Of a stretch of DNA of 64,000 nucleotides, positions 1-64,000 are shown in pieces. Both the position numbers and the translations under genes were made by a program. Source of the stretch: an uncultured Thermoplasmata archaeon (GTDB lineage Archaea; Thermoplasmatota; Thermoplasmata; Halarchaeoplasmatales; Halarchaeoplasmataceae); NCBI GenBank assembly GCA_964458595.1, contig CAYWJQ010000003.1:48200-112199 (forward strand), in the 5' to 3' direction. Every line of letters begins with the position of its first letter. Position 1 is the first letter of the stretch. A model generated the notes under the pieces. It worked only from the letters and a program-made list of their open reading frames with translations, ran no database searches and was not told the origin of the DNA.

Positions 1-132
1 CATTACGCCAGCCGTTGTACTTTCTGCGGCCAATGTTTGGATATCTGTCCGGAGGACTGCTTTGAATTCAGCCCCGACTTTTTGATAGCTGGAACCGATA
101 AAAAAGCCGACGGACTGGTTTTGAACCCTTGA
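1..132 (+). CDS. 3' end of a 4Fe-4S ferredoxin-type subunit (NuoI/MbhN-like), partial at window edge
   Basis: Frame 1 reads HYASRCTFCGQCLDICPEDCFEFSPDF...* with a CxxCxxCxxxCP motif; not in the ORF track; next to a hydrogenase maturation protease. Confidence 0.8.
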   Translation, partial: HYASRCTFCGQCLDICPEDCFEFSPDFLIAGTDKKADGLVLNP

Positions 133-154
133 AGGACCCTATTCACTTCCTTTT

Positions 155-616
155 TTATTTTTGATCTTTCTCTTCCAATTCGGGTAAGTCTCTCCACTCA
201 CCCGATTCGAGCAGATCGAGCATCTCGTCTCTAGCTTTTTCTATTTCTGGAGTCATCCCCTCTTTCAGCCTCATATCTTTTGGCTGGATGCCCACCAGAT
301 AGACTTCTTCCACTTTCTTATCCAAAAAATCCATCACCGTGGATAGAGGCATCGCGTGTGTACTCATGGTGAAGACGCCTAGATGTTCTCTAGGAACTAT
401 CCTGATCTCTCCGGGCTCTAGTTCCATCTTCGCCGCATCGATTATCAGCACCAATTCGTACTCGTCCTCTTCGATCATCGTTATATGGTTTTCGGGTACC
501 GACCCGCAGTCGACGGCGTCCCATTCATCGCTTTCAAAATTTCTTACGACACTTTCTCCCACTGCGTCGTCTCCTCGGATGTCATTTCCTACACCCATGA
601 GTAATTTACTCGGCAT
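155..616 (-). CDS. hycI: Hydrogenase maturation protease (HycI family)
   Basis: GVGNDIRGDDAVG, IIDAA and STHAMPL motifs. Confidence 0.9.
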   Translation of the reverse strand: MPSKLLMGVGNDIRGDDAVGESVVRNFESDEWDAVDCGSVPENHITMIEEDEYELVLIIDAAKMELEPGEIRIVPREHLGVFTMSTHAMPLSTVMDFLDKKVEEVYLVGIQPKDMRLKEGMTPEIEKARDEMLDLLESGEWRDLPELEEKDQK

Positions 617-679
617 AACTGTCTTTCAATCGGTTTAAATATTTAGTGTTTTACCCGCTATCAGCGAAAGCTTTTTTAG

Positions 680-1618
680 ATGAAGAACAGTATCAATATG
701 CAGATGGAAGATAAATTAGAGGAAATAAAAAGAGTTTTATCACTCTCTTCAGACTCAGAAGTCGATGATTATGCTGAAAAGAATTTAAAAAATCGGCTCT
801 ATCAGTGGAAAAATGCCGATGTAGAATACCTTTCTGACATAGAATATTTCATCAACGGGAGGAAATATGGGAGTTTGATCGACGCCTTCTATGATATAGA
901 GGATATGCAGAAGATGAAATTAAAGTTTTTAGACCCCAATCTAGAGGGGCCTTGGAATTTCACTAAACCCACTAAAGAGTTGAAAGTGAAGGACGGAAAA
1001 GGAGTGTGCGAGACTTTCGATTACGATCCTACCTCGTTCAATAAATGGGGTCAGGCGAATTATTCCAATCTAGAAAGGATGATGGTCAGATCATTTATGA
1101 TGGATTTTTACGTGCCTATATCCATAAGTGAGAAGTCCGAGTACCATTATGCCGAAGAGATGCCTCGGCAGTACGATCCCCATCTAAAGAAACTGAATGA
1201 TCTTTGGAAAGATATCAGAGGCGGAGTGATCCCGTTCGTGATGAGGCTGTGCCTCTATACCCAGGAGGATAGATATCCTCTACTTATAGATCCGATAAAC
1301 GATAAATTGAAACCTCATCCGTTGGGAGGGATCACTAGGGTGAAGAGGGTAGAGAGAGATCCTATGGAATACCTAAAGTTCGATAAAGTTTACGCGTGGG
1401 TTGATCTTCCCGTGTTGTTGAAAAAAATATTTGAACTCCTTTTCGAGACCGAGGAGATGTCCGTATTTGACGTGGCGGACTGTCTGAACATGGATAAAAA
1501 TGTGGCAGAAAATAATCTGAGCAGCCTCAAGAATAAAGACTTCGTCGAGAAAAGGAAGGATATATACTATAAGATAAATATGGAAAAAGTAGAAAGTATC
1601 GCGGGCAAATTGAAGTAA
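680..1618 (+). CDS. Hypothetical protein with C-terminal winged helix-turn-helix
   Basis: 312 aa ORF; C-terminus MSVFDVADCLNMDKNVAENNLSSLKNKDFVEK resembles a wHTH. Confidence 0.6.
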   Translation: MKNSINMQMEDKLEEIKRVLSLSSDSEVDDYAEKNLKNRLYQWKNADVEYLSDIEYFINGRKYGSLIDAFYDIEDMQKMKLKFLDPNLEGPWNFTKPTKELKVKDGKGVCETFDYDPTSFNKWGQANYSNLERMMVRSFMMDFYVPISISEKSEYHYAEEMPRQYDPHLKKLNDLWKDIRGGVIPFVMRLCLYTQEDRYPLLIDPINDKLKPHPLGGITRVKRVERDPMEYLKFDKVYAWVDLPVLLKKIFELLFETEEMSVFDVADCLNMDKNVAENNLSSLKNKDFVEKRKDIYYKINMEKVESIAGKLK

Positions 1619-1631
1619 AAGTTCATATCCC

Positions 1632-2114
1632 CTATGTCTCTTCTTCTATCAGATCTCCTATGGTCAGTCCCTCGGATTTTTCTGAAGTCTTTGTAGAGGC
1701 CTTTTCGATCTTTTCCGTAAGTTCTATGTCAAGGGAATTTTCCAACTTCTCCCTCAACTCCTCGCTCGGTCTCATGTCTTCTCTTTCGACTTTAGCGACG
1801 AGTGACTTTTTCTCGTTTATCTCTTTGGCTAATTCTTCCTGTGTCAAGTCATTCTCCAATCTAGCGTTCTCCACTCTTTCCGCGTAGTCGAGAGCCAGGT
1901 CTTCCATCCCCTCCTCATAGCCGCTGTATGATTCAGAGGATTCTTCCTTGTTTTTCAATCTTTGAAGGACCTCTTCACTGGAGGTAGATTCTTTATCCGA
2001 AGATATGACTTCTTTCCCGTACTTTTCGCACTCGTCACAGACCTCCATCTCTGAGCCTTCTATTTTGACTGTAGTGGTATGGTTTACATCCTTTCCGCAA
2101 AGTTCACAAGCCAT
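1632..2114 (-). CDS. Archaeal multiprotein bridging factor aMBF1 (Zn ribbon + HTH)
   Basis: MACELCG...VCDEC Zn ribbon, LTQEELAKEINEKKSLVAKVE HTH, C-terminal LTIGD. Confidence 0.9.
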   Translation of the reverse strand: MACELCGKDVNHTTTVKIEGSEMEVCDECEKYGKEVISSDKESTSSEEVLQRLKNKEESSESYSGYEEGMEDLALDYAERVENARLENDLTQEELAKEINEKKSLVAKVEREDMRPSEELREKLENSLDIELTEKIEKASTKTSEKSEGLTIGDLIEEET

Positions 2115-2292
2115 AGAACACACCCAAATATGATATCAGGTTTCCTACATCTTACTATAACACTTTCAAAGATTTAAAACTTATCTATTTTCGTCTTTTT
2201 AAAAGACCTCAGATTATTGAGAAAACTTTTATATCCCTAGACCCATTACCTATCGTAATTAAGGAGTCTAAAAAATATAAAAAGTGATATTC

Positions 2293-2919
2293 ATGCCTTC
2301 AGATGATGAATCTAAAAAAGAAGCAGGGGACTGGTTCGATGAACTGGATGCCGAATTAGATGAAAAGACATCGGAGGTTTTCAGAAATTTGGGAGAGAGA
2401 GACTCTAAGATGGCTGAGATCAACAGACAGTTCATAAAGGATTTCTGGCGTATATGGATAAGGTTTGAAAAGCTGAATGTTCATTTCAGCATGCAGCCGG
2501 ATTACAGTTCTTTTGCTCATTTCGATGAATTTCCTGAAAATTGGGAATTCCGAGAAGATTTTGATTTTTCGAGTGTAAAGAAGATAAAGCTGATGGATAA
2601 GACCCAGGAAAACAACAGGACCGGTGACAGCCTCGTTCTAGAGTATTACAATAAAGACGAAAAGCTGAGGATAGGCTTGTTCTTTGAATTTAGCGAAGGC
2701 GAAACCTACTACAAGTACAGCGGATGGAAAAGGATATTCGCTAGATATTCACTTTTCGATGAAGAGTTCCCGGTAGAGGATGAAGAGATGGACGAGTTCC
2801 ATGATATTCTCAAGGAGATAGTCAAGAAGTGGTACGGATCTCACCTCAAGCAGGACAGAGACATGATAATCAACCACATCGAAAACGAATATGAGAAAGT
2901 CGAGGAATATCCCGAATAG
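2293..2919 (+). CDS. Hypothetical protein
   Basis: Long acidic ORF with host-like codon usage. Confidence 0.6.
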   Translation: MPSDDESKKEAGDWFDELDAELDEKTSEVFRNLGERDSKMAEINRQFIKDFWRIWIRFEKLNVHFSMQPDYSSFAHFDEFPENWEFREDFDFSSVKKIKLMDKTQENNRTGDSLVLEYYNKDEKLRIGLFFEFSEGETYYKYSGWKRIFARYSLFDEEFPVEDEEMDEFHDILKEIVKKWYGSHLKQDRDMIINHIENEYEKVEEYPE

Positions 2920-3118
2920 ATAAAAATACTTTCCTTTCAATTTTCTTCTTTTTCGTTATAAAAAGATTTCGAGTTCAGATTTTTAAAAGATCTTGATGTT
3001 TTTGGGGAGATCACCAATAAGAATTTGTAGCTCACTTTCACTAACCCCTCCCGACAACCATTAAATATTAGTGCATTCCTCACCTTTACCGGTCTATTAC
3101 AGACCAGGACGTGAAAAT

Positions 3119-4429
3119 ATGACTGAAGACGAAGAACTCGCGCCCCATATAGAAGATATAAACCGGGCGTTAAACGAAAAGTTGAGCGAAGAACAGATCG
3201 AAGAGGAGCTCCGTACTTACACGGATAGATACGGAGTGCCCTTGGGAAGCGCTAAAAGATCTATCGTTAAGAAGTACGAGGGTGACCCTCAAGAACTCTA
3301 TGTCAGCTCTGAGAAGAAGATAGATGACATAGAGGGAGAAGAACAGGGACTAGACCTCAAGTGCCGCGTGGTCTCTATAGATGATAAAGAGATCGAAGTC
3401 GATGATCAGCCCAAACAGATATGGTACGGTATACTGGGAGACGATACCGGTACGATCCCGTACACGCTGTGGGAAGCCAAACCTGTGGAGATAGAGAAAG
3501 GCGACACGATAAAACTGGAGAACGCATACGTCAATATGTGGAATGAGAAGCCCCAGGTGAACATAGGCTCGAAGACTTCAGTGAAAAAGATAGAGAGTGA
3601 CGAAGTACCTCAATTCGATCGTCAACCTCAAACTGTCGACCTTCAAGATATCCGAGAAGGGATGCAGAATTTAGAGGTGACTGCGAGAGTGATGTCGATC
3701 GAAGAGAAAACTGTAAATACGGATGAAGGAGAAAAAACTCTCTTTTCTGGAGTTATGGCCGACGAAACCGGTAAAGCTCAGTTCAGCGCGTGGCATGATT
3801 TTGATATAGAAGAAGACGACGTTATCAATGTGATGGGAGGATATGTCAGAACTTGGAGAGGAATCCCTCAATACAGCTTCGATGACGGAGCTAGTGTTAA
3901 ATTTTTAGATGATTCTGACCTGCCCGAAGCGGACGAACTCGAGGAAACGTCGGTTTACACCGTTTCCGACCTTGCAAAAAGGGGCGGGGCGGTCGATGCA
4001 GTGGTAGAAGCGGTTATGATAGATATAAAGAGCGGCAGCGGCCTTATATTCAGATGTCCAGAATGCAATAGAGTGGTTCAAAAAGGAGCATGCAGAGTCC
4101 ATGGAAAAGTCGACGGTAAAGCGGATCTCCGAGTGAAGGGCATATTAGATGACGGAACTGGTGCTTTGACCGTTATAATCAATAGAGACTTGACAGAAGA
4201 CATTCTTGGTTACGACATAGACAAAGCGATGGACATTGCTAAAGATGAGATGAACCAGGAAGTTATACGGGACGAAGTGGAGGAAAAATTGATAGCCCAA
4301 CCTCTTAAAGTGAGAGGAAATGTTACCAGCGACGAGTATGGGTTGATGTTGGTAGCCGACGATGTAGATCATAAGAGCATAGACGTAGAACAAGAAGCTA
4401 GAGAGATGTTGGACGAGGTGAGAGTATGA
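3119..4429 (+). CDS. rpa: Replication protein A (multiple OB folds + Zn finger)
   Basis: Repeated OB motifs (GDDTG, ADETG, DDGTG) and CPECNR...CRVHG Zn finger. Confidence 0.9.
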   Translation: MTEDEELAPHIEDINRALNEKLSEEQIEEELRTYTDRYGVPLGSAKRSIVKKYEGDPQELYVSSEKKIDDIEGEEQGLDLKCRVVSIDDKEIEVDDQPKQIWYGILGDDTGTIPYTLWEAKPVEIEKGDTIKLENAYVNMWNEKPQVNIGSKTSVKKIESDEVPQFDRQPQTVDLQDIREGMQNLEVTARVMSIEEKTVNTDEGEKTLFSGVMADETGKAQFSAWHDFDIEEDDVINVMGGYVRTWRGIPQYSFDDGASVKFLDDSDLPEADELEETSVYTVSDLAKRGGAVDAVVEAVMIDIKSGSGLIFRCPECNRVVQKGACRVHGKVDGKADLRVKGILDDGTGALTVIINRDLTEDILGYDIDKAMDIAKDEMNQEVIRDEVEEKLIAQPLKVRGNVTSDEYGLMLVADDVDHKSIDVEQEAREMLDEVRV

Positions 4430-4514
4430 GCGGAACCATCTCTCCGCTCTTCTCATCGAGTTCAGATAGTTTAGATTTAAAAATATCGATTGTAAACTTA
4501 AAAAGGAGGTCGAA

Positions 4515-5405
4515 ATGATGAGTATGACGAACAGAGAAGTTGCTTGGAGAGTTTTCGCGAGCGAATTCAACGAATCGACTTTGGAGATAGAAGGGACGGA
4601 GGAGAGAGCTCCCACATATCTGGTAACACCTTTGGGAGCGAAGATAAACCGCGTATATACGGTGGGGGTTCTGACTGAAAAGGAGAACAAAGGCGATCCG
4701 GAGGAACCGATGTGGCGGGCAAGAGTTACCGATCCCACGGGAACGTTCTTCGTTTCCGCCGGTCAATATCAACCCGAAGTGACTACCACCCTGACCAATA
4801 TGGAACCTCCTTTATTCGTGGCGGTCGTCGGTAAAGCGAATACATACGAGCCGGACGACGAAACCTTCTTGACCTCGATCAGAGCCGAGATAATAAAAGA
4901 AGTCACTGAAGAACAGAGAGATAATTGGATAATCGAAGCCGCTAGGTCCTTAAAGAACAGACTCGAAGTCGCTATAGAAGCTTCTAAGATGGACGAAGTT
5001 TCAGTCGAAGAGCTGATCGAATTGGGTTTCGACGAAAGATTAGCTGAAGGTTATCAAAAGGCCTCTCAACATTACGATTCGGTATCGTTCGACCGCTATG
5101 AAAGGATGTTAGAGGACTCTCTCAGGTATGTTTTACCGGAATACGAGAGCGAATCCATCGAAGAGATGGGTGAAGAAGAAACAGAAGAGAGAGACGAGGA
5201 CTTAGAAGATTTCATATTGGAGATGATCAGCGATTTCGAGGAACGAGAGAACCTGGAGAACGGTGTAGATTACGAAAGAGTCAAAGAAAAAGTGATGGAT
5301 GAAAAGGATATCACGGAAGACGACTTCGAGGAAGCCGTCAATAACCTGAGAACGGATGGAAAACTTTACGAGCCGGTACTCGGAAACCTTAAGATGATCG
5401 GCTGA
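4515..5405 (+). CDS. RPA-associated OB-fold protein (RPAP/Rpa2-like)
   Basis: REVAWRVFASEF, RAPTYLVTPLGAKINR and DPTGTF motifs; directly downstream of rpa. Confidence 0.85.
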   Translation: MMSMTNREVAWRVFASEFNESTLEIEGTEERAPTYLVTPLGAKINRVYTVGVLTEKENKGDPEEPMWRARVTDPTGTFFVSAGQYQPEVTTTLTNMEPPLFVAVVGKANTYEPDDETFLTSIRAEIIKEVTEEQRDNWIIEAARSLKNRLEVAIEASKMDEVSVEELIELGFDERLAEGYQKASQHYDSVSFDRYERMLEDSLRYVLPEYESESIEEMGEEETEERDEDLEDFILEMISDFEERENLENGVDYERVKEKVMDEKDITEDDFEEAVNNLRTDGKLYEPVLGNLKMIG

Positions 5406-5407
5406 TA

Positions 5408-6154
5408 TCAATCGTTTTCTTCTTTTTGTTCGTCGATGGCTTCCTCCATCTTCATATCGCCCTCGACGACCTTTTTAGCTAAAGATTTAGAGATGGTTAT
5501 GTCTCCGCTTTCCATCCGACTCCTTCTCTGCATCTCTCTCATCTCACCCTCTGTGGCTTCAACGTCGTATGATCCCTGAGCCAATTCACCGTGACTGAGT
5601 GCGATCTTCTTAGCGGCCTCTATATCCGGCGCTTCGGTGAGGATAGTAGTATCTTCTTCATTTACGATCTCGATACGGACGGGTATCCCTTCTAGAGAAG
5701 AGATAGTCCGATTTCTGTTGGTTTTATCTCCGTGACCGATCCTTATGATCATCCTCTGGAAATCGTAGTCTTTGATAAAATCTTCTATTATATTTTTTAC
5801 TTCCTCTGGAGAGGCAGCATGCATAGTCTCCAATATCTTTCCGTCTCCCAGAAGGACTATCCCGGGTTCTCTCCCGGGATCAATCCCCACCAGCATCTTG
5901 TGATAGGAAGATTTGCCCTTTGTTATAGAAAGAGCTTTCCTCACACCTTTCCTGATATCATCATCTTTCACACCTATAACTTTGTCGAAGTCGATCCCTT
6001 CGGCTTCTTTGGACGTGGTTATGACAAGATCGACCTCCGGGGGGATCTCATCCGTAGGAGAAAGGCTCACGAAGGGTATATCTCGCTGTTTTAGTTCTCT
6101 AACTACGTCATAGTAAAATTTGAAATTGTCCGTGGCAACAGCTATTATATTCAC
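5408..6154 (-). CDS. Conserved protein with RNase H-like (YqgF-like) domain
   Basis: LVGIDPG, IRIGHG, VNEEDTT and DIEAAKKIA motifs. Confidence 0.6.
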   Translation of the reverse strand: MNIIAVATDNFKFYYDVVRELKQRDIPFVSLSPTDEIPPEVDLVITTSKEAEGIDFDKVIGVKDDDIRKGVRKALSITKGKSSYHKMLVGIDPGREPGIVLLGDGKILETMHAASPEEVKNIIEDFIKDYDFQRMIIRIGHGDKTNRNRTISSLEGIPVRIEIVNEEDTTILTEAPDIEAAKKIALSHGELAQGSYDVEATEGEMREMQRRSRMESGDITISKSLAKKVVEGDMKMEEAIDEQKEEND

Positions 6155-6224
6155 AGTATCGAAAACGCACTCTAGAAATATAGACTTTTTGAAAAAAAGA
6201 AAGAAAAAGGTTTTTCAACCGTTC

Positions 6225-7586
6225 TTAACTCAGATCTACTTCTGGGGCTTTCTCTATATCGCCGGCTTCCATCTTGTTCTCTGTCTTTCTCCTTGTTGCT
6301 TTTATGGTCTTTTCCGCCCTCTCCCTGAGTTCTTCTTCGGAGAGTTCTCTTCTTGCTAGGCCCTGTTCTATCGCTTTGAGCCCAACTCTCACGGCTTGCC
6401 TGATATACACTTCGGTATCTTCCATCGTCGGCACGAGATTTTCTTCGTCTAAACCTCTTTCCTCGGCGACTTCCGCGATCGCATAGGCGGCTTCGATGTG
6501 CATCTCATCGCTGATAGTGGTCGCTCTCACGTCGAGAGTACCTCTAAATATACCGGGGAATCCGATTGAGTTGTTCACCTGGTTCGGGAAATCCGAGCGG
6601 CCGGTTCCGACTATGCGCACGCCGGCTTCTCTAGCGTCCCACGGCCATATCTCCGGTATGGGATTTGCTTCTGCGAAGAGTATACCGTCGTCGTTCATCT
6701 CTTCTAACCATTCTTTCTTGATAGTGTCCGGTCCGGGTTTAGAAGCAGCCACTATCACGTCTTTTCCTTCGATCAATTCGGGTATCCCACCTTCTTTCTG
6801 TTCTTTATTGGTCTTCTGGGCGAATTTCCATTTCTCAGGAGTCTTCTCTTCGTCGAGGTCGTCACGACCGGGATGTAATAAACCTGTAGAATCGCAGAGA
6901 GTTAGGTTTTCCTCCGGAACTCCCGCTTTGAGAAGAGTTCTAGCAAGACATAGATTCGCAGCTCCCGCTCCGACGAGACCTATCTCAACTTCTTCGAGCT
7001 CTTTATCTACGACTTTCAGTCCGTTGATTATCCCCGCTAAAGTTATCGCAGCCGTTCCCTGTTGATCGTCGTGCCAAACGGGTATATCCAACTCTTCTCT
7101 CAGTTTATCCAACACGTAGAAACATTTTGGTTTTGATATATCTTCTAAGTTGATCCCTCCGAATGAAGGTGCTATCCATTTGACCGCCTGAACTATGTCA
7201 TCAGCGTCATGAGCATCCAGGCAAATCGGGAAAGCATCTACTCCTCCTAAATATTTGAACAGAAGTCCTTTACCTTCCATCACGGGCATCCCTGCCTCTG
7301 GTCCGATGTCACCGAGTCCCAGTACTCTGCTGCCGTCGCTGACGACCGCGACGTTGTTCCATTTATTAGTGTGGTCGTACACTTTATCTGGATTGTCACG
7401 TATATCTTCACAAGGTTTTGCGACTCCAGGCGTGTACCATACACCGAAATCATCAAAACTTTCGATCTGCACTTTTGGAGAAACTTCTATCTTACCTTTA
7501 TAAAAAGGGTGCCACTCCATCGCTTTTTTAGCCGGCTCCTTTGCTTTCTCTAGAAGTTCCTCTTTCGTCATTTCTTCTTCACTCAT
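6225..7586 (-). CDS. NAD(P)-dependent malic enzyme
   Basis: [36 protein letters not shown] and [12 protein letters not shown] motifs; start moved to MSEEE. Confidence 0.95.
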
Positions 7587-7681
7587 CTTATCATCCGCTT
7601 TGGGAAGTTTGAAATGACTATAAATAGATAATGGGTAAAGAAGAAAAAAGACCAGCAAGGATGTATAATAAAATTCAGTCC

Positions 7682-8650
7682 TCATCTCCAGGTGACTTCG
7701 ACTTCGTCAGTCCTGAACTGCTGCCTTATATTGCTTTCTTCTACAGATATTGAAGTTCCGGAATCGTACATCAGGTAGCCCGTCCAAGCTATCATCGCCG
7801 GATTGTCCACACAGAATTCGGGTTCTGGAACGTAATATCGTGCTCCCCTTTCTTCCGTCATCTTCTCGACCATGGACTGCAACCTTTTGTTCTGTACGAC
7901 CCCACCTCCGAGTAAGACCTCGTCTTTCCTGATATGGGCCAACGCTCTTTCAGTCACCTCGGTAAGCATAGCGAAAGTGGTCTCCTGGATAGAATAGCAC
8001 AGGTCGGAAAGAGATTCATCCTTATTTAGAGCCGAGGTCATTATCCCCGAAAATTCCACGTCCATACCTTTCACGCTGTACGGTAGGTCGATGAGTTTTT
8101 TTCCCTCTTTTGCCTTTTCCTCTATGACGGGCCCGGCGGGGAAAGTCATGCCTTTTTCCCTGCCGAATTTGTCTAGCATGTTCCCGAGACCTATATCTAG
8201 GGTCTCCCCGAACACCCGATATCTTCCTTTAGTGAAAGCTATTACCTGGGTATTGCCTCCGGAGACGTAAAGCAGGACCGGATTATCGGCCTCGGTTCTG
8301 AGTCTGCCTATTTCGAGGTGGGCGATGCAGTGATTTACACCGACAAGGGGAACGTTCAAGGATAGAGACAAACTCCTAGCTGCGGTAGCGGCGGTTCTCA
8401 AACACGGACCTAAACCCGGCCCCTGAGAAAAAGTTACCAGATCAATATCGTTTTTTTCAATGCCCGTAACATCGATCGCTTTTTGAATGAGAGCAGTCAC
8501 GTTCGAAGAATGATGGTTCGCGGCCTCCCGCGGGTGGATCCCTTCTTTTTCCTGATAGGTCTTGGAAACGTTGGAAAGAACATCTCCCTCGTCGCTGACT
8601 ACGCTCGCACCTATGGTATGGGCGGTGCCTTCTATACCTAAAACAAACAT
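7682..8650 (-). CDS. kae1: tRNA N6-threonylcarbamoyladenosine transferase Kae1
   Basis: LGIEGTAH, GPGLGPCL, HCIAH, SGGNT and DNPAMIA motifs. Confidence 0.95.
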   Translation of the reverse strand: MFVLGIEGTAHTIGASVVSDEGDVLSNVSKTYQEKEGIHPREAANHHSSNVTALIQKAIDVTGIEKNDIDLVTFSQGPGLGPCLRTAATAARSLSLSLNVPLVGVNHCIAHLEIGRLRTEADNPVLLYVSGGNTQVIAFTKGRYRVFGETLDIGLGNMLDKFGREKGMTFPAGPVIEEKAKEGKKLIDLPYSVKGMDVEFSGIMTSALNKDESLSDLCYSIQETTFAMLTEVTERALAHIRKDEVLLGGGVVQNKRLQSMVEKMTEERGARYYVPEPEFCVDNPAMIAWTGYLMYDSGTSISVEESNIRQQFRTDEVEVTWR

Positions 8651-8670
8651 AAATAATAAAACAAAGAGGT

Positions 8671-8817
8671 TTATTCGGGGTTACCGATCCGGTAGACACC
8701 CGTTCCGCAGTCTGGACACTCGCCCTTTACTGCGGGTTTTCCGTTTTTCATCTCTGTTTCTTCGGCGTCTTTTATCTCGACCTTTTCGCCGCATTTAACG
8801 CAATATGCTTTTACCAT
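8671..8817 (-). CDS. 48-aa Zn-ribbon protein (DUF5679-like)
   Basis: Manual translation MVKAYCVKCGEKVEIKDAEETEMKNGKPAVKGECPDCGTGVYRIGNPE; two CxxC pairs; below the ORF-track cutoff. Confidence 0.85.
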   Translation of the reverse strand: MVKAYCVKCGEKVEIKDAEETEMKNGKPAVKGECPDCGTGVYRIGNPE

Positions 8818-8874
8818 GATCCTCACACACCGATAGAATAACGCTAAACTATTAAAGCTTTACTTTCGAAGTAA

Positions 8875-9224
8875 AGCCAGGTGACCGATGTAAGCCCCTT
8901 TCTGTTTGGTGATCAGCCAACATTCACCTGCGCGTCCTACCTACCGGTCCCGGAAAGGTCATCCCGGTATTTTTTGGACTTGCTCCGGCGGGGTGAAGTG
9001 GCCGTTTCAGCGTTCCCTTCGATTCCTAGCTCCGCGGGTTAACTCACCTGTCTTGCGACAGATTTCGCACGCGTCACAGCTCCTCGAAGGACGTGTCGTT
9101 TCTGCGCCCTGATCCGTGATTCTCACCACACCAGTTTGCACTGATCCGCCTTTCCTGTGGAGAGGGGACTTTCCTCAGGCCTACCATCATGGTAGTCCCG
9201 TCGGTTGGCCACGGTCTCCTGGCT
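8875..9224 (-). ncRNA. rnpB: RNase P RNA (archaeal)
   Basis: Minus strand carries GAGGAAAGTCC and ACAGAAAGGGGCTTA conserved boxes; ends pair (AGCCAGGAGACCG / CGGTCACCTGGCT); ~350 nt. Confidence 0.93.
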
Positions 9225-9315
9225 GGATTAAAGTTTTCTTAGGATATATTTAATCCTTCCGCCATATCGCTCACGAAGGACTCTATATCAATTTCGAGGT
9301 CATAGAAATTTTGGA

Positions 9316-10026
9316 TCATCTTGAATTCATTCCAGAGAATCTAGAGCATTTCAGTCTCCAATGGCCATTTTTGCTGTCATATGTTAACTTTCCTTTCAGA
9401 ACCACTGGTTTTCCCACTAGCTTCTGATCTACCTCGCCTTCAGCGTCCTTAACTCTGCATTCAAGTTTGTATCGTCCTTCTTGAAGTCCGGTGAGTTTGA
9501 CGTCGGTCCCGTCAGTGATATTGGTGATCTCGACCACTTTACCTCGGACTTTGACGTGCATGCCTTCGTGCCACCGTGGATTCTCTAGAAGATGAGAGAT
9601 AGGAGTGAAACTCGAATATGCCTTTCTAACCACTGATACCTCCCCGTGAGAATCCACCTTCAGATTTATCTTCCCTTCGTATTTTTTTAATTTCCCTTCG
9701 ACCTCGACTTTCGCACCGGTCCTGAGCTGTTTTTTCTCGTTATCCATGTTCTTTATGAGGTCTCTATTACAGGTCACGGTCAAGCTATCTTCACATCCTT
9801 TTTCTTTCAACTCGAACAGTACCATATAACTGAACCAGGTGATCTCGGATATATTACCCTCGGTAGCTATCCTAGTGCCAACGAGATTTTCGTCTATCTT
9901 AGAGATACTCATCTTTCTAGACGCATTCTCGCTCGAAAAAAGGTATAGAGACGATATCCCGATGAGTGAAATTATGACAGCGACGGCAAGGATTTTCTGT
10001 TTAGTGGATATATTCTCTCCAATCAT
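9316..10026 (-). CDS. Membrane-anchored protein with two OB folds
   Basis: N-terminal hydrophobic helix; GAKVEVEGKLKKYEG and VKVRGKV OB-like strands. Confidence 0.65.
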   Translation of the reverse strand: MIGENISTKQKILAVAVIISLIGISSLYLFSSENASRKMSISKIDENLVGTRIATEGNISEITWFSYMVLFELKEKGCEDSLTVTCNRDLIKNMDNEKKQLRTGAKVEVEGKLKKYEGKINLKVDSHGEVSVVRKAYSSFTPISHLLENPRWHEGMHVKVRGKVVEITNITDGTDVKLTGLQEGRYKLECRVKDAEGEVDQKLVGKPVVLKGKLTYDSKNGHWRLKCSRFSGMNSR

Positions 10027-10027
10027 A

Positions 10028-11200
10028 TCAATCTATCATCTCTTTCAGTTTGCTCTCCAGTTTTTCCGACGTTATGTCCGAAAGTGATACTTTGGTTGTC
10101 CGACCCGAATCGTCGGATACGGTCTTTGTACCTAGAAGTCCTTCGTTCGAAAGAGATTTCAGATATTTCCAGAACTGTGTATGGCCCAGTTTTTTCATGT
10201 CGTACTCTTCACACAGCAACTTGTAAGTCTCTTCTATCTCGCCCGTGATAGTGTAGGTTTGATCTTTCAGTTTTCTAGTAGCGGATAATAGGATGATCTT
10301 CTCTTGCTTATTCAAGTTCTTCAATCTACTTTCGGTAAAATGAGGATCGACTTCGCCTTTCGCAGACCTTATATCCTCGATAGTGATCTCGTTTCTTCCA
10401 TCCATCTCCGCTATAAGTGCCGATTTTTCCAACAGCTCTATCGCGAATCTCGCATCACCGTTTCCATCCCCTTCTTTTCCCGTAATGTCTGCCAAAAGTT
10501 GGATATTTTCCTCTGCTATGGAGCCTGGATATAAAGCCATGTCGACTCTATCTTTCAGTATGGGAAACAGATCATCGGAACTGTATTTGGGGAATCGGAC
10601 CCTGTTGCTTCTTTTGAAAGAACTTCTTGCACTTTCCTCGAGCAGTTCGAAGGCGTTCTTCTGAGAGATAAGGATAGTGGAAAGATTCCCCTCTGGAGAA
10701 AGCTCCTCTTCATCGAATCTGGACAGAAGATATATCAGATCTGACCCGTCCTTCTGTATGAGCGCGTCTATCTCGTCCAAAACCACGAAAAGATGGATGT
10801 TTCTTTCTTCTATTTTTTCCTTGATGATCTTCATCATCTCTTCGACTGAAAATCCTCTATCGGGAAATCCCTTGTCGAAATGGTGAACCACTTTCCACAT
10901 CGCCGAACTGTTATTTTTCCGCTTTCTACAGTTGACGAATACGTATTCGATCATCTGGTCTCTTTTCTCCGCCCATTCTTCGAAATCCATGCAGAACCGT
11001 TTTGCGGTCACGGTCTTGCCCGTACCCACCGGGCCATGGAGCAGAACATTCTGTGAGACTTTTGAAGAGACGATGCCCCTGTACAGACCGAACAATTTCT
11101 GCATCTGCTCATCACGATTGGGGAGATCTTTTGGTATGAAATCGAATGAGAGTTTCTCCCTGTCCTCGATAATCTTACCTGTCGATTTTTCGAAATTCAT
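10028..11200 (-). CDS. cdc6: Orc1/Cdc6 replication initiator family ATPase
   Basis: Walker A GPVGTGKT, Walker B VVLDEID, GDARFAI, C-terminal wHTH with GRTT. Confidence 0.93.
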   Translation of the reverse strand: MNFEKSTGKIIEDREKLSFDFIPKDLPNRDEQMQKLFGLYRGIVSSKVSQNVLLHGPVGTGKTVTAKRFCMDFEEWAEKRDQMIEYVFVNCRKRKNNSSAMWKVVHHFDKGFPDRGFSVEEMMKIIKEKIEERNIHLFVVLDEIDALIQKDGSDLIYLLSRFDEEELSPEGNLSTILISQKNAFELLEESARSSFKRSNRVRFPKYSSDDLFPILKDRVDMALYPGSIAEENIQLLADITGKEGDGNGDARFAIELLEKSALIAEMDGRNEITIEDIRSAKGEVDPHFTESRLKNLNKQEKIILLSATRKLKDQTYTITGEIEETYKLLCEEYDMKKLGHTQFWKYLKSLSNEGLLGTKTVSDDSGRTTKVSLSDITSEKLESKLKEMID

Positions 11201-11246
11201 CTAAGTCTCACGTTTTCGTTTTTGTTTAAAACCCTCTCATATAAAA

Positions 11247-12509
11247 CTATGACGGCAGTTCGGAATCACAGACTTCGCAGACTTCGGCTTCTGGATCGTT
11301 GAGATGATTACATATCGGGCACTCCAATTTATTTACTTTTTTCTCTCTTGAATTTTCAGATTCATCTTGTGATTTTTGTATGACCTCGTCTATATCTTCG
11401 AGATCATCCATCTCGGTGTCGGATTTATTCGCCTCGGGACTCGGTTTGATTATCCTTTCCTCGGGGCCTTCTTTTTCTTCCTCTATTATACTTTTGACGA
11501 TCTCTTCGCTTTCCTCTTCATCTTCTTCTTTCATGGGATTCCCCTCATCTGGTTCAGGTTCTTCAACTTCATCCTCTTCTGTAGATTCTTTCACTGAACC
11601 ATCGCTCTCTTTTTCCACGTTTTCTTCTTCAACTTTCTCGCTCGGTTCTTCCTTTTCCTCTAGTTCATCTTCAGCTTCTTCCTCTTCTTCTTCGATCTCT
11701 TCTTCTGTCTTTGGAAGAACCGATCTTTTTATAGTGACCTTCTCTCCCATCGAAAGAGATCCTACATATTCAACGCTACCCTCTACGGAGACCCCTTCGT
11801 GTAATTCGACGTTACCTCCAGATGATATATCTGTGATCTGAGACTGCTTACCGACCTTTAATCCTTCCTCGCTTTCGATAGCTTGGAGTTCGTTATACGC
11901 GCCTATCTCCACCTGTTTGCCTTTGACCAATCCTTCTATCTCGCAATCGTTCCCCAACCTTACATCCCCTGAAAGCGATATCACATCTCCTTCTACTTTA
12001 GTTTCGTCTTTTATATCTATTTCTCCATCGGCTTCTATAGACCCTTTGACCTTCACCTCGGATTCCACTTCGACAGTTCCGTTGGATTCTACACCTCCCG
12101 CGACCACCGTATTGGAATGCAGACTGACATCTTCTCCGCTTCTAAGAGCAGAACCCGAAAGCGATTTTTCCATCCTTTCCATTTTGTTCATCAATCTTTC
12201 GTTTTCTCTACTGAGTTCTTCTACCTCTTTTTCCAACTCAAGGTTGGTCTTCTTGAGATCTTTTATAACTTCTTCTTTCTCGGCATCGACTTCTTCGGAC
12301 GATAACCGCCTGGAGAGTTCGTCATCAACCTTTTCTATTTCTTTTTCCTTTCTCTCTATATTTTGTTTCTTTTCTTCTAGTATCTCCCTATTTTCCTTCT
12401 CTAGATCCTCGATTTCACCTTTTAGATCTTTTTTTTCTTCCCTCAATTTTTTTATCTGATCACGATATTTTTTTAATTTTTTCCTGATATAGTCTTTTTC
12501 TTCTTCCAT
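11247..12509 (-). CDS. Coiled-coil + bactofilin-like beta-helix + acidic linker + Zn-ribbon protein
   Basis: N-terminal heptad coil; repeated V-x-G-x-I beta-helix strands; C-terminal CPIC...CEVC. Confidence 0.65.
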   Translation of the reverse strand: MEEEKDYIRKKLKKYRDQIKKLREEKKDLKGEIEDLEKENREILEEKKQNIERKEKEIEKVDDELSRRLSSEEVDAEKEEVIKDLKKTNLELEKEVEELSRENERLMNKMERMEKSLSGSALRSGEDVSLHSNTVVAGGVESNGTVEVESEVKVKGSIEADGEIDIKDETKVEGDVISLSGDVRLGNDCEIEGLVKGKQVEIGAYNELQAIESEEGLKVGKQSQITDISSGGNVELHEGVSVEGSVEYVGSLSMGEKVTIKRSVLPKTEEEIEEEEEEAEDELEEKEEPSEKVEEENVEKESDGSVKESTEEDEVEEPEPDEGNPMKEEDEEESEEIVKSIIEEEKEGPEERIIKPSPEANKSDTEMDDLEDIDEVIQKSQDESENSREKKVNKLECPICNHLNDPEAEVCEVCDSELPS

Positions 12510-12572
12510 CGGAAGCACTCCTGATTCGAACTTTTATAAAATAAATCATCAACATTATTTAAGATTTCTTTT

Positions 12573-13199
12573 TTACCCCTCTAATTCTTCCAGGACGCCT
12601 TCTATCCTTTCCTCTTCTATTATGCCGACGAGATCCCCCCTTTCAGCTAGTCGCTCTATATTCTTCGCCATTACTCTTTCCCTGTGTTCTTCCAGTTCTT
12701 GAAAGCCTTTCAATTTATTTATAGTCAGGTCCCATTCCCTAACGAATTCTTCCGGTTCTTCGGCCTCGATGCTTTTACGATGCAATCTTTTTTCCCTCAA
12801 AGACTGCCTGATCCATTGTATACCGGAGACATGGTCGCAGTATGCCATCGTGTAATGTTCTTCGTCCATATCGAGCGCTTCAAGATCGATCTCGTTTTTT
12901 GAACAGTATTCTAAGAAAAAGGTATATGATGGCGGAGGCAGACTCACTTCACCGAATTTCTTCAACTTCTCCGCATATATCTTTTCAGGAGTCGACGGTT
13001 CTATTTCGGTATCTAGATCGTCTTCGGAGATGAAATCTTTCAATCCCTCTACCTCTTCTTTAGATATCGGGAGCGCCCCCACTTTGAAATTTAATTCATC
13101 TATGATATCTTCCAATCTATCCGCTTCAGAGACTAACCCCTTTACTATCCCTATCAGATGCACTTTAGAGCCATTTTTATCGATGCTGTAAGAGCTCAT
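12573..13199 (-). CDS. Conserved hypothetical protein
   Basis: 208 aa ORF overlapping the upstream gene by ATGA. Confidence 0.6.
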   Translation of the reverse strand: MSSYSIDKNGSKVHLIGIVKGLVSEADRLEDIIDELNFKVGALPISKEEVEGLKDFISEDDLDTEIEPSTPEKIYAEKLKKFGEVSLPPPSYTFFLEYCSKNEIDLEALDMDEEHYTMAYCDHVSGIQWIRQSLREKRLHRKSIEAEEPEEFVREWDLTINKLKGFQELEEHRERVMAKNIERLAERGDLVGIIEEERIEGVLEELEG

Positions 13200-14146
13200 G
13201 TTTCCCCTTTCCTTTCGGCCATGAGTTCAGAAACTTCGGTCTTATCCTCTATTTCGGACAGTTCGTCCTTTTGGATTAGCGGTATACCTTCGATATTCAT
13301 CCGAGTGCAGCTCTTATGGATGAATATGACGGAATCTTTTTCGGTTATATCCGAGAGGTCCGAGACGATCTTAGCTTTTTTCTTCAGTTCCGCATCCTCT
13401 TCTGAACCGACCCCGCTAAGGAACGCCGTTTCCTCGCCTTCTGTAACGGCTTCGAAAGGACAACTAGAAGTGGGAACTATCCTATAGCCGATCGATAAAA
13501 GGGTCTTGAAGATGACTCTCTCCAATCCCGAATACTGGTCTAGACTGTCTTTGTATCCTTCTTCCGACTCCTCGTTTTCGAAAGGATTTATCGGCAGTAT
13601 AAGGTCTTCTCCTAAGAACTCCTGAAGCTGCAGAGCGACGTCGAGATCCGCTCCCATACCGTCTTCGTATTTCTGGATCGATTTTCTAGAAACGCCTGCG
13701 ATATCCGCCAGTTTATTGAGGGATATCTGATTTTCTTTTCTAGCTTTTTTGAGGAGTTCCGAATCCATCTTTACATAAAGACCTCCAGGAGCTGAAAAGA
13801 CGTAGGGAGGAACTCCTTCGAGTACCATATTTTTTAGGGTCTTCACAGACAGTAGAGGTATACCCTTTCTCGAGTAAACTACTCCCTCTTTCAGTTTTTT
13901 CTGTCCGCCTGTCCAGGCTATAAGGAGAGTCGAGGCTCCGATAGCGTTGCTCAACACCTTTAGCCTCTTCGCATCTCTGATCCTGGAGCTGTCGGCATTA
14001 ACTGTCACACCGATAACTAGAAGCCAATCGTCCCTTCGGGCTATTATATCGAAGGGCATGGTCTGCTGGTATTCCCGTTTTGAGAGATAGAAACCAGCTT
14101 TAGAAAGTACCTCCCTCACTTCCTCTATCAGTTGGGGTCTGTTCAT
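13196..14146 (-). CDS. Archaeal HTH transcriptional regulator (COG1395-like)
   Basis: FDIIARR, APGGLYV, ISLNKLADIAGVSRKSIQKYEDG. Confidence 0.85.
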   Translation of the reverse strand: MNRPQLIEEVREVLSKAGFYLSKREYQQTMPFDIIARRDDWLLVIGVTVNADSSRIRDAKRLKVLSNAIGASTLLIAWTGGQKKLKEGVVYSRKGIPLLSVKTLKNMVLEGVPPYVFSAPGGLYVKMDSELLKKARKENQISLNKLADIAGVSRKSIQKYEDGMGADLDVALQLQEFLGEDLILPINPFENEESEEGYKDSLDQYSGLERVIFKTLLSIGYRIVPTSSCPFEAVTEGEETAFLSGVGSEEDAELKKKAKIVSDLSDITEKDSVIFIHKSCTRMNIEGIPLIQKDELSEIEDKTEVSELMAERKGET

Positions 14147-14260
14147 CAGTATCTAAATGAGCTAAAGGTTCTATATAAAGGTAACGAGTTTTAGTCATCT
14201 CTTGAACTTTTTCGGCCATTCCGACGCTATTCTAGTCTCACAGAAAGATATTTATATTAC

Positions 14261-14286
14261 TGTGTAATTGTGCACACAAATGCACA
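14261..14286. promoter_or_regulatory. 12-2-12 inverted repeat, probable ArsR operator
   Basis: TGTGTAATTGTG-CA-CACAAATGCACA (10/12 symmetric), downstream of the TATA box TATTTATA and overlapping the arsR ATG. Confidence 0.7.
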
Positions 14287-14549
14287 GTTTATTCAAGACC
14301 TTGGGCTGCGAACTCCGCATCGAAATAATCCGATACCTGCTGGAAAAAGACGATTTCACCTGTATCTGTGAAGTAGAGGACCTCATCGATAGAGACAGGT
14401 CAGTGGTTTATCGACATTTCAGGAAACTAGAGTCGGAGGGTATAATAGAGACGAGAAAAAACGGCAGGAAGGTCGAAGCGGCTGTGAAAAGACCCGAGGA
14501 GATAAAGAACCTTTTCCAGATAGCTGAAAAGATGAATCGAAAAAATTGA
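14280..14549 (+). CDS. ArsR/SmtB family repressor
   Basis: FKTLG..LRIEIIRYL, CICEV metal site, RSVVYRHFRKL helix. Confidence 0.85.
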   Translation: MHSLFKTLGCELRIEIIRYLLEKDDFTCICEVEDLIDRDRSVVYRHFRKLESEGIIETRKNGRKVEAAVKRPEEIKNLFQIAEKMNRKN

Positions 14550-14561
14550 GGAGGTAAAAAT

Positions 14562-14801
14562 ATGGAAGTAGAAGTTTTAGGATCGAGCGGTTGTAAGAAG
14601 TGCAGTAAGTTGAAGGAAGACATCGAGACGATAGTCAACGATATGGAGATATCAAATCAAGTCACAGTTTCAAAAGTTGAGGATCCTAAGGAGCTTGCCA
14701 AGAGAGGGATTATGAGCACACCGGCGGTTATCGTAGATGATGAGGTAAAGTTTAAAGGCCGCGTCCCCAGCGATGAAGAGATAAAGAAGCTATTCAGATG
14801 A
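14562..14801 (+). CDS. Small thioredoxin-like protein (MTH895 family)
   Basis: GCKKC and GIMSTPAV motifs. Confidence 0.85.
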   Translation: MEVEVLGSSGCKKCSKLKEDIETIVNDMEISNQVTVSKVEDPKELAKRGIMSTPAVIVDDEVKFKGRVPSDEEIKKLFR

Positions 14802-14805
14802 GATC

Positions 14806-15735
14806 ATGGTGTTCGAACTAATAGCCGATACACTGGTCTCTCTTTTGCCCGTCACCGGTAGAGCGGCTGCCTCTCTGCATTTTTTCATCTATGACAGCCT
14901 TAAGATCACCTTTATCCTCAGTTTAGTCATATTCGGAGTAGGGTATCTAAGAACTTATCTTCCCCCTGAGAAGATCAGAGATTTTCTGACAGGCAGACAC
15001 AGTATTTTCGGGTACGTTCTCGCGGCTTTTCTAGGTATAGTTTCACCGTTCTGTTCCTGTTCGACGATACCGATAGTCCTCGGTTTTGTCGGTGCCGGCG
15101 TTCCCTTCGGTATGATAATCACTTTCCTTTTCGTATCGCCAATGGTGAACGAAGCAGCGATCTTCGTCTTCATAGGCGTCTTGGGTTGGAAGATCACCCT
15201 TCTATACGTCGTTTCCGGTGTGATCCTCGGCATAGCGGGCGGATATACTTTGAAGAGTTTGGGCTTTGAGAAGTACTTGATAGATTTAGAGTCGGGAGAG
15301 AACTGCCACTGCGAAGACGCCGTATCCGTAAAGGAAAGAGCGAGAAGAGCATACCGAGAAGCTAAAGATATCATCAAGAGCGTTTTACCTTACGTCCTTA
15401 TCGGAGTAGCGGTGGGAGCTGCAGTACACGGATACGTACCTAGGGAATTGATAACGAGCTATTTAGGAGGACCATTGGCAGTCCCTGCTGCGGTACTGGT
15501 CGGCATACCGATCTATACCAATATAATGGGAGTCATACCAGTAGTAGAAAGTTTGATAGGTAAAGGTCTACCCGTCGGTACTTCATTGGCGTTCATGATG
15601 TCGGTAGCAGCCTTATCTTTTCCGCAGTTCATAATATTGAAAAAAGTGATGGAAAAGGAATTGATACTGGCTTACGCGGCTATGATAGGAACAGGGATCA
15701 CACTCTTAGGATTTTTCTTCAACCTGATCTTATAG
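14806..15735 (+). CDS. ArsP/DUF318 family permease
   Basis: PFCSCSTIP motif, multiple TM helices; arsR-thioredoxin-permease arrangement. Confidence 0.88.
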   Translation: MVFELIADTLVSLLPVTGRAAASLHFFIYDSLKITFILSLVIFGVGYLRTYLPPEKIRDFLTGRHSIFGYVLAAFLGIVSPFCSCSTIPIVLGFVGAGVPFGMIITFLFVSPMVNEAAIFVFIGVLGWKITLLYVVSGVILGIAGGYTLKSLGFEKYLIDLESGENCHCEDAVSVKERARRAYREAKDIIKSVLPYVLIGVAVGAAVHGYVPRELITSYLGGPLAVPAAVLVGIPIYTNIMGVIPVVESLIGKGLPVGTSLAFMMSVAALSFPQFIILKKVMEKELILAYAAMIGTGITLLGFFFNLIL

Positions 15736-15830
15736 GATCTTAAGAGGATTCGACGCTCTCGTCCCGCCCCATGATAGCAAAGCAAAAAACTAAACTAGAG
15801 GCATTTCTATTTCATCCTAGGCGGGTTAAC

Positions 15831-16550
15831 ATGACGGAATTACTATACATGGAAGATATCGAGAGCAATTATATCAGGGAGTTCGAGGCAGTAGTCGAAC
15901 GATCAGGAGAAGATTTTGTCGTTTTGGACCGTTCTGCTTTCTACCCGGAAGGGGGCGGTCAGCCCTCCGATACCGGAAAGATATCCTGGGATGATAGAGA
16001 CGCGGAAGTGGTCGAAGTGGAAAAGAAAGGGGAGATAATCCACCGCTTGAACGGCGAGGTTCCCGAAGAGGAAACGGAGGTCGAAGCCGTTTTGGATTGG
16101 GATAGAAGATATGAGCATATGAAACTTCATACCGCTCAACACCTCTTTTCCGCAGCAGCTTATAATATGTTCGGAGCTTCGACTGCCGGAAACCAGATAT
16201 ATACAGATTATTCTAGAGTCGATTTCGGGCCTGTCGATCTATCTAAAGAAGAAATCGATGAGATGCAAAATGAAGTGAATCGGGTGATCGAAGAAGGTAA
16301 ATCCGTCAGTGTGTACGAGGAAAAACGAAGTGTTCTAGAAGAGAAGATAGAGAAGAACCGGGTCAATCTGGACCTTCTGCCGGAGACTATCGAGGTATTA
16401 CGGGTCATAGACATCGACGGATACGATATCTGTCCCTGTGCGGGAACACATGTTAGAAATACCGAGGAGATCGGTTCGATAGAGATAGAGGAAGTGGAAA
16501 ACAAAGGCGAGAAAAGACAGAGGATATATTATGAATTAAACAAAAATTAA
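15831..16550 (+). CDS. alaX: Alanyl-tRNA editing protein AlaX
   Basis: FYPEGGGQPSDTG, HTAQH and CAGTH motifs. Confidence 0.92.
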   Translation: MTELLYMEDIESNYIREFEAVVERSGEDFVVLDRSAFYPEGGGQPSDTGKISWDDRDAEVVEVEKKGEIIHRLNGEVPEEETEVEAVLDWDRRYEHMKLHTAQHLFSAAAYNMFGASTAGNQIYTDYSRVDFGPVDLSKEEIDEMQNEVNRVIEEGKSVSVYEEKRSVLEEKIEKNRVNLDLLPETIEVLRVIDIDGYDICPCAGTHVRNTEEIGSIEIEEVENKGEKRQRIYYELNKN

Positions 16551-16585
16551 AATACATAAAAACTATTCTTTATTTTGTGTGAAAG

Positions 16586-17894
16586 GTGAATTGGAGAAAG
16601 CCATATGTGGTGATTATAGCTTTAGCCCTTATTTCTTTATGCGTATCAGTAGGAACTGTAAACTCAGCTGATGGACCTAATAGAAAATGGGAGAAGACCT
16701 TTGGAGGAAATGATAGGGATACTCCATCCCAAATAATACAGACAAAAGATGGCGGATACCTTGTAATAGGGGATACGGAATCTTTTGGTGCAGGTAAGGA
16801 GGATTTTTGGGCGTTAAAATTGAACTCTGAAGGCTCGATAGAATGGAACAAAACCTATGGTGGTGAAGGGTATGACGAACCGGGTTATATTATAGAAACG
16901 GACGATGGAGGATATGCGATAGTCGGTCATACCACTTCTTACACCAATGGACGAAAAGGATGGTTGGGTTGTGAAAATAGATTCTGAAGGAAATAATGAG
17001 TGGGATGAACATTATGGCGGTTCCGGAAACGAAGTTTTCCATTTCATAGATCAAACAGGTGATGGAGAATATGTAATCCTTGGTTATACGGGTTCTTTCG
17101 GCGGAAAAGATAGAATATGGTATTTAAAGATAGACGACAAGGGAGAAACGAAGCAAAACAAGACATTTGGTGGTGAGTTTGGCGGCTTTAAAGACGCTAT
17201 AAAAACGGAAGATGAGGGATATGCGCTCACCGGTTGGTACGATAAGGAAGGAGACGGTACTACGAATTCTTGGTTAATAAAAACCGATACCTCAGGAGAA
17301 GTGGAATGGAACCAAATTTATAGCGACTCTTCTGAATATTTAGCCACTTCTCTCATCCAGACTTCGGATGGAGGATATGCGATTTCAGGAAGGATAGAAA
17401 AATCGAAAGATGATGAGGATAATTTTTGGTTGATGAAGGCCGATAGTTCAGGTGAGAAAAAATGGAGTAGCTCGATGGGTGGCATGAATACCGACAAAGC
17501 TTGGGACTTAATTCAAACAGATGGAGGAGAATACCTGATGGTAGGAATCACCTATTCTTTTGGGGCCTCACCTTACACCGATCTTCTATTATTAAAAGCG
17601 GACTCATCAGGTCGTGAAATTTGGAATAAAACATACGGAGGAGAAAAAGGATATTGTGGATATTCGATCATAAGAACGGAAGATGGGGGTTTCGCCACTG
17701 CAGGAAAAATCAACTACCATGATGATTTTTATATATTAAAATATGAAGACGAAACTACTCAGGGCGATGACGGAGGAGAGCAAAACGTTGATGAAAATGG
17801 CGATAACATACCATTTTTTACGTCGGGAAAATTCTTGATCATCATCCTATTGGTCTCGTTAGTCACGGAAATTAAGAAACAAGAAAATAACTGA
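16586..17894 (+). pseudogene. Secreted beta-propeller-like surface protein, split by a frameshift
   Basis: Signal peptide, W-x-KTYGG / DGGY repeats continue across two frames; shift at the A4 run 16954-16957; C-terminal TM tail. Confidence 0.75.
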
Positions 17895-17905
17895 TTCGTT
17901 TCTTA

Positions 17906-18604
17906 TCAAAAATAGAGTTCCCAGTACACGGTGGAAGCTAACCAGTCTTGCTTCTCCATAAATTTTTCGTCTATTTTTGTAAATCCCTCAGCAATATCTT
18001 TGGGTAATATCTGATAGAGACCGTAAGGGATCAAAAAGCTTTCATGAAAGTTGAAATCTTTTACCACGTCCATATCCTCGAAAATATCGATCAGACATGA
18101 ATTAGAATAAAGTCTGCTGTCCTGCGGGAGTACCCATTGGTAAAAAAGCCTAATGCTCATCGGATGTAAACTTTCGAAAACAAATTTATCTTTAGTGACT
18201 CTTTCGACTTCCTTAACAAAATCAGAGATGTCTTCTGGGTCTAGAAGATGGATGAATCTCATACTCGTCGAGACGTCGAAACATTTGTCTTTGAAAGGCA
18301 GGTTAAGAGCGTCACCCTGTAGACTTTCGACCTTATTCTGGACTACCATCTCTTTACTGGCATCTAACCCCACCACATCGGCACCTTTTTCTGAAAGTAA
18401 TTCCGCAAACCGACCCGTTCCCGTTGCGATGTCCAGTACCTTTTTACCTTCTGGATCGATGAGCGAAAGCAAGGTATTCTTTTCTTTAGCATCTAAAACT
18501 TCTCCTCCGCCCGTGAACCTGTGTTCGTCGTAACTGTCCGCAACATCCTCTTCTCTGTACCATTTTTGTCCCTTTTTGAACATATCGAGCACCGCTGTAG
18601 ACAA
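17906..18604 (-). CDS. Class I SAM-dependent methyltransferase
   Basis: VLDIATGTG and GDALNLPF motifs. Confidence 0.88.
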   Translation of the reverse strand: MSTAVLDMFKKGQKWYREEDVADSYDEHRFTGGGEVLDAKEKNTLLSLIDPEGKKVLDIATGTGRFAELLSEKGADVVGLDASKEMVVQNKVESLQGDALNLPFKDKCFDVSTSMRFIHLLDPEDISDFVKEVERVTKDKFVFESLHPMSIRLFYQWVLPQDSRLYSNSCLIDIFEDMDVVKDFNFHESFLIPYGLYQILPKDIAEGFTKIDEKFMEKQDWLASTVYWELYF

Positions 18605-18712
18605 TTAGAGAATAGTATATGATTTAAATTTTTGCTGAATCGAAACATATCTAATCGCGATGTAAAATGAGCAAAAATTATATTACCTCATACGGCGATA
18701 GAGCCTTTAGAG

Positions 18713-19582
18713 GTGGCCTTAATGGGCACTAAAGAAGAGTCTAAAAAACCTTCCCCGGCTGATCTGGCTAAAAAGATTGCCGAGAGCACTTTCGAGAACA
18801 CGTTTTTCAACAAGGAAAATAATAACAGCTACGGCCATTTCAGCAGCGTCATCAAAGAGATAAAGGACGGTAAGGGTGGGGAGAGCCACCTCGTGAAGAT
18901 AAGACCTCCTCTTTTTTATCTGAATGGCGTTTTGAGCAATATATCTCGACTTCTGTCCGGTACGAATTCTCGAAAGATACTCGACAACGAGCGGTGGAGT
19001 CTTCGGGAGAGTGAATATCTGAAGACCATAAATCCTGATTTCGAAACCGATGAGACGCCACACGAAAATGCCATAATGATGGAAAAGATAGACGGAGACG
19101 TCGCTTTCGATATCTTACGCTCAAAGTCACTAGAGAACAGGAAAAAATTGAAAGTTATAGAAAAGCTCGCCGAGGCTTTAAAAAATATACATGAAAAAGA
19201 TCTTTATCACGGAGAACCGAATACTCAGAACTGTCTGATAACTGAAGATGGTGAGATATATTGGATCGATTTCGAGATAGAATATCATAAGGAACTGTCC
19301 CTTATAGAAAAGAAAGCTAAAGACCTAGAACAGCTGACGCTCTCCATTTTAGGTGCGTTCGAAGAGGAAGGCGAGGTGGGATTAGATGACGAAGAGCTCA
19401 TCGATTTGGTATTGGAAGCTTACAATGAGAGAGACGTGATCTCTCAATTCATTAATAACGCCCACGTGCCTCTGATCGGACCATATCGGATATATCAGCT
19501 TTCCTTCGTCTCGGCTTACAGATTTTATCAGGTACAGCTGAACGTTTTAAAATACTTGAACTGCTGGGAGTCTGAAATTTGA
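18713..19582 (+). CDS. Protein-kinase-like fold protein (Bud32/RIO/Kdo-like)
   Basis: IMMEKIDG, YHGEPNTQN, WIDFE motifs (catalytic HGD appears as HGE). Confidence 0.65.
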   Translation: MALMGTKEESKKPSPADLAKKIAESTFENTFFNKENNNSYGHFSSVIKEIKDGKGGESHLVKIRPPLFYLNGVLSNISRLLSGTNSRKILDNERWSLRESEYLKTINPDFETDETPHENAIMMEKIDGDVAFDILRSKSLENRKKLKVIEKLAEALKNIHEKDLYHGEPNTQNCLITEDGEIYWIDFEIEYHKELSLIEKKAKDLEQLTLSILGAFEEEGEVGLDDEELIDLVLEAYNERDVISQFINNAHVPLIGPYRIYQLSFVSAYRFYQVQLNVLKYLNCWESEI

Positions 19583-20142
19583 AAAAGGACTACCTTTCTA
19601 AGTTCTTGGAGAATCCTTATACACGGTTCCTGCTGTCTATCTTACCATCTACGATAGCCGTCTTGGTTATATATTCTCTAGGCCCGGAAATTTATATCCC
19701 CGCAGCCAGTGTCTTCATAGCTTTCTATTTTGCCGTCGGGTTGGGCTGGATCGTTTCTCCAGCTGTTGCTCTCGCATCTGGATTGAATCCCGTAGGTGTC
19801 GTGGCTCTTCTAGTCTTTATATCTTCTCAAAGTTCTCTGATAGTAAGTCTTAATTATAACTTACTGGAAAAGATACCGTTGATAGGTAGGTATGTCAAAA
19901 AGCTCCGAACGAAGGCTAGAGAGATTATCGAGGAAAGAGAGCTGGCAAAAAAAATAGAGTATGTTAGTATATTTTGGCTCATGTTTTTACCGGTCTACGG
20001 AACAGGACCTAACGTGATGTCGCTGGTGGGAAGACTGCTGGGCTTGAAATGGCAGAAAGTTTGGCTGGTGATCACTCTATCCGCCACGGTTAGATTTACT
20101 TTGATAACGGCTCTGATGTACCTCGGTTATGTTTCGATTTGA
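19579..20142 (+). CDS. Membrane protein (small multidrug export family-like)
   Basis: Several TM helices; FLPVYGTG motif. Confidence 0.6.
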   Translation: MKKDYLSKFLENPYTRFLLSILPSTIAVLVIYSLGPEIYIPAASVFIAFYFAVGLGWIVSPAVALASGLNPVGVVALLVFISSQSSLIVSLNYNLLEKIPLIGRYVKKLRTKAREIIEERELAKKIEYVSIFWLMFLPVYGTGPNVMSLVGRLLGLKWQKVWLVITLSATVRFTLITALMYLGYVSI

Positions 20143-20345
20143 TTATTCTTTATTTTGTTATAAAGCTTCATTTATCCGAAAGTTTTAAATAGAACGACCG
20201 ACCAGATAAGTATAGACTGGGGGTGGAGCGAGGCTGGAACAGCGTCGATAGTGCTAAAATAGATTTTGAAAGTACGATTTGAATAATCAAGTCACCCTCG
20301 AAAGAACTCGCCTCCTATGAGAGGTGCTATATTTAGGTGGTATGT

Positions 20346-21299
20346 ATGTCTGCGGAAGTCCAATCTAAAACGAACAATAAGCAGTCTCTTGAGAGAATAA
20401 CGGAGTGTCCCGAATGTGGAAGTAGTCAATTAGCTCAAGATTATGATAGGGGCGAACTGATCTGTGAAGAATGTGGGCTGGTGATCGATGATCAGTATAT
20501 AGATAAGGGCCCAGAGTGGCGCGCATTTGATATGAAGCAGGAGCAAAATCGAGCTAGAGCCGGCCCTGCGATGACTCAAATGATGCATGATAAAGGATTA
20601 TCGACCAAGATCGATGATAGTAATAGGGATTCTCAAGGCAGGAGTCTATCCAGTTCTAAAAAAGCTCAGATGTACAGGCTCAGAAAGTGGCAGAGAAGAA
20701 GCAGGGTATCGGGTGCTAGGGAAAGCACACTCGTTTCGGCATTGAGCGAGATCAAAAGATTAGCTTCGACCATGGGTCTTCCAAACCATGTGAAAGAGAG
20801 GGCGGCCGCTATCTATAGAAGAGCGGTAGAGAAGAACCTGATCAGAGGTCGAAGCGTGAAGATCGTAGCCACTGCCGTGCTTTATACGGCTTGTAGAAAA
20901 CTCGATATACCGAGGACTTTAGATGAATTCGCGGAAGTGACCAAGTACAACAGAAAAGAGATCGGAAGAACGTACAGATTCCTCAAGTGGGAACTCAATA
21001 TGAAATTGAAACCCACTAAACCTCAGAACTATATCCAGAAGTTCTGTAATCAACTGAATCTGAGCGGAGAGGTTAAAAAGCTGGCGGAACAGATCTTAAA
21101 TAGAGCCGAGGAGGAGGAACTCCTTTCGGGTAAAGGACCCACGGGATTAGCTGCCGCTGCTATATACATAGCCGGTATAAAGGCTGGAGATAGAAGAACA
21201 CAGATAGAGATCGCCGAAGTAGCGGATGTTACGGAAGTTACTGTTAGGAACCGGTACAAGGAATTAGCTGAAAAATTGGATATCGATGTAGACGTGTGA
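20346..21299 (+). CDS. tfb: Transcription initiation factor IIB
   Basis: CPECGS...CEECG Zn ribbon, GPEWRAF, HDKGLST, two cyclin repeats, [12 protein letters not shown]. Confidence 0.96.
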
Positions 21300-21330
21300 T
21301 ATCTTAAAAAATCCTTTGTAATGGTCTTCT

Positions 21331-21360
21331 ATTGGCCCTTAAAGAGGGCCGATATTTCTT
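21331..21360 (+). terminator. Hairpin after tfb, possible terminator
   Basis: ATTGGCCCT-TAAAG-AGGGCCGAT followed by a short T-rich tract. Confidence 0.35.
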
Positions 21361-21421
21361 CGATTAAGGGTTATACGAATACTTTATATTGGGCAAGATA
21401 TTTCATATATCGTGATCTCTC

Positions 21422-21841
21422 ATGGAATACGATATAGATGAAAACGTTTTAGTGGCTAAACTCGACGATGGTGATGGTTTTTTCGAGTCATTGGAAGAGA
21501 TAATCTCCGAGATCGACCAGGGATGTGGAGTGCTAGTTACCGCTATAGGGATGATCACCGATTTTAAGCTCGGGTTTTACGACAGAAAGAGTGGAGAATA
21601 TGAGTGGGAGGAGTTCGAAGAGCCGATGGAACTGGTCTCTGTGAACGGCAGTATAACTCAAGAGGGAAGCATGCATATGCACGCGGAAGTCGCAGACGAG
21701 AACCATAATGTATTGGGAGGCCATCTTGAGGAGGGTAAAGTATTCAACGTGACCGAGGTCACAATGCTGGTTTTTGACGAAATGGAGATGATCAGGAAAA
21801 GAGACGAGGAACTTGACATGGACCTGCTCTCTCTCAGGTGA
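21422..21841 (+). CDS. PPC/DUF296 domain protein
   Basis: ELVSVNGSI, HMHA and GGHL motifs. Confidence 0.88.
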   Translation: MEYDIDENVLVAKLDDGDGFFESLEEIISEIDQGCGVLVTAIGMITDFKLGFYDRKSGEYEWEEFEEPMELVSVNGSITQEGSMHMHAEVADENHNVLGGHLEEGKVFNVTEVTMLVFDEMEMIRKRDEELDMDLLSLR

Positions 21842-21847
21842 TAAGAT

Positions 21848-22258
21848 ATCGGATTCGAACAAATAGACCATACGGCGGATGTAGGGATAAAGGCCCACGG
21901 GGACGGGCTGGAGGAAACCTTCGAGGAAACTGCTAGAGGTATGTTCAGCATAATCACCGAATTATCTAAGGTAAGGGCTGTGACTGAACGGAATTTCGAA
22001 CTCGAATCGGACAATCTTGAAAGTTTACTGGTGAATTTTTTATCCGAACTCATCTATCTTCATGAAGTGAAGAACGAATTTTACAGTGAGTTCGATGTGG
22101 AACTCACGGAAAAAGAAAAGTACTTTCTCGAGGCTTCTGTTAAAGGGGAAGAGATAGACCCAGACCGACACGAGTTGGATACCGCGGTAAAAGCTGTCTC
22201 GTATCATGAATTGTCGATCGAACCTGAAGGCGAGATAAGGATAATATTGGATATTTGA
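21848..22258 (+). CDS. Archease
   Basis: In-frame upstream extension [13 protein letters not shown] and C-terminal VKAVSYH...ILDI; start codon appears to be ATC (see findings). Confidence 0.88.
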
Positions 22259-22323
22259 TCCTACTTTCACTCTCCCCCGAAAAGAAGTTTAATAAAGGAC
22301 CTAGTTGTGAAAAGGATGATAAA

Positions 22324-23265
22324 ATGAGCGAAGAAGAAATAAAAGAGTTGCCAGGAGTAGGACCCGCAACTGCCGAAAAGCTCATGGACTCAGGTTACAA
22401 AGATCTAATGTCCATAGCAGTAGAATCACCACGCACCTTATCGGATGTGGCGGACATCGGTGATTCTAACGCAGGTAAGATAATCCAAGCTGCGAAAGAA
22501 GCAGCAGAGATAGGAGGATTCGAGACTGGCGATCAACTCTTGGAAAAAAGGAAAAATATAGGTATGTTAAGCACGTCGGCCGATAGTTTTGATGATCTAC
22601 TTGGCGGAGGTATAGAGACCGGTTCTATCACCGAGTTCTTCGGTGAATTCGGTTCTGGAAAAACCCAGGTTGCTCATCAACTTCTTGTAAACGCTACTCT
22701 TCCTGAAGAGGAAGGAGGGCTGGACGGAGAAGCGATGATAATAGATACTGAGAACAGCTTCAGACCTGAAAGGGTAACCGAGATAGCTGAAACTCGAGAT
22801 ATAGACGCAGAAGAGGTACTTGAAGACATCCATGTGGCGAGAGCTTTCAACACCCATCACCAGATGTTGCTCGCGGATGAGGCATTGGAGCTTGGGGATA
22901 AGCATCCTATAAGATTACTTGTAGTGGATTCACTGACTGCTCACTTCAGGGCAGAATACGTCGGCAGAGGCGCACTAGCGGAAAGACAGCAGACCTTGAA
23001 CAAACACCTTCATAAACTTTTGAAGTTCGCCGACAGGAACAATGCCGCTATAGTGGTAACGAATCAGGTGACAGCTAATCCCGATCAGTTCTTCGGTGAT
23101 CCGACAAAACCCATAGGCGGTCATATACTCGGTCATACAGCGACATTCAGAGTTTACTTGAGAAAGAGTAAAGGGGACAAACGGATAGCTAGACTTGTAG
23201 ATTCACCCAATATGCCCGAAGGAGAAGCCGTTTTCAAAGTAGAGGCGTGCGGTATCACCGAGTGA
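22324..23265 (+). CDS. radA: DNA repair and recombination protein RadA
   Basis: [44 protein letters not shown]. Confidence 0.96.
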
Positions 23266-23423
23266 TATCAAATAAGGAAAACTCCAACCATAGCTTTTTA
23301 TATATAAAAACAATTTCTTATTTTCTCTTCCAATAATTTTATTTCATTTTATTTAAAAGATGCCCCTTTTTACCAAAGAAGGCTGCAAAAAATTTAAATC
23401 TCTCCACAGGAGATAATACTAGC

Positions 23424-23502
23424 AAGGGTATTCGGGGCTAGTAGGTTAGAGTGCATCCCATCCCACCATCCTGACCAAAAAACTAGCCCCTCCCTTTTTT
23501 TC
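23424..23502 (+). ncRNA. Candidate small stem-loop RNA
   Basis: TATA ~30 nt upstream, three nested stems, C-rich loop, terminal T tract. Confidence 0.55.
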
Positions 23503-23530
23503 ATACTGTAGATGTTTTATTCATCCATAT

Positions 23531-25702
23531 CTAGATCTTGCTGGAAGCTATAACGGCTTGTCCGAAGGGCACGCCCATATCACCGTTTGGGATGTTTTCA
23601 TGCACTGATAACTCGTAGTCATTTTTTTCGAGATATGATCGAACGCTCTCTACGATCGGTCTGTTATATGAAACTCCTCCAGAGATCCCAATATTTTCTA
23701 CATCTTTTTCCTCAGCGGTTTCTATGGCTGCTTCCGCCAAAGCTTCCGATACTGATTTCACGTAAGAAAATGCTTTATCTTTTCTCGGCAGGTCGTCTTC
23801 CATCATCTGGATAAAAGGTTGAAGAGTTTTTATAGAATCTTTTCCTAATTCGATAGGATATTCTTTCACGTCTTTTCCTTCCAGTAGAAGTTCCTCTAAT
23901 TTCATCGCAGGTTCACCCTCGTAGGTTCTTCGATCACAAACATCTAAACCGGCGGAGACCGCATCAAGTAATCTCCCGAAACTGGTCGTTTTCACGCTAT
24001 CCTTCACCAGATTGTCCAATATCTCTGCTTTGTTGCCGGAGAAATGATCCCCATCTAATCCCTTTTCTTTCTGTATCGCGTACATCAATCTTTTCGGTTC
24101 TTCTATCGCCTTCTCCCCGCCCAACATTGGGAAAGCTTCTAGATGTTTTGTCCTTTCATATCTTTCCTTCGTGCAGTAAAGGATCTCACCGCCCCAACTG
24201 TTTCCGTCTTCACCGTACCCGGTTCCATCCACGGCTATAGTGACGTTCTCTTCCAGATCGTGTTCAAGAAGCAGTGAAGCACCGTGTGACCAATGATGCT
24301 GTATTTCGAAGATTTCAGCACCTAATCTCTCTGCGAATTCCATGCCCATTTTTCTGCTTTGGTACCGAGGATGAAGATCTACACCTACCCCGCTCACCTC
24401 CTCGAGGCCTAAAAGTGACATCAGATGATCCACGGTTTCTTCGTAGAATTTAGATGCGGAATATGATTTTAGATCCCCCAGGTATTGACTGGCATAGAGG
24501 CGAGAATCGGTCGAAAGAGCTAGACAACCGCTTTTGTCGGCGCCGGATGCCATGACTTGATTGTCATCGAAAGGATAAGGTGAAGGCACGTATCCTCTCG
24601 ATCTTCTTATTATCGCCGTGTTTTCACCGTGAGTCCTTATCAACGAATCGTCCACTCTATTGGCTATCTTTCTATTGTGCAGTAAAAAGTATTCGAAGGG
24701 CAGGTCAAAAGCCTCTTCATTCTCGATAACCATGGGTTCTCCGGGCGGATTAGCGCTGGTCATGATCAGAGCATCGAAATCACCTTTTTCGAAGAGCAGA
24801 TGATGGAGACCGGTATAGGGAAGCATGATACCTATCGTCGGGAGTCCAGGTGCTGCCCGGTCTAGAAGTTCTCTCTTTCTATCCTTTTTCTCATAGACCA
24901 TTATAGGTTTTCTCGGCCCGGTAAATACATCCTCTCTTTCGATCTTTGCGTATTTTTCAGCCGTTTTAAGGTCTGGCATCATTACAGCGAACGGTTTTTC
25001 CGGTCGATGATATCTTTCTCTAAGCTGAGGGATTTTCGATAATTTACACACTATGTGCATCCCTCCCCAGCTTTTGGCGACTCCGATATTTCCCTCTTCG
25101 AGCAGACCTACAAAATCCGAGATACCGCCTATATTTTTTTTATTTTCATCGTAAAGCCTGTATTCCGGTCCGCACTCAGGGCATGATGTCGTTTGCGCGT
25201 GAAACCTTCTGTCCATCGGGTCTTCGTATTCTTCTCTGCACCCCTCACACATCGGGAAAGATTCCATGGTCGTCTTTTCCCTGTCGTACGGTAGAGAGTA
25301 TATAGCGGAGTATCGAGCTCCACAATTGGTGCAGTTGGTAAAGGCATAATTGCCTCTTTTGTTCTCTTCGTCCTTCAACTCTTCAACGCACTTATCACAT
25401 AATGCCGTATCTACCGGTATAGTCGATGACTCTCTCTCACCTTCAGAACTTTCGACGATTTCAAAGTCCTCAGCATGAATCTCTTCATCATACTTTTCTA
25501 CACTGGTGATATCTGCTAAAGGAGGTAAGTTATCTTTCAGCTCTTTAAGGAACTTATCAGCGTTTTTATCTAGAAGTACCTCTACTTCGCTCCCTTTGTT
25601 TTTGACATATCCGTTCAATCCTAAAGATTTTGCAATCCTGTATACCGTAGGTCGGAATCCAACCCCCTGTACCGTGCCCTTGATTATCAGCTTCATCAAC
25701 AT
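23531..25702 (-). CDS. hypF: Carbamoyltransferase HypF
   Basis: GTVQGVGFRP, NCTNCGARY, RRFHAQ, TSANPPGEP, QHH and DGTGYG motifs. Confidence 0.95.
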   Translation of the reverse strand: MLMKLIIKGTVQGVGFRPTVYRIAKSLGLNGYVKNKGSEVEVLLDKNADKFLKELKDNLPPLADITSVEKYDEEIHAEDFEIVESSEGERESSTIPVDTALCDKCVEELKDEENKRGNYAFTNCTNCGARYSAIYSLPYDREKTTMESFPMCEGCREEYEDPMDRRFHAQTTSCPECGPEYRLYDENKKNIGGISDFVGLLEEGNIGVAKSWGGMHIVCKLSKIPQLRERYHRPEKPFAVMMPDLKTAEKYAKIEREDVFTGPRKPIMVYEKKDRKRELLDRAAPGLPTIGIMLPYTGLHHLLFEKGDFDALIMTSANPPGEPMVIENEEAFDLPFEYFLLHNRKIANRVDDSLIRTHGENTAIIRRSRGYVPSPYPFDDNQVMASGADKSGCLALSTDSRLYASQYLGDLKSYSASKFYEETVDHLMSLLGLEEVSGVGVDLHPRYQSRKMGMEFAERLGAEIFEIQHHWSHGASLLLEHDLEENVTIAVDGTGYGEDGNSWGGEILYCTKERYERTKHLEAFPMLGGEKAIEEPKRLMYAIQKEKGLDGDHFSGNKAEILDNLVKDSVKTTSFGRLLDAVSAGLDVCDRRTYEGEPAMKLEELLLEGKDVKEYPIELGKDSIKTLQPFIQMMEDDLPRKDKAFSYVKSVSEALAEAAIETAEEKDVENIGISGGVSYNRPIVESVRSYLEKNDYELSVHENIPNGDMGVPFGQAVIASSKI

Positions 25703-25773
25703 TAGTAGAAAATGTTTGGTTTTTATAATTGTCCATCAAAAAGACTATTTAATCAGTTTCAGTTGACTTTTTG

Positions 25774-26421
25774 ATGATCTGTGGAATAGACGAGGCGGGT
25801 AGAGGACCGGTGATAGGTCCGATGGTCGTAGCAGGGGTAAAAACGAACGACGACAGGGACCTGATAGAGATGGAAGTCAAAGATTCAAAGAGATTGACCC
25901 CGCCCAGGAGAGAAAAGTTGAAAGGAAAAATAGAGATGGTTTCCGAGTTCAGCTTGAGGGTGATCCCCGCTGAAGATATCGATTCTTTAAGAGGTTCTAT
26001 GAGTTTGAACGATCTTGAGGCCGATATCTTCGCGAGTCTCGTAGACGAGATGTGTGACGATAAAGATACAGTATACGTTGATTCATGCTCGACCGATGAA
26101 GATGAATTTCGCAGATCCATAAAGAAAAGATCTAAAATCCAACCAGAAATCGTTTCCGAACACGGGGCCGATGATAACTATCCGGTGGTATCGGCCGCTT
26201 CTATCTTAGCCAAAGTTAAAAGGGATGAAGAAGTCGAGAAGATATCGGAGGAGATAGGAAGAGATATAGGAAGCGGTTATCCCTCCGATGTAAAGACTCG
26301 AAATTTTCTACAGGATTGGATCTCTGAAAATGAAAGCATACCGCCCTACACGAGGAAGAGTTGGGAGACATCTAAAAAACTGATTAATAAGTTCAAAACT
26401 CGTTCTTTAGATGACTTTTGA
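25774..26421 (+). CDS. rnhB: Ribonuclease HII
   Basis: GIDEAGRGPVIGP, DSK, VSAASILAK, GSGYPSD. Confidence 0.96.
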   Translation: MICGIDEAGRGPVIGPMVVAGVKTNDDRDLIEMEVKDSKRLTPPRREKLKGKIEMVSEFSLRVIPAEDIDSLRGSMSLNDLEADIFASLVDEMCDDKDTVYVDSCSTDEDEFRRSIKKRSKIQPEIVSEHGADDNYPVVSAASILAKVKRDEEVEKISEEIGRDIGSGYPSDVKTRNFLQDWISENESIPPYTRKSWETSKKLINKFKTRSLDDF

Positions 26422-26485
26422 TCTCCAACTCGTCTTCCTAAAATATAAATAAGTAAAATAATTTCCTGTATCAGTGATTCCGGTT

Positions 26486-26998
26486 ATGAAGTTGAAAATA
26501 GTCACTTCATTGTTGATCCTGATCTTACTCTTTGGATCGATTGGTTGTCTCCAAGAATCAAAAGAAAAGACGACGATCTACGAAATACGCTTAAAACAAA
26601 CCTACAAGGGTAAGGGAAGTATAAATAATACTGAAGAGAACTTTAACGAACTGAAAAATAGATTGGCTCACAATGAATCTTTACGGATCAATGAAGAGGG
26701 GCAGAATCGGATCAACTTAGATATTCTAAATTGGACAAGTGGATATGGATTGAATCTTACCGAAGCTAAGATGACTGGCAGGATAATTATTGGGAAAAAT
26801 GAAGTTAAAATTCAACCCTATACTGAATTTAAAGAAGAAGACATATCCGAAAAGGTAGTCACTAAAGATCTTGTAGAAAATAAAACACGTAAGGTACTGA
26901 AGAAAAATTCTAACGGGTACATTGAAGTGGTAAAGGATATCTATGATCTCCATTTAGTAAGTCATGCCACCACTGTTTCTAGTATCATAGATGCATGA
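26486..26998 (+). CDS. Hypothetical lipoprotein
   Basis: Hydrophobic signal peptide ending in the lipobox SIGC. Confidence 0.6.
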   Translation: MKLKIVTSLLILILLFGSIGCLQESKEKTTIYEIRLKQTYKGKGSINNTEENFNELKNRLAHNESLRINEEGQNRINLDILNWTSGYGLNLTEAKMTGRIIIGKNEVKIQPYTEFKEEDISEKVVTKDLVENKTRKVLKKNSNGYIEVVKDIYDLHLVSHATTVSSIIDA

Positions 26999-27136
26999 AA
27001 TGATCACTTCTCTACCCAAATAAAAGCAAATCGATTTCAATAGTCAGTATTTATAGAAAAATATGGGAACACACAGCATAGATATACCAAAGAATTTTTA
27101 TCGATACACCACTTAATTTGCATCAGAGGAAAAAAG

Positions 27137-27484
27137 ATGTCCGATGATCTTGACGGTAGAGAAATGATAGAAGAGTTGATCGAGAAATTCGAAGCCAAGA
27201 AAGAAGAGAACGAAGAGCTTAAAGAAGAGCTTTCTGACTTCCATAGAAAGATATTGGTAGAGTTCGAATCTGGTGAGAGTTATAATTTCACGCTGGACGG
27301 CGCGGAGATAGAAGGTCTAAATGACGGATCTATAGATGAGGCCGATATAAGATTATCCACCGATATCGAGACACTTCAAGGGATCATGAACGGTGAGATA
27401 AGTGCAATGAAAGCTTACGGGAGCAACAAGCTCAACGTTGACGCCTCTTTCACAGACTTGCTAAAATTTAAAAAACTGCTCTAA
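27137..27484 (+). CDS. SCP2 sterol/lipid-binding domain protein
   Basis: ADIRL...GIMNGEISAMKAYGSNKLNV pattern. Confidence 0.8.
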   Translation: MSDDLDGREMIEELIEKFEAKKEENEELKEELSDFHRKILVEFESGESYNFTLDGAEIEGLNDGSIDEADIRLSTDIETLQGIMNGEISAMKAYGSNKLNVDASFTDLLKFKKLL

Positions 27485-28770
27485 CTGTACCGTCCGACTT
27501 TTTCCGGTGGCAGCTTCATAAATTCTCTGAGTAGGGTAGTTGCATACGTGCCCTTGTTAAGTCCAAAACTCAATCTAACGGCTTCTCCTTGTAGTTCCCA
27601 TCCCAGATCATCTACAGGGGCAAATATATTTCTCCGGGTACCAGTGGATGAGATAGAAGACATCTCCGGTATGATGAAATCTTCTTTTTCTATACCCTCT
27701 TCTTCAATAATTTCTCTCTCGATATCTCCCTGTTCTCCTTCTGAAAGTTCTGATTTATGTCCGTAAAGCGGTGCGCTCACGTAAGCCTTACCTTCTCTAA
27801 CCTTTTCTGAAACTTTAGTGAGATTTCTCTCGGTGACTTTTACTTGGGTATCCTTGTTGGGAAGTCCGTCCCTGTCGGCCGGTAAGATCACGTCTCCGAG
27901 AAGCGCATCGTTGAGAGGGGGGTCTCTTTCCAGTCTCGCCGAGATCATCTTGTTGAATAGATAGGATTGGTAAGCGTGGACGAACATCATCAGTAGATTA
28001 TGGGGGAGCGTTTTTAGGGCCGAGGAGAAATCACCCGGATTATCCTTGAGATGATTCAATATTCTTCTCTCAAAAGTCAACACTTTAGGATACCTTTTCA
28101 AACCTTCTTCTGGATCCCATTCCTTTTCAAGGGACTCCCTAGCCTTGTAGCAATTTTCTTCTTCTCCTTCTTTTGGAGAGGCGACATATTCTTTCACAGC
28201 GCTCTCGAAGTCACCTTTCAAGATCTTCTTACCTACAGTATGAGTCACCGGCCTCATGGTCCCGAATCGCTGAACACCGAACCAATTTGGAAAACCTCCT
28301 TTCTCCTCGATTTTTCCCCCTATATCGTCGATTCTTTTTATAGCTTCGTCGCTCCCTACATCCATATCTCTTATCAATATTTCAAAATGATTTTTTTTGT
28401 GAGCTCCTATCCTCAGAGAACGGTGTGAAGTGAATATATCTTTGATCTCTACATCGTTTATCGAGAGATCTTTCAATCTCTCTGGAGAACACTTGAAAGA
28501 CATCCACTGAACCGTTATGGCTCTTTTATCTTTAGTCCCGCAGAAAGCGATATCGTCTCGGGAGATACTGAGATCGTTTGCGAGTTTTTTGACCAATCTG
28601 TTTGTCTCCCAGTTTCTCGACCATATCTTCGCTATACTGTACTCCCCTTCAGTTTCGTCAAAAAGATCGATCTCTTCCGTAACCCTGAAATCCTCGGGAT
28701 ATTTTTTTAGTCTACCCCCGACACCGGAGATATCAGTGAAAAAAGTATCCAACCCCACCTTCCTTTCCAT
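27481..28770 (-). CDS. truD: tRNA pseudouridine(13) synthase TruD
   Basis: PEDFRVTE, GTKDKRAITVQ, PNWFGVQRFG, GTYATTLLREF. Confidence 0.95.
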   Translation of the reverse strand: MERKVGLDTFFTDISGVGGRLKKYPEDFRVTEEIDLFDETEGEYSIAKIWSRNWETNRLVKKLANDLSISRDDIAFCGTKDKRAITVQWMSFKCSPERLKDLSINDVEIKDIFTSHRSLRIGAHKKNHFEILIRDMDVGSDEAIKRIDDIGGKIEEKGGFPNWFGVQRFGTMRPVTHTVGKKILKGDFESAVKEYVASPKEGEEENCYKARESLEKEWDPEEGLKRYPKVLTFERRILNHLKDNPGDFSSALKTLPHNLLMMFVHAYQSYLFNKMISARLERDPPLNDALLGDVILPADRDGLPNKDTQVKVTERNLTKVSEKVREGKAYVSAPLYGHKSELSEGEQGDIEREIIEEEGIEKEDFIIPEMSSISSTGTRRNIFAPVDDLGWELQGEAVRLSFGLNKGTYATTLLREFMKLPPEKVGRYS

Positions 28771-28806
28771 GGGTTCACACCAAGTCTAGAGAGCTAAAGG
28801 TTACTA

Positions 28807-29088
28807 TTACTCCTCATCTTCCTCGAATATTTCGGAATGTAATCTTTCGAACTGATTTTCAAATGATTTAGATATTTCGACAAGGAGCTCTTTAGGATCC
28901 GTTTCCTCTTCGACCTCTACCCTTAGGATCGGATCGTCCAACTCCTGATGTTCGACGGAATAATCGGCAGTTGTAACTCTCTCCTCTTTCACCAACTGTT
29001 CGATCATCGGATACATAACGGTGTCGTCTGCATCTTTGACTTCTATCTCCAAAGTCGTGTCGGTTTTTTCCAGTACTTTGAAATCCAT
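28807..29088 (-). CDS. rpoL: RNA polymerase subunit Rpo11 (RpoL)
   Basis: 93 aa; KVLEK..LEIE..DDT...ADYSVEH...P pattern. Confidence 0.75.
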   Translation of the reverse strand: MDFKVLEKTDTTLEIEVKDADDTVMYPMIEQLVKEERVTTADYSVEHQELDDPILRVEVEEETDPKELLVEISKSFENQFERLHSEIFEEDEE

Positions 29089-29137
29089 ATCTATACACCT
29101 CTATAGGTCTTATCTGACTCATCTGAAGTTTTTACTA

Positions 29138-30403
29138 TTATTTAAGGTATTTGTTTACCATCTTTATAGCACAAACGTCGCCGCACATGGAGCAGGCGTC
29201 CTCCTCGCTGGGATTTTTCTCTTCTCTGAATCTTCTAGCTTTTTCCGGATCTACCACTTCATCGAATGTTTTCTCCCAGTCCAGTTCTTTCCTTGCTTTG
29301 GATATCCTGTTGTCGACGTCTTTATCTATCCCTCGGGCTACGTCGGCCGCGTGAGCCGCGATCTTAGAAGCTATGGTGCCTTCCCTGACATCTTCTATGT
29401 CGGGCAGCCCGAGATGTTCCGCGGGAGTCACATAACATAGAAAATCGGCTCCCTCGGAAGCGGCTAAAGCTCCGCCGATCGCTCCGGCGATGTGGTCGTA
29501 ACCTGGAGCGAAATCCGTGACCAGCGGACCTAGCACATAGAAAGGAGCTCCGTTGCAGACATCTTTTTGTATATCGACGTTGGTCTTTATCTGATCGAGC
29601 GGGACATGTCCCGGCCCTTCGACCATCGCCTGGACGTTCTCTTCTCGAGATCTATCGACGAGTTCACCCAAAGTCAGGAGCTCCTGTATCTGAGGTTTAT
29701 CGGTAGCGTCCGCTATCGAGCCGGGTCTGAATCCGTCGCCCAAACTCAAGGTTAGATTATGTTCTTTAGCTATCTCTAACAAATAATCAAATTCAGAGTA
29801 AAGAGGGTTCTCTTCTTCATTATGAAGCATCCATGCGGATAAGAATGACCCTCCTCTACTCACGACGTTAGTCAATCTTCCACTCTTCTTCAAACTCTCC
29901 ACCGCTTTCATCGTCACTCCGCAGTGAACGGTGATAAAATCAACGCCGTCCTCGGCATGTTTCCTTATACTGTTAAATATATCGTCTGAGGTCATGTCGA
30001 CTACGGCGCTCTCTCTAGCCAGCGTCAAACCACATTGATAAATCGGTACGGTACCTATAGGTAGATCGGTCCGGCTTATCATATCTCTTCTTATCTTGTC
30101 GATATCTCCACCGGTACTCAGATCCATGACCGCGTCCGTTCCGTATTTTTCCGCTATTTCCAATTTATCTAGTTCCTCTTCCAAACTCGATCGATCTTTC
30201 GAGGTGCCAAGATTGACATTTATCTTAACCTTCAAGTCTTGACCGATGGGTTTAGGTTGTGGATCGTGTTTTGGATTATAAGGTATGACCGCCTTTCCTT
30301 CTGCGATAAGATCGGCCAATTTTTCTGCTGAGATAGGTTCTTCTTCCGCGGCTTTCTCCACTATGGGCGGAACGCCGTTTTTACAGTCCTCAGGTAAAGT
30401 CAT
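29138..30403 (-). CDS. thiC: Phosphomethylpyrimidine synthase ThiC (ThiC/Bza family)
   Basis: MDLSTGG, GTVPIYQ, SRGGS, EGPGH, YVTPAEHL, CSMCGDVCA. Confidence 0.92.
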   Translation of the reverse strand: MTLPEDCKNGVPPIVEKAAEEEPISAEKLADLIAEGKAVIPYNPKHDPQPKPIGQDLKVKINVNLGTSKDRSSLEEELDKLEIAEKYGTDAVMDLSTGGDIDKIRRDMISRTDLPIGTVPIYQCGLTLARESAVVDMTSDDIFNSIRKHAEDGVDFITVHCGVTMKAVESLKKSGRLTNVVSRGGSFLSAWMLHNEEENPLYSEFDYLLEIAKEHNLTLSLGDGFRPGSIADATDKPQIQELLTLGELVDRSREENVQAMVEGPGHVPLDQIKTNVDIQKDVCNGAPFYVLGPLVTDFAPGYDHIAGAIGGALAASEGADFLCYVTPAEHLGLPDIEDVREGTIASKIAAHAADVARGIDKDVDNRISKARKELDWEKTFDEVVDPEKARRFREEKNPSEEDACSMCGDVCAIKMVNKYLK

Positions 30404-30486
30404 CGGTAAATCATGAGCAGTTCGGCCTTAAAGTCTTTTTGTAGGTATTTCTTCAAAGATATGAAAGATATAGTGGAAGAACATAC

Positions 30487-30967
30487 AGGATTCACATCCT
30501 TCTATCTCTCGTTTTCTTAACAGAAACACTCTAGACATAACTAATGACAAATTCGTTATGTAAGTGGAATCCGTTCCACACATCCTCGACCATGGGTCTA
30601 CGGATGTCATCCTCATTACGAGGTCTTTGACCGAAGTAAAAGATGGAATCGTTTATTCCATCGCAACTTCTTTTAGGAAAGTTCACTTTCCTAAGAGCGC
30701 AGGAAAATGCATTTTTCCTGCTTATCTACAGGAAAGCTTTAAGCTTTCCTTCGACCGTAGGAATTTAAAATTCCTATACCTCTCAGAAAATCAAAGATTT
30801 TCTAAGTAAATGAGAATTTCTTGAAGAAATTCTTATACCATCGGGAATGTAATTCCCGAAATGAGTCAAAGACGTAAAAAATTCAACAAAGGTTACGTCT
30901 TTGACTATACATCAACCTCTACGAACCCCGATAAAAAAGCATTTCAAAAATCAGTTTAGCGAACTGA
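30487..30967. repeat. Tandem array of about 13 hairpins/palindromes (possible structured ncRNA)
   Basis: Consecutive inverted repeats of 4-14 bp; eight share RGAA...TTCY stems at ~28-nt spacing. Confidence 0.85.
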
Positions 30968-30981
30968 CCGCTCAATTCCTT

Positions 30982-31488
30982 TCACCTGTACATGGGATAT
31001 TTTTTACGGAATTTACTTTTCAGTTTACTCTTCAACTCTTTATCTGCTTCTTCCTGTTCTTCTAGAGAATACTGGAAGGGCGTTCCTTGATTGAACGGGC
31101 CGACCATCACGTATTCCTTTTTTTCCGGTTTACCGGGTAAAGTGGGTTTTTTTCTCATCTGTTTCTCGAAGACTTTCTTCTTTTTATCTTTATCTTCAGA
31201 TTTAGATAGAGCCTTCACAAAGTTTTCCAATTCGCTCTTCTTGAAACGCCTGAAACCGAAATCTGGAAGTTTTTTCTCGAATTGGTCCTTCTCTACGTTT
31301 ATCTCAGTCCCCATCCCCAGAGGGTTCTGATTGTAGATAGAATTCATCTTGATGAAGTAACCTTTATCTTCGTTGATTATGTATATATCATAGAAGTCGT
31401 CTGATCTGTCGGTCCAGAAACTCCATCCTTTTGGATTTTCCTTGTAGTCTTCTCTGAAACTCTCCATTATGTCTTCTATATCTTCCAT
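30982..31488 (-). CDS. Hypothetical protein
   Basis: 168 aa ORF; from memory resembles an uncharacterised haloarchaeal family. Confidence 0.6.
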   Translation of the reverse strand: MEDIEDIMESFREDYKENPKGWSFWTDRSDDFYDIYIINEDKGYFIKMNSIYNQNPLGMGTEINVEKDQFEKKLPDFGFRRFKKSELENFVKALSKSEDKDKKKKVFEKQMRKKPTLPGKPEKKEYVMVGPFNQGTPFQYSLEEQEEADKELKSKLKSKFRKKYPMYR

Positions 31489-31583
31489 GCTTCTACACAC
31501 ATTCTAGGTAATGAAAATGTTTTTTATACTTTTCGATACTCTAAACGATCTACAGCTTCCATCTTGAATAGATCCAGAAATCT

Positions 31584-32081
31584 TCACATCAGAAATGAAT
31601 CTTTATTTTCACTCATATCTATGAAATTGTTGGCAGCCTCTTTAAGATCTTTCGAGGCACTCTGCTCGAATGCCATTATCTCTACTCTGACTCCTTTCGC
31701 TTGAAGATGATTCACGAGGTGGGTGAAGTCTCCGTCGCCAGTCACCAATACGACGACGTCCAATTTGTCCGCGATCTTAAGTGCGTCTATCGCTATCCCC
31801 ATATCCCAGTCCCCTTTTTTCGCGCCGCCGTAATATTCTTTCAGCGGTTTTTTCTTTACTTCGTAGCCAATCTCCTCCAAAATATCAAAAAAATTCTCCT
31901 CGTCGGGAGTTTCGGATTCTATAGCATAAGCGATCGCCCTGGTCACTTTCCTGTTTTGTTTTGCTTTTTTCAGCAGACCTTCGAAATCGACTTTATTGCT
32001 GTAAACATTTCTAGCTGAATAGTACATATTTTGAACGTCGACGAATATTCCTACTCTTTGGTCTTTGTATATTGATACCAT
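31584..32081 (-). CDS. NYN domain (LabA/DUF88) putative ribonuclease
   Basis: IFVDVQN, KGDWDMGIAID and LVTGDGDF acidic active-site motifs. Confidence 0.92.
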   Translation of the reverse strand: MVSIYKDQRVGIFVDVQNMYYSARNVYSNKVDFEGLLKKAKQNRKVTRAIAYAIESETPDEENFFDILEEIGYEVKKKPLKEYYGGAKKGDWDMGIAIDALKIADKLDVVVLVTGDGDFTHLVNHLQAKGVRVEIMAFEQSASKDLKEAANNFIDMSENKDSFLM

Positions 32082-32225
32082 ACTTTTTTCACCTAAATAT
32101 CCATCTTAATTGTATCAAAGAGACTCTCACTTGATTTAGTATTTTTGATTCATCTGTTTAGCTTAGTTTCCTCACGAAAGATTTAAACTTCCATTACTCT
32201 ATCTAAATGTCGATATGGGGATAAC

Positions 32226-32780
32226 ATGCTCTCTAGAGAAGAAGCGCTGGATATGATCGAGGAAAATATAGATACGGAAAACTTGAAGAATCACATGTTG
32301 GCCGTTGCCCAGATAATGAAAAGGCTGGCTGAAGAGCTCGACAAGGACGAAGAAAAATGGGAGATCTTGGGGCTCGTTCACGACATGGATTACGAGCAGA
32401 CTAAAGAAAAACCGGAAAAGCACGCTCTCAAATCTGCGGAGATGATGGAGGGAAAAGTTCCTGAAGATGTTTTGAGAGCGATCAAGGCTCATAATCATCA
32501 GCATACCGGTGTTGAACCAGAAAACGATATGGAGTACGCTATCCACGCCGCCGATGCAGTTTCGGGCCTTATAGTCGCTACAGCTTTGGTCATGCCTAAT
32601 AGTAAGTTGGAGGAGGCGAGACCTGAATCGGTGGAAAAGAAATTCGATGATTCCTCCTTCGCTAAAAATATAGATAGAGATAGAATACTTTACTGTGAAG
32701 AACTGGGAGTCGAAAGAGACGAATTTTTGGAACTTTCATTCGACGCCCTGAAAGAAATCGATGAAAAACTCGGATTGTAG
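32226..32780 (+). CDS. HD domain (HDIG) protein
   Basis: H..AV, GLVHDMD, AIKAH and AADAVSG motifs. Confidence 0.88.
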
Positions 32781-32837
32781 ATAATCCTCGAACAAACAGT
32801 TAAATACAAAAAGCCTCGCATCTTTACTTTCTATAAG

Positions 32838-33341
32838 ATGGATCAAAAATTGGAACGTCCTTCTCAGGAAGAGCTCGAATCCTTGTATGAAGAATATGGC
32901 AAGCCAGAAGTTAAGGAAGAGGAGGTTCAATTAACGAGTTTAGAATACAAAGGAGATTATCCGGAATGTAAGGGAGAAGCCATAATCGAGATAATCGAAG
33001 ATGACAAGCTGGTCGGGGTCCGACATCAGAACGGAGAGGAATTCGTTCTTCCGATGGGCAGAGTATGGGAGTCGGAGGATTTTTCCGAGGGAGTAAAAAG
33101 AGAAGCCAAAGAGGAGACCGGGTTGGATATAGAATTAGAGTCACTAGAGGAGATCAGAAAGGTAAGATTCAGTTTCTCCAATGAGAAGTTAGAGAGATGG
33201 CAGCTTCTCTTCAGAGCGTACGTCCTTGAAGGAGATCTAAAACCTGAAGATGAAGAAGAGATAGCCGAAGCAAAACTCATCGACGGAGACTATTACTGGG
33301 AAAAAGGTTTTTACACATTAAGAAAAAATAAAAGGGAATGA
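32838..33341 (+). CDS. NUDIX hydrolase
   Basis: Nudix box G-x5-E-x7-REAKEETG. Confidence 0.85.
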   Translation: MDQKLERPSQEELESLYEEYGKPEVKEEEVQLTSLEYKGDYPECKGEAIIEIIEDDKLVGVRHQNGEEFVLPMGRVWESEDFSEGVKREAKEETGLDIELESLEEIRKVRFSFSNEKLERWQLLFRAYVLEGDLKPEDEEEIAEAKLIDGDYYWEKGFYTLRKNKRE

Positions 33342-33348
33342 TTTTTCG

Positions 33349-33909
33349 TCAATCTTCTTCATAACTGTTCAAATACGTGAATTCGTCCAAGTCGTTTCTT
33401 TCCGGTCTTTCTTTCTCTATCTCTTTTTGTTCGTCGGTCATCAGATCGTTCATCTCGTCGGAATGTTTTCCAACGTTTATCAACGTGATAAGAGTATACT
33501 CATCCGGTATGTTCAATATCTCTTTTGTCTCTTCTTCGTCAAAGCCGGCTATAGGATGAGCGACAAGGCCGAGTTCCGTAGCTCTCAGCTGCAGAAAGGC
33601 CGATGCCATCCCGGTATCGAAAAGATGATAAGACCTCTCTTTCACCTCGCAGTCGTCTTCGGTTTTGCTGAATACCGCTATTATCAGAGACGCCTTTTTT
33701 GTCCATTCGTTGGCCGGGCTCATCGCTTCTTGGATTTTTTCCAGCGTCTCATCGTCGTAGACAAATACAAAATTCCACGGTTGGTTATTGAAGCAGGACG
33801 GCGACAGCTGGGCATGTTCAGCCAGGTCTTCGATCAGATCTTCGTCTATATCGGTCTCTTCTAAAGATCTGTAAGCTCTCCTTTTTTGGATAGCTTCTTC
33901 CAATTCCAT
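33349..33909 (-). CDS. Nitroreductase family protein
   Basis: RRAYRS, SPSCFNNQPWNF, D.G.A motifs. Confidence 0.9.
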   Translation of the reverse strand: MELEEAIQKRRAYRSLEETDIDEDLIEDLAEHAQLSPSCFNNQPWNFVFVYDDETLEKIQEAMSPANEWTKKASLIIAVFSKTEDDCEVKERSYHLFDTGMASAFLQLRATELGLVAHPIAGFDEEETKEILNIPDEYTLITLINVGKHSDEMNDLMTDEQKEIEKERPERNDLDEFTYLNSYEED

Positions 33910-33915
33910 AATCAT

Positions 33916-34764
33916 TCACCTCCTATTTTCCAATATTTTTTCTATCCCTTCCGATCTTTTTTCTTCACTTATCTTATCCTCTACCGGATTCGTGTCTGGA
34001 TATACTCTCTCGTTGAACACTTCTTTTTCTTCCTGGTAGAGAACGCCGATCGGAAGTTTTTCTTCTTTCGTAGCCATCTCCATGGCTTCGAATCTCGTTT
34101 CTGCGGGTTCTTCTATCACTTCCACCATCTCGTTGTATTTTTGGTAGGTATCGTTGAAAGTGACGCACGGCTGTAAAACGTCGACCAAAGAAAAGCCCTC
34201 GTGTTCCACCGCTTCGACTATAAGATCGGTCAGATGCTGCATCTTTCCAGGATAACCTCTGCCGACGAAACTAGCGCCTGAAGAGAGCAGAACTAACAGC
34301 GGATTGATAGGCTCTTCGATACTACCTTTCGGCGTCGAAGGTCCTTCGAACCCCTTCTCGCTGGTGGGTGACATCTGTCCTGTGGTGAGCGCATAATTTC
34401 CGTTGTTGTGGACTATCATAGTTATATCAGAGTTTCTTTTGGCCGCGAAAATGAGATGAGATAAGCCTTCACCATAGGCATCTCCGTCGCCGCCGAAACC
34501 GATCACTTTAAGATCCGGATTGGCGAATACCATACCTTGGATGGTCGATATCTCTCTCCCATGTATTGAGTATAATCCACTTAGGTTGAGATAATCGTAT
34601 ATCTTCGCGTGACATCCTATACCCGCTGAGATCAGCAATTTTTCAGGTCCATAACCGTCCTCTTCCAGCTTTTCTACCGCATCTTTCATCGAATTCAATA
34701 TCCCAAAATTACCGCATCCGGGACACCAAGTGTTTTCTGCACCAGTTCCCAATTCTCTGCTCAT
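33916..34764 (-). CDS. 2-oxoacid:ferredoxin oxidoreductase beta subunit
   Basis: WCPGCG, GIGC, GGDGD, YALTTGQ. Confidence 0.93.
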   Translation of the reverse strand: MSRELGTGAENTWCPGCGNFGILNSMKDAVEKLEEDGYGPEKLLISAGIGCHAKIYDYLNLSGLYSIHGREISTIQGMVFANPDLKVIGFGGDGDAYGEGLSHLIFAAKRNSDITMIVHNNGNYALTTGQMSPTSEKGFEGPSTPKGSIEEPINPLLVLLSSGASFVGRGYPGKMQHLTDLIVEAVEHEGFSLVDVLQPCVTFNDTYQKYNEMVEVIEEPAETRFEAMEMATKEEKLPIGVLYQEEKEVFNERVYPDTNPVEDKISEEKRSEGIEKILENRR

Positions 34765-36431
34765 CTTATCGCCTCCTTTATCTTTTGAGCTAATTCTTTC
34801 GGCTCGAACGGTCTTCCATCGTATTTTCTTATGACCGTCTTGGGCATCACGCCGCTCTTCTCCCTGAGGAGTGAAGCGAACTGACCTGTAGAACTTTGTT
34901 CCACGACGATCACTTCTTCTCCTTTGTAATCTTCGAGTTCCCAGAACGGGAACGGTTTGAGATAGACTGGTTGAACTACCTTGGCGTTTATATCTCCCGC
35001 CTTCAGGGCCTCGCGCACGCTCATTGTCGTTGAGCCGTAAGTAAATATTATGGGTTCACCTTCACCGTATTCATTAACAGTGTTTTTATCTTTTAAACCA
35101 AGCATGAGCGTTTCGGTTTTTTCTCGTCTCTTGTCATGCATATCGGTGACCTCATCCGGATCTTCAGTAGTTATCCCTTTCTCGTCGTTCTCGTAACTGT
35201 TCCATTTGATCACGTCCTCCGAGGGAGGGAACTTCAGCGGTGAAACCCCGTCGTCGGTCTTTTTGTATCTCTTGTATTCACCTTCGTCCTTGAATTTTTT
35301 CGGTTCGGCCCAACCGACTTTTGAAGGATCAATTTCCGCCGTCATACTGCTTTCGGAGAGGTGTTTTTCCGTCAGGAATATACCCGGCGTCTGGTATTTC
35401 CAAGTTAGCTCTAACATCTCGCCGGAGAGGTAGAAGGCCTCTTCGATGCTGCCCGGGGAGGCCACGATGGATGGGAATTCTCCATGGCCCTGGTTGAGAG
35501 CGAATTCGAGATCACCCTGTTCCGTGTATGTGGGGACCCCGGTCGACGGCCCGGGCCGGGAAGCCAATACGAAAAGAACTGGAGATTCGGTCATCCCGGC
35601 GAGTGAGATGGTCTCTTCCATCAATGCCAATCCACCTCCACTAGTTCCTACCATCACTCTAGCGCCGGGCATCGTCGCTCCAACCGCCATATTGGCCACC
35701 GAGATCTCGTTTTCTGGGTGGATAGGCATCACTTGAAGCTGATCTTTCTGCCCGGCAAAGAAGTGGAGTATCGAGGAGGCCGGGGTCATCGGATACCCGA
35801 TATACATATCGAGTCCACCAGCTGAAGCTCCTAACGATAGGGACTCGTTCCCACTCAATATAGGAGATGATTTTTCACCTTCCTCTAGATCAAATCTTCT
35901 CTCTATCTTTTCGTCCGCTATATCATAGATCTCTTCCGCGAAAGAAAGGTTCTCTTCAACCCCTCTAGAATATTCTCTTTGGATGAATTCTTTAAGCTCT
36001 TCTTTCTCCATCCCGATCACGGACGCGAGAACGGCAACTCCCGCCACCCCTTTGATAAGGTCTGATTTAGAATAGTTGCTCGAAAGATCGTCGATGGGGA
36101 TCCCTATCCCTTCTCCTTCGTCGGTATCTCCCGAATTATAGACGATCAAACCTTGATCCGAAACATGACCTTTATGATTTCTATAACTTCTGTCATCCAG
36201 ATTTATCACGACATCGGCTTCCATATAGTGGCTGTATATATCGTCCTTAGAGCTGCTTACCACCGAAAAATTGTGCCCTCCACGGATAAGGCTTTGATAG
36301 TCGTCCATCTCGAAAGTTTCTCGACCCATATCGGAGAATAAATTCGCCGCTGCGTTTCCCGCTTTTTTCACACCTTCGCCTGCTTTTCCACCGATCAGAT
36401 ATGTAAATATATCATCATCCATTTTTTCCAC
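34761..36431 (-). CDS. 2-oxoacid:ferredoxin oxidoreductase alpha subunit (gamma-alpha fusion)
   Basis: GGKAGEGV, YPMTP, TSGGG, RPGPSTGVPT. Confidence 0.93.
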   Translation of the reverse strand: MEKMDDDIFTYLIGGKAGEGVKKAGNAAANLFSDMGRETFEMDDYQSLIRGGHNFSVVSSSKDDIYSHYMEADVVINLDDRSYRNHKGHVSDQGLIVYNSGDTDEGEGIGIPIDDLSSNYSKSDLIKGVAGVAVLASVIGMEKEELKEFIQREYSRGVEENLSFAEEIYDIADEKIERRFDLEEGEKSSPILSGNESLSLGASAGGLDMYIGYPMTPASSILHFFAGQKDQLQVMPIHPENEISVANMAVGATMPGARVMVGTSGGGLALMEETISLAGMTESPVLFVLASRPGPSTGVPTYTEQGDLEFALNQGHGEFPSIVASPGSIEEAFYLSGEMLELTWKYQTPGIFLTEKHLSESSMTAEIDPSKVGWAEPKKFKDEGEYKRYKKTDDGVSPLKFPPSEDVIKWNSYENDEKGITTEDPDEVTDMHDKRREKTETLMLGLKDKNTVNEYGEGEPIIFTYGSTTMSVREALKAGDINAKVVQPVYLKPFPFWELEDYKGEEVIVVEQSSTGQFASLLREKSGVMPKTVIRKYDGRPFEPKELAQKIKEAIR

Positions 36432-36525
36432 CTATTTTCAACCCAATATGATTATAAAGATCAAAGATAAAAATTAAGAGGTTTTTAAAATCGATAGTTC
36501 TTCCGTCTACCCTCTCTTCTCTTTT

Positions 36526-37056
36526 TCACTCTTCTCCTTCACCGGGTTTCACTGGAAATACGCTGCCTATCGGTCTTTGTCCGAGTTCCTTATCTAACAT
36601 CATAAGAGCTCGACCGTCTCCTTCGACCATCTCGAGTTTATCGACTATCTCTTCAGCCGATTCCTCTTCTTCTACCTGTTCATCTATGAACCACTGCAGC
36701 ATCTGGAGAGTCGCTCTGTCGTTCTTTTCGTCTGCGAGATCCGCGAGCTCGTTTATCCTCTCGGTGACATACTGCTCGTGTTCGTATGCGTCTTTGAACA
36801 CCTCGAGAGGAGAATCCCACTTGATCTTCGGTTTCTCTATCTCCTTCAGCTTGACCCGCCCTCCACGGCTATTCAAGTACTGGTAGAGTCTCATGGCGTG
36901 GTTGATCTCTTCTATGGTCTGCGAATGCATCCAGCTCTCGAAGCCGTCGAGACCTCGATCTCCAAAATCCGCTGCCATCGATAAGTAGATGTAAGCGGAG
37001 TAAAGTTCCGCATTGATCTGATCGTTTATCGCCTCTTCTATCTTTTCATCTATCAT
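36526..37056 (-). CDS. ftn: Ferritin
   Basis: QINAELYSAYIY, EE..HA, QWFIDEQVEEE ferroxidase motifs. Confidence 0.95.
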   Translation of the reverse strand: MIDEKIEEAINDQINAELYSAYIYLSMAADFGDRGLDGFESWMHSQTIEEINHAMRLYQYLNSRGGRVKLKEIEKPKIKWDSPLEVFKDAYEHEQYVTERINELADLADEKNDRATLQMLQWFIDEQVEEEESAEEIVDKLEMVEGDGRALMMLDKELGQRPIGSVFPVKPGEGEE

Positions 37057-37067
37057 AATTATCACCT

Positions 37068-37595
37068 TTATGCGGAAAACTCCTTGAATTTGTCACTATC
37101 CAGTCCGCAAACCGGACAGTTCTCTGGAGGTTCCCCCTCATGTGTGTAACCACACTTGGGACAGATATAAACGTCGTCGAGATCTATGTCTTCGTCTTTT
37201 TTCGCCGCCTCTTTTGCTTCACTGTACATCTCTCTGTGGATCTTTTCAGCCTCTAGGGCATAATTGATCGAGGTCTGAGCACCGTATTCCTCTTCAAGCT
37301 CAGCTATAGCGTGATATGCTGGATACATGCTCGTCACTTCGAAGTCTTCCCCGTCAATTCCGGTCTGAAGGTTGTCCTCTGTATCCCCTATATTGCCGAG
37401 TTCTTCATAGTGGTTGCCGGCGTGCACTCTTTCCGCATAGGCTATAGCTTTGAACAATCTAGCGATGTTCTCTTTGCCCTCTTCTTCGGCGACATCACTG
37501 AAATGCAGGTACCGCATGTGAGCCATAGACTCGCCTTCAAAAGCTTCTTCCAAAGATTTTTCCGTCATTTCTCCCATTTCGTCTTCTTCGCTCAT
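37068..37595 (-). CDS. rbr: Rubrerythrin
   Basis: AFEGES, AERVHA, EKIH, CPKCG...CPVCG. Confidence 0.93.
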   Translation of the reverse strand: MSEEDEMGEMTEKSLEEAFEGESMAHMRYLHFSDVAEEEGKENIARLFKAIAYAERVHAGNHYEELGNIGDTEDNLQTGIDGEDFEVTSMYPAYHAIAELEEEYGAQTSINYALEAEKIHREMYSEAKEAAKKDEDIDLDDVYICPKCGYTHEGEPPENCPVCGLDSDKFKEFSA

Positions 37596-37607
37596 ATTAT
37601 ACACCTC

Positions 37608-37985
37608 TTATTTTTTCCATAATCCATGTACGTTGCAGTATTCTCTTACAGAATCGATTTTATCTTTATCTATATTAAATTCAGCTTTCGGTTTATCATC
37701 TGGTTGAAGGAATTTTCTAAAAGCGCCCTCCTCTGTCAAAACCCCGATCCATTCGATATAATGATCTTCTTCCATCGGATGTTCTACGGATCCGACCATT
37801 ACTGAGACGCCGTCTTCTGTTTCGTTTACTACTGGAAGATGCTTTTCGTTTCCTTCTTCTTCCATCTTCTCTTCCAATAACTCCATAGGCTCACCGCAGC
37901 AAACTAGTTCACCCTTCCCTTCGTGAACGACTTCGACTATATTGCCACAAACATTACATCTATACACTTCCAATTTTTCCGTCAT
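37608..37985 (-). CDS. dfx: Desulfoferrodoxin (2Fe superoxide reductase)
   Basis: CNVCGN...CCG, EKHLP, HPM, HYIEWI, YCNVHGLW. Confidence 0.95.
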   Translation of the reverse strand: MTEKLEVYRCNVCGNIVEVVHEGKGELVCCGEPMELLEEKMEEEGNEKHLPVVNETEDGVSVMVGSVEHPMEEDHYIEWIGVLTEEGAFRKFLQPDDKPKAEFNIDKDKIDSVREYCNVHGLWKK

Positions 37986-38056
37986 TTCTACCACCTTGTC
38001 TTTTTCACCAATAATTAAGCACTTTCATATAAACTAAAAATTAAAAGAAAGGGTTT

Positions 38057-38722
38057 TTAGGACTCCTTATGACAGAGCCACCAGTCGTAACACTCGATCT
38101 TTCCGTCCTCTTCGTCTTTTTCTCTCTTATCGATCGTTTCAACGTCCCCTGCTGGTGGAAGGATTACATCATCTTCCATCAACTCGTTCTCTGGCCAGTT
38201 CGCAGGAATAGCGACTTCCTCTTCATCAGCCTTCTGGAATCCTTTGATCATCCTTAGGAATTCATCCATGTTCCTGCCTAGCTCAGCGGGATAGTAAAGG
38301 ATAGCTCTTATGGTCGACTCAGGATCGACCATGAAAACAGCTCTAACCGTTGCTGTTCCACCGGTATGATGTACGAGCCCTAATCTATTGGCAACTCTTC
38401 CTTGACCGTCGGCTATTATAGGGAATTCGATCTCTTCACCTAGATTGTCCTCGATCCATTCCGCCCATTTCAGGTGGCTGTGGACTTGGTCTATACTCAG
38501 TCCTATCAGCTCGGTGTTTAACTCTCTAAACTCATTGTACCTCTTCTGGAAAGCGTAGAATTCTGTTGTACATACTGGAGTAAAGTCGCCAGGATGTGAG
38601 AACAAGATGAACCACTTATCCTCGAATTCATCGGGCAGTTTTATTTCACCGTGCGTGGTCTGAACTGTCATCTCCGGGAACTTGTCTCCTATCAACGGCA
38701 TTCCTTCTTTTTCTTCTTCCAT
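38057..38722 (-). CDS. Peroxiredoxin (Prx6-type)
   Basis: [12 protein letters not shown]; C-terminal CYDWWLC. Confidence 0.94.
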
Positions 38723-38737
38723 AATATCCTGCTCCTT

Positions 38738-39121
38738 TTATATCTCCAATTCTTTCTCGTTCGTCCACAATCCGTGGATATTACAATAGGAGTTCGCTAT
38801 GATCGTACCGGATTTTTCTGTCTTGAAAGTAGAAGTCACTTTCGGTTCGGTATATACCGTGCTGGTGTTCGGTCCTTCGGCGGATTCGCCGTGAGACGTG
38901 AACTCGTACTTTCCTAGCATGTACGGATACTCGCCGTCATCCGGTTTGAAGTACAGTTCGATCCAACGGATGTGATGTTCCGTCTCATTGGGATGCGAAA
39001 TCTCTTTCCCAACGGCGGCTTCCACTACGATCTCCTCACCCTTTTTGTTCATCTCTATGACTGGTACGTGCTTTTCCGTCTTCCAATCGTCGCTTTGATA
39101 CATTTCTTCCATTTTTCCCAT
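38738..39121 (-). CDS. Neelaredoxin-type (1Fe) superoxide reductase
   Basis: EKHVP, HPN..HHIRWI, YCNIHGLW. Confidence 0.92.
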   Translation of the reverse strand: MGKMEEMYQSDDWKTEKHVPVIEMNKKGEEIVVEAAVGKEISHPNETEHHIRWIELYFKPDDGEYPYMLGKYEFTSHGESAEGPNTSTVYTEPKVTSTFKTEKSGTIIANSYCNIHGLWTNEKELEI

Positions 39122-39138
39122 ACCTTTTCACCTCTTTA

Positions 39139-39546
39139 TCATTCTATATCTTTATCTTGAAAAAATTCTGAATATTTCATGTCTGTGCCTTTGATATGGT
39201 TTTTCAACCAATCTTTAAGAAAGTCCATCATCTCCATAGAAACGGTCATCTTTCCCTGGTGATGCTTTTCCCTGAATTCCTTCACCTTCTCAACGAAATT
39301 TTCATGCTGTTCTTCATGCTCGTCCATCTCTGGATAATCGTATTTTGACATGTATTTTTCTTCATCCCCGAAATGATAGGATGTATAGTCCTCGAGTCTC
39401 TGCAAGATGTCTTCCAATTTTTCCTTGCTTTTCCCCTCTTTCATCGCTCCGTGAAGATCGTTCAGGATCTCGACCATGTTCTTGTGCTGTTCATCGAATT
39501 TTTCTACATCTACGCTATAATCCTCGCTCCATTCGAACAGTGCCAT
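39139..39546 (-). CDS. Bacteriohemerythrin
   Basis: DEQH, HFGDEE, HEEQH, WLKNHI..D. Confidence 0.93.
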   Translation of the reverse strand: MALFEWSEDYSVDVEKFDEQHKNMVEILNDLHGAMKEGKSKEKLEDILQRLEDYTSYHFGDEEKYMSKYDYPEMDEHEEQHENFVEKVKEFREKHHQGKMTVSMEMMDFLKDWLKNHIKGTDMKYSEFFQDKDIE

Positions 39547-39584
39547 CTCATCACACCTCCTTTTCTATTTATTTTGATCTTCAT

Positions 39585-40058
39585 CTATTTTTTCAGTTCC
39601 GACGTTATCTCTTTGAAGTCGGGAACCTCTCCCATGGGATAGACCTTCGACCACATGATATTCTGGTCTTCATCAACCATCACGTTAGCTCTTTTAGAGA
39701 ATCCTTCATCCTCAATGAACAGACCGTATCTTTTTGCCACCTCACCGTGGGGCCAAAAGTCGGAAAGGATCCTCAGATTTTTCAAACCCAATTTTTCGGC
39801 CCATAATTTCTTACTGGGCACGGGGTCAACGCTTATCCCCACCGGAACGGTGTTCAATTCCTGGAATTTTCGGATGTTGCTCTCAAGAGCCTTCATCTGG
39901 TCGGCGCAAACGCTAGTTCCAGCCAGTGGATGAAAAGAAAGAAGTATCTTTGTTCTTTCTTCGTAATCACTGAGAGTGAATTCTTCACCATCCTGATCTT
40001 CTAGAGTGAAATCAGGTGCCTTTTCCCCAACTTCTAGTTCCTCTGGTATCTCCGGCAT
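39585..40058 (-). CDS. Peroxiredoxin (AhpE/BCP-like)
   Basis: APDFTL, PLAGTSVC, SDFWPHG. Confidence 0.88.
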   Translation of the reverse strand: MPEIPEELEVGEKAPDFTLEDQDGEEFTLSDYEERTKILLSFHPLAGTSVCADQMKALESNIRKFQELNTVPVGISVDPVPSKKLWAEKLGLKNLRILSDFWPHGEVAKRYGLFIEDEGFSKRANVMVDEDQNIMWSKVYPMGEVPDFKEITSELKK

Positions 40059-40070
40059 CCGATCCCCCCA

Positions 40071-40235
40071 TCAGTCCTCTATCTTTTCGAAATCTTCCTT
40101 GGGAGCTCCACAGACTGGACAAACCCAATCCTCTGGCAGCTCTTCAAATTTAGTTCCAGGTTCTATCCCGTTGCTTTCGTCGCCTTCTTCTTCGTCATAT
40201 ATATATCCGCAGACAGTACATCTCCATTTTGCCAT
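40071..40235 (-). CDS. Rubredoxin (54 aa)
   Basis: Manual translation [54 protein letters not shown]; below the ORF-track cutoff. Confidence 0.95.
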
Positions 40236-40260
40236 ATTTATTCACCTCTTATATATCTCT

Positions 40261-40779
40261 CTAAGGTCCCTGATGCATAGCAGGGTGGTATTCATCGAAT
40301 TCTTCGAATTCGCTCATCCTATCGAATTCTTTCTTTAATATCTCGTAATGATTCTGTTCCATATCCGCTAGATAATTCAATAATTTCTTAGGATTGGTCT
40401 CGAGTTTGACATCGATGGCTTTATCCGCCATACTGCGATAAAAATCTCTCGAAGCCACTTCTGCATCCATGGCCTGATCTATTATCTCGGACTCGTCTAT
40501 CGATTCATCGTATCTTATATAAGGAAGCGGAACTGCAGTTTTATCCGGCACATCTAGCTCCTTGGTATCTTTGTAGGACTCGTAAAGCTCTCTTAGAAAA
40601 TTCTCGTGTTTTTTTTCTTCACCTGCTAGAAATTCGAACCGATCAGTGATCACAAAATTTTCGCTTCTATCCGCCAAGTGTTCATACACCTCTTGGCTGT
40701 TAATCTCAGCCTTGACCGCACCCTTAAGCATCTCTTCGAAACTTAACTCTTCCAAGTCCATATTTTCGCCCATTTTCAT
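40261..40779 (-). CDS. Ferritin-like (rubrerythrin-family) diiron protein
   Basis: Paired E...Y / EE..H motifs (AEINSQEVY, EEKKH, AEVASRDFY, MEQNH). Confidence 0.85.
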   Translation of the reverse strand: MKMGENMDLEELSFEEMLKGAVKAEINSQEVYEHLADRSENFVITDRFEFLAGEEKKHENFLRELYESYKDTKELDVPDKTAVPLPYIRYDESIDESEIIDQAMDAEVASRDFYRSMADKAIDVKLETNPKKLLNYLADMEQNHYEILKKEFDRMSEFEEFDEYHPAMHQGP

Positions 40780-41037
40780 ACCTCCTTTTCTTTAACAGAT
40801 AAACTTTCATGTGACCCGTTTATCATCTTGATTATAGCGTCAAGATGAACGTCGCCTATCTCCTTTATACAGGAGACGGCTTTTCCCCTCTCTTTCCAAT
40901 TTCTATATGTGATATGACCTACTTTAATTTTATTGATGTCACCTGAGTCGAGGATTTTATTATTCGAGTCATCGACTTTCTTCCTCATCATTTTGGTATA
41001 ACGGGATAATAAATTCGAAGTATATGTAATTTTTGTT

Positions 41038-41046
41038 CGATAATCG
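41038..41046. promoter_or_regulatory. Candidate Ptr2/Lrp operator core
   Basis: CGATAATCG matches the CGA-WWW-TCG core of the Ptr2 site, in the divergent promoter region. Confidence 0.35.
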
Positions 41047-41087
41047 CAAAAATACTAAATAGTTCCGGGGTAGGTATACAATAGTAT

Positions 41088-41519
41088 ATGGAAAACATTG
41101 ACGAAACTGATGAGAAAATACTCGAAATACTTAAAGAAGATTCTCGAACGCCTTTTACTGAGATCGCGAACAGATTGGATATCAGCGAAGCCACGGTTAG
41201 AAAAAGGGTCAATTCCATGGAAGAGGATGAAGTTATCGAAAAGTTTACAATTGAGATCGATCCGAAAAATCTCGGATATCGCACGGTAACATTGTTGGGC
41301 CTCGATGTAGAACCTGAATACTTTTTGGAAACCGTAGATAAGATGACCGAGATAGAAGAGGTCAGGTGGGTCGCGAAGTCCACCGGTGATCATATGATAA
41401 TGTCGGAGATCTGGACGGAAGATTCCGACCATCTTTCTAAAGTAATGAGCGAAAAGGTGGGAAAGATAGAAGGGGTTAGAGATCTTTGTCCCGCGATTCT
41501 CCTAGAGAAGATAAAATGA
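41088..41519 (+). CDS. Lrp/AsnC family regulator (Ptr2/LrpA-like)
   Basis: DSRTPFTEIA..SEATVRKRV HTH; TGDHMIM motif typical of LrpA/Ptr2. Confidence 0.9.
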   Translation: MENIDETDEKILEILKEDSRTPFTEIANRLDISEATVRKRVNSMEEDEVIEKFTIEIDPKNLGYRTVTLLGLDVEPEYFLETVDKMTEIEEVRWVAKSTGDHMIMSEIWTEDSDHLSKVMSEKVGKIEGVRDLCPAILLEKIK

Positions 41520-42235
41520 ATAAAACTTTGATAGAAGTTCCCCATGACGTTAGAGGCATTTTTAAGTCTAGAGAAAATAGATTTTTGGGTCTAGTTGAAG
41601 TTCAGGGTTTTGATGCTCTTCAGGAAGTTCATGTCAGGGATCCGGGCCGATTGGGCGAGATATTGTATCCCGGGAACGAAGTTTTATTGGAAAGAGCTGA
41701 TGGCGAGGATAGAAAGACGGATTGGACTCTTCTCGCGGGAAAAGTGGAACGGTCCTGGGTGTTCGTTAATTCTGGATATCATAGATCGATAGCGGAAGAG
41801 TTGTTGGATGATCCTGATATCAGTCCTTTTGGAGAATTGCTGGGTTACGAAGCTGAAAAAAGATTGGGTAAGAGCAGGATAGATTTTGCGTTAGAGAAAG
41901 AAGATGAAAAGATTTGGGTCGAAGTCAAAGGTTGTACTCTAGCCGAGGGCGGGAGAGCTTTATTTCCAGATGCTCCGACAAAAAGAGGAAAAAGACACGT
42001 CGAAGAGCTGATGGAAGTTTTAGATGAACAGAAAACGTCTGCGGCTATACTTTTCCTGGTCTTTAGATCGGACGCCTCTTGTTTCGCCCCTCACGAAGAG
42101 CAGGATCCTGATTTTGCTAGGGTGTTTGAAGAAGCGGTCGAAGCAGGTTTGTATATTCATCCCGTGAAGCTTAATTATGATGGCACCGCGGTTGAACACA
42201 TCGGCAAAATACCCTTGTGTGATAGATATGGATGA
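41516..42235 (+). CDS. sfsA: SfsA family nuclease-like protein
   Basis: NRF, DPGRL, SRIDF, EVKGCTL, FPDAPT.RG..H. Confidence 0.92.
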   Translation: MNKTLIEVPHDVRGIFKSRENRFLGLVEVQGFDALQEVHVRDPGRLGEILYPGNEVLLERADGEDRKTDWTLLAGKVERSWVFVNSGYHRSIAEELLDDPDISPFGELLGYEAEKRLGKSRIDFALEKEDEKIWVEVKGCTLAEGGRALFPDAPTKRGKRHVEELMEVLDEQKTSAAILFLVFRSDASCFAPHEEQDPDFARVFEEAVEAGLYIHPVKLNYDGTAVEHIGKIPLCDRYG

Positions 42236-42485
42236 AGAAAAGATTCAGGCTGCGATAGAATCTCACAATGAATATAAAGAGGATATCGCTAGAGCTGAAC
42301 TGGTAGAAGCGGGAGAGGAGAGACTAAAGGTGAAGTTCGAGGGTAATTTTTCACTGAGCTGCTGCATGGACGAGTATTTTATCGATCTGGTTTACGAGCT
42401 GGAAGACGAAGGAATAGAAGTAGAATTCAAAGACTTTCAGCAGGTGGGAGAGAAGAGTTTCGTCGCCGAGTACGAAGAGGGGTAA
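42228..42485 (+). CDS. Small hypothetical protein
   Basis: 85 aa acidic ORF with SCC motif, overlapping the sfsA end. Confidence 0.6.
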   Translation: MDEEKIQAAIESHNEYKEDIARAELVEAGEERLKVKFEGNFSLSCCMDEYFIDLVYELEDEGIEVEFKDFQQVGEKSFVAEYEEG

Positions 42486-42635
42486 GGTTAGATCTCTTAA
42501 GATTTGGAGAGAGATGCTGTATTTTTATATGGATCGGTGCAGTAGAAATTTTCACTTCTAGACCATTGATATTTAGATATCAGTCGATAAAATTTAAATT
42601 ATCGATGGTTCATTCATACCACGTCGAGGGCGACG

Positions 42636-45278
42636 ATGTCGGGTAAACCGGATGAAGAAGAAAGTGCTCAAAAGCATGATAGGGAGGAAGAGGAATCCGA
42701 GAAAAGTCTGTCTAGACTGAAAAAGATCTTCACGGAAAAGAAGAAGATACCGGCCGTTGTTCTCGCAGCCGTTTTGATACTCGCCAGCATCTCGATCATC
42801 TTTATCTGGGATTACGACGGCGACGGTCTCGCGAATCATCAGGAGATGCCTGTGATAGGTAGTGTCGAGTCGGACTGGACAGAGTACGACACTTCGGGAG
42901 ACGGCCTTTCGGACGGTACAGCTCACGATCTAGGTCTCGATCCCTCGGAAGAGCATCCTTCTGTATCTGCGGCATACGAAGGCGGTCTTCGCGGAGATAA
43001 GGCGGTAGCGTTCCAGGATGTGGAAGTGAGCGAGGAAGATCTGAAAGAGGTAGCGAGTCGGGTTTCTGAGCTGGAAGATCCCGCTGAAGTTGAAGATACA
43101 GTGAACTACCTCGCCGATGAGCCGGATCATATATCCGCGTTGATCACGTCTGAAGGTGAAGTTTCCGAACTCGGATTCGAATACAGGAGAGCTCTTCCAC
43201 CTTCATCTATCGAGAAGCTGTCCGACGTCCCGCTGTCCGAAACGAGCGAAGGATTCGTGCAGAGCATAAAAGAGATGGATACGAGCCTGCAAAAAGAGTA
43301 CATCGAGTCCGCTCTGAAAGGCGATCAGCTTTCAGAGTTGGGGGTTTATGCCACTCCGGAATTACCGCCCGAAGTTGTCGCGAAGATATCGCCTTTCCCG
43401 CTCGATGATAGAGGAAAGGACCTCGTGGAGCATATAAAAGATGAAGATCCCAACACTCAGATGAGATACGTGGACTCCGTTATATATGAAGGAGAGCTTT
43501 CAGAGCTGGGAGTCTACGCCATACCGCACTTACCCCCTGAGACCATAGGCAATCTCTCACAGTATCCTCTTCACAACGTTTCTCAAGATCTCGTTTATTC
43601 TTTGGCCGAAGTCGATATCGATGCTCATACCGAATATTTAGAGGCTGTAGTGGTTAACGAAAACATATCCGAACTCGGAGTTTATGCCACTCCGGAGCTA
43701 CCTGCTGAAGTTGTAGTCAAAGTTTCACCTTACGAACTCGATGGAACGGCGAAAGATCTGGTCGAGTACATGCAGGACGAGAACGTGAAAGACCAGAAGG
43801 AGTACGTCAACGCCGTAACTCAACAGGACGATATATCCGATCTTGGAGTCTACGCCATACCACACCTCGGTCCAGACACTGTCTCCGAACTGTCGCCCTT
43901 CGACCTCGACGAGACTGGCGAAGAGCTTGTCGATAAGCTGACGCAGACGGAAGAAGACAATCGCACGGAGTACGTCAACGCCGCGGAGCACGACGGCAGG
44001 CTTTCGGAGCTAGGAGTTTACTCCGTATCTTACCTGACGCCCGAAGCCGTGGAAGAAGTCTCACCTTTTGCGTTCGACGACACGGGGAGGGAACTGGTCC
44101 AGGAAATAAAAAACATGGACCTGGAAAACCAAACGGAGTACGTTGATGCAGTAAGCCCGGGCAGATATCTTTCCGACCTGGGAGTTGACTACATAGGTGA
44201 TGTAACACCTGAGGCTCTTGACCACATCTCGGAGCTAAGCAACAATAGAAGAAACAGAAGCTTCGCGGAGAACGTCTCCGGACTGCCGGGCGATGTACAG
44301 CTGGACTTGGCAAAGGAATATGCCGGCGATGGACAGATAACCGAGAAGGAGCTGGAGCAGTCCTACTTCCTCAATCTCTTGCAGGACAAGGGAGAGCTTC
44401 AGGCCTTCCTGGATAAATACAATGCAACCGACTACAACGTTGATAAAGACAGGTTCACCAACTTTTTCGAACTCGATAAGTCTGACTTCTTGGAGTATGA
44501 TACAGAGAACAGGGTTTACGCAGCCCATATAAATGCTCTAGAGGGACCCAAGAAGATTAGAGGAAAGCATTTCGGCCATCTCATGGACGCTGCAGAGCTC
44601 CCCGAGGACAGGGTATGGGAAGTTTACAACGAGAGTGCCACCTGGCCGAGATTCCAGAACCTCACTGACTACATCCAGGAGAATATGACCGAGGACGACC
44701 TCCTCCTGATGTCGATACGGGGAGATGGAACGCAGGCAGGTGCTTTTGCATTTAACGATAAGGGTATTGCCTACGACTCCATAGCCAAAGAGATAGAACC
44801 TTTGTCCGGCCTGAAGGCAGTCTTCGTCGACACCTGCTTCGGCGGGGTGGGTAAGGAACATTTCCAGGACCTCAACAACACTATAACCCTCTTCAGTGCC
44901 GACGAGAACAACACGGCCGATGCAGCCTTTTTCCCAGGTACAATATGGGACTACATGAGAACCTCCCGCGAGGAGATATATCTTCAGGACAAGAGGATCG
45001 GCGGAGTTTGGAACTTCATGCACTCATCTGACCTCAACGGCGACGGGGAGGTGTCCCTGGGCGAAGCATGGGAGACTTACCGCGAGACGCATCTGCCTAC
45101 GTACAATATGACGCCGGAGGACTATCAGGAGTCGCTCTACGAGAACGTATCTGACCCGGAGGCCAGGCGCTATCCACAGGTCGTCGGGGACCTCGACTGG
45201 TTAAGGTCCTTCTACGTTGCCCAGGGTATAGCGAAGGACAGGTCCGACGAGAGGCGTAATGTAGTACATCCGTATTAA
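42636..45278 (+). CDS. Membrane-anchored repeat protein with C-terminal caspase/legumain-like (clan CD) domain lacking the catalytic His
   Basis: TM helix, DxDGDG Ca-binding motifs, seven 56-aa repeats, SIRGDG...VDTCFGG, EF-hand-like DLNGDGEVS. Confidence 0.7.
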   Translation: MSGKPDEEESAQKHDREEEESEKSLSRLKKIFTEKKKIPAVVLAAVLILASISIIFIWDYDGDGLANHQEMPVIGSVESDWTEYDTSGDGLSDGTAHDLGLDPSEEHPSVSAAYEGGLRGDKAVAFQDVEVSEEDLKEVASRVSELEDPAEVEDTVNYLADEPDHISALITSEGEVSELGFEYRRALPPSSIEKLSDVPLSETSEGFVQSIKEMDTSLQKEYIESALKGDQLSELGVYATPELPPEVVAKISPFPLDDRGKDLVEHIKDEDPNTQMRYVDSVIYEGELSELGVYAIPHLPPETIGNLSQYPLHNVSQDLVYSLAEVDIDAHTEYLEAVVVNENISELGVYATPELPAEVVVKVSPYELDGTAKDLVEYMQDENVKDQKEYVNAVTQQDDISDLGVYAIPHLGPDTVSELSPFDLDETGEELVDKLTQTEEDNRTEYVNAAEHDGRLSELGVYSVSYLTPEAVEEVSPFAFDDTGRELVQEIKNMDLENQTEYVDAVSPGRYLSDLGVDYIGDVTPEALDHISELSNNRRNRSFAENVSGLPGDVQLDLAKEYAGDGQITEKELEQSYFLNLLQDKGELQAFLDKYNATDYNVDKDRFTNFFELDKSDFLEYDTENRVYAAHINALEGPKKIRGKHFGHLMDAAELPEDRVWEVYNESATWPRFQNLTDYIQENMTEDDLLLMSIRGDGTQAGAFAFNDKGIAYDSIAKEIEPLSGLKAVFVDTCFGGVGKEHFQDLNNTITLFSADENNTADAAFFPGTIWDYMRTSREEIYLQDKRIGGVWNFMHSSDLNGDGEVSLGEAWETYRETHLPTYNMTPEDYQESLYENVSDPEARRYPQVVGDLDWLRSFYVAQGIAKDRSDERRNVVHPY
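43164..44339 (+). repeat. Seven tandem 168-bp (56-aa) coding repeats
   Basis: S[ED]LG at 43164, 43332, 43500, 43668, 43836, 44004 and 44172. Confidence 0.85.
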
Positions 45279-45358
45279 ATTCCTTTCTCAAAATTCTTAT
45301 AAACGAGCAACAGAAAGTATGAACTAAGAGCCGTGCAAAGGGCGTTTTCCGTGAGACT

Positions 45359-46426
45359 ATGGAAGATATAGAGAGGTGGATAAGAAGGCAGGTTGAGTCC
45401 GGCTACACTCCCGAGGAGGTCAAGGAGTCGCTGAAACAGAGCGGAAAGGACCCTGACCTCGTCGACGAGGTGCTCGGTGATAGGAAGCACGGAAACGGTA
45501 AGAAGTTTTACCTCTTCGGCGGCGCTGTCGCCGCTGTCCTCCTTGTTGCCGCCCTTTTTTACTTCTATCTATTTCAGGGCGTCACGGTTACGAGATCCAT
45601 ACAAAGCCCGGCGAGACCGGGCTCGACTCCTGAGATCGTGCTAGATATAAATGGTAGCTACACCTCACTGACTATAGAGGAGGAAATTCCCGAGGGACTT
45701 GGTATAGATTCCCATGACGGCGGCTACGTGAATGAAGAAAAGAACGTTATCACCTGGGAACTTCTCAACGAGAGTGCGACATGGGACGCCTTCCAGAAAG
45801 CCACCGACCGCATCGCCGAGAACATGACCAACGATGACCTCCTCTTGTTGTCGATGAGAGGCCATGGGACAGATGGAGGATTTACATTCCATGGTCTGGG
45901 TGTGGGTTATAGCTTGATAGCAGATGAAATAGATGACATGAACAACACGGGCCTCAAGAACGTGATGATAGACTCGTGCTTCGGCGGCTCGGGAAAGGAG
46001 TATTTCCAGGACCTCAACAACACGATAACCATGTTCAGTTCCGGCGAGAACGAAACTGCCGACGCGGCACTCTTTCCGGGTGCACTCTGGCGTTACATGA
46101 GGACCACTGACCAGGAGATAACACTTTCGGACAGTAGGTATTCAGGTGGCGGTTATGAATTCATGAACTCACCTGATCTTGATGACGATGATGAGGTCTC
46201 TCTCTGGGAAGCCTGGAAGACCTACATGGGGCTTCACGTTCCCGACTATCCCTTTACACCTGAGGAATATAGAGAAGATTTGTATGATGCAGTTGACGAT
46301 CCTGAGGCCCTGCAGACGCCCCAGCTTGTTGTTGGAAACTCCGCTGAGCTGGAGGACTTTTACCTTGCTGACGACCTTGCGGTGAACAGGTCTGATGAAA
46401 GGTATGACGTTAGCCATCCTTTCTAA
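45359..46426 (+). CDS. Membrane-anchored protein with Ig-like segment and clan CD peptidase-like domain
   Basis: TM helix; SMRGHG...IDSCFGG His-Cys dyad; paralogous to the C-terminus of the upstream gene. Confidence 0.72.
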   Translation: MEDIERWIRRQVESGYTPEEVKESLKQSGKDPDLVDEVLGDRKHGNGKKFYLFGGAVAAVLLVAALFYFYLFQGVTVTRSIQSPARPGSTPEIVLDINGSYTSLTIEEEIPEGLGIDSHDGGYVNEEKNVITWELLNESATWDAFQKATDRIAENMTNDDLLLLSMRGHGTDGGFTFHGLGVGYSLIADEIDDMNNTGLKNVMIDSCFGGSGKEYFQDLNNTITMFSSGENETADAALFPGALWRYMRTTDQEITLSDSRYSGGGYEFMNSPDLDDDDEVSLWEAWKTYMGLHVPDYPFTPEEYREDLYDAVDDPEALQTPQLVVGNSAELEDFYLADDLAVNRSDERYDVSHPF

Positions 46427-46528
46427 TTGTTTAGCCCTGACCTCACGGTCCTTGGAAATTCTTATAAACCGCAAGCTCCAAAGTCTTTGGTAGAGGTTAC
46501 GCCGTTTGTATGCTCCGGAGCTGGTGAT

Positions 46529-46560
46529 ATGTCCGAGATAGAGGATTGGATCGAGAGACC
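46529..46560 (+). pseudogene. 5' stub of a third paralog
   Basis: MSEIEDWIER resembles MEDIERWIRR; preceded by SD GGTGA and the same AAATTCTTATAAAC motif. Confidence 0.5.
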
Positions 46561-46783
46561 TCAACCCACCTCGACCATCGCGATCCACCCCGAAAAACAA
46601 CTGTCTATCACACGCGATAGATGTAATGTTCTTCATCCAATGTAGTTCACCCGTACTAGTTCTTCTAGATATTCACCTAGATTCCTGAGGTTCTCAAAGA
46701 AAAGATCTACGACTTTAGAGTTGAGATAAAAGTAAATTGAAGAGGGCAAAAGTTTAAATCTATTTCCTGTTTGTTAAATAGCG

Positions 46784-47098
46784 ATGAAAAAACGGAAGAG
46801 CCCGGGTTACATACTTGGAAAGGAAAGCTACGCTCATGCGATCCTTTACCTGTATAACAACTCTGACGTTGTTTCGACAGATTTTGAAGATCTTGGGATG
46901 GGACACAAAAAGTACAACGAATTGATAGAGAGCATGATCTCCGACGGCCTGATAACTGAGGAAGAACAGACAAAGCCATATTACCAGAGGAACATCGAAC
47001 TCACCGATAAGGGAAAAGAGGTGGCGGAACTCATCGTTGAGGCCGAAATAAAAGCTAGAAAAGATTTAGATGAGGACCTGAAAGACCTACCTGCATGA
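46784..47098 (+). CDS. Winged-helix DNA-binding protein
   Basis: M..DGLI.E......IELTDKGKEVA wing motif. Confidence 0.7.
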   Translation: MKKRKSPGYILGKESYAHAILYLYNNSDVVSTDFEDLGMGHKKYNELIESMISDGLITEEEQTKPYYQRNIELTDKGKEVAELIVEAEIKARKDLDEDLKDLPA

Positions 47099-47308
47099 GC
47101 AGTTCTCGCTGCACTTGTCCTTATCAATATTATCCTTGATGTAGTCCAGCTCATCGATCAATTTTCTTCTATTGTCGTTTTTGATGTGTGTCAGCAATCT
47201 CTCCAATCTTCGCAGGCACTCGCACTCCTCACCGCTCATCCCGCTGTCGTTCCGAAAGTCCTTGCAGAACTCTTCCAGCAGCTTCTCGTACTTCAGATCC
47301 GAACTCAT
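47087..47308 (-). CDS. Small hypothetical protein
   Basis: 73 aa Cys-containing ORF convergent with the wHTH gene. Confidence 0.4.
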   Translation of the reverse strand: MSSDLKYEKLLEEFCKDFRNDSGMSGEECECLRRLERLLTHIKNDNRRKLIDELDYIKDNIDKDKCSENCSCR

Positions 47309-47632
47309 CTTACCGACCTTCCTCGTTATTCTTCTCTTGTTGCGTCTCCTTCATACCGTCGGGAAGGCCTGTCGAAAAAATTTCTGCAGGGGAAACTAGA
47401 TGGTCTTTCCTTCTCGTCTTTTTTGTTTCCATGATATCACCAATCTCATCGCCTTCAATTATAAAATAGAAATACCATGGGAGGGGACGGTGAAAGTGAA
47501 ATGTAGAAACTTTTACTAATTTTCAGATCTATTGTTTCTATAAAATCAAACAATCGTTTTTTTTTACTCTCATTTTTTAATATTTTTTTATTTTGTTATT
47601 AAGACTCAACAATTTAACTAAGACTGTTTTCT

Positions 47633-49228
47633 CTATTTTTTTCTATTTAAATCATATTTAGGTAAACCCATAGGCATTATTTTACCTTTTTTTCTAATTT
47701 TATCTTTTTTCTTCATTTCTTCTAACTTGATTGCCAAAGATAGGTATATAAGTGCCGCTCTAGTTAGTTTGATAGTCTTTAAAACTTTATCTTCAAAATC
47801 TCTTCTAGAAATAGAGTAAGAAAATCTGTCATTAAAGAGATCTTCTTGCTTCTCCTCTTTCTCTCCAAAATCAAAACTATGTAATTTAAGATATCTATGT
47901 TCCAAAGCGTTGCGAATATTTCTTATTTTTCTAGCAGAGGGATCTATTGCCTGTCTTCGTTCTTCTTTTCCTTCAATATCTTTACTCAACCAAAATAGTC
48001 CTTTTAAAGGGTTGTTCTTTCTGCATTTGAAGGTTGTTTTTAAAGGTTGATTATAATCTGCATTTTTATACCAAAGTCTTCTAAAATTTACCTGACGATC
48101 GGGAATATCTAAAGAAAAATATTTACTCAAGAAGAAACCAATTTTGTCTAGAATAGAGTACATCATTTTAAATGACATTTTAGTTTTTTCAATATTTAGA
48201 GAGTACTCGGGATAATCCAAAGTGTCATGCAAAGAAACTTTTTTATCAGAAAAATGTTCTCCTTTACCGTTTATTCCTTCATAGTAAAGATATCTTGCTG
48301 AAACAAACTCTTGTTTCATCTGATTAAAAAGACCAAAATATGAAGGGGGATGAAAATCTGACTCATTTGATAAATCATTATATAAAGAAGGTAGATGGAG
48401 TATATCTTGATTACTGATTGAAAAAGGACCAATATCATTTATAGGATTTAAGAAAAGCTTGTTCTTTATACACCATTTTCTATACTCAATTTCTTCTTCA
48501 TTATTACCATGTGGGTATTCATCTAATTCAAAACCATCAGTTAATTCTAAATTATTTTTGGAAAACCAAGATTCTATATCTTTTAAGGTTCTTGTAAAAC
48601 GTTTCTCAGCTTCTGGGTGTAATAAATATTCATTTTTACTTTTTAAACTTTTATTTAATAAAGAATAAGAATAATCTAATAAAATTTTCCTATGCCCTTT
48701 ATCGTACAGATATTGGGCGTAGGTTTTCAGACAAATAGCTTTGTTACCGATAGCCATTGGGAACTGTGAGTGCCATTTTAAAGCTTCGTTATAATAATTA
48801 ATTGCTTCTACAAATCTACCCACTCGAGAAAAACAATTACCTAAATTAGTGTAAACTTGACTTTTTCTTTTAAAAGACAAACCTTCGAAACCCTCACTTT
48901 CTATACATTTTCTAAAGTAAACGATTTCTTTTTCAATGTCCGTATCCTGCCATTTCCATTTTTTGTCATCTTGGTTTCTATTTATATCTCTTTGGTAATC
49001 AAAAATATTCCCTCGAAAATAATCCAAAAGACTTCTGTTTTTTTTTGAAAAAGTTTCAAAATCAATTTCTTGAATCTCTTTTAAGGCCTTATCTAAGCCT
49101 TTTTTTTCCATTAAATCAATTGACGTGTCTGCTAGTTCTCCTATATATTGTATAAATTCTTTTTCTGACAAGCTAGACGTATCTGTATCAAACATCAATT
49201 TTTCAAATTTCTCTTCCTTATTATTCAT
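47633..49228 (-). CDS. TPR + HEPN (LA2681-like) protein, putative defence RNase
   Basis: TPR (YTNLGNCFSRVGRFVEAINYY), FNQMKQEFVSARY, YSILDKIG, RNALEH (RxxxxH); AT-rich gene. Confidence 0.82.
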   Translation of the reverse strand: MNNKEEKFEKLMFDTDTSSLSEKEFIQYIGELADTSIDLMEKKGLDKALKEIQEIDFETFSKKNRSLLDYFRGNIFDYQRDINRNQDDKKWKWQDTDIEKEIVYFRKCIESEGFEGLSFKRKSQVYTNLGNCFSRVGRFVEAINYYNEALKWHSQFPMAIGNKAICLKTYAQYLYDKGHRKILLDYSYSLLNKSLKSKNEYLLHPEAEKRFTRTLKDIESWFSKNNLELTDGFELDEYPHGNNEEEIEYRKWCIKNKLFLNPINDIGPFSISNQDILHLPSLYNDLSNESDFHPPSYFGLFNQMKQEFVSARYLYYEGINGKGEHFSDKKVSLHDTLDYPEYSLNIEKTKMSFKMMYSILDKIGFFLSKYFSLDIPDRQVNFRRLWYKNADYNQPLKTTFKCRKNNPLKGLFWLSKDIEGKEERRQAIDPSARKIRNIRNALEHRYLKLHSFDFGEKEEKQEDLFNDRFSYSISRRDFEDKVLKTIKLTRAALIYLSLAIKLEEMKKKDKIRKKGKIMPMGLPKYDLNRKK

Positions 49229-49383
49229 AAACCATTCAAATACAGCTTTTCGAACTTAATATTTCTTTTGATAGACAAGGGATTCATGAAGAGAATAGAA
49301 TCAAGTCCTAAATTAAGAGTGAAAATTAAGAAAGAGGAAAAGTAGAAAATTAGCATGTAACAATATAAGAAAAACCGACGGTT

Positions 49384-49704
49384 TCACCCGTCGAGGTTGC
49401 TGTTCTTATCTGCTTTTTGCAGAGACTTCATGATCCTGTAAGCCCTCATGTGCTTACAGACGTTACCTTCCCTGTACTGAAAGTCAGGGCAGGTGCAGAA
49501 GTTCCCTGTCACGTGATAGGTCCCGCCTCCGTTCTGGGAGTGCACTTTCGCTCCCTTCCTGGAGAGCAGATCCACCTGGCCGTTGAGTACCAGGGACAGA
49601 GCTTTCACGCTTCTACTTGAAAGGGTTTTTTCCAGCCGTTCCTTACCATCGTCTGTAAGGCCGACTTCGGTTTTTTCTTCTTTTTTACTTTTTGTTTCAG
49701 ACAT
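49384..49704 (-). CDS. SWIM zinc-finger protein
   Basis: YHV...CTCPDF...CKH. Confidence 0.85.
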   Translation of the reverse strand: MSETKSKKEEKTEVGLTDDGKERLEKTLSSRSVKALSLVLNGQVDLLSRKGAKVHSQNGGGTYHVTGNFCTCPDFQYREGNVCKHMRAYRIMKSLQKADKNSNLDG

Positions 49705-50956
49705 TTTTATCACTTCACCTCTAACCCAAGCGTGATAAAAATGTCAAGAAACATCGAAGAAGAGGCTGGAAAAACTGTCCTCTAGATCTGGAAAAACCCA
49801 ATTCTATGAGAAAGCCGCAGAGAACTTAACACCCTGGCGGTAGGTTTAAATTGCCACAAATCCGCTGCCAATAACGGATTTAAGGCTGGTTCAAGCCGAG
49901 TGGCATTTATTCCTTCCGCCACTCTCATTCCGTTCTCAAGGCTTTATCTTCTAGGCCTAGATTCGTTTCCTATCCTTCCCGTTAAATTCCCCATATAACA
50001 CCGGTATTTTTTCGACACCTGTGGTTTTTCCAACCATGTTTTGCCATGAATTAGGCCCACTAAAACCTCTGGAGATAAAATTAATGATGTCGCATTCCAT
50101 ACTTTTTACGACGTCTTACTCTATCAATTCCTTGTTTTTTCGGACATACCTTGCAACGTAGAAACAGCAATTAGTAGAGAGATGACTGAAATAGAGTTTT
50201 AATCCTTGTTTTTTCGGACATACTTTGCAACATGACTGTTTTGCAGACTATAATCATAGCGATACTATAGTTTCAATCCTTGTTTTTTTGGACATACTTT
50301 GTAACTGAAAAATACGAACGGTTTAAAAAACATTTAGATAAGTTTCAATCCTTGTTTTTTCGGACATACTTTGCAACGAAATTATATGACAGTAGTTGAA
50401 ATAGCTGAAAGAAGTTTCAATCCTTGTTTTTTCGGACATACCTTGCAACCTCGGCCATTCGAGTTTATCGACAACGGAAATCTAGTTTCAATCCTTGTTT
50501 TTTCGGACATACCTTGCAACATAGAGATTGAAGTGGATAGAGTGGATATAGCTATAGTTTCAATCCTTGTTTTTTCAGACATACCTTGCAACGAAAAAAA
50601 GATACTGATGTTCCTTTGGAATCCTACAAGTTTCAATCCTTGTTTTTTCGGACATACCTTGCAACTATATATTGAGCGGGAAGTTCCTAAAACTCTAGAT
50701 GAGTTTCAATCCTTGTTTTTTCGGACATACTTTGCAACCGAGAAATATTGCTATGAATGTAGTCTGAAATACCGTGAGTTTCAATCCTTGTTTTTTCGGA
50801 CATACTTTGCAACCTCGATGAACTATTGGAACAGCTAAATGTTGAAAAAGTTTCAATCCTTGTTTTTTCGGACATACTTTGCAACATCGATTCTGGATAC
50901 GGCTGGATAAGCTGTCAGATGTTTCAATCCTTGTTTTTTCGGACATACTTTGCAAC

Positions 50957-51980
50957 TGTAGTATTCCGTAAAAGTTTCGATTCATTTTTTCTCACCTCTT
51001 TCATTATTTTCAATCATTCTAAAGAAATTGCCTACGATGTAAGAACGAGATCTTTTCCAAAATGCTTTCTCAGGTGTTTCTAGATTCTTCCAATCTAGGC
51101 TCATATGTGGTTTGATTTCATTGTACCATTCAATGAAATCTTCTAAAGAATCAAATTCATACCTATGTTGCTCATAGGTATCGAACCATTTTTCGATCTT
51201 ACCGTTAGTTTGAGGATGGTTGTACTTACAGAGAAGTTGTTTGATACCTTTTTCTTCACAGTAATTTTCGAAGCTATGATCAGCATCGTCTTCATTATCT
51301 CTCTTAGTAGCGTAAAATTCAGCTCCTCGATCAGTGATGACTTCTCTTATTGGTCTAATATGGCTGTATTTTCCATACGCTTCATCTAGTAGTTCAATAG
51401 AATGTTCAGCACTTCGATGCTCATACTCTCCTGCGGAGAGTATTTTACGACTAGAATCGTCTAATACAGCACAGATCCACTTACCGTGTTTGTTTTGATG
51501 CCAATCCATATGCACAGCTGATAAGCTGTGATTTCTTTCATACCGAACCCAAGGTTTCTTTCTTCCTTTTTTATTCTCATTTTCCTTGGCCATGTTATTC
51601 TCCAACAAGACTTGATGGACTCTGATATCTCTGATCTTGATACCCTCTTTCTTTCTGAGATATTGTGCTACAGTATTCGCTCCTGTTCCAAGCTTTTTTC
51701 CTGCTTGGATAATCCTCTCCTTGATATCATCTGGATAATCACTGTAAGGTTTTCTGCCTCGTTTTTTCAGCTTTGGGACCTTTCCAGTTTCTCTATATTC
51801 TTGGGTTAGTTGCCGAATTCGACGTTCACTAACGTCGAAATCTTCTGCTGCCTGTTCTACGGATAATCCCTGATCTTCTACCCAGATCACTATTTTTCTG
51901 ACTTCCTCGTTGTTAAGTCCCATAAAATGATTATTCTCATCACTACTTAAATCTTGACGAAATTTTTCCGGAATAGTACA
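50957..51980 (-). mobile_element. IS481-family insertion sequence (1024 bp)
   Basis: 23-bp terminal IRs starting TGT (20/23 match); flanked by duplicated ACATACTTTGCAAC. Confidence 0.9.
50982..51923 (-). CDS. IS481-family DDE transposase
   Basis: N-terminal HTH; HMDW, DDSSR, TDRGAEF, PQTNGKIEKW. Confidence 0.92.
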   Translation of the reverse strand: MGLNNEEVRKIVIWVEDQGLSVEQAAEDFDVSERRIRQLTQEYRETGKVPKLKKRGRKPYSDYPDDIKERIIQAGKKLGTGANTVAQYLRKKEGIKIRDIRVHQVLLENNMAKENENKKGRKKPWVRYERNHSLSAVHMDWHQNKHGKWICAVLDDSSRKILSAGEYEHRSAEHSIELLDEAYGKYSHIRPIREVITDRGAEFYATKRDNEDDADHSFENYCEEKGIKQLLCKYNHPQTNGKIEKWFDTYEQHRYEFDSLEDFIEWYNEIKPHMSLDWKNLETPEKAFWKRSRSYIVGNFFRMIENNERGEKK

Positions 51981-52939
51981 AACATACTTTGCAACCACAA
52001 AATGTTTTTAAGGATTTAAAAAACCCTTTCCGTTTCAATCCTTGTTTTTTCGGACATACTTTGCAACTCAAACGGTGATAATGAACTAGAAGCTGAAAAC
52101 TTGTTTCAATCCTTGTTTTTTCGGACATACTTTGCAACCTCGATGAACTATTGGAACAGCTAAATGTTGAAAAAGTTTCAATCCTTGTTTTTTCGGACAT
52201 ACTTTGCAACGATAAACGAAGCGCACAGTGAACAAGGCGATAAGAGTTTCAATCCTTGTTTTTTCGGACATACTTTGCAACAGAAGTTTCAGGGTTTGAT
52301 TATTGGCAAGAGGTTGAGTGTTTCAATCCTTGTTTTTTCGGACATACTTTGCAACGTTGAATGGCACGAGTATTGTGAAGGGTGTGTTTTGTTTCAATCC
52401 TTGTTTTTTCGGACATACTTTGCAACGAAGATAGCGATAATAAATATAGATAACGCTCTAGTTTCAATCCTTGTTTTTTCGGACATACTTTGCAACAAAG
52501 ACGAAATAAAGGATAAATCAAAAGGTCCTACCCTGTTTCAATCCTTGTTTTTTCGGACATACTTTGCAACCTAGACATGGATAAGTTAGACGGAATATCG
52601 GTTAAAGGTTTCAATCCTTGTTTTTTCGGACATACTTTGCAACTCCGTCCACCCTCTTTGGATATATTCTATGGGTGGAGTTTCAATCCTTGTTTTTTCG
52701 GACATACTTTGCAACCTGGAAGGCAGCAAACCGGACACGATAATAGCCGTGTTTCAATCCTTGTTTTTTCGGACATACTTTGCAACTGAAATAAAAAATA
52801 CATTAAAACAAATCACTACATTGATATCTGAGTTTCAATCCTTGTTTTTTCGGACATACTTTGCAACAAAACCATGAGAGAAAGCATAAGCACAGACGAA
52901 ATAGTTTCAATCCTTGTTTTTTCGGACATACTTTGCAAC

Positions 52940-53059
52940 AGGGTGGGTCTGGCTTTTTATTCACCATACAAAATAGGCTTTTTCTTTAAATAGTTAGCGG
53001 TTGAAGAGTCGGCTCTTCACCCAAAGCTATAAATATAATACCGTTCGACTCTTCAACTT
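52940..53059 (-). promoter_or_regulatory. CRISPR leader 1
   Basis: AT-rich with TATA-like boxes; almost identical to 63779-63898. Confidence 0.88.
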
Positions 53060-53353
53060 TTACAGCACTACATGTTCTTTTTCATCCGGAGAAGGAGTGC
53101 TACCTATCATCGTTTTCTGTTCATAACATCGTTTACACAGCGTGAATATGAATATCTTATCTCCATCAGAAATTTGAAAATCTTTCAAACTAGCGGTCAG
53201 CTCTTCTGCTTCTTTCTTTTTGAGATGACCCATGAAAACGCTATACTGGAATCTTTTAAGTCCCCAATACTTCAATTTATCACTCAATTTTTTTCTCTTC
53301 TTGTCTTCGCTGATATCATATGTTATAATTACATACTTCTCTGGTCTTGTCAT
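53060..53353 (-). CDS. cas2: CRISPR-associated Cas2
   Basis: ITYDIS, RFQYSVF. Confidence 0.95.
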   Translation of the reverse strand: MTRPEKYVIITYDISEDKKRKKLSDKLKYWGLKRFQYSVFMGHLKKKEAEELTASLKDFQISDGDKIFIFTLCKRCYEQKTMIGSTPSPDEKEHVVL

Positions 53354-53357
53354 ATCT

Positions 53358-54329
53358 TCACCTCCATCTGTAAGCCTTGAAATTTCCTTTTCCCTGTATA
53401 TGATTCGCCAGATCTTCCGCTTGGAGAAACATGACGTCTAGAAATTCTCTCTTATCTCCTTCATATTTTATCTCTGATTCCATCCGGCCGAAAAGCTTGT
53501 TCAAAAAGGCCTGTTTTCCTTCACCTTGAAGATAACAAGTATTTGGATCGATCTGTTCAAAATCATCACTTTCCAATATATCGCGGTTCAACATGGTCAG
53601 GACGGTCCTATCCACTATCACCGGTCGAAAAGGTTCTATGAAGTCATAAGTCAATGCAGCCTTATCACGATAGCTTTCATGGAAAACTCCGATGTAAGGA
53701 TTCAGCTTAGCTCTAAGTAGCGAATAATGTATCCTTGAATTCAAAACGGTATACCCATAACTCAACATCGAGTTCACGGGGTCCGGTGGAGGATTTTTGT
53801 GTCTTCCTTCAAAATCATAACCCTCTGGAAGTATTTTTTCAAAATTAGAGAAATAGATTCTAGATGCTTCTCCCTCTATACCTCTTAACCTATCCTTACT
53901 ATCTGCTTCGACCACGCTCTTTTTCCTATCTTCAAGCTTTTCATCACTCACATCGAACTGTTCAAGCAGCCTTATCTTGTTATAAATCGAAGCCGCGATC
54001 ATCTCCTTAGCAAGGCCCATGCTTTCTTTTTCAGGTATCCTCATCTGAGATAACCAAACATCGTTGATGGGATTTTCATTCGCTTCAATCACCCTTAGAT
54101 ACTGATCGTGCTCCTCATCGACAAAAACTACATCCACATCTTCCTTTTTCAGATATCTTATCGCAGCACCGGTAACATTGCATTCTCCAAAAAAGATGAC
54201 CTGCTCTAGATACCTGGGACTGAACTCTTTCTCTTCGTCATCTAACTCAACAGCAATCATCTCTCCTTTCTTTTTCAATTTACTCCCATAACCGGATACG
54301 ACAAGATTACGGAGTTTTTTCTCAATCAA
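53358..54329 (-). CDS. cas1: CRISPR-associated Cas1
   Basis: GIEGEASRIYF, DPVNSMLSYGY, GVFH, DFIEPFR; probable TTG start after GGTGA. Confidence 0.95.
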   Translation of the reverse strand: MIEKKLRNLVVSGYGSKLKKKGEMIAVELDDEEKEFSPRYLEQVIFFGECNVTGAAIRYLKKEDVDVVFVDEEHDQYLRVIEANENPINDVWLSQMRIPEKESMGLAKEMIAASIYNKIRLLEQFDVSDEKLEDRKKSVVEADSKDRLRGIEGEASRIYFSNFEKILPEGYDFEGRHKNPPPDPVNSMLSYGYTVLNSRIHYSLLRAKLNPYIGVFHESYRDKAALTYDFIEPFRPVIVDRTVLTMLNRDILESDDFEQIDPNTCYLQGEGKQAFLNKLFGRMESEIKYEGDKREFLDVMFLQAEDLANHIQGKGNFKAYRWR

Positions 54330-54385
54330 AAAAGTCACCAAAAAAATCAATTTGGTTTATTCTATTTAACGGTAAGGAATCTTTA

Positions 54386-55075
54386 TCACCTGTTGTTTTC
54401 TTTTGACCTCTCCATTATTTTCCCGTGCCCTCTAGAAACGCCTTTACCTAAGCCTATAAAATCTGGGAGCTCAAAATTAACTTTAAATTTGCCAGTAAAG
54501 CCTATCATCTTCACCCCCTTGAAGTTCACAACTTCTTCGTCGATATGTGTGTGAACGTAAATCTGTCTATCTACAACTCTGTTGAATCCCTTGCACATCG
54601 AAAGTATATTGCCTGTTAGGATACTATTCAACAACTCTTTTTTTTCTTTCCAGTCATCCATGGACTTGTATTTCTCGTAATTTTCTGAGTTGAGTGCCAA
54701 CCACGGTGTGAGGAACCTGTAATAATGTTGTTCTCTTGTCCCTCCTATACTGGCCTCACCTATGTCAAGGGACCAGCTTTCTACATCATAACAACTAGAT
54801 CCAAGAGTCAGTTGTTCTGCACTATCAACCATCTTCTTGACAAGCTCCTTCCCCTCTTCAAAACCGGATATTATCGGATCTCCTTCGATGACAGCATAAT
54901 GCACTTTTGGATAGTTGAAGACGAGCCCGACGTCGTCAGTATGATGGTGTACCAAGGGTTCATCTTTGAATTTGCTTGCAAAAAAACCTCTCAACTTCTC
55001 TCCGTCTTCCTCTACTTTTCTGCCAGTTTTCACTTTTATGTGAGCGTATTCCAAATCTTTCATCTCAATCTTCAC
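54386..55075 (-). CDS. cas6: CRISPR-associated endoribonuclease Cas6 (Cas6b-like)
   Basis: YPKVHY, TPWLALN, Gly-rich GLGKGVSRGHG. Confidence 0.92.
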   Translation of the reverse strand: MKIEMKDLEYAHIKVKTGRKVEEDGEKLRGFFASKFKDEPLVHHHTDDVGLVFNYPKVHYAVIEGDPIISGFEEGKELVKKMVDSAEQLTLGSSCYDVESWSLDIGEASIGGTREQHYYRFLTPWLALNSENYEKYKSMDDWKEKKELLNSILTGNILSMCKGFNRVVDRQIYVHTHIDEEVVNFKGVKMIGFTGKFKVNFELPDFIGLGKGVSRGHGKIMERSKENNR

Positions 55076-56294
55076 CTAATTTTAGGTGTTGAGCCTTTTT
55101 CAATTTTTTGTCAAAATCATCTATATTTTCCTGTAACTCCTCTTTTAGCCTCTCTTTAAAATCCTCACAGGAGCTTTTTGAGATTGGCTCTGAACCGTGA
55201 GCTAGGATTGAGGTGTTCCTAGCTGCTAGTATATCCAAGAAACCTTTTTCCTTGATCGGGTCTTCAGGCATGTCTCTTTCAACCATCGCGAGGATTCTCC
55301 ATACGTTTTTTAGACCCACTGAAAGAGTAGACCTATTTCCCTTCCAGCTTCTCAAAAGCTCAATTTGAGAATCAGTGAAATATTCCGGGCTGATATCAAT
55401 ATCTGCATGGTGAAGACCATGTTCTTCCCAGAGCCTCCACTGCCCTAGCATCTCCAGGCACCGGTAGCAACGAGCAACGGCATCATCGTATTTACCTTCG
55501 TCCATCCTTCTCAGCAAATTAGCGAAGAGATCAACTATCAGGTCTTCACCCAATCCTGACTTAGACTTTTTATCTTCAATGCATCTCTCAAGATGAGCTA
55601 TATTCATGCCTAGTTCTTTCTGCTCATCACTAGAAAGAATATTTCCATCTATATCTTGAAAAATCTCTCTTGCTTCGTCATGCTTGAATATATCCCATTT
55701 AAAATAACCCTCAGAAATAGTTGAAAGGAATTCACCTTCCTTTTCAATCCTTTTTTCTCTTGTATAGGAAAGAACATCCTGGGAAATATTGAGGGCCATT
55801 TCATATGAATGTTTATCAAAATGAGTCTTTGCCTCGGATAGTAGTGAATCAGCTATCGGTAGAGTGGGCTCCATCGAGTAAATCCGTTCAGATCCGTTGA
55901 CAACCCTACCGGTTTCATCTCTGTTTCCAGTTATATACGAAAAAGAGCCGCACCTTTGGGCCACCCCTGCCAAGGCCAAACCTGCCGACATTGGTTTTGT
56001 CCCGCTGGTGATATTCAAAAATATGTCACTATTTTCAAAACCCTCCTCGATCAATTCTTCGATTGAAGAAAGGGATTCATCGTAGCACTTCTGAACATCG
56101 TCCGGATCGGATACTTTTTCAATCTTAATATCCAACCCTGTTTCAAATTCATCTATTATCGATTTTGCTTTCTCTTCAGACTCTTCTGTCGCTAAAAGCA
56201 CAACTTTTGTCGGGTTGTGGTCAGTGATGCTTTTAGTTATTGGCCTTTCTATACCAGTTCCTACGCCAACAGAACATATCAGTGCTCTTTTCAT
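55065..56294 (-). CDS. CARF-HEPN effector RNase (TIGR02710/Csm6-Csx1-like)
   Basis: ICSVG, NITSGTKPMSAG (CARF); YDDAVARCYRCLE; RNTSILAHG (HEPN). Confidence 0.88.
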   Translation of the reverse strand: MKRALICSVGVGTGIERPITKSITDHNPTKVVLLATEESEEKAKSIIDEFETGLDIKIEKVSDPDDVQKCYDESLSSIEELIEEGFENSDIFLNITSGTKPMSAGLALAGVAQRCGSFSYITGNRDETGRVVNGSERIYSMEPTLPIADSLLSEAKTHFDKHSYEMALNISQDVLSYTREKRIEKEGEFLSTISEGYFKWDIFKHDEAREIFQDIDGNILSSDEQKELGMNIAHLERCIEDKKSKSGLGEDLIVDLFANLLRRMDEGKYDDAVARCYRCLEMLGQWRLWEEHGLHHADIDISPEYFTDSQIELLRSWKGNRSTLSVGLKNVWRILAMVERDMPEDPIKEKGFLDILAARNTSILAHGSEPISKSSCEDFKERLKEELQENIDDFDKKLKKAQHLKLGED

Positions 56295-56299
56295 CTTTA

Positions 56300-57067
56300 C
56301 TACCTCAAAATTTCGAGAAGTTTTTTACCCAACTGCGTGGGATATACCCAATCGTTCCTATATTTTAACAAGTCAAAAGATTCTCCCCTATAGATATCAT
56401 TATCCGTAAGCCGTTCAAGTTCGCTTCTTCTCACCTTTGAGTCGGACCTCCAAATCTTTTTAAAATCTTCCAAAATACCTTGGGGGTAGGGCATTACAGG
56501 CATAGAAATTACCTCGTACTCTGTAGTATCTGGGAACAATATCTCGTCAAATGTTTCCTTGTTCCTTTCGTAATAGCGGTTCAGATCGGAGGCGTGAAAG
56601 AATTCATCTATCTTGTCTTTATTTTGTTCCAATTTTTTATTCCACAAGCTTATCTGTGGGGAGACGACGTGAAAAACGCCATTTACAGGGTTGAATTGCG
56701 ATAGAAAATGTAGACCAGAAGTCATCGTTTTCCGCCCTCCAGCCACGTTAAGATATACCTTGTCCGCGTCGTGTTTTGATTTTTCTTCGTAGATCGCCTC
56801 CATCGTTTCTTTCAAAAATGTAAAGTTATCATCTTCAGAAGTAACGTCATCAAAAGGTAGATCTTTCCAATGAACGTGGATGTTCCAATCGGATAATTCA
56901 AGCGCAGAGACTACAAGTTCCGCTTGTTTCCAGACCTCGTCATCGTCGGTCACGAGTAAAACGACATCGCTCACAAACTCGTTCTTCACTTCGATAAGCC
57001 ATTCAACCAATTCAGTCATCACGGGGGCGCTTCTTCCTACAGCACCGATTACACTACAACCCGTCAT
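56300..57067 (-). CDS. CARF protein, NE0113/Csx14-like (putative ring nuclease) with C-terminal wHTH-like tail
   Basis: VGRSAPVMTE, DV, LNVAGGRKTM, VFHV. Confidence 0.8.
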   Translation of the reverse strand: MTGCSVIGAVGRSAPVMTELVEWLIEVKNEFVSDVVLLVTDDDEVWKQAELVVSALELSDWNIHVHWKDLPFDDVTSEDDNFTFLKETMEAIYEEKSKHDADKVYLNVAGGRKTMTSGLHFLSQFNPVNGVFHVVSPQISLWNKKLEQNKDKIDEFFHASDLNRYYERNKETFDEILFPDTTEYEVISMPVMPYPQGILEDFKKIWRSDSKVRRSELERLTDNDIYRGESFDLLKYRNDWVYPTQLGKKLLEILR

Positions 57068-58200
57068 CTCTCAACCTCCATCTTTATCCATCCGAGTTCT
57101 CCTGTGGGCTCCTTTTCTTTACGATAGAACCTTCTCGTTTTGGGCCACGGTGTCTCAATATCTCCTTTCTGATAGCCTTTATGGGCATATCTTTCTCTCA
57201 GTTTTTTCTTGACTTTATCATCTTTAGCGGCTATCTGTATAGTAGAGCTCAATCGACCCATGCCAAATCCCATATTGAACACAGCAGAGTCTCTTTCCAT
57301 GACCACTTCACGCAACTCTTCCAGTTGATCTATGACCAGACCGTACTGAAAACTATTTTCACAGCTTTTTAGATATTTTAGATCCCTCTCTATACGCTCT
57401 CTAGAGATCATAGTTGCAGCTTCTATGACTTTATCTATTATTTTTTCCTCGGAGAACCCTCCTAGGATTTCTTTTATATTCTCCTCTCCATTCCACTTTT
57501 TTGCCATCCTTGCTATCAAGTCCTCGTGCAGATTTATTTCAGTTCCAAATTCTGTGCCAGGAGCAATTCCCATATGGAGAGTTTCCCAATGTTTAGGCTT
57601 CAACTTGTCGTAATTCTTCGAATAGGTCTTCACGGGAAACACTAGACCCGCTTCATCCGCTGGTTTGCTTTCTGAATCCGAGACCTGGAACCCTTTCATG
57701 CAATCTCTTTGAGGGTCGTCCTTGCCCACTCTAAAGTATTTTTCTACATTTCTATCTATTCTATCTTCTTTGAACCACCATGCTGAAGGATTGTTCATGT
57801 AGTAATAAGTTAAAAGGTTCGTTCTGAGTGCGCCTTTAAGTGAGCTTCCAGGGAGATATATGGTGTTATCAGCTTGCATTATCTGTGGATTTATCTCGCC
57901 CTTTCTCTGAAATAGCTCTTTAGAATAGTCATCAATAAACGAGGCTGAAAAATTCCAGTATTCGTCTTTTTCTTCAAAGAGTTCCTTACCTTTTTCTTCA
58001 AAGAACTCCTTACCTTTCTCTATTTCCTTTTCGATCAATTTCACGATCTTTTTTGCATGCTCTGGATTTTCTGAAAATGCCTTATCCATATTCACTTTTA
58101 CAATCTTATCCCCAACCACGAATGAGTTCATCCTATCAAGTTCCTTACCCTCTCTAGTGCCTATTTTTACTGGGCTCAGGGTCTTCAACGTGATCTTCAC
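57064..58200 (-). CDS. csm5: Type III-A Csm5
   Basis: TLSPVKIG, YLPGSSLKGALRT, FQVSDS, PKTRR...LGW. Confidence 0.92.
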   Translation of the reverse strand: MKITLKTLSPVKIGTREGKELDRMNSFVVGDKIVKVNMDKAFSENPEHAKKIVKLIEKEIEKGKEFFEEKGKELFEEKDEYWNFSASFIDDYSKELFQRKGEINPQIMQADNTIYLPGSSLKGALRTNLLTYYYMNNPSAWWFKEDRIDRNVEKYFRVGKDDPQRDCMKGFQVSDSESKPADEAGLVFPVKTYSKNYDKLKPKHWETLHMGIAPGTEFGTEINLHEDLIARMAKKWNGEENIKEILGGFSEEKIIDKVIEAATMISRERIERDLKYLKSCENSFQYGLVIDQLEELREVVMERDSAVFNMGFGMGRLSSTIQIAAKDDKVKKKLRERYAHKGYQKGDIETPWPKTRRFYRKEKEPTGELGWIKMEVER

Positions 58201-59138
58201 GGTTTCACCCCAACGTTGAAAGCATAACCGTACTGCTGTACGTCAAACTTCTCAGTGTTTACGATAGGATTCCTCCCGTAGACTTCTTTACCGTTGATCG
58301 TTGGAAATATAGAACCTTCAGAAAACATGAAAAGTGTTCTCTTCCAAGGAGAATCCAAGTTAGTGAACGATTGTTCGACGACACCTTTTCTTTTGACCAG
58401 CTCGTAACGAAGTTGATTCTTGTTCCCCTGGTACTCCTCCCATTCTTTTTCGGCTGGGCAGTAAAGAGACAAAGTCATAAACCTGTTGGCTTCTTCAGGT
58501 TTTTCAAATTCGTCAAATTCATCTATCTTCTCCAGATCAAAGTTACCCTTGCCTGTTGAGGTAGAGCCGCCAATACCTCTGCTTTCCAGGTAACGGAGTG
58601 CTCTCACTAACTTTTCCTCAATACCCTCTCCTCTGGTTTCGAGGAGGAAATAGAGATCTGTACCATCAAGGTGCTTGTAAACGGGTTCAAAGAAGAGGTT
58701 GCCCTCCGTAGCGGATGACAATCGATTTATAGCGTTTCCAGGCTGGTCATACTCTGTCATAAAGGCAGTTCTTTCGCTCTCCTCCAAGATGGTTTCAACT
58801 TCTTTTTTTCCATGAACAAATTCATCAAAGTTTTGTGCTGTGACCCATTTCAACTTTTTATTTTCTTTTATTTCCCACATATCCTGGAAATCATCAGGAT
58901 TCTCTTTTGTGAATGTAGGGATTTTTGGTGTAGGAAGATAGTAAGTCTCTTCATGGTAGGGAAACAAGGAGCTGATTTTGAAAGGGGGTTCACCTTTTTT
59001 GAAATCCGCCAAAAGATTAGTGAGTGTCTCCTCACCAAAAACGTGTCTTACGCCCCACGATAGAGCGCCGAATAAAGTGTCGCTATGAGGAAAAGGATCC
59101 TTGAACGGAGATGACGGTTTCAAATGGATTGCCTTCAT
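58197..59138 (-). CDS. csm4: Type III-A Csm4
   Basis: HSDTLFGAL, ISSLFP, GIGGSTSTGKG, FSEGS. Confidence 0.93.
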   Translation of the reverse strand: MKAIHLKPSSPFKDPFPHSDTLFGALSWGVRHVFGEETLTNLLADFKKGEPPFKISSLFPYHEETYYLPTPKIPTFTKENPDDFQDMWEIKENKKLKWVTAQNFDEFVHGKKEVETILEESERTAFMTEYDQPGNAINRLSSATEGNLFFEPVYKHLDGTDLYFLLETRGEGIEEKLVRALRYLESRGIGGSTSTGKGNFDLEKIDEFDEFEKPEEANRFMTLSLYCPAEKEWEEYQGNKNQLRYELVKRKGVVEQSFTNLDSPWKRTLFMFSEGSIFPTINGKEVYGRNPIVNTEKFDVQQYGYAFNVGVKP

Positions 59139-59146
59139 TTTTCCCC

Positions 59147-59899
59147 TCAGCTCTTGATCGCTTCCTTGGGATTTTCTCTCAGATCTTTCACATCTATCTC
59201 TACGCCTTCATTACCTTCCTGGTAATTTTGCTGTGATACAAATGTAGCCGAAAGGTCATTGAATTCAACTTTACCGTAGCCTCTTGTTCCCTGACCTCCG
59301 AGATAAGAGTCTTCTAATAGGTCCATAGCCTCGAAAAGCACCGGGATAAAGGCATAATCGTCCTTTTCTGCCTTAGGCACGTCGTAAAGTCCGAATACAA
59401 ACTCGACTTCGAACTCGGACCCCTTCGGAACTCTTTCAAAATCTCTAGGAGTGGCGCTCGATTCGAGCCTGTTTATGGAGTTCTCCTTCTTCCATTCGGT
59501 GTAAAGAAGGTCAGTATCCATTTCTTTCCACATCTTCTTCGTCTCTTCAGTTGGATGGGCATCTCTTACCGTAAGGCGAGTGGGACCGATCTTATAGCCT
59601 TCGTCAGAAGAAGAACCAAATACCCTACAGATTTCACATTCGATTGCAGACTCTTCATCACTGCACTCGTGCACTTCCCCGTCCTCCATGACAGCGCCTT
59701 CTTCCCATTCAGTTAAGGATCTCATCTTACCTTTAAGAGAACTACCCGGCACGTACGGGTATCCAGAGGGATCCCTTATCACGGGTTGATCAATACCTCC
59801 GATCTCCTGGGTCTCTTTGTTACCTCCAATCTGTAATCCAGTCTTGCAAACAAGGTTGGCTTTTACTACCAAATTTCCCAAAAATTCGGCTCCGCTCAT
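59147..59899 (-). CDS. csm3: Type III-A Csm3
   Basis: TGLQIGG, IGGID (catalytic Asp), PGSSLKGKMRS, LGGQGTRGYG. Confidence 0.95.
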   Translation of the reverse strand: MSGAEFLGNLVVKANLVCKTGLQIGGNKETQEIGGIDQPVIRDPSGYPYVPGSSLKGKMRSLTEWEEGAVMEDGEVHECSDEESAIECEICRVFGSSSDEGYKIGPTRLTVRDAHPTEETKKMWKEMDTDLLYTEWKKENSINRLESSATPRDFERVPKGSEFEVEFVFGLYDVPKAEKDDYAFIPVLFEAMDLLEDSYLGGQGTRGYGKVEFNDLSATFVSQQNYQEGNEGVEIDVKDLRENPKEAIKS

Positions 59900-59903
59900 T
59901 TTT

Positions 59904-60305
59904 TCACTTCTCCGAAAAATATCTATGGTATCCAATAAAGGACTCCATCAATTTGAAAAAATTTTCAATATCTTCAACATCGTCTACTTTTTCGATGAGT
60001 TCGTCAATCGCCTCTTTGAGACCACCAATATCTTCTTTTCTAGCTGCTGCATAGGCTAACTTTGGTCTGACGAGATTTAGTTCGCTTATGGTGTTCTGAA
60101 CTTCTTTTTCCTTGTCCTCAACTGCGTTCCAATCAACCTGTATTTTCTTTATATCATTGTATATTTTTCTAACCTGGGTTTTGTTACCCTGGTGTTCTTT
60201 ACCCATCTTCTCGGCTAACTCATTTATCTCTTTTCCATCCAGACTTCCAATATCTTCCGGCAAGTCTAAACTCTTCCTTCCTTTAGCTCCTCTTTTCCTG
60301 CTCAT
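59904..60305 (-). CDS. csm2: Type III-A Csm2 small subunit
   Basis: TQVRKIY, PKLAYAAAR, ESFIGYHRY. Confidence 0.93.
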   Translation of the reverse strand: MSRKRGAKGRKSLDLPEDIGSLDGKEINELAEKMGKEHQGNKTQVRKIYNDIKKIQVDWNAVEDKEKEVQNTISELNLVRPKLAYAAARKEDIGGLKEAIDELIEKVDDVEDIENFFKLMESFIGYHRYFSEK

Positions 60306-60308
60306 TTC

Positions 60309-62714
60309 TTATACAACCTCCTCTCTATTTTTGTAACTCACCCAAGACACGGGAATCCGGGCCCAGGGCACAATTTTAGGTATATCCTCATCTAATTTGT
60401 CAAACAATTTTCCGTCAGAATCATATTTTCTAGCCAATAGATACTTGAATTTAGGGATGTATCGTTTCTTCTCTTCCGCTTCCTTGGAAGTTACGAATGT
60501 TTTATCGTAAGGATGCTTTATCTCTTCGTCTTTCTTCTGGAAAGTCATATCTCTAAAATTCAGAATCGCGTGTATGAACGACATAGACATATCACCCTCA
60601 TCAACCAGTTCATACAGCCATTCACCCATGTCAAGCAGTTCCTCGAAGCCGTTGTAGAATCCCATGTAATCAGAAGACCACGGTACCGTTTGGTTGAAGA
60701 CCGTTAGCTTGTCCTTGCCCGGCATCTCTTTTCCTCTCCCTGGAGAAGTAGCTTTCTTCGAGTAGTCGTCTAGAAGGGTTCCAGCCCTCTGACTTGCCCT
60801 CCCGATAGGAAAGCCGGGTTTTGCCACTGAAATACCCCCAGATATTGTCACATTGGGATTCTTTGCAGTAAATCTCGAAAAATGCTTCTTTATCTCTAAA
60901 GCTCCTTTCAAGGCGTCCTTCCAATCTCCAACAAGGAAAAGATCATCTCCTCCGGAGTATGTGACGTAAAGCTCGTGTTCCTCGGCTAAGGAGTTCATAT
61001 GGCCCAAGAAAAACAAGTTGAGAAATCGAGATAGTGTCGAGACTCTAGAAACGGTGTATTTGTTTTCAATGCTATCTTCCTTTTTAGAAGCTTCTTTTAA
61101 ACCAATAGCCACGACAGCTCCAAGATCATCGACATCCATCCTGAGGAAACCTATCCTTTCACCTAGATCCTCGAATGTTTTCAACAATTTTTCTCCATCG
61201 TCCTTGTAAGGGGCTGAATTGCCTAAAAACTTGAAACCTAAAGCTATATCAAGATCTGATTTCTTCACGTGTTCTGCTAAACCATCAGTGATAAAGTCTG
61301 AGTCGTTCAAAGAAAATATTGTCATTTTACCATCTGTATCGTTTTTTATCTTATTCAACCGCTCGTGGAGATCTTGAGAATCCCTGCAAATAAACCAGTA
61401 ATTGTCCAACCCATCAAAATTTATATCGGCGTCGTTCCCATCATACACACCTTCGATCTGGATCAAAAATTCCGCCTTGGGTAATGTTTGCCCTATCTCC
61501 TCGTGCGTTTTACACGAATCGCAGATCGGGTCATCGGTATTTTTTCTCATCCCGCATGCCTCGCACGGATCCCCTTCAGCTCTAGATAAAACAAAATCCT
61601 CTTTATCTAAAGTGTCCGAAAATTTTCTATGCTTTTTTACATCGCACTGATCGTTCAACTCTTCTATCAACTTCGGAAAGTCCTGATGTATATCTTCCTT
61701 GTCAAATTTTATAGAAGAAATAGCAAAGTAGAGCTCCCCTTCATATTTTTCAAAAAGATAATCGTTTATCTCCTCTACATGTTTCTTAATATCTTCTTCT
61801 AAACTCGAGGGAGCCAGGATGTAGAAATGACCGCCAGAACACCAGAGTTTTGAAGCCACACTGAGATCGAGCCTGTCCACCAAGTGATCAGCTACAGACT
61901 CGGTCAAGATGTTGACCAGGAACGATTTTCCCCTTAGCCTCTTGGCTGTACCCTCCTGAGTTTCCTTTTTCTCCAAGCTTTGTACATTATAGATAAAATC
62001 TTGAATCCCGGAGAGATCCCCTCCTATCAAAATCAACTTATCATCCTCGGACCTGTGAAGTGACTCGGCGAGAGCGGAAGTTGACCTTAGGTGGTCAAAA
62101 AGAGCTATATCAGGGACGCTGTAATATGCTGCTGACGGGATCTGAGAGGTGTACTTTTTTAGTAAATAATAAAGGGTGGTAAAAGAAGCGTCGTCCTTCT
62201 CGATGTTGAGTTTATTGAGCTCGTTCATCATGTTTTTCCACATCTCGTGATACTGGCTTCTAGCGGTTCCGCCACTAAGAGCAGTTTTCTTTTCTGATTT
62301 GGGGTATAGTCTTGTCTCGTCTTCTTCTAGGCATTTTACATTTAAAGGTGAAACTGGGTGATATCTTTCATTCTGAGAGGGTTCGTAAGTGTCTTCTTTC
62401 CCCGTTATATAACTGAAAACCGAGCGCAAGGGCCTCTCGACAACATCTTGGGTCTCTTCATCATCTTCTCTCTCCGAGGCTGACAGGTGATCTCCCTCTT
62501 GTATTAGATTGACTAGGTCCGCTTCGTCGCTCAATGAGGGGGTGTGATGATCGGATATAATCTGAGGTAAAGGCTGCTCTAATCCCAAATTTTCAGCAAA
62601 TTCTTTCCCCACCTCTGGATGTCTCCTGTTTTCGTCAAGCCCTCGCTGTCTAAACTTTCCTATATCGTGAATCAACCCACCAAATCTAATATCGAGTATA
62701 TCTGAATAATTCAT
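60309..62714 (-). CDS. cas10: Type III-A Cas10/Csm1
   Basis: HD domain IHDIGK, GDLSGIQDFIY, LRGKSF, MDVDDLG, YSGGDD cyclase motif. Confidence 0.96.
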   Translation of the reverse strand: MNYSDILDIRFGGLIHDIGKFRQRGLDENRRHPEVGKEFAENLGLEQPLPQIISDHHTPSLSDEADLVNLIQEGDHLSASEREDDEETQDVVERPLRSVFSYITGKEDTYEPSQNERYHPVSPLNVKCLEEDETRLYPKSEKKTALSGGTARSQYHEMWKNMMNELNKLNIEKDDASFTTLYYLLKKYTSQIPSAAYYSVPDIALFDHLRSTSALAESLHRSEDDKLILIGGDLSGIQDFIYNVQSLEKKETQEGTAKRLRGKSFLVNILTESVADHLVDRLDLSVASKLWCSGGHFYILAPSSLEEDIKKHVEEINDYLFEKYEGELYFAISSIKFDKEDIHQDFPKLIEELNDQCDVKKHRKFSDTLDKEDFVLSRAEGDPCEACGMRKNTDDPICDSCKTHEEIGQTLPKAEFLIQIEGVYDGNDADINFDGLDNYWFICRDSQDLHERLNKIKNDTDGKMTIFSLNDSDFITDGLAEHVKKSDLDIALGFKFLGNSAPYKDDGEKLLKTFEDLGERIGFLRMDVDDLGAVVAIGLKEASKKEDSIENKYTVSRVSTLSRFLNLFFLGHMNSLAEEHELYVTYSGGDDLFLVGDWKDALKGALEIKKHFSRFTAKNPNVTISGGISVAKPGFPIGRASQRAGTLLDDYSKKATSPGRGKEMPGKDKLTVFNQTVPWSSDYMGFYNGFEELLDMGEWLYELVDEGDMSMSFIHAILNFRDMTFQKKDEEIKHPYDKTFVTSKEAEEKKRYIPKFKYLLARKYDSDGKLFDKLDEDIPKIVPWARIPVSWVSYKNREEVV

Positions 62715-62791
62715 CTTACCCAAGCGACACCATAAGTTCATTGTCTATATTTAAATTTGATGGCATCTAATCAAAAGAGATTATTGTGCTC

Positions 62792-63778
62792 AAATAGATC
62801 CTTGTTTTTTTGGACATATTTTGCAAAATTCCGGACTTTATACCAGAAATGAAACGGGAAATGATTAGTTTCAATCCTTGTTTTTTCGGACATACCTTGC
62901 AACAATAATCCAAGAGATAGAACCGATTATTCAAATACCGAGTTTCAATCCTTGTTTTTTCGGACATACCTTGCAACCAAGACCTTCGAGAGGGAACTGA
63001 AACTGATAGATTCGTTTCAATCCTTGTTTTTTCGGACATACCTTGCAACAAAATGTCGAAAAAAACACCAAGTGCAGGAGATAAAAGTTTCAATCCTTGT
63101 TTTTTCGGACATACCTTGCAACTCAAAATCAGAGATAAAGGTAAATCAAAGTGGAATAAGTTTCAATCCTTGTTTTTTCGGACATACCTTGCAACGATGT
63201 TTTTTACAGCTTATACAAGAACTCTCCGAAAAGTTTCAATCCTTGTTTTTTCGGACATACCTTGCAACAAAATAATCAACAGCGGTTGTGGTCCTGTTTA
63301 AGAGAGTTTCAATCCTTGTTTTTTCGGACATACCTTGCAACGTAAAGTTAAAGAGGGCTGGAAGGTAGTAAGAAATGTTTCAATCCTTGTTTTTTCGGAC
63401 ATACCTTGCAACAAAGTTACGATTGAACAAACTGCAACGGGAACTAACGTTTCAATCCTTGTTTTTTCGGACATACCTTGCAACTCTACTATACCTTCTA
63501 CTTTCACTGTCTTAATTATTTCAGTTTCAATCCTTGTTTTTTCGGACATACCTTGCAACTTTACATCCTTATATAAAAGAATATCTATCCGAAAAGTTTC
63601 AATCCTTGTTTTTTCGGACATACCTTGCAACTTTGTTAGCTGGAGGGTGATCCGGGTCGGTCATATACTGTTTCAATCCTTGTTTTTTCGGACATACCTT
63701 GCAACAAAGATAGTGAGAGAATAATCATCAAATCTGATAATTGTTTCAATCCTTGTTTTTTCGGACATACCTTGCAAC
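62792..63778 (-). CRISPR. CRISPR array 2: 14 repeats (terminal one degenerate), 13 spacers
   Basis: Repeat GTTTCAATCCTTGTTTTTTCGGACATACCTTGCAAC on +. Confidence 0.98.
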
Positions 63779-63898
63779 AGGGTGGGTCTGGCTTTTTATT
63801 CACCATATAAAATAGGCTTTTTCTTTAAATAGTTAGCGGTTGAAGAGTCGTCTCTTCACCCAAAGCTATAAATATAATACCGTTCGACTCTTCAACTT
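63779..63898 (-). promoter_or_regulatory. CRISPR leader 2
   Basis: Near-identical copy of leader 1. Confidence 0.88.
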
Positions 63899-64000
63899 TC
63901 ACAGGATGAAGATGAATTTCTCAAATTATTGTTGAGACATAGTAATGTTTTTTTCATCTTAATCTTAGCAGATATCATAAAGAATACAATCAAGATTTGA

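What the first reader, a model, noticed from the sequence alone, without database searches (positions are those of the whole stretch)
30487..30967. Periodic array of sequence-diverse hairpins filling a 480-bp intergenic region
Seen: about 13 back-to-back inverted repeats. Eight consecutive ones share an RGAA...TTCY frame at a 25-31 nt period but differ internally while staying paired: GATGGAAT-cgttt-ATTCCATC (30642), TTAGGAAAG-ttca-CTTTCCTAA (30673), GCAGGAAAA-tgcat-TTTTCCTGC (30699), AGGAAAGCT-tta-AGCTTTCCT (30730), TAGGAATT-taa-AATTCCTA (30758), AGAAAATC-aaa-GATTTTCT (30785), AGAATTTCT-tga-AGAAATTCT (30813), TCGGGAAT-gta-ATTCCCGA (30841). They are followed by a 14-bp stem AGTCAAAGACGTAA/TTACGTCTTTGACT (30864-30906) and preceded by GTGGAA/TTCCAC (30564) and four or more smaller stems. 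The RGAA-TTCY spacing varies from 4 to 13 nt, which argues against a fixed-geometry dsDNA operator and for selection on fold. It is not CRISPR (no identical repeats) and has no credible ORF. Inference: an undescribed multi-hairpin ncRNA (protein sponge/scaffold or precursor cut into ~28-nt units) or a cruciform/ssDNA element. G-U extensions occur on both strands, so the strand is unresolved.
Basis: partly seen in the sequence, partly recalled or inferred. Interest (0 to 1): 0.9.

Follow-up and report, generated by a model that had tools for sequence, protein, structure and literature searches.

The report
Mobile hairpin-repeat element upstream of thiC
The hairpin array is real, but it is one copy of a lineage-specific family of small mobile palindromic DNA repeats in an uncultured sediment archaeon, inserted between two genes, and not a regulator or an RNA gene.

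Summary
Eight perfect 8-9-bp GGAA...TTCC hairpins plus a 14-bp terminal stem sit at the stated coordinates, and fold z-scores are -9 to -12.

The array is not unique to this locus. It is the interior of a 441-bp element with inverted ends (window 30469-30909, TATAG...CTATA). The genome holds 36 such hairpin clusters and 219 GGAA hairpins, against about 10 hairpins and no clusters in shuffles.

Four relatives with the same gene order have a 64-110-bp spacer without hairpins at this locus. So it is an insertion here.

The recurring unit is a ~55-nt two-hairpin doublet, TCTAC-hpA-TCGA-hpB. Four clean empty/filled site pairs inside transposase genes show no target duplication.

The motif is in 17 of 17 other genomes of the family, in 1 of 133 others of the class, and in no viral contig as a palindrome.

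Stems covary strongly but with almost no G-U, loops are mostly 3 nt, and both orientations occur. This points to DNA-level selection, not RNA.

Best reading: selfish DNA like bacterial REP/BIME repeats or IS200/IS605-derived mini-elements. The enzyme that moves it is unidentified.

The parts
30469..30909 (.). Whole composite repeat element, 441 bp, with inverted ends TATAGTGGAAGA... and ...TCTTTGACTATA. It is the insertion relative to related genomes.
   Evidence: BLAST homology to about 20 other loci stops at 30469 and at 30909-30921. The termini are shared by other copies. The orthologous spacer is 64-110 bp without hairpins in G011, G015, G001 and G007.
30469..30640 (.). Left-end module. 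It holds the terminal TATAG, small stems (AGGAT/ATCCT, GTGGAA/TTCCAC at 30564-30579, ACATCC/GGATGT, CCTC/GAGG) and a remnant of the long left hairpin (TAGACATAAC...GTTATGT).
   Evidence: 91-94% identical to C3:11533-11732, C1:262182-262272 and C1:293588-293679. At C1:262182-262329 this module is joined directly to the terminal hairpin with no array between.
30642..30662 (.). Hairpin 1, GATGGAAT-cgttt-ATTCCATC.
   Evidence: Perfect inverted repeat. The same hairpin occurs at C3:11705 and C12:65705.
30673..30721 (.). Hairpins 2 and 3 (TTAGGAAAG/CTTTCCTAA and GCAGGAAAA/TTTTCCTGC).
   Evidence: Partial homology to C1:274851-274892 and C1:293468-293571.
30725..30780 (+). Canonical two-hairpin doublet: TCTAC, then hpA (30730-30750), TCGA, CCG, then hpB (30758-30776), then TACC.
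   Evidence: 96-98% identical to C2:261-312 and C2:169311-169362; the C2:260 copy was detected as an isolated two-hairpin unit. It matches the hpA pattern (G000:C3:78925-78953).
30785..30859 (.). Hairpins 6-8 (AGAAAATC/GATTTTCT, AGAATTTCT/AGAAATTCT, TCGGGAAT/ATTCCCGA).
   Evidence: The block is shared at 90-94% with C12:73356-73527, C5:74813-74969, C2:54-207 and C1:274717-274832.
30864..30906 (.). Terminal long hairpin with 14-bp arms and a 15-nt loop, followed by the end of the element (ATA, to 30909).
   Evidence: 100% complementary arms. A fuzzy scan printed 30 hits, most loci being hit on both strands, on eleven contigs: C1, C2, C3, C4, C5, C6, C9, C10, C12 and C21. Homology always ends after ...CTATA. 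Compensated arm variants are seen.
30404..30443 (-). thiC-proximal upstream sequence with a TTTAAAG-type box. It is conserved with the closest relative and untouched by the insertion.
   Evidence: G000 and G011 sequences are nearly identical here and diverge beyond it. That the box is a promoter element is inference.
29138..30403 (-). thiC, the flanking gene downstream of the element in the direction of transcription.
   Evidence: PF01964, E 3.4e-188.
30982..31500 (-). Conserved 172-aa ORF of no known family, the flanking gene whose stop codon faces the element.
   Evidence: No Pfam match. ORFs of 168-172 aa occupy the same position in G011, G015, G001 and G007.

Best explanation
The 480-bp 'hairpin array' is one copy of a family-specific, non-autonomous mobile DNA repeat in an uncultured sediment Thermoplasmata lineage.

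Shown:
- It is a 441-bp element with inverted ends (TATAG...CTATA) that inserted between the stop of a conserved 172-aa gene and the intact thiC-proximal upstream sequence.
- Its interior is a mosaic of small GGAA...TTCC palindromic modules shared in different combinations with about 20 other loci.
- The clearest module is a ~55-nt doublet (TCTAC-hpA-TCGA-hpB). It occurs alone, in head-to-tail arrays, and as a clean insertion without target duplication inside tnpA, tnpB and DDE transposase genes.
- Pairing within each module is maintained by two-sided changes with almost no wobble pairs.

Inferred:
- The units act as single-stranded DNA hairpins recognised at the stem base (GGAA/TTCC plus the CTAC and TCGA flanks).
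- They are moved by a structure-specific enzyme supplied in trans. The leading candidate is an IS200/IS605-type Y1 (HUH) transposase, because pairs of GGAA hairpins are the native subterminal structures at both ends of tnpB-only IS elements in these genomes.
- Arrays grow by insertion next to, or exchange with, existing units.
- At the thiC locus the element is most likely a passenger with no dedicated function.
For: Multi-copy and mosaic:
- 36 clusters of 3 or more hairpins exist, with arrays of up to 15. BLAST of the region hits about 20 loci piecewise.
- Summed contig depth reaches 481 in the element against 31 in its flanks in run X1.

Insertion at this locus:
- 4 relatives with the same gene order have 64-110-bp spacers without hairpins.

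Unit mobility:
- tnpA is empty at C4 and filled by 55 nt at C21, giving a frameshift.
- tnpB 3' ends are empty in L091/L092 and filled in L088/L021. L100 is empty where L097 is filled, and the reverse holds at two other sites. C22 is empty where C8 carries three arrays.
- 13 of 20 isolated doublets begin with TCTAC.

Lineage restriction:
- The hpA pattern is found in G000 (39 hits) and in 17 of 17 other family genomes. It is found in 1 of 133 genomes of other families of the class and in 1 of 249 phylum-sample genomes outside the family (excluding G000 and G022). Both outside hits are non-palindromic. The reversed-pattern control gave 0 hits in the class search and 1 in the phylum search.
- All 38 viral-contig matches are non-palindromic.

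DNA-level constraint:
- 97.3% of cells pair against 72.1% in shuffles. 90 cells have changes on both sides against 29.8 (0 of 500 shuffles). Only 1 one-sided change occurs in 369 cells.
- Among 1795 stem pairs, 12 are G-T, 26 A-C and 35 other mismatches.
- 133 of 218 loops are 3 nt.

Link to IS200/IS605:
- 15 of 36 tnpB loci carry GGAA hairpins within -80 to +210 nt of the stop codon.
- The left end of tnpB-only elements (L088, L091, L094) matches the right end of L092 at 87-98% over 39-51 nt in the same orientation.
- Y1 transposase genes are present in 23 of 40 other family genomes.
Against: - No mobilising enzyme is identified.
- The Y1 transposase loci examined have other end hairpins; only 3 of 20 have GGAA hairpins nearby, and at least some of those look like insertions.
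- G011 has many element copies but no Y1 match, at 93% completeness.
- No conserved target tetranucleotide is seen at the 4 clean insertion sites or the 13 TCTAC flanks. This is unlike characterised IS200/IS605 elements.
- The composite's inverted ends would rather suggest a DDE transposase. No DDE_3 gene was found, and the 4 DDE_Tnp_1 loci show no obvious matching ends.
- No empty-site read was seen at this locus in four sediment runs.
- Compensated differences between near-identical paralogs could come from a templated mutational process rather than from selection.
- An RNA-level role cannot be excluded without RNA data.
Confidence: 0.7

Rival explanations
1. The arrays work as RNA. They would be multi-hairpin untranslated segments or small-RNA genes that stabilise, terminate or insulate transcripts, as bacterial REP/BIME repeats are reported to do. 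Alternatively they would bind or sponge an RNA-binding protein that recognises the GGAA/UUCC stem base.
For: - Very strong predicted folds on both strands.
- The element lies between two co-directional genes.
- On the - strand two hairpins are followed by T runs, against 0.7 expected in shuffles.
- There are more clusters between convergent genes (9) than divergent genes (4).
- Hairpins sit within the guide-RNA-encoding 3' region of tnpB in 15 of 36 loci.
Against: - 1 wobble-type cell of 369, and no G-T excess over A-C (12 against 26).
- Three-nucleotide loops predominate.
- Among tandem-gene contexts the unit's top strand is the template strand 17 times and the coding strand 9 times. Both orientations occur in tnpB 3' regions.
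- The element is absent at the orthologous thiC spacer of 4 relatives.
- No Rfam family matches.
- Units disrupt coding sequences.
Confidence: 0.12
2. The palindromes are kept perfect and diversified by a mutational mechanism rather than by selection or transposition. Candidates are arm-to-arm template switching at quasi-palindromes and replication slippage. The arrays would then be local amplifications.
For: - Near-perfect Watson-Crick stems (96% of 1795 pairs).
- In five paralogous composites with identical linkers, whole stems differ on both arms at single positions.
- Some insertions look built around a pre-existing small palindrome, for example the tnpA target AGTTCT/AGAACT and the start of one C8 insertion.
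Against: - It does not explain identical doublets at unlinked loci, clean 54-58-nt insertions with constant TCTAC ends in unrelated genes of different species, or the conserved GGAA/TTCC frame across 7 genera.
- It is best seen as a complement to mobility, not a replacement.
Confidence: 0.1
3. The array is a double-stranded DNA binding platform. It would hold repeated palindromic operators for a dimeric regulator or nucleoid protein, possibly controlling thiC.
For: - Shared GGAA...TTCC half-sites.
- Roughly 27-31-bp spacing.
- Position upstream of thiC.
Against: - The GGAA-to-TTCC distance varies from 7 to 17 nt, and the inner positions covary instead of matching a consensus.
- The same arrays lie at about 36 unrelated loci, including inside IS genes.
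- The array is absent upstream of thiC in 4 relatives, while the 40 nt next to thiC are conserved.
Confidence: 0.04
4. The array is a degenerate CRISPR-like array or a mimic of CRISPR repeats that decoys Cas6.
For: - The genome has Cas6b and two CRISPR repeat types. One repeat contains GAGGAAT, a heptamer also found in some hairpin arms.
- A Cas6 fragment lies about 700 nt from one hairpin cluster.
Against: - Neither CRISPR repeat is hairpin-like or shares the unit frame.
- The ~27-nt period leaves no room for spacers.
- No palindromic hit was found in viral contigs.
- 0 of 126 spacers match the elements.
Confidence: 0.02

Closest known systems
Bacterial REP sequences and their clusters (BIMEs)
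   Same: Both are short extragenic palindromes of 20-40 nt in high copy number. Both are often clustered in regularly spaced arrays of variable composition and carry a conserved tetranucleotide tag beside the stem. Both are proposed substrates of a Y1 HUH enzyme (passages of PMC3733652 read; abstract start of PMC2817692 seen in the listing).
   Different: - The host is archaeal. A survey of Y1 proteins found only the IS200-type subclass in Archaea (passages of PMC6006769).
- The units are sequence-diverse inside a fixed GGAA/TTCC frame rather than near-identical.
- Units in an array are head-to-tail, not alternating.
- The tag is CTAC 5' of the stem, so GTAG lies 3' on the other strand.
- No REP-associated transposase gene flanked by the repeats was found.
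REPINs (REP doublets forming hairpins)
   Same: In both, the replicating unit is a doublet rather than a single palindrome. Both are non-autonomous and persist in one lineage (passages of PMC3116915).
   Different: - A REPIN is two inverted copies of one REP that fold into one long hairpin. Here the doublet is two different short hairpins in tandem.
- No single-copy cognate transposase was identified.
IS200/IS605 family ends and their transposase-less derivatives (palindrome-associated transposable elements)
   Same: - Both have hairpin-defined ends and no target duplication at 4 clean sites.
- A doublet has the layout of a left-end hairpin plus a right-end hairpin with nothing between.
- GGAA hairpin pairs are the native structures at both ends of tnpB-only elements here.
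   Different: - There is no conserved target tetranucleotide 5' of the insertions.
- The Y1 genes found have unrelated end hairpins.
- Units build arrays of up to 15.
- My knowledge of the derivative class is recalled; only search listings holding the term were seen.
Small dispersed repeats of heterocystous cyanobacteria (Elhai et al. 2008)
   Same: Both are very small units (about 20 nt each there), tandemly repeated in varying numbers, thought mobile, and precisely inserted into other repeats. This rests on citing passages in PMC2884548 and PMC4390886; the rest is recalled.
   Different: - The domain of life, the sequence and the frame all differ.
- The original paper is not held, so the details could not be compared.
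Modular MITEs with a variable number of internal modules (pneumococcal BOX elements: boxA, n x boxB, boxC)
   Same: Both have conserved left and right end modules with a variable number of internal structured modules. A copy with zero internal modules exists here (C1:262182-262329).
   Different: - BOX internal modules are copies of one sequence. Here they are diverse palindromes that are also mobile on their own.
- The comparison is recalled from memory and was not checked in a paper.

Membership tests
REP/BIME (bacterial repetitive extragenic palindromes) | Short imperfect palindromes, many copies, mostly outside genes, often clustered | tested here: met
   219 GGAA hairpins against 9-11 in shuffles, and 36 clusters of 3 or more against 0. 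At least 137 of 218 lie outside the heuristic gene set that covers 90% of the genome, and most of the rest lie in spurious short ORFs made of the arrays.
REP/BIME (bacterial repetitive extragenic palindromes) | Cognate REP-associated Y1 transposase gene, typically single-copy and flanked by the repeats | tested here: not met
   G000 has one Y1 gene split by hairpin insertions and one Y1 fragment cut by a contig end, both IS200-like. In 20 Y1 loci of the family only 3 have GGAA hairpins nearby. Only the IS200 subclass is reported in Archaea (PMC6006769 passages).
REP/BIME (bacterial repetitive extragenic palindromes) | Alternating orientation of units within clusters | tested here: not met
   Orientation-marking motifs of hpA and hpB keep one relative orientation within every array where they occur.
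IS200/IS605-derived mini-elements | Subterminal hairpins at both ends and no target-site duplication | tested here: met
   The doublet is hpA plus hpB. There are 4 clean empty/filled pairs without duplication: tnpA C4/C21, L091-L092/L088-L021, L100/L097, and L097/L100.
IS200/IS605-derived mini-elements | Insertion 3' of a conserved tetra- or pentanucleotide | tested here: not met
   The bases 5' of TCTAC differ at the 4 events and at the 13 isolated doublets.
IS200/IS605-derived mini-elements | An autonomous relative with like ends in the same genomes | tested here: inconclusive
   tnpB-only elements have GGAA hairpin pairs at both ends. No tnpA-encoding element with such ends was seen in the 20 loci examined.
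Inverted-end MITE (for the 441-bp composite) | Terminal inverted repeats, many copies, no coding capacity | tested here: met
   The ends TATAGT(G/C)(G/A)AAGAC are shared by copies. Only a spurious 81-aa ORF overlaps the element.
Inverted-end MITE (for the 441-bp composite) | Target-site duplication and a matching autonomous IS | tested here: inconclusive
   A TA duplication cannot be told apart from the palindromic TATA of the ends. There is no DDE_3 gene, and the four DDE_Tnp_1 loci show no obvious matching ends.
CRISPR array | Near-identical repeats separated by unique spacers of similar length | tested here: not met
   The units differ in sequence, and the ~27-nt period leaves no spacer. 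The genome's true CRISPR repeats are unrelated.
Known structured RNA family, including the TPP riboswitch expected upstream of thiC in some lineages | A match to an Rfam covariance model | tested here: not met
   There is no match at gathering score in the region. The best E-value-mode match has E 0.18 at 23.7 bits against a 100-bit threshold.
Structured RNA under selection (generic) | Covariation including wobble intermediates, a fixed transcribed strand, and expression | tested here: inconclusive
   Covariation is strong but has 1 wobble-type cell of 369. There is no clear strand bias. Expression is not testable because no RNA run is listed.
Type III toxin-antitoxin RNA repeats (ToxI-like) | Near-identical tandem repeats directly upstream of a toxin gene | tested here: not met
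   The units are diverse and the flanking genes are thiC and a conserved 172-aa ORF. Arrays lie at many unrelated loci.

The most novel reading that the evidence does not exclude
The ~55-nt TCTAC-hpA-TCGA-hpB doublet may be a new class of ultra-small mobile element in Archaea, defined by structure rather than sequence.
- It would be recognised as a single-stranded hairpin pair by an enzyme that is not a classical REP-associated or IS200 transposase.
- It would insert without target duplication or target motif.
- It would exchange hairpin cores like cassettes between copies.
- It would preferentially colonise and break other insertion sequences (tnpA, tnpB 3' guide-RNA regions, 4 of 4 DDE transposase loci). 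That would make it a parasite of transposons, or a host-favoured silencer of them.
Probability: 0.25. Interest if true: 0.8.

Novelty: new variant of a known kind. Interest (0 to 1): 0.55.

Why it matters
REP-like palindromic repeats and their doublet replicators have been studied almost only in bacteria. The survey passages I read report only IS200-type Y1 proteins in Archaea (PMC6006769). My two literature searches on archaeal REP-like repeats and on MITEs in sediment Thermoplasmata found no description of such elements.

This family offers four things:
- A natural library of dozens of stem variants inside a fixed GGAA/TTCC frame. That defines what a structure-specific single-stranded DNA enzyme must read.
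- Clean insertion events for working out a mechanism.
- Repeated hits in the guide-RNA region of tnpB, of interest to people who study or engineer these RNA-guided nucleases.
- A warning for annotation: such arrays break assemblies, create spurious ORFs and mimic structured RNAs in fold-based screens.

For thiC itself the finding is ordinary: the element is a passenger.

Tried and rejected
- Rfam at gathering score and at E up to 5 gave nothing credible. There was no TPP riboswitch.
- RNA evidence: no RNA holder is listed among 9 runs, so expression is untested.
- Four sediment DNA runs were laid on 29600-31600. Contigs join each unique flank to the element (records 1 and 8), but no contig spans it and no empty-site joint was seen. 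The one joint listed (30776 to 30829, run X6) fits a paralogous copy.
- CRISPR link: the repeats are not hairpin-like. 0 of 126 spacers match the elements or any IS; only intra-array duplicates and one 18-nt match were found.
- Viral origin: all 38 viral-contig pattern hits are chance. They have 0-2 inner pairs, and the flanking W-W positions pair in 16 of 38.
- Search for an autonomous partner. No DDE_3 gene was found. Genes next to arrays are ordinary (PQQ propeller, NosD-like, MatE, phosphoglucomutase, DNA glycosylase, KaiC-like) apart from tnpB, a DDE fragment and a Cas6 fragment.
- Y1 transposase as a flanked, REP-associated-type gene was not found.
- The strand test by wobble pairs gave 12 G-T against 26 A-C on the unit's top strand. 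This is a weak lean, the copies are not independent, and I draw no conclusion from it.
- Orientation relative to genes was 17 template against 9 coding, which is not decisive.
- A sigma-70 promoter scan is not applicable to archaea and was ignored.
- The gene set is a longest-ORF heuristic, not a gene caller.
- Supplementary files of papers were not consulted.
Full report
**1. What is at the coordinates**

The region 30404-30981 lies between two genes on the - strand. One is a conserved 172-aa ORF with no Pfam family (30982-31500). The other is thiC (29138-30403, PF01964, E 3.4e-188).

Arms are 8-9 nt, loops 3-5 nt, and centres are 26.5-31.5 nt apart. The 14-bp stem at 30864-30906 is 100% complementary.

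- As RNA the region folds at z -10.09 (+ strand) and -9.33 (- strand), with 0 of 100 shuffles as good.
- As DNA the core 30636-30911 folds at z -11.84, with 0 of 200 shuffles as good.
- No Rfam family matches.

**2. It is not a singular feature**

I scanned the whole 2.46-Mb assembly (35 contigs; the window is C3:48200-112199) for perfect hairpins with stems of 7 or more and loops of 3-7.

- There are 1216 hairpins. Of these, 219 carry GGAA in the 5' arm, against 26 with TTCC there. There are 36 clusters of 3 or more, with arrays of up to 11 perfect hairpins or 15 under a lenient definition.
- Two block-shuffled genomes gave 629 and 638 hairpins, 11 and 9 with GGAA, and no cluster of 3 or more.
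- Several arrays sit at contig ends, as expected for repeats that break assembly.
- BLAST of the region with 600-nt flanks shows homology confined to 30469-30909/30921. It is piecewise, to about 20 loci at 82-100% identity.
- In sediment run X1 the summed contig depth is 31 in the flanks and up to 481 inside the element.

**3. Anatomy of the copy in the window**

The element runs from TATAG (30469-30473) to CTATA (30905-30909) and has about 18-nt inverted ends. Other copies share these ends, and beyond them the sequences are unrelated.

It has three parts:
- a left-end module (30469-30640);
- the hairpin array (30642-30859);
- a terminal long hairpin (30864-30906).

One copy (C1:262182-262329) has the left module joined directly to the terminal hairpin with no array. 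Minimal copies made of two long hairpins also exist. So the array is a variable insert within a MITE-like shell with inverted ends.

**4. It is an insertion at this locus**

In four relatives with the same gene order (G011, G015, G001, G007) the spacer between the 168-172-aa ORF and thiC is 64-110 bp and holds no hairpin.

The 40 nt next to the thiC start codon include a TTTAAAG-type box. They are nearly identical between G000 and G011, and the element lies upstream of them. I infer that the thiC promoter is intact and that the element is a passenger.

**5. The recurring unit**

Isolated pairs of hairpins share one layout: TCTAC, hpA ((A/T)GGAA...TTCC(T/A)), TCGA, 2-3 nt, hpB, then (G/A)(T/A)AA. 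Of 20 isolated doublets, 13 start with TCTAC. Within arrays, the hpA and hpB orientation marks always keep the same relative direction, so units are head-to-tail.

The window's array contains one canonical doublet (30725-30780). Copies at 96-98% identity occur at two places on contig C2; the one at C2:260 was detected as an isolated two-hairpin unit.

Clean empty/filled comparisons:
- tnpA is uninterrupted at C4. At C21 it carries a 55-nt doublet that shifts the frame.
- One tnpB subfamily lacks the doublet in G008 and G050 (L091, L092). It has a 58-nt doublet at the same point in G001 and G000 (L088, L021).
- A second subfamily is empty in L100 and filled in L097. The reverse holds at two other points.
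- Two near-identical tnpB elements in G000 differ by a 7-hairpin array upstream and two 3-hairpin arrays in the 3' region (C8 against C22). G002 carries the same 3' hairpin positions as the C8 copy.

In the four cleanest pairs the insert starts at (A)TCTAC and ends at ...TAA or ...ATA. There is no target duplication, and the flanking bases are not conserved.

**6. Distribution**

The related genomes that are named are uncultured Thermoplasmata or Thermoplasmatota MAGs. The runs that hold the locus are sediment metagenomes.

| Search | Result |
|---|---|
| 521-nt element, same family | 20 of 24 other genomes hit |
| 521-nt element, other families of the class | 0 of 16 |
| hpA pattern CTACWGGAA-N7-17-TTCCWTCGA, G000 | 39 hits |
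| hpA pattern, other genomes of the family (7 genera) | 17 of 17, with 2-9 hits each |
| hpA pattern, other families of the class | 1 of 133, non-palindromic |
| hpA pattern, phylum sample outside the family | 1 of 249, non-palindromic |
| Reversed-pattern control | 0 hits (class search), 1 hit (phylum search) |
| hpA pattern, 2.9 million viral contigs | 38 single hits, none palindromic |

The viral hits serve as a useful negative control. They have 0-2 inner pairs, and the flanking W positions pair in 16 of 38.

**7. Constraint on pairing, and at what level**

In 45 distinct hpA units the W...W positions pair in 45 of 45 (20 A-T, 25 T-A). The third inner position pairs in 44 of 44 with three pair types.

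On an ungapped alignment of 41 distinct 29-nt units:
- 97.3% of cells pair, against 72.1% in shuffles.
- 90 cells carry changes on both sides, against 29.8.
- The covariation score is 0.569, against 0.132.
- No shuffle of 500 reaches any of these values, and slid controls give at most 0.131.
- Only 1 of 369 cells is a one-sided (wobble-type) change.

Across 194 oriented hairpins, 1722 of 1795 pairs are Watson-Crick. There are 12 G-T, 26 A-C and 35 other mismatches. Loops are 3 nt in 133 of 218 hairpins.

Unit orientation relative to neighbouring genes is mixed: 17 template against 9 coding in tandem contexts, 9 convergent, 4 divergent, and 9 inside long ORFs.

These features fit DNA hairpins or perfect palindromes better than a selected RNA fold.

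**8. Link to IS200/IS605-type elements**

- tnpB is present in 36 of 40 other family genomes, and Y1 tnpA in 23 of 40.
- In 15 of 36 tnpB loci examined (29 from relatives, 7 own), GGAA hairpins lie within -80 to +210 nt of the stop codon. That is the region encoding the guide RNA and the right end.
- One tnpB-only subfamily has, natively at both ends and in the same orientation, an outer stem (CCTCCG/CGGAGG) enclosing two GGAA hairpins. The left ends of L088, L091 and L094 match the right end of L092 at 87-98% over 39-51 nt.
- In another copy (C6) the same junction holds four hairpins.

So GGAA hairpin pairs are end structures of this IS family in this lineage, which makes a Y1 HUH transposase the leading candidate mover.

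Against this reading:
- The tnpA-encoding loci seen have other hairpins.
- There is no conserved target.
- G011 has many copies but no Y1 match.

**9. Nesting in insertion sequences**

About half of the 20 isolated doublets lie in or beside IS genes:
- two events in tnpA;
- three tnpB loci;
- all 4 DDE_Tnp_1 loci, two of which are copies of one IS.

This may reflect tolerance of insertions in dispensable DNA, or real targeting. I cannot tell which.

**10. An unexplained point**

Five paralogous composites have identical linkers, yet at single hairpin positions the whole stem and loop differ on both arms. This looks like cassette-like replacement or arm-to-arm templated correction.

**11. Comparison with known systems**

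The closest kinds are:
- bacterial REP/BIME repeats and REPINs;
- IS200/IS605 ends and their transposase-less derivatives;
- cyanobacterial small dispersed repeats;
- modular MITEs.

It fails defining features of each:
- no REP-associated transposase;
- head-to-tail rather than alternating units;
- a tandem pair of different hairpins rather than an inverted pair of one;
- no target motif.

I therefore file it as a new variant of a known kind, not as a member of any one family.

Papers:
- I read passages of PMC3733652, PMC3116915, PMC4390886, PMC2884548 and PMC6006769.
- Elhai et al. 2008 is not held.
- The BOX-element comparison is recalled.
- That such elements are undescribed in this lineage rests on the searches only.

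**12. Verdict**

The ncRNA interpretation is not supported, while the 'ssDNA element' alternative is broadly right.

The feature is selfish, lineage-specific palindromic mobile DNA with an unidentified mover. It is moderately interesting for mobile-DNA and tnpB biology, and ordinary for thiC.

Noticed in passing
window 53358-62741 with arrays at about 50268-50975, 52031-52921 and 62867-63760: A type III-A-like CRISPR-Cas locus: cas10, three RAMP genes, two CARF/Csm6-like genes, cas6b and cas1. It is flanked by CRISPR arrays with a 36-37-nt repeat.
   Followed up: partly
window 50982-51998 (-): A 338-aa ORF with helix-turn-helix and rve integrase-core domains sits between two stretches of the same CRISPR repeat. 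One spacer is duplicated on either side (C3:99013 and C3:100338). An insertion sequence appears to have split or rearranged the array.
   Followed up: partly
G000 contigs C8:117650-118732 and C22:16606-17682 (outside the window): Two 92%-identical tnpB elements differ only by hairpin arrays inserted upstream and inside the 3' guide-RNA region. G002 carries the version with hairpins at the same positions. Hairpin-bearing guide-RNA regions therefore persist across species.
   Followed up: partly
G000 contigs C8:1867-2547, C4:113032-113699, C4:177056-179988, C28:121-1032 (outside the window): All four DDE_Tnp_1 transposase loci carry a hairpin doublet inside or within about 160 nt of the DDE-domain match. 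The C28 copy also has 7 in-frame stops.
   Followed up: partly
G000 contigs C15:22800-28653 and C5:157758-158238 (outside the window): A second CRISPR repeat type of 30 nt, with 88 repeats on C15. It contains the heptamer GAGGAAT, which also occurs in some hairpin arms. This is probably coincidence.
   Followed up: no
window 8879-9220 (-): Archaeal RNase P RNA (RF00373, 189 bits), which confirms an archaeal host.
   Followed up: no
window 30982-31500 (-) and orthologues in L024, L025, L027, L029: A conserved 168-172-aa ORF with no Pfam family always lies between an NYN-domain gene and thiC in this genus.
   Followed up: no
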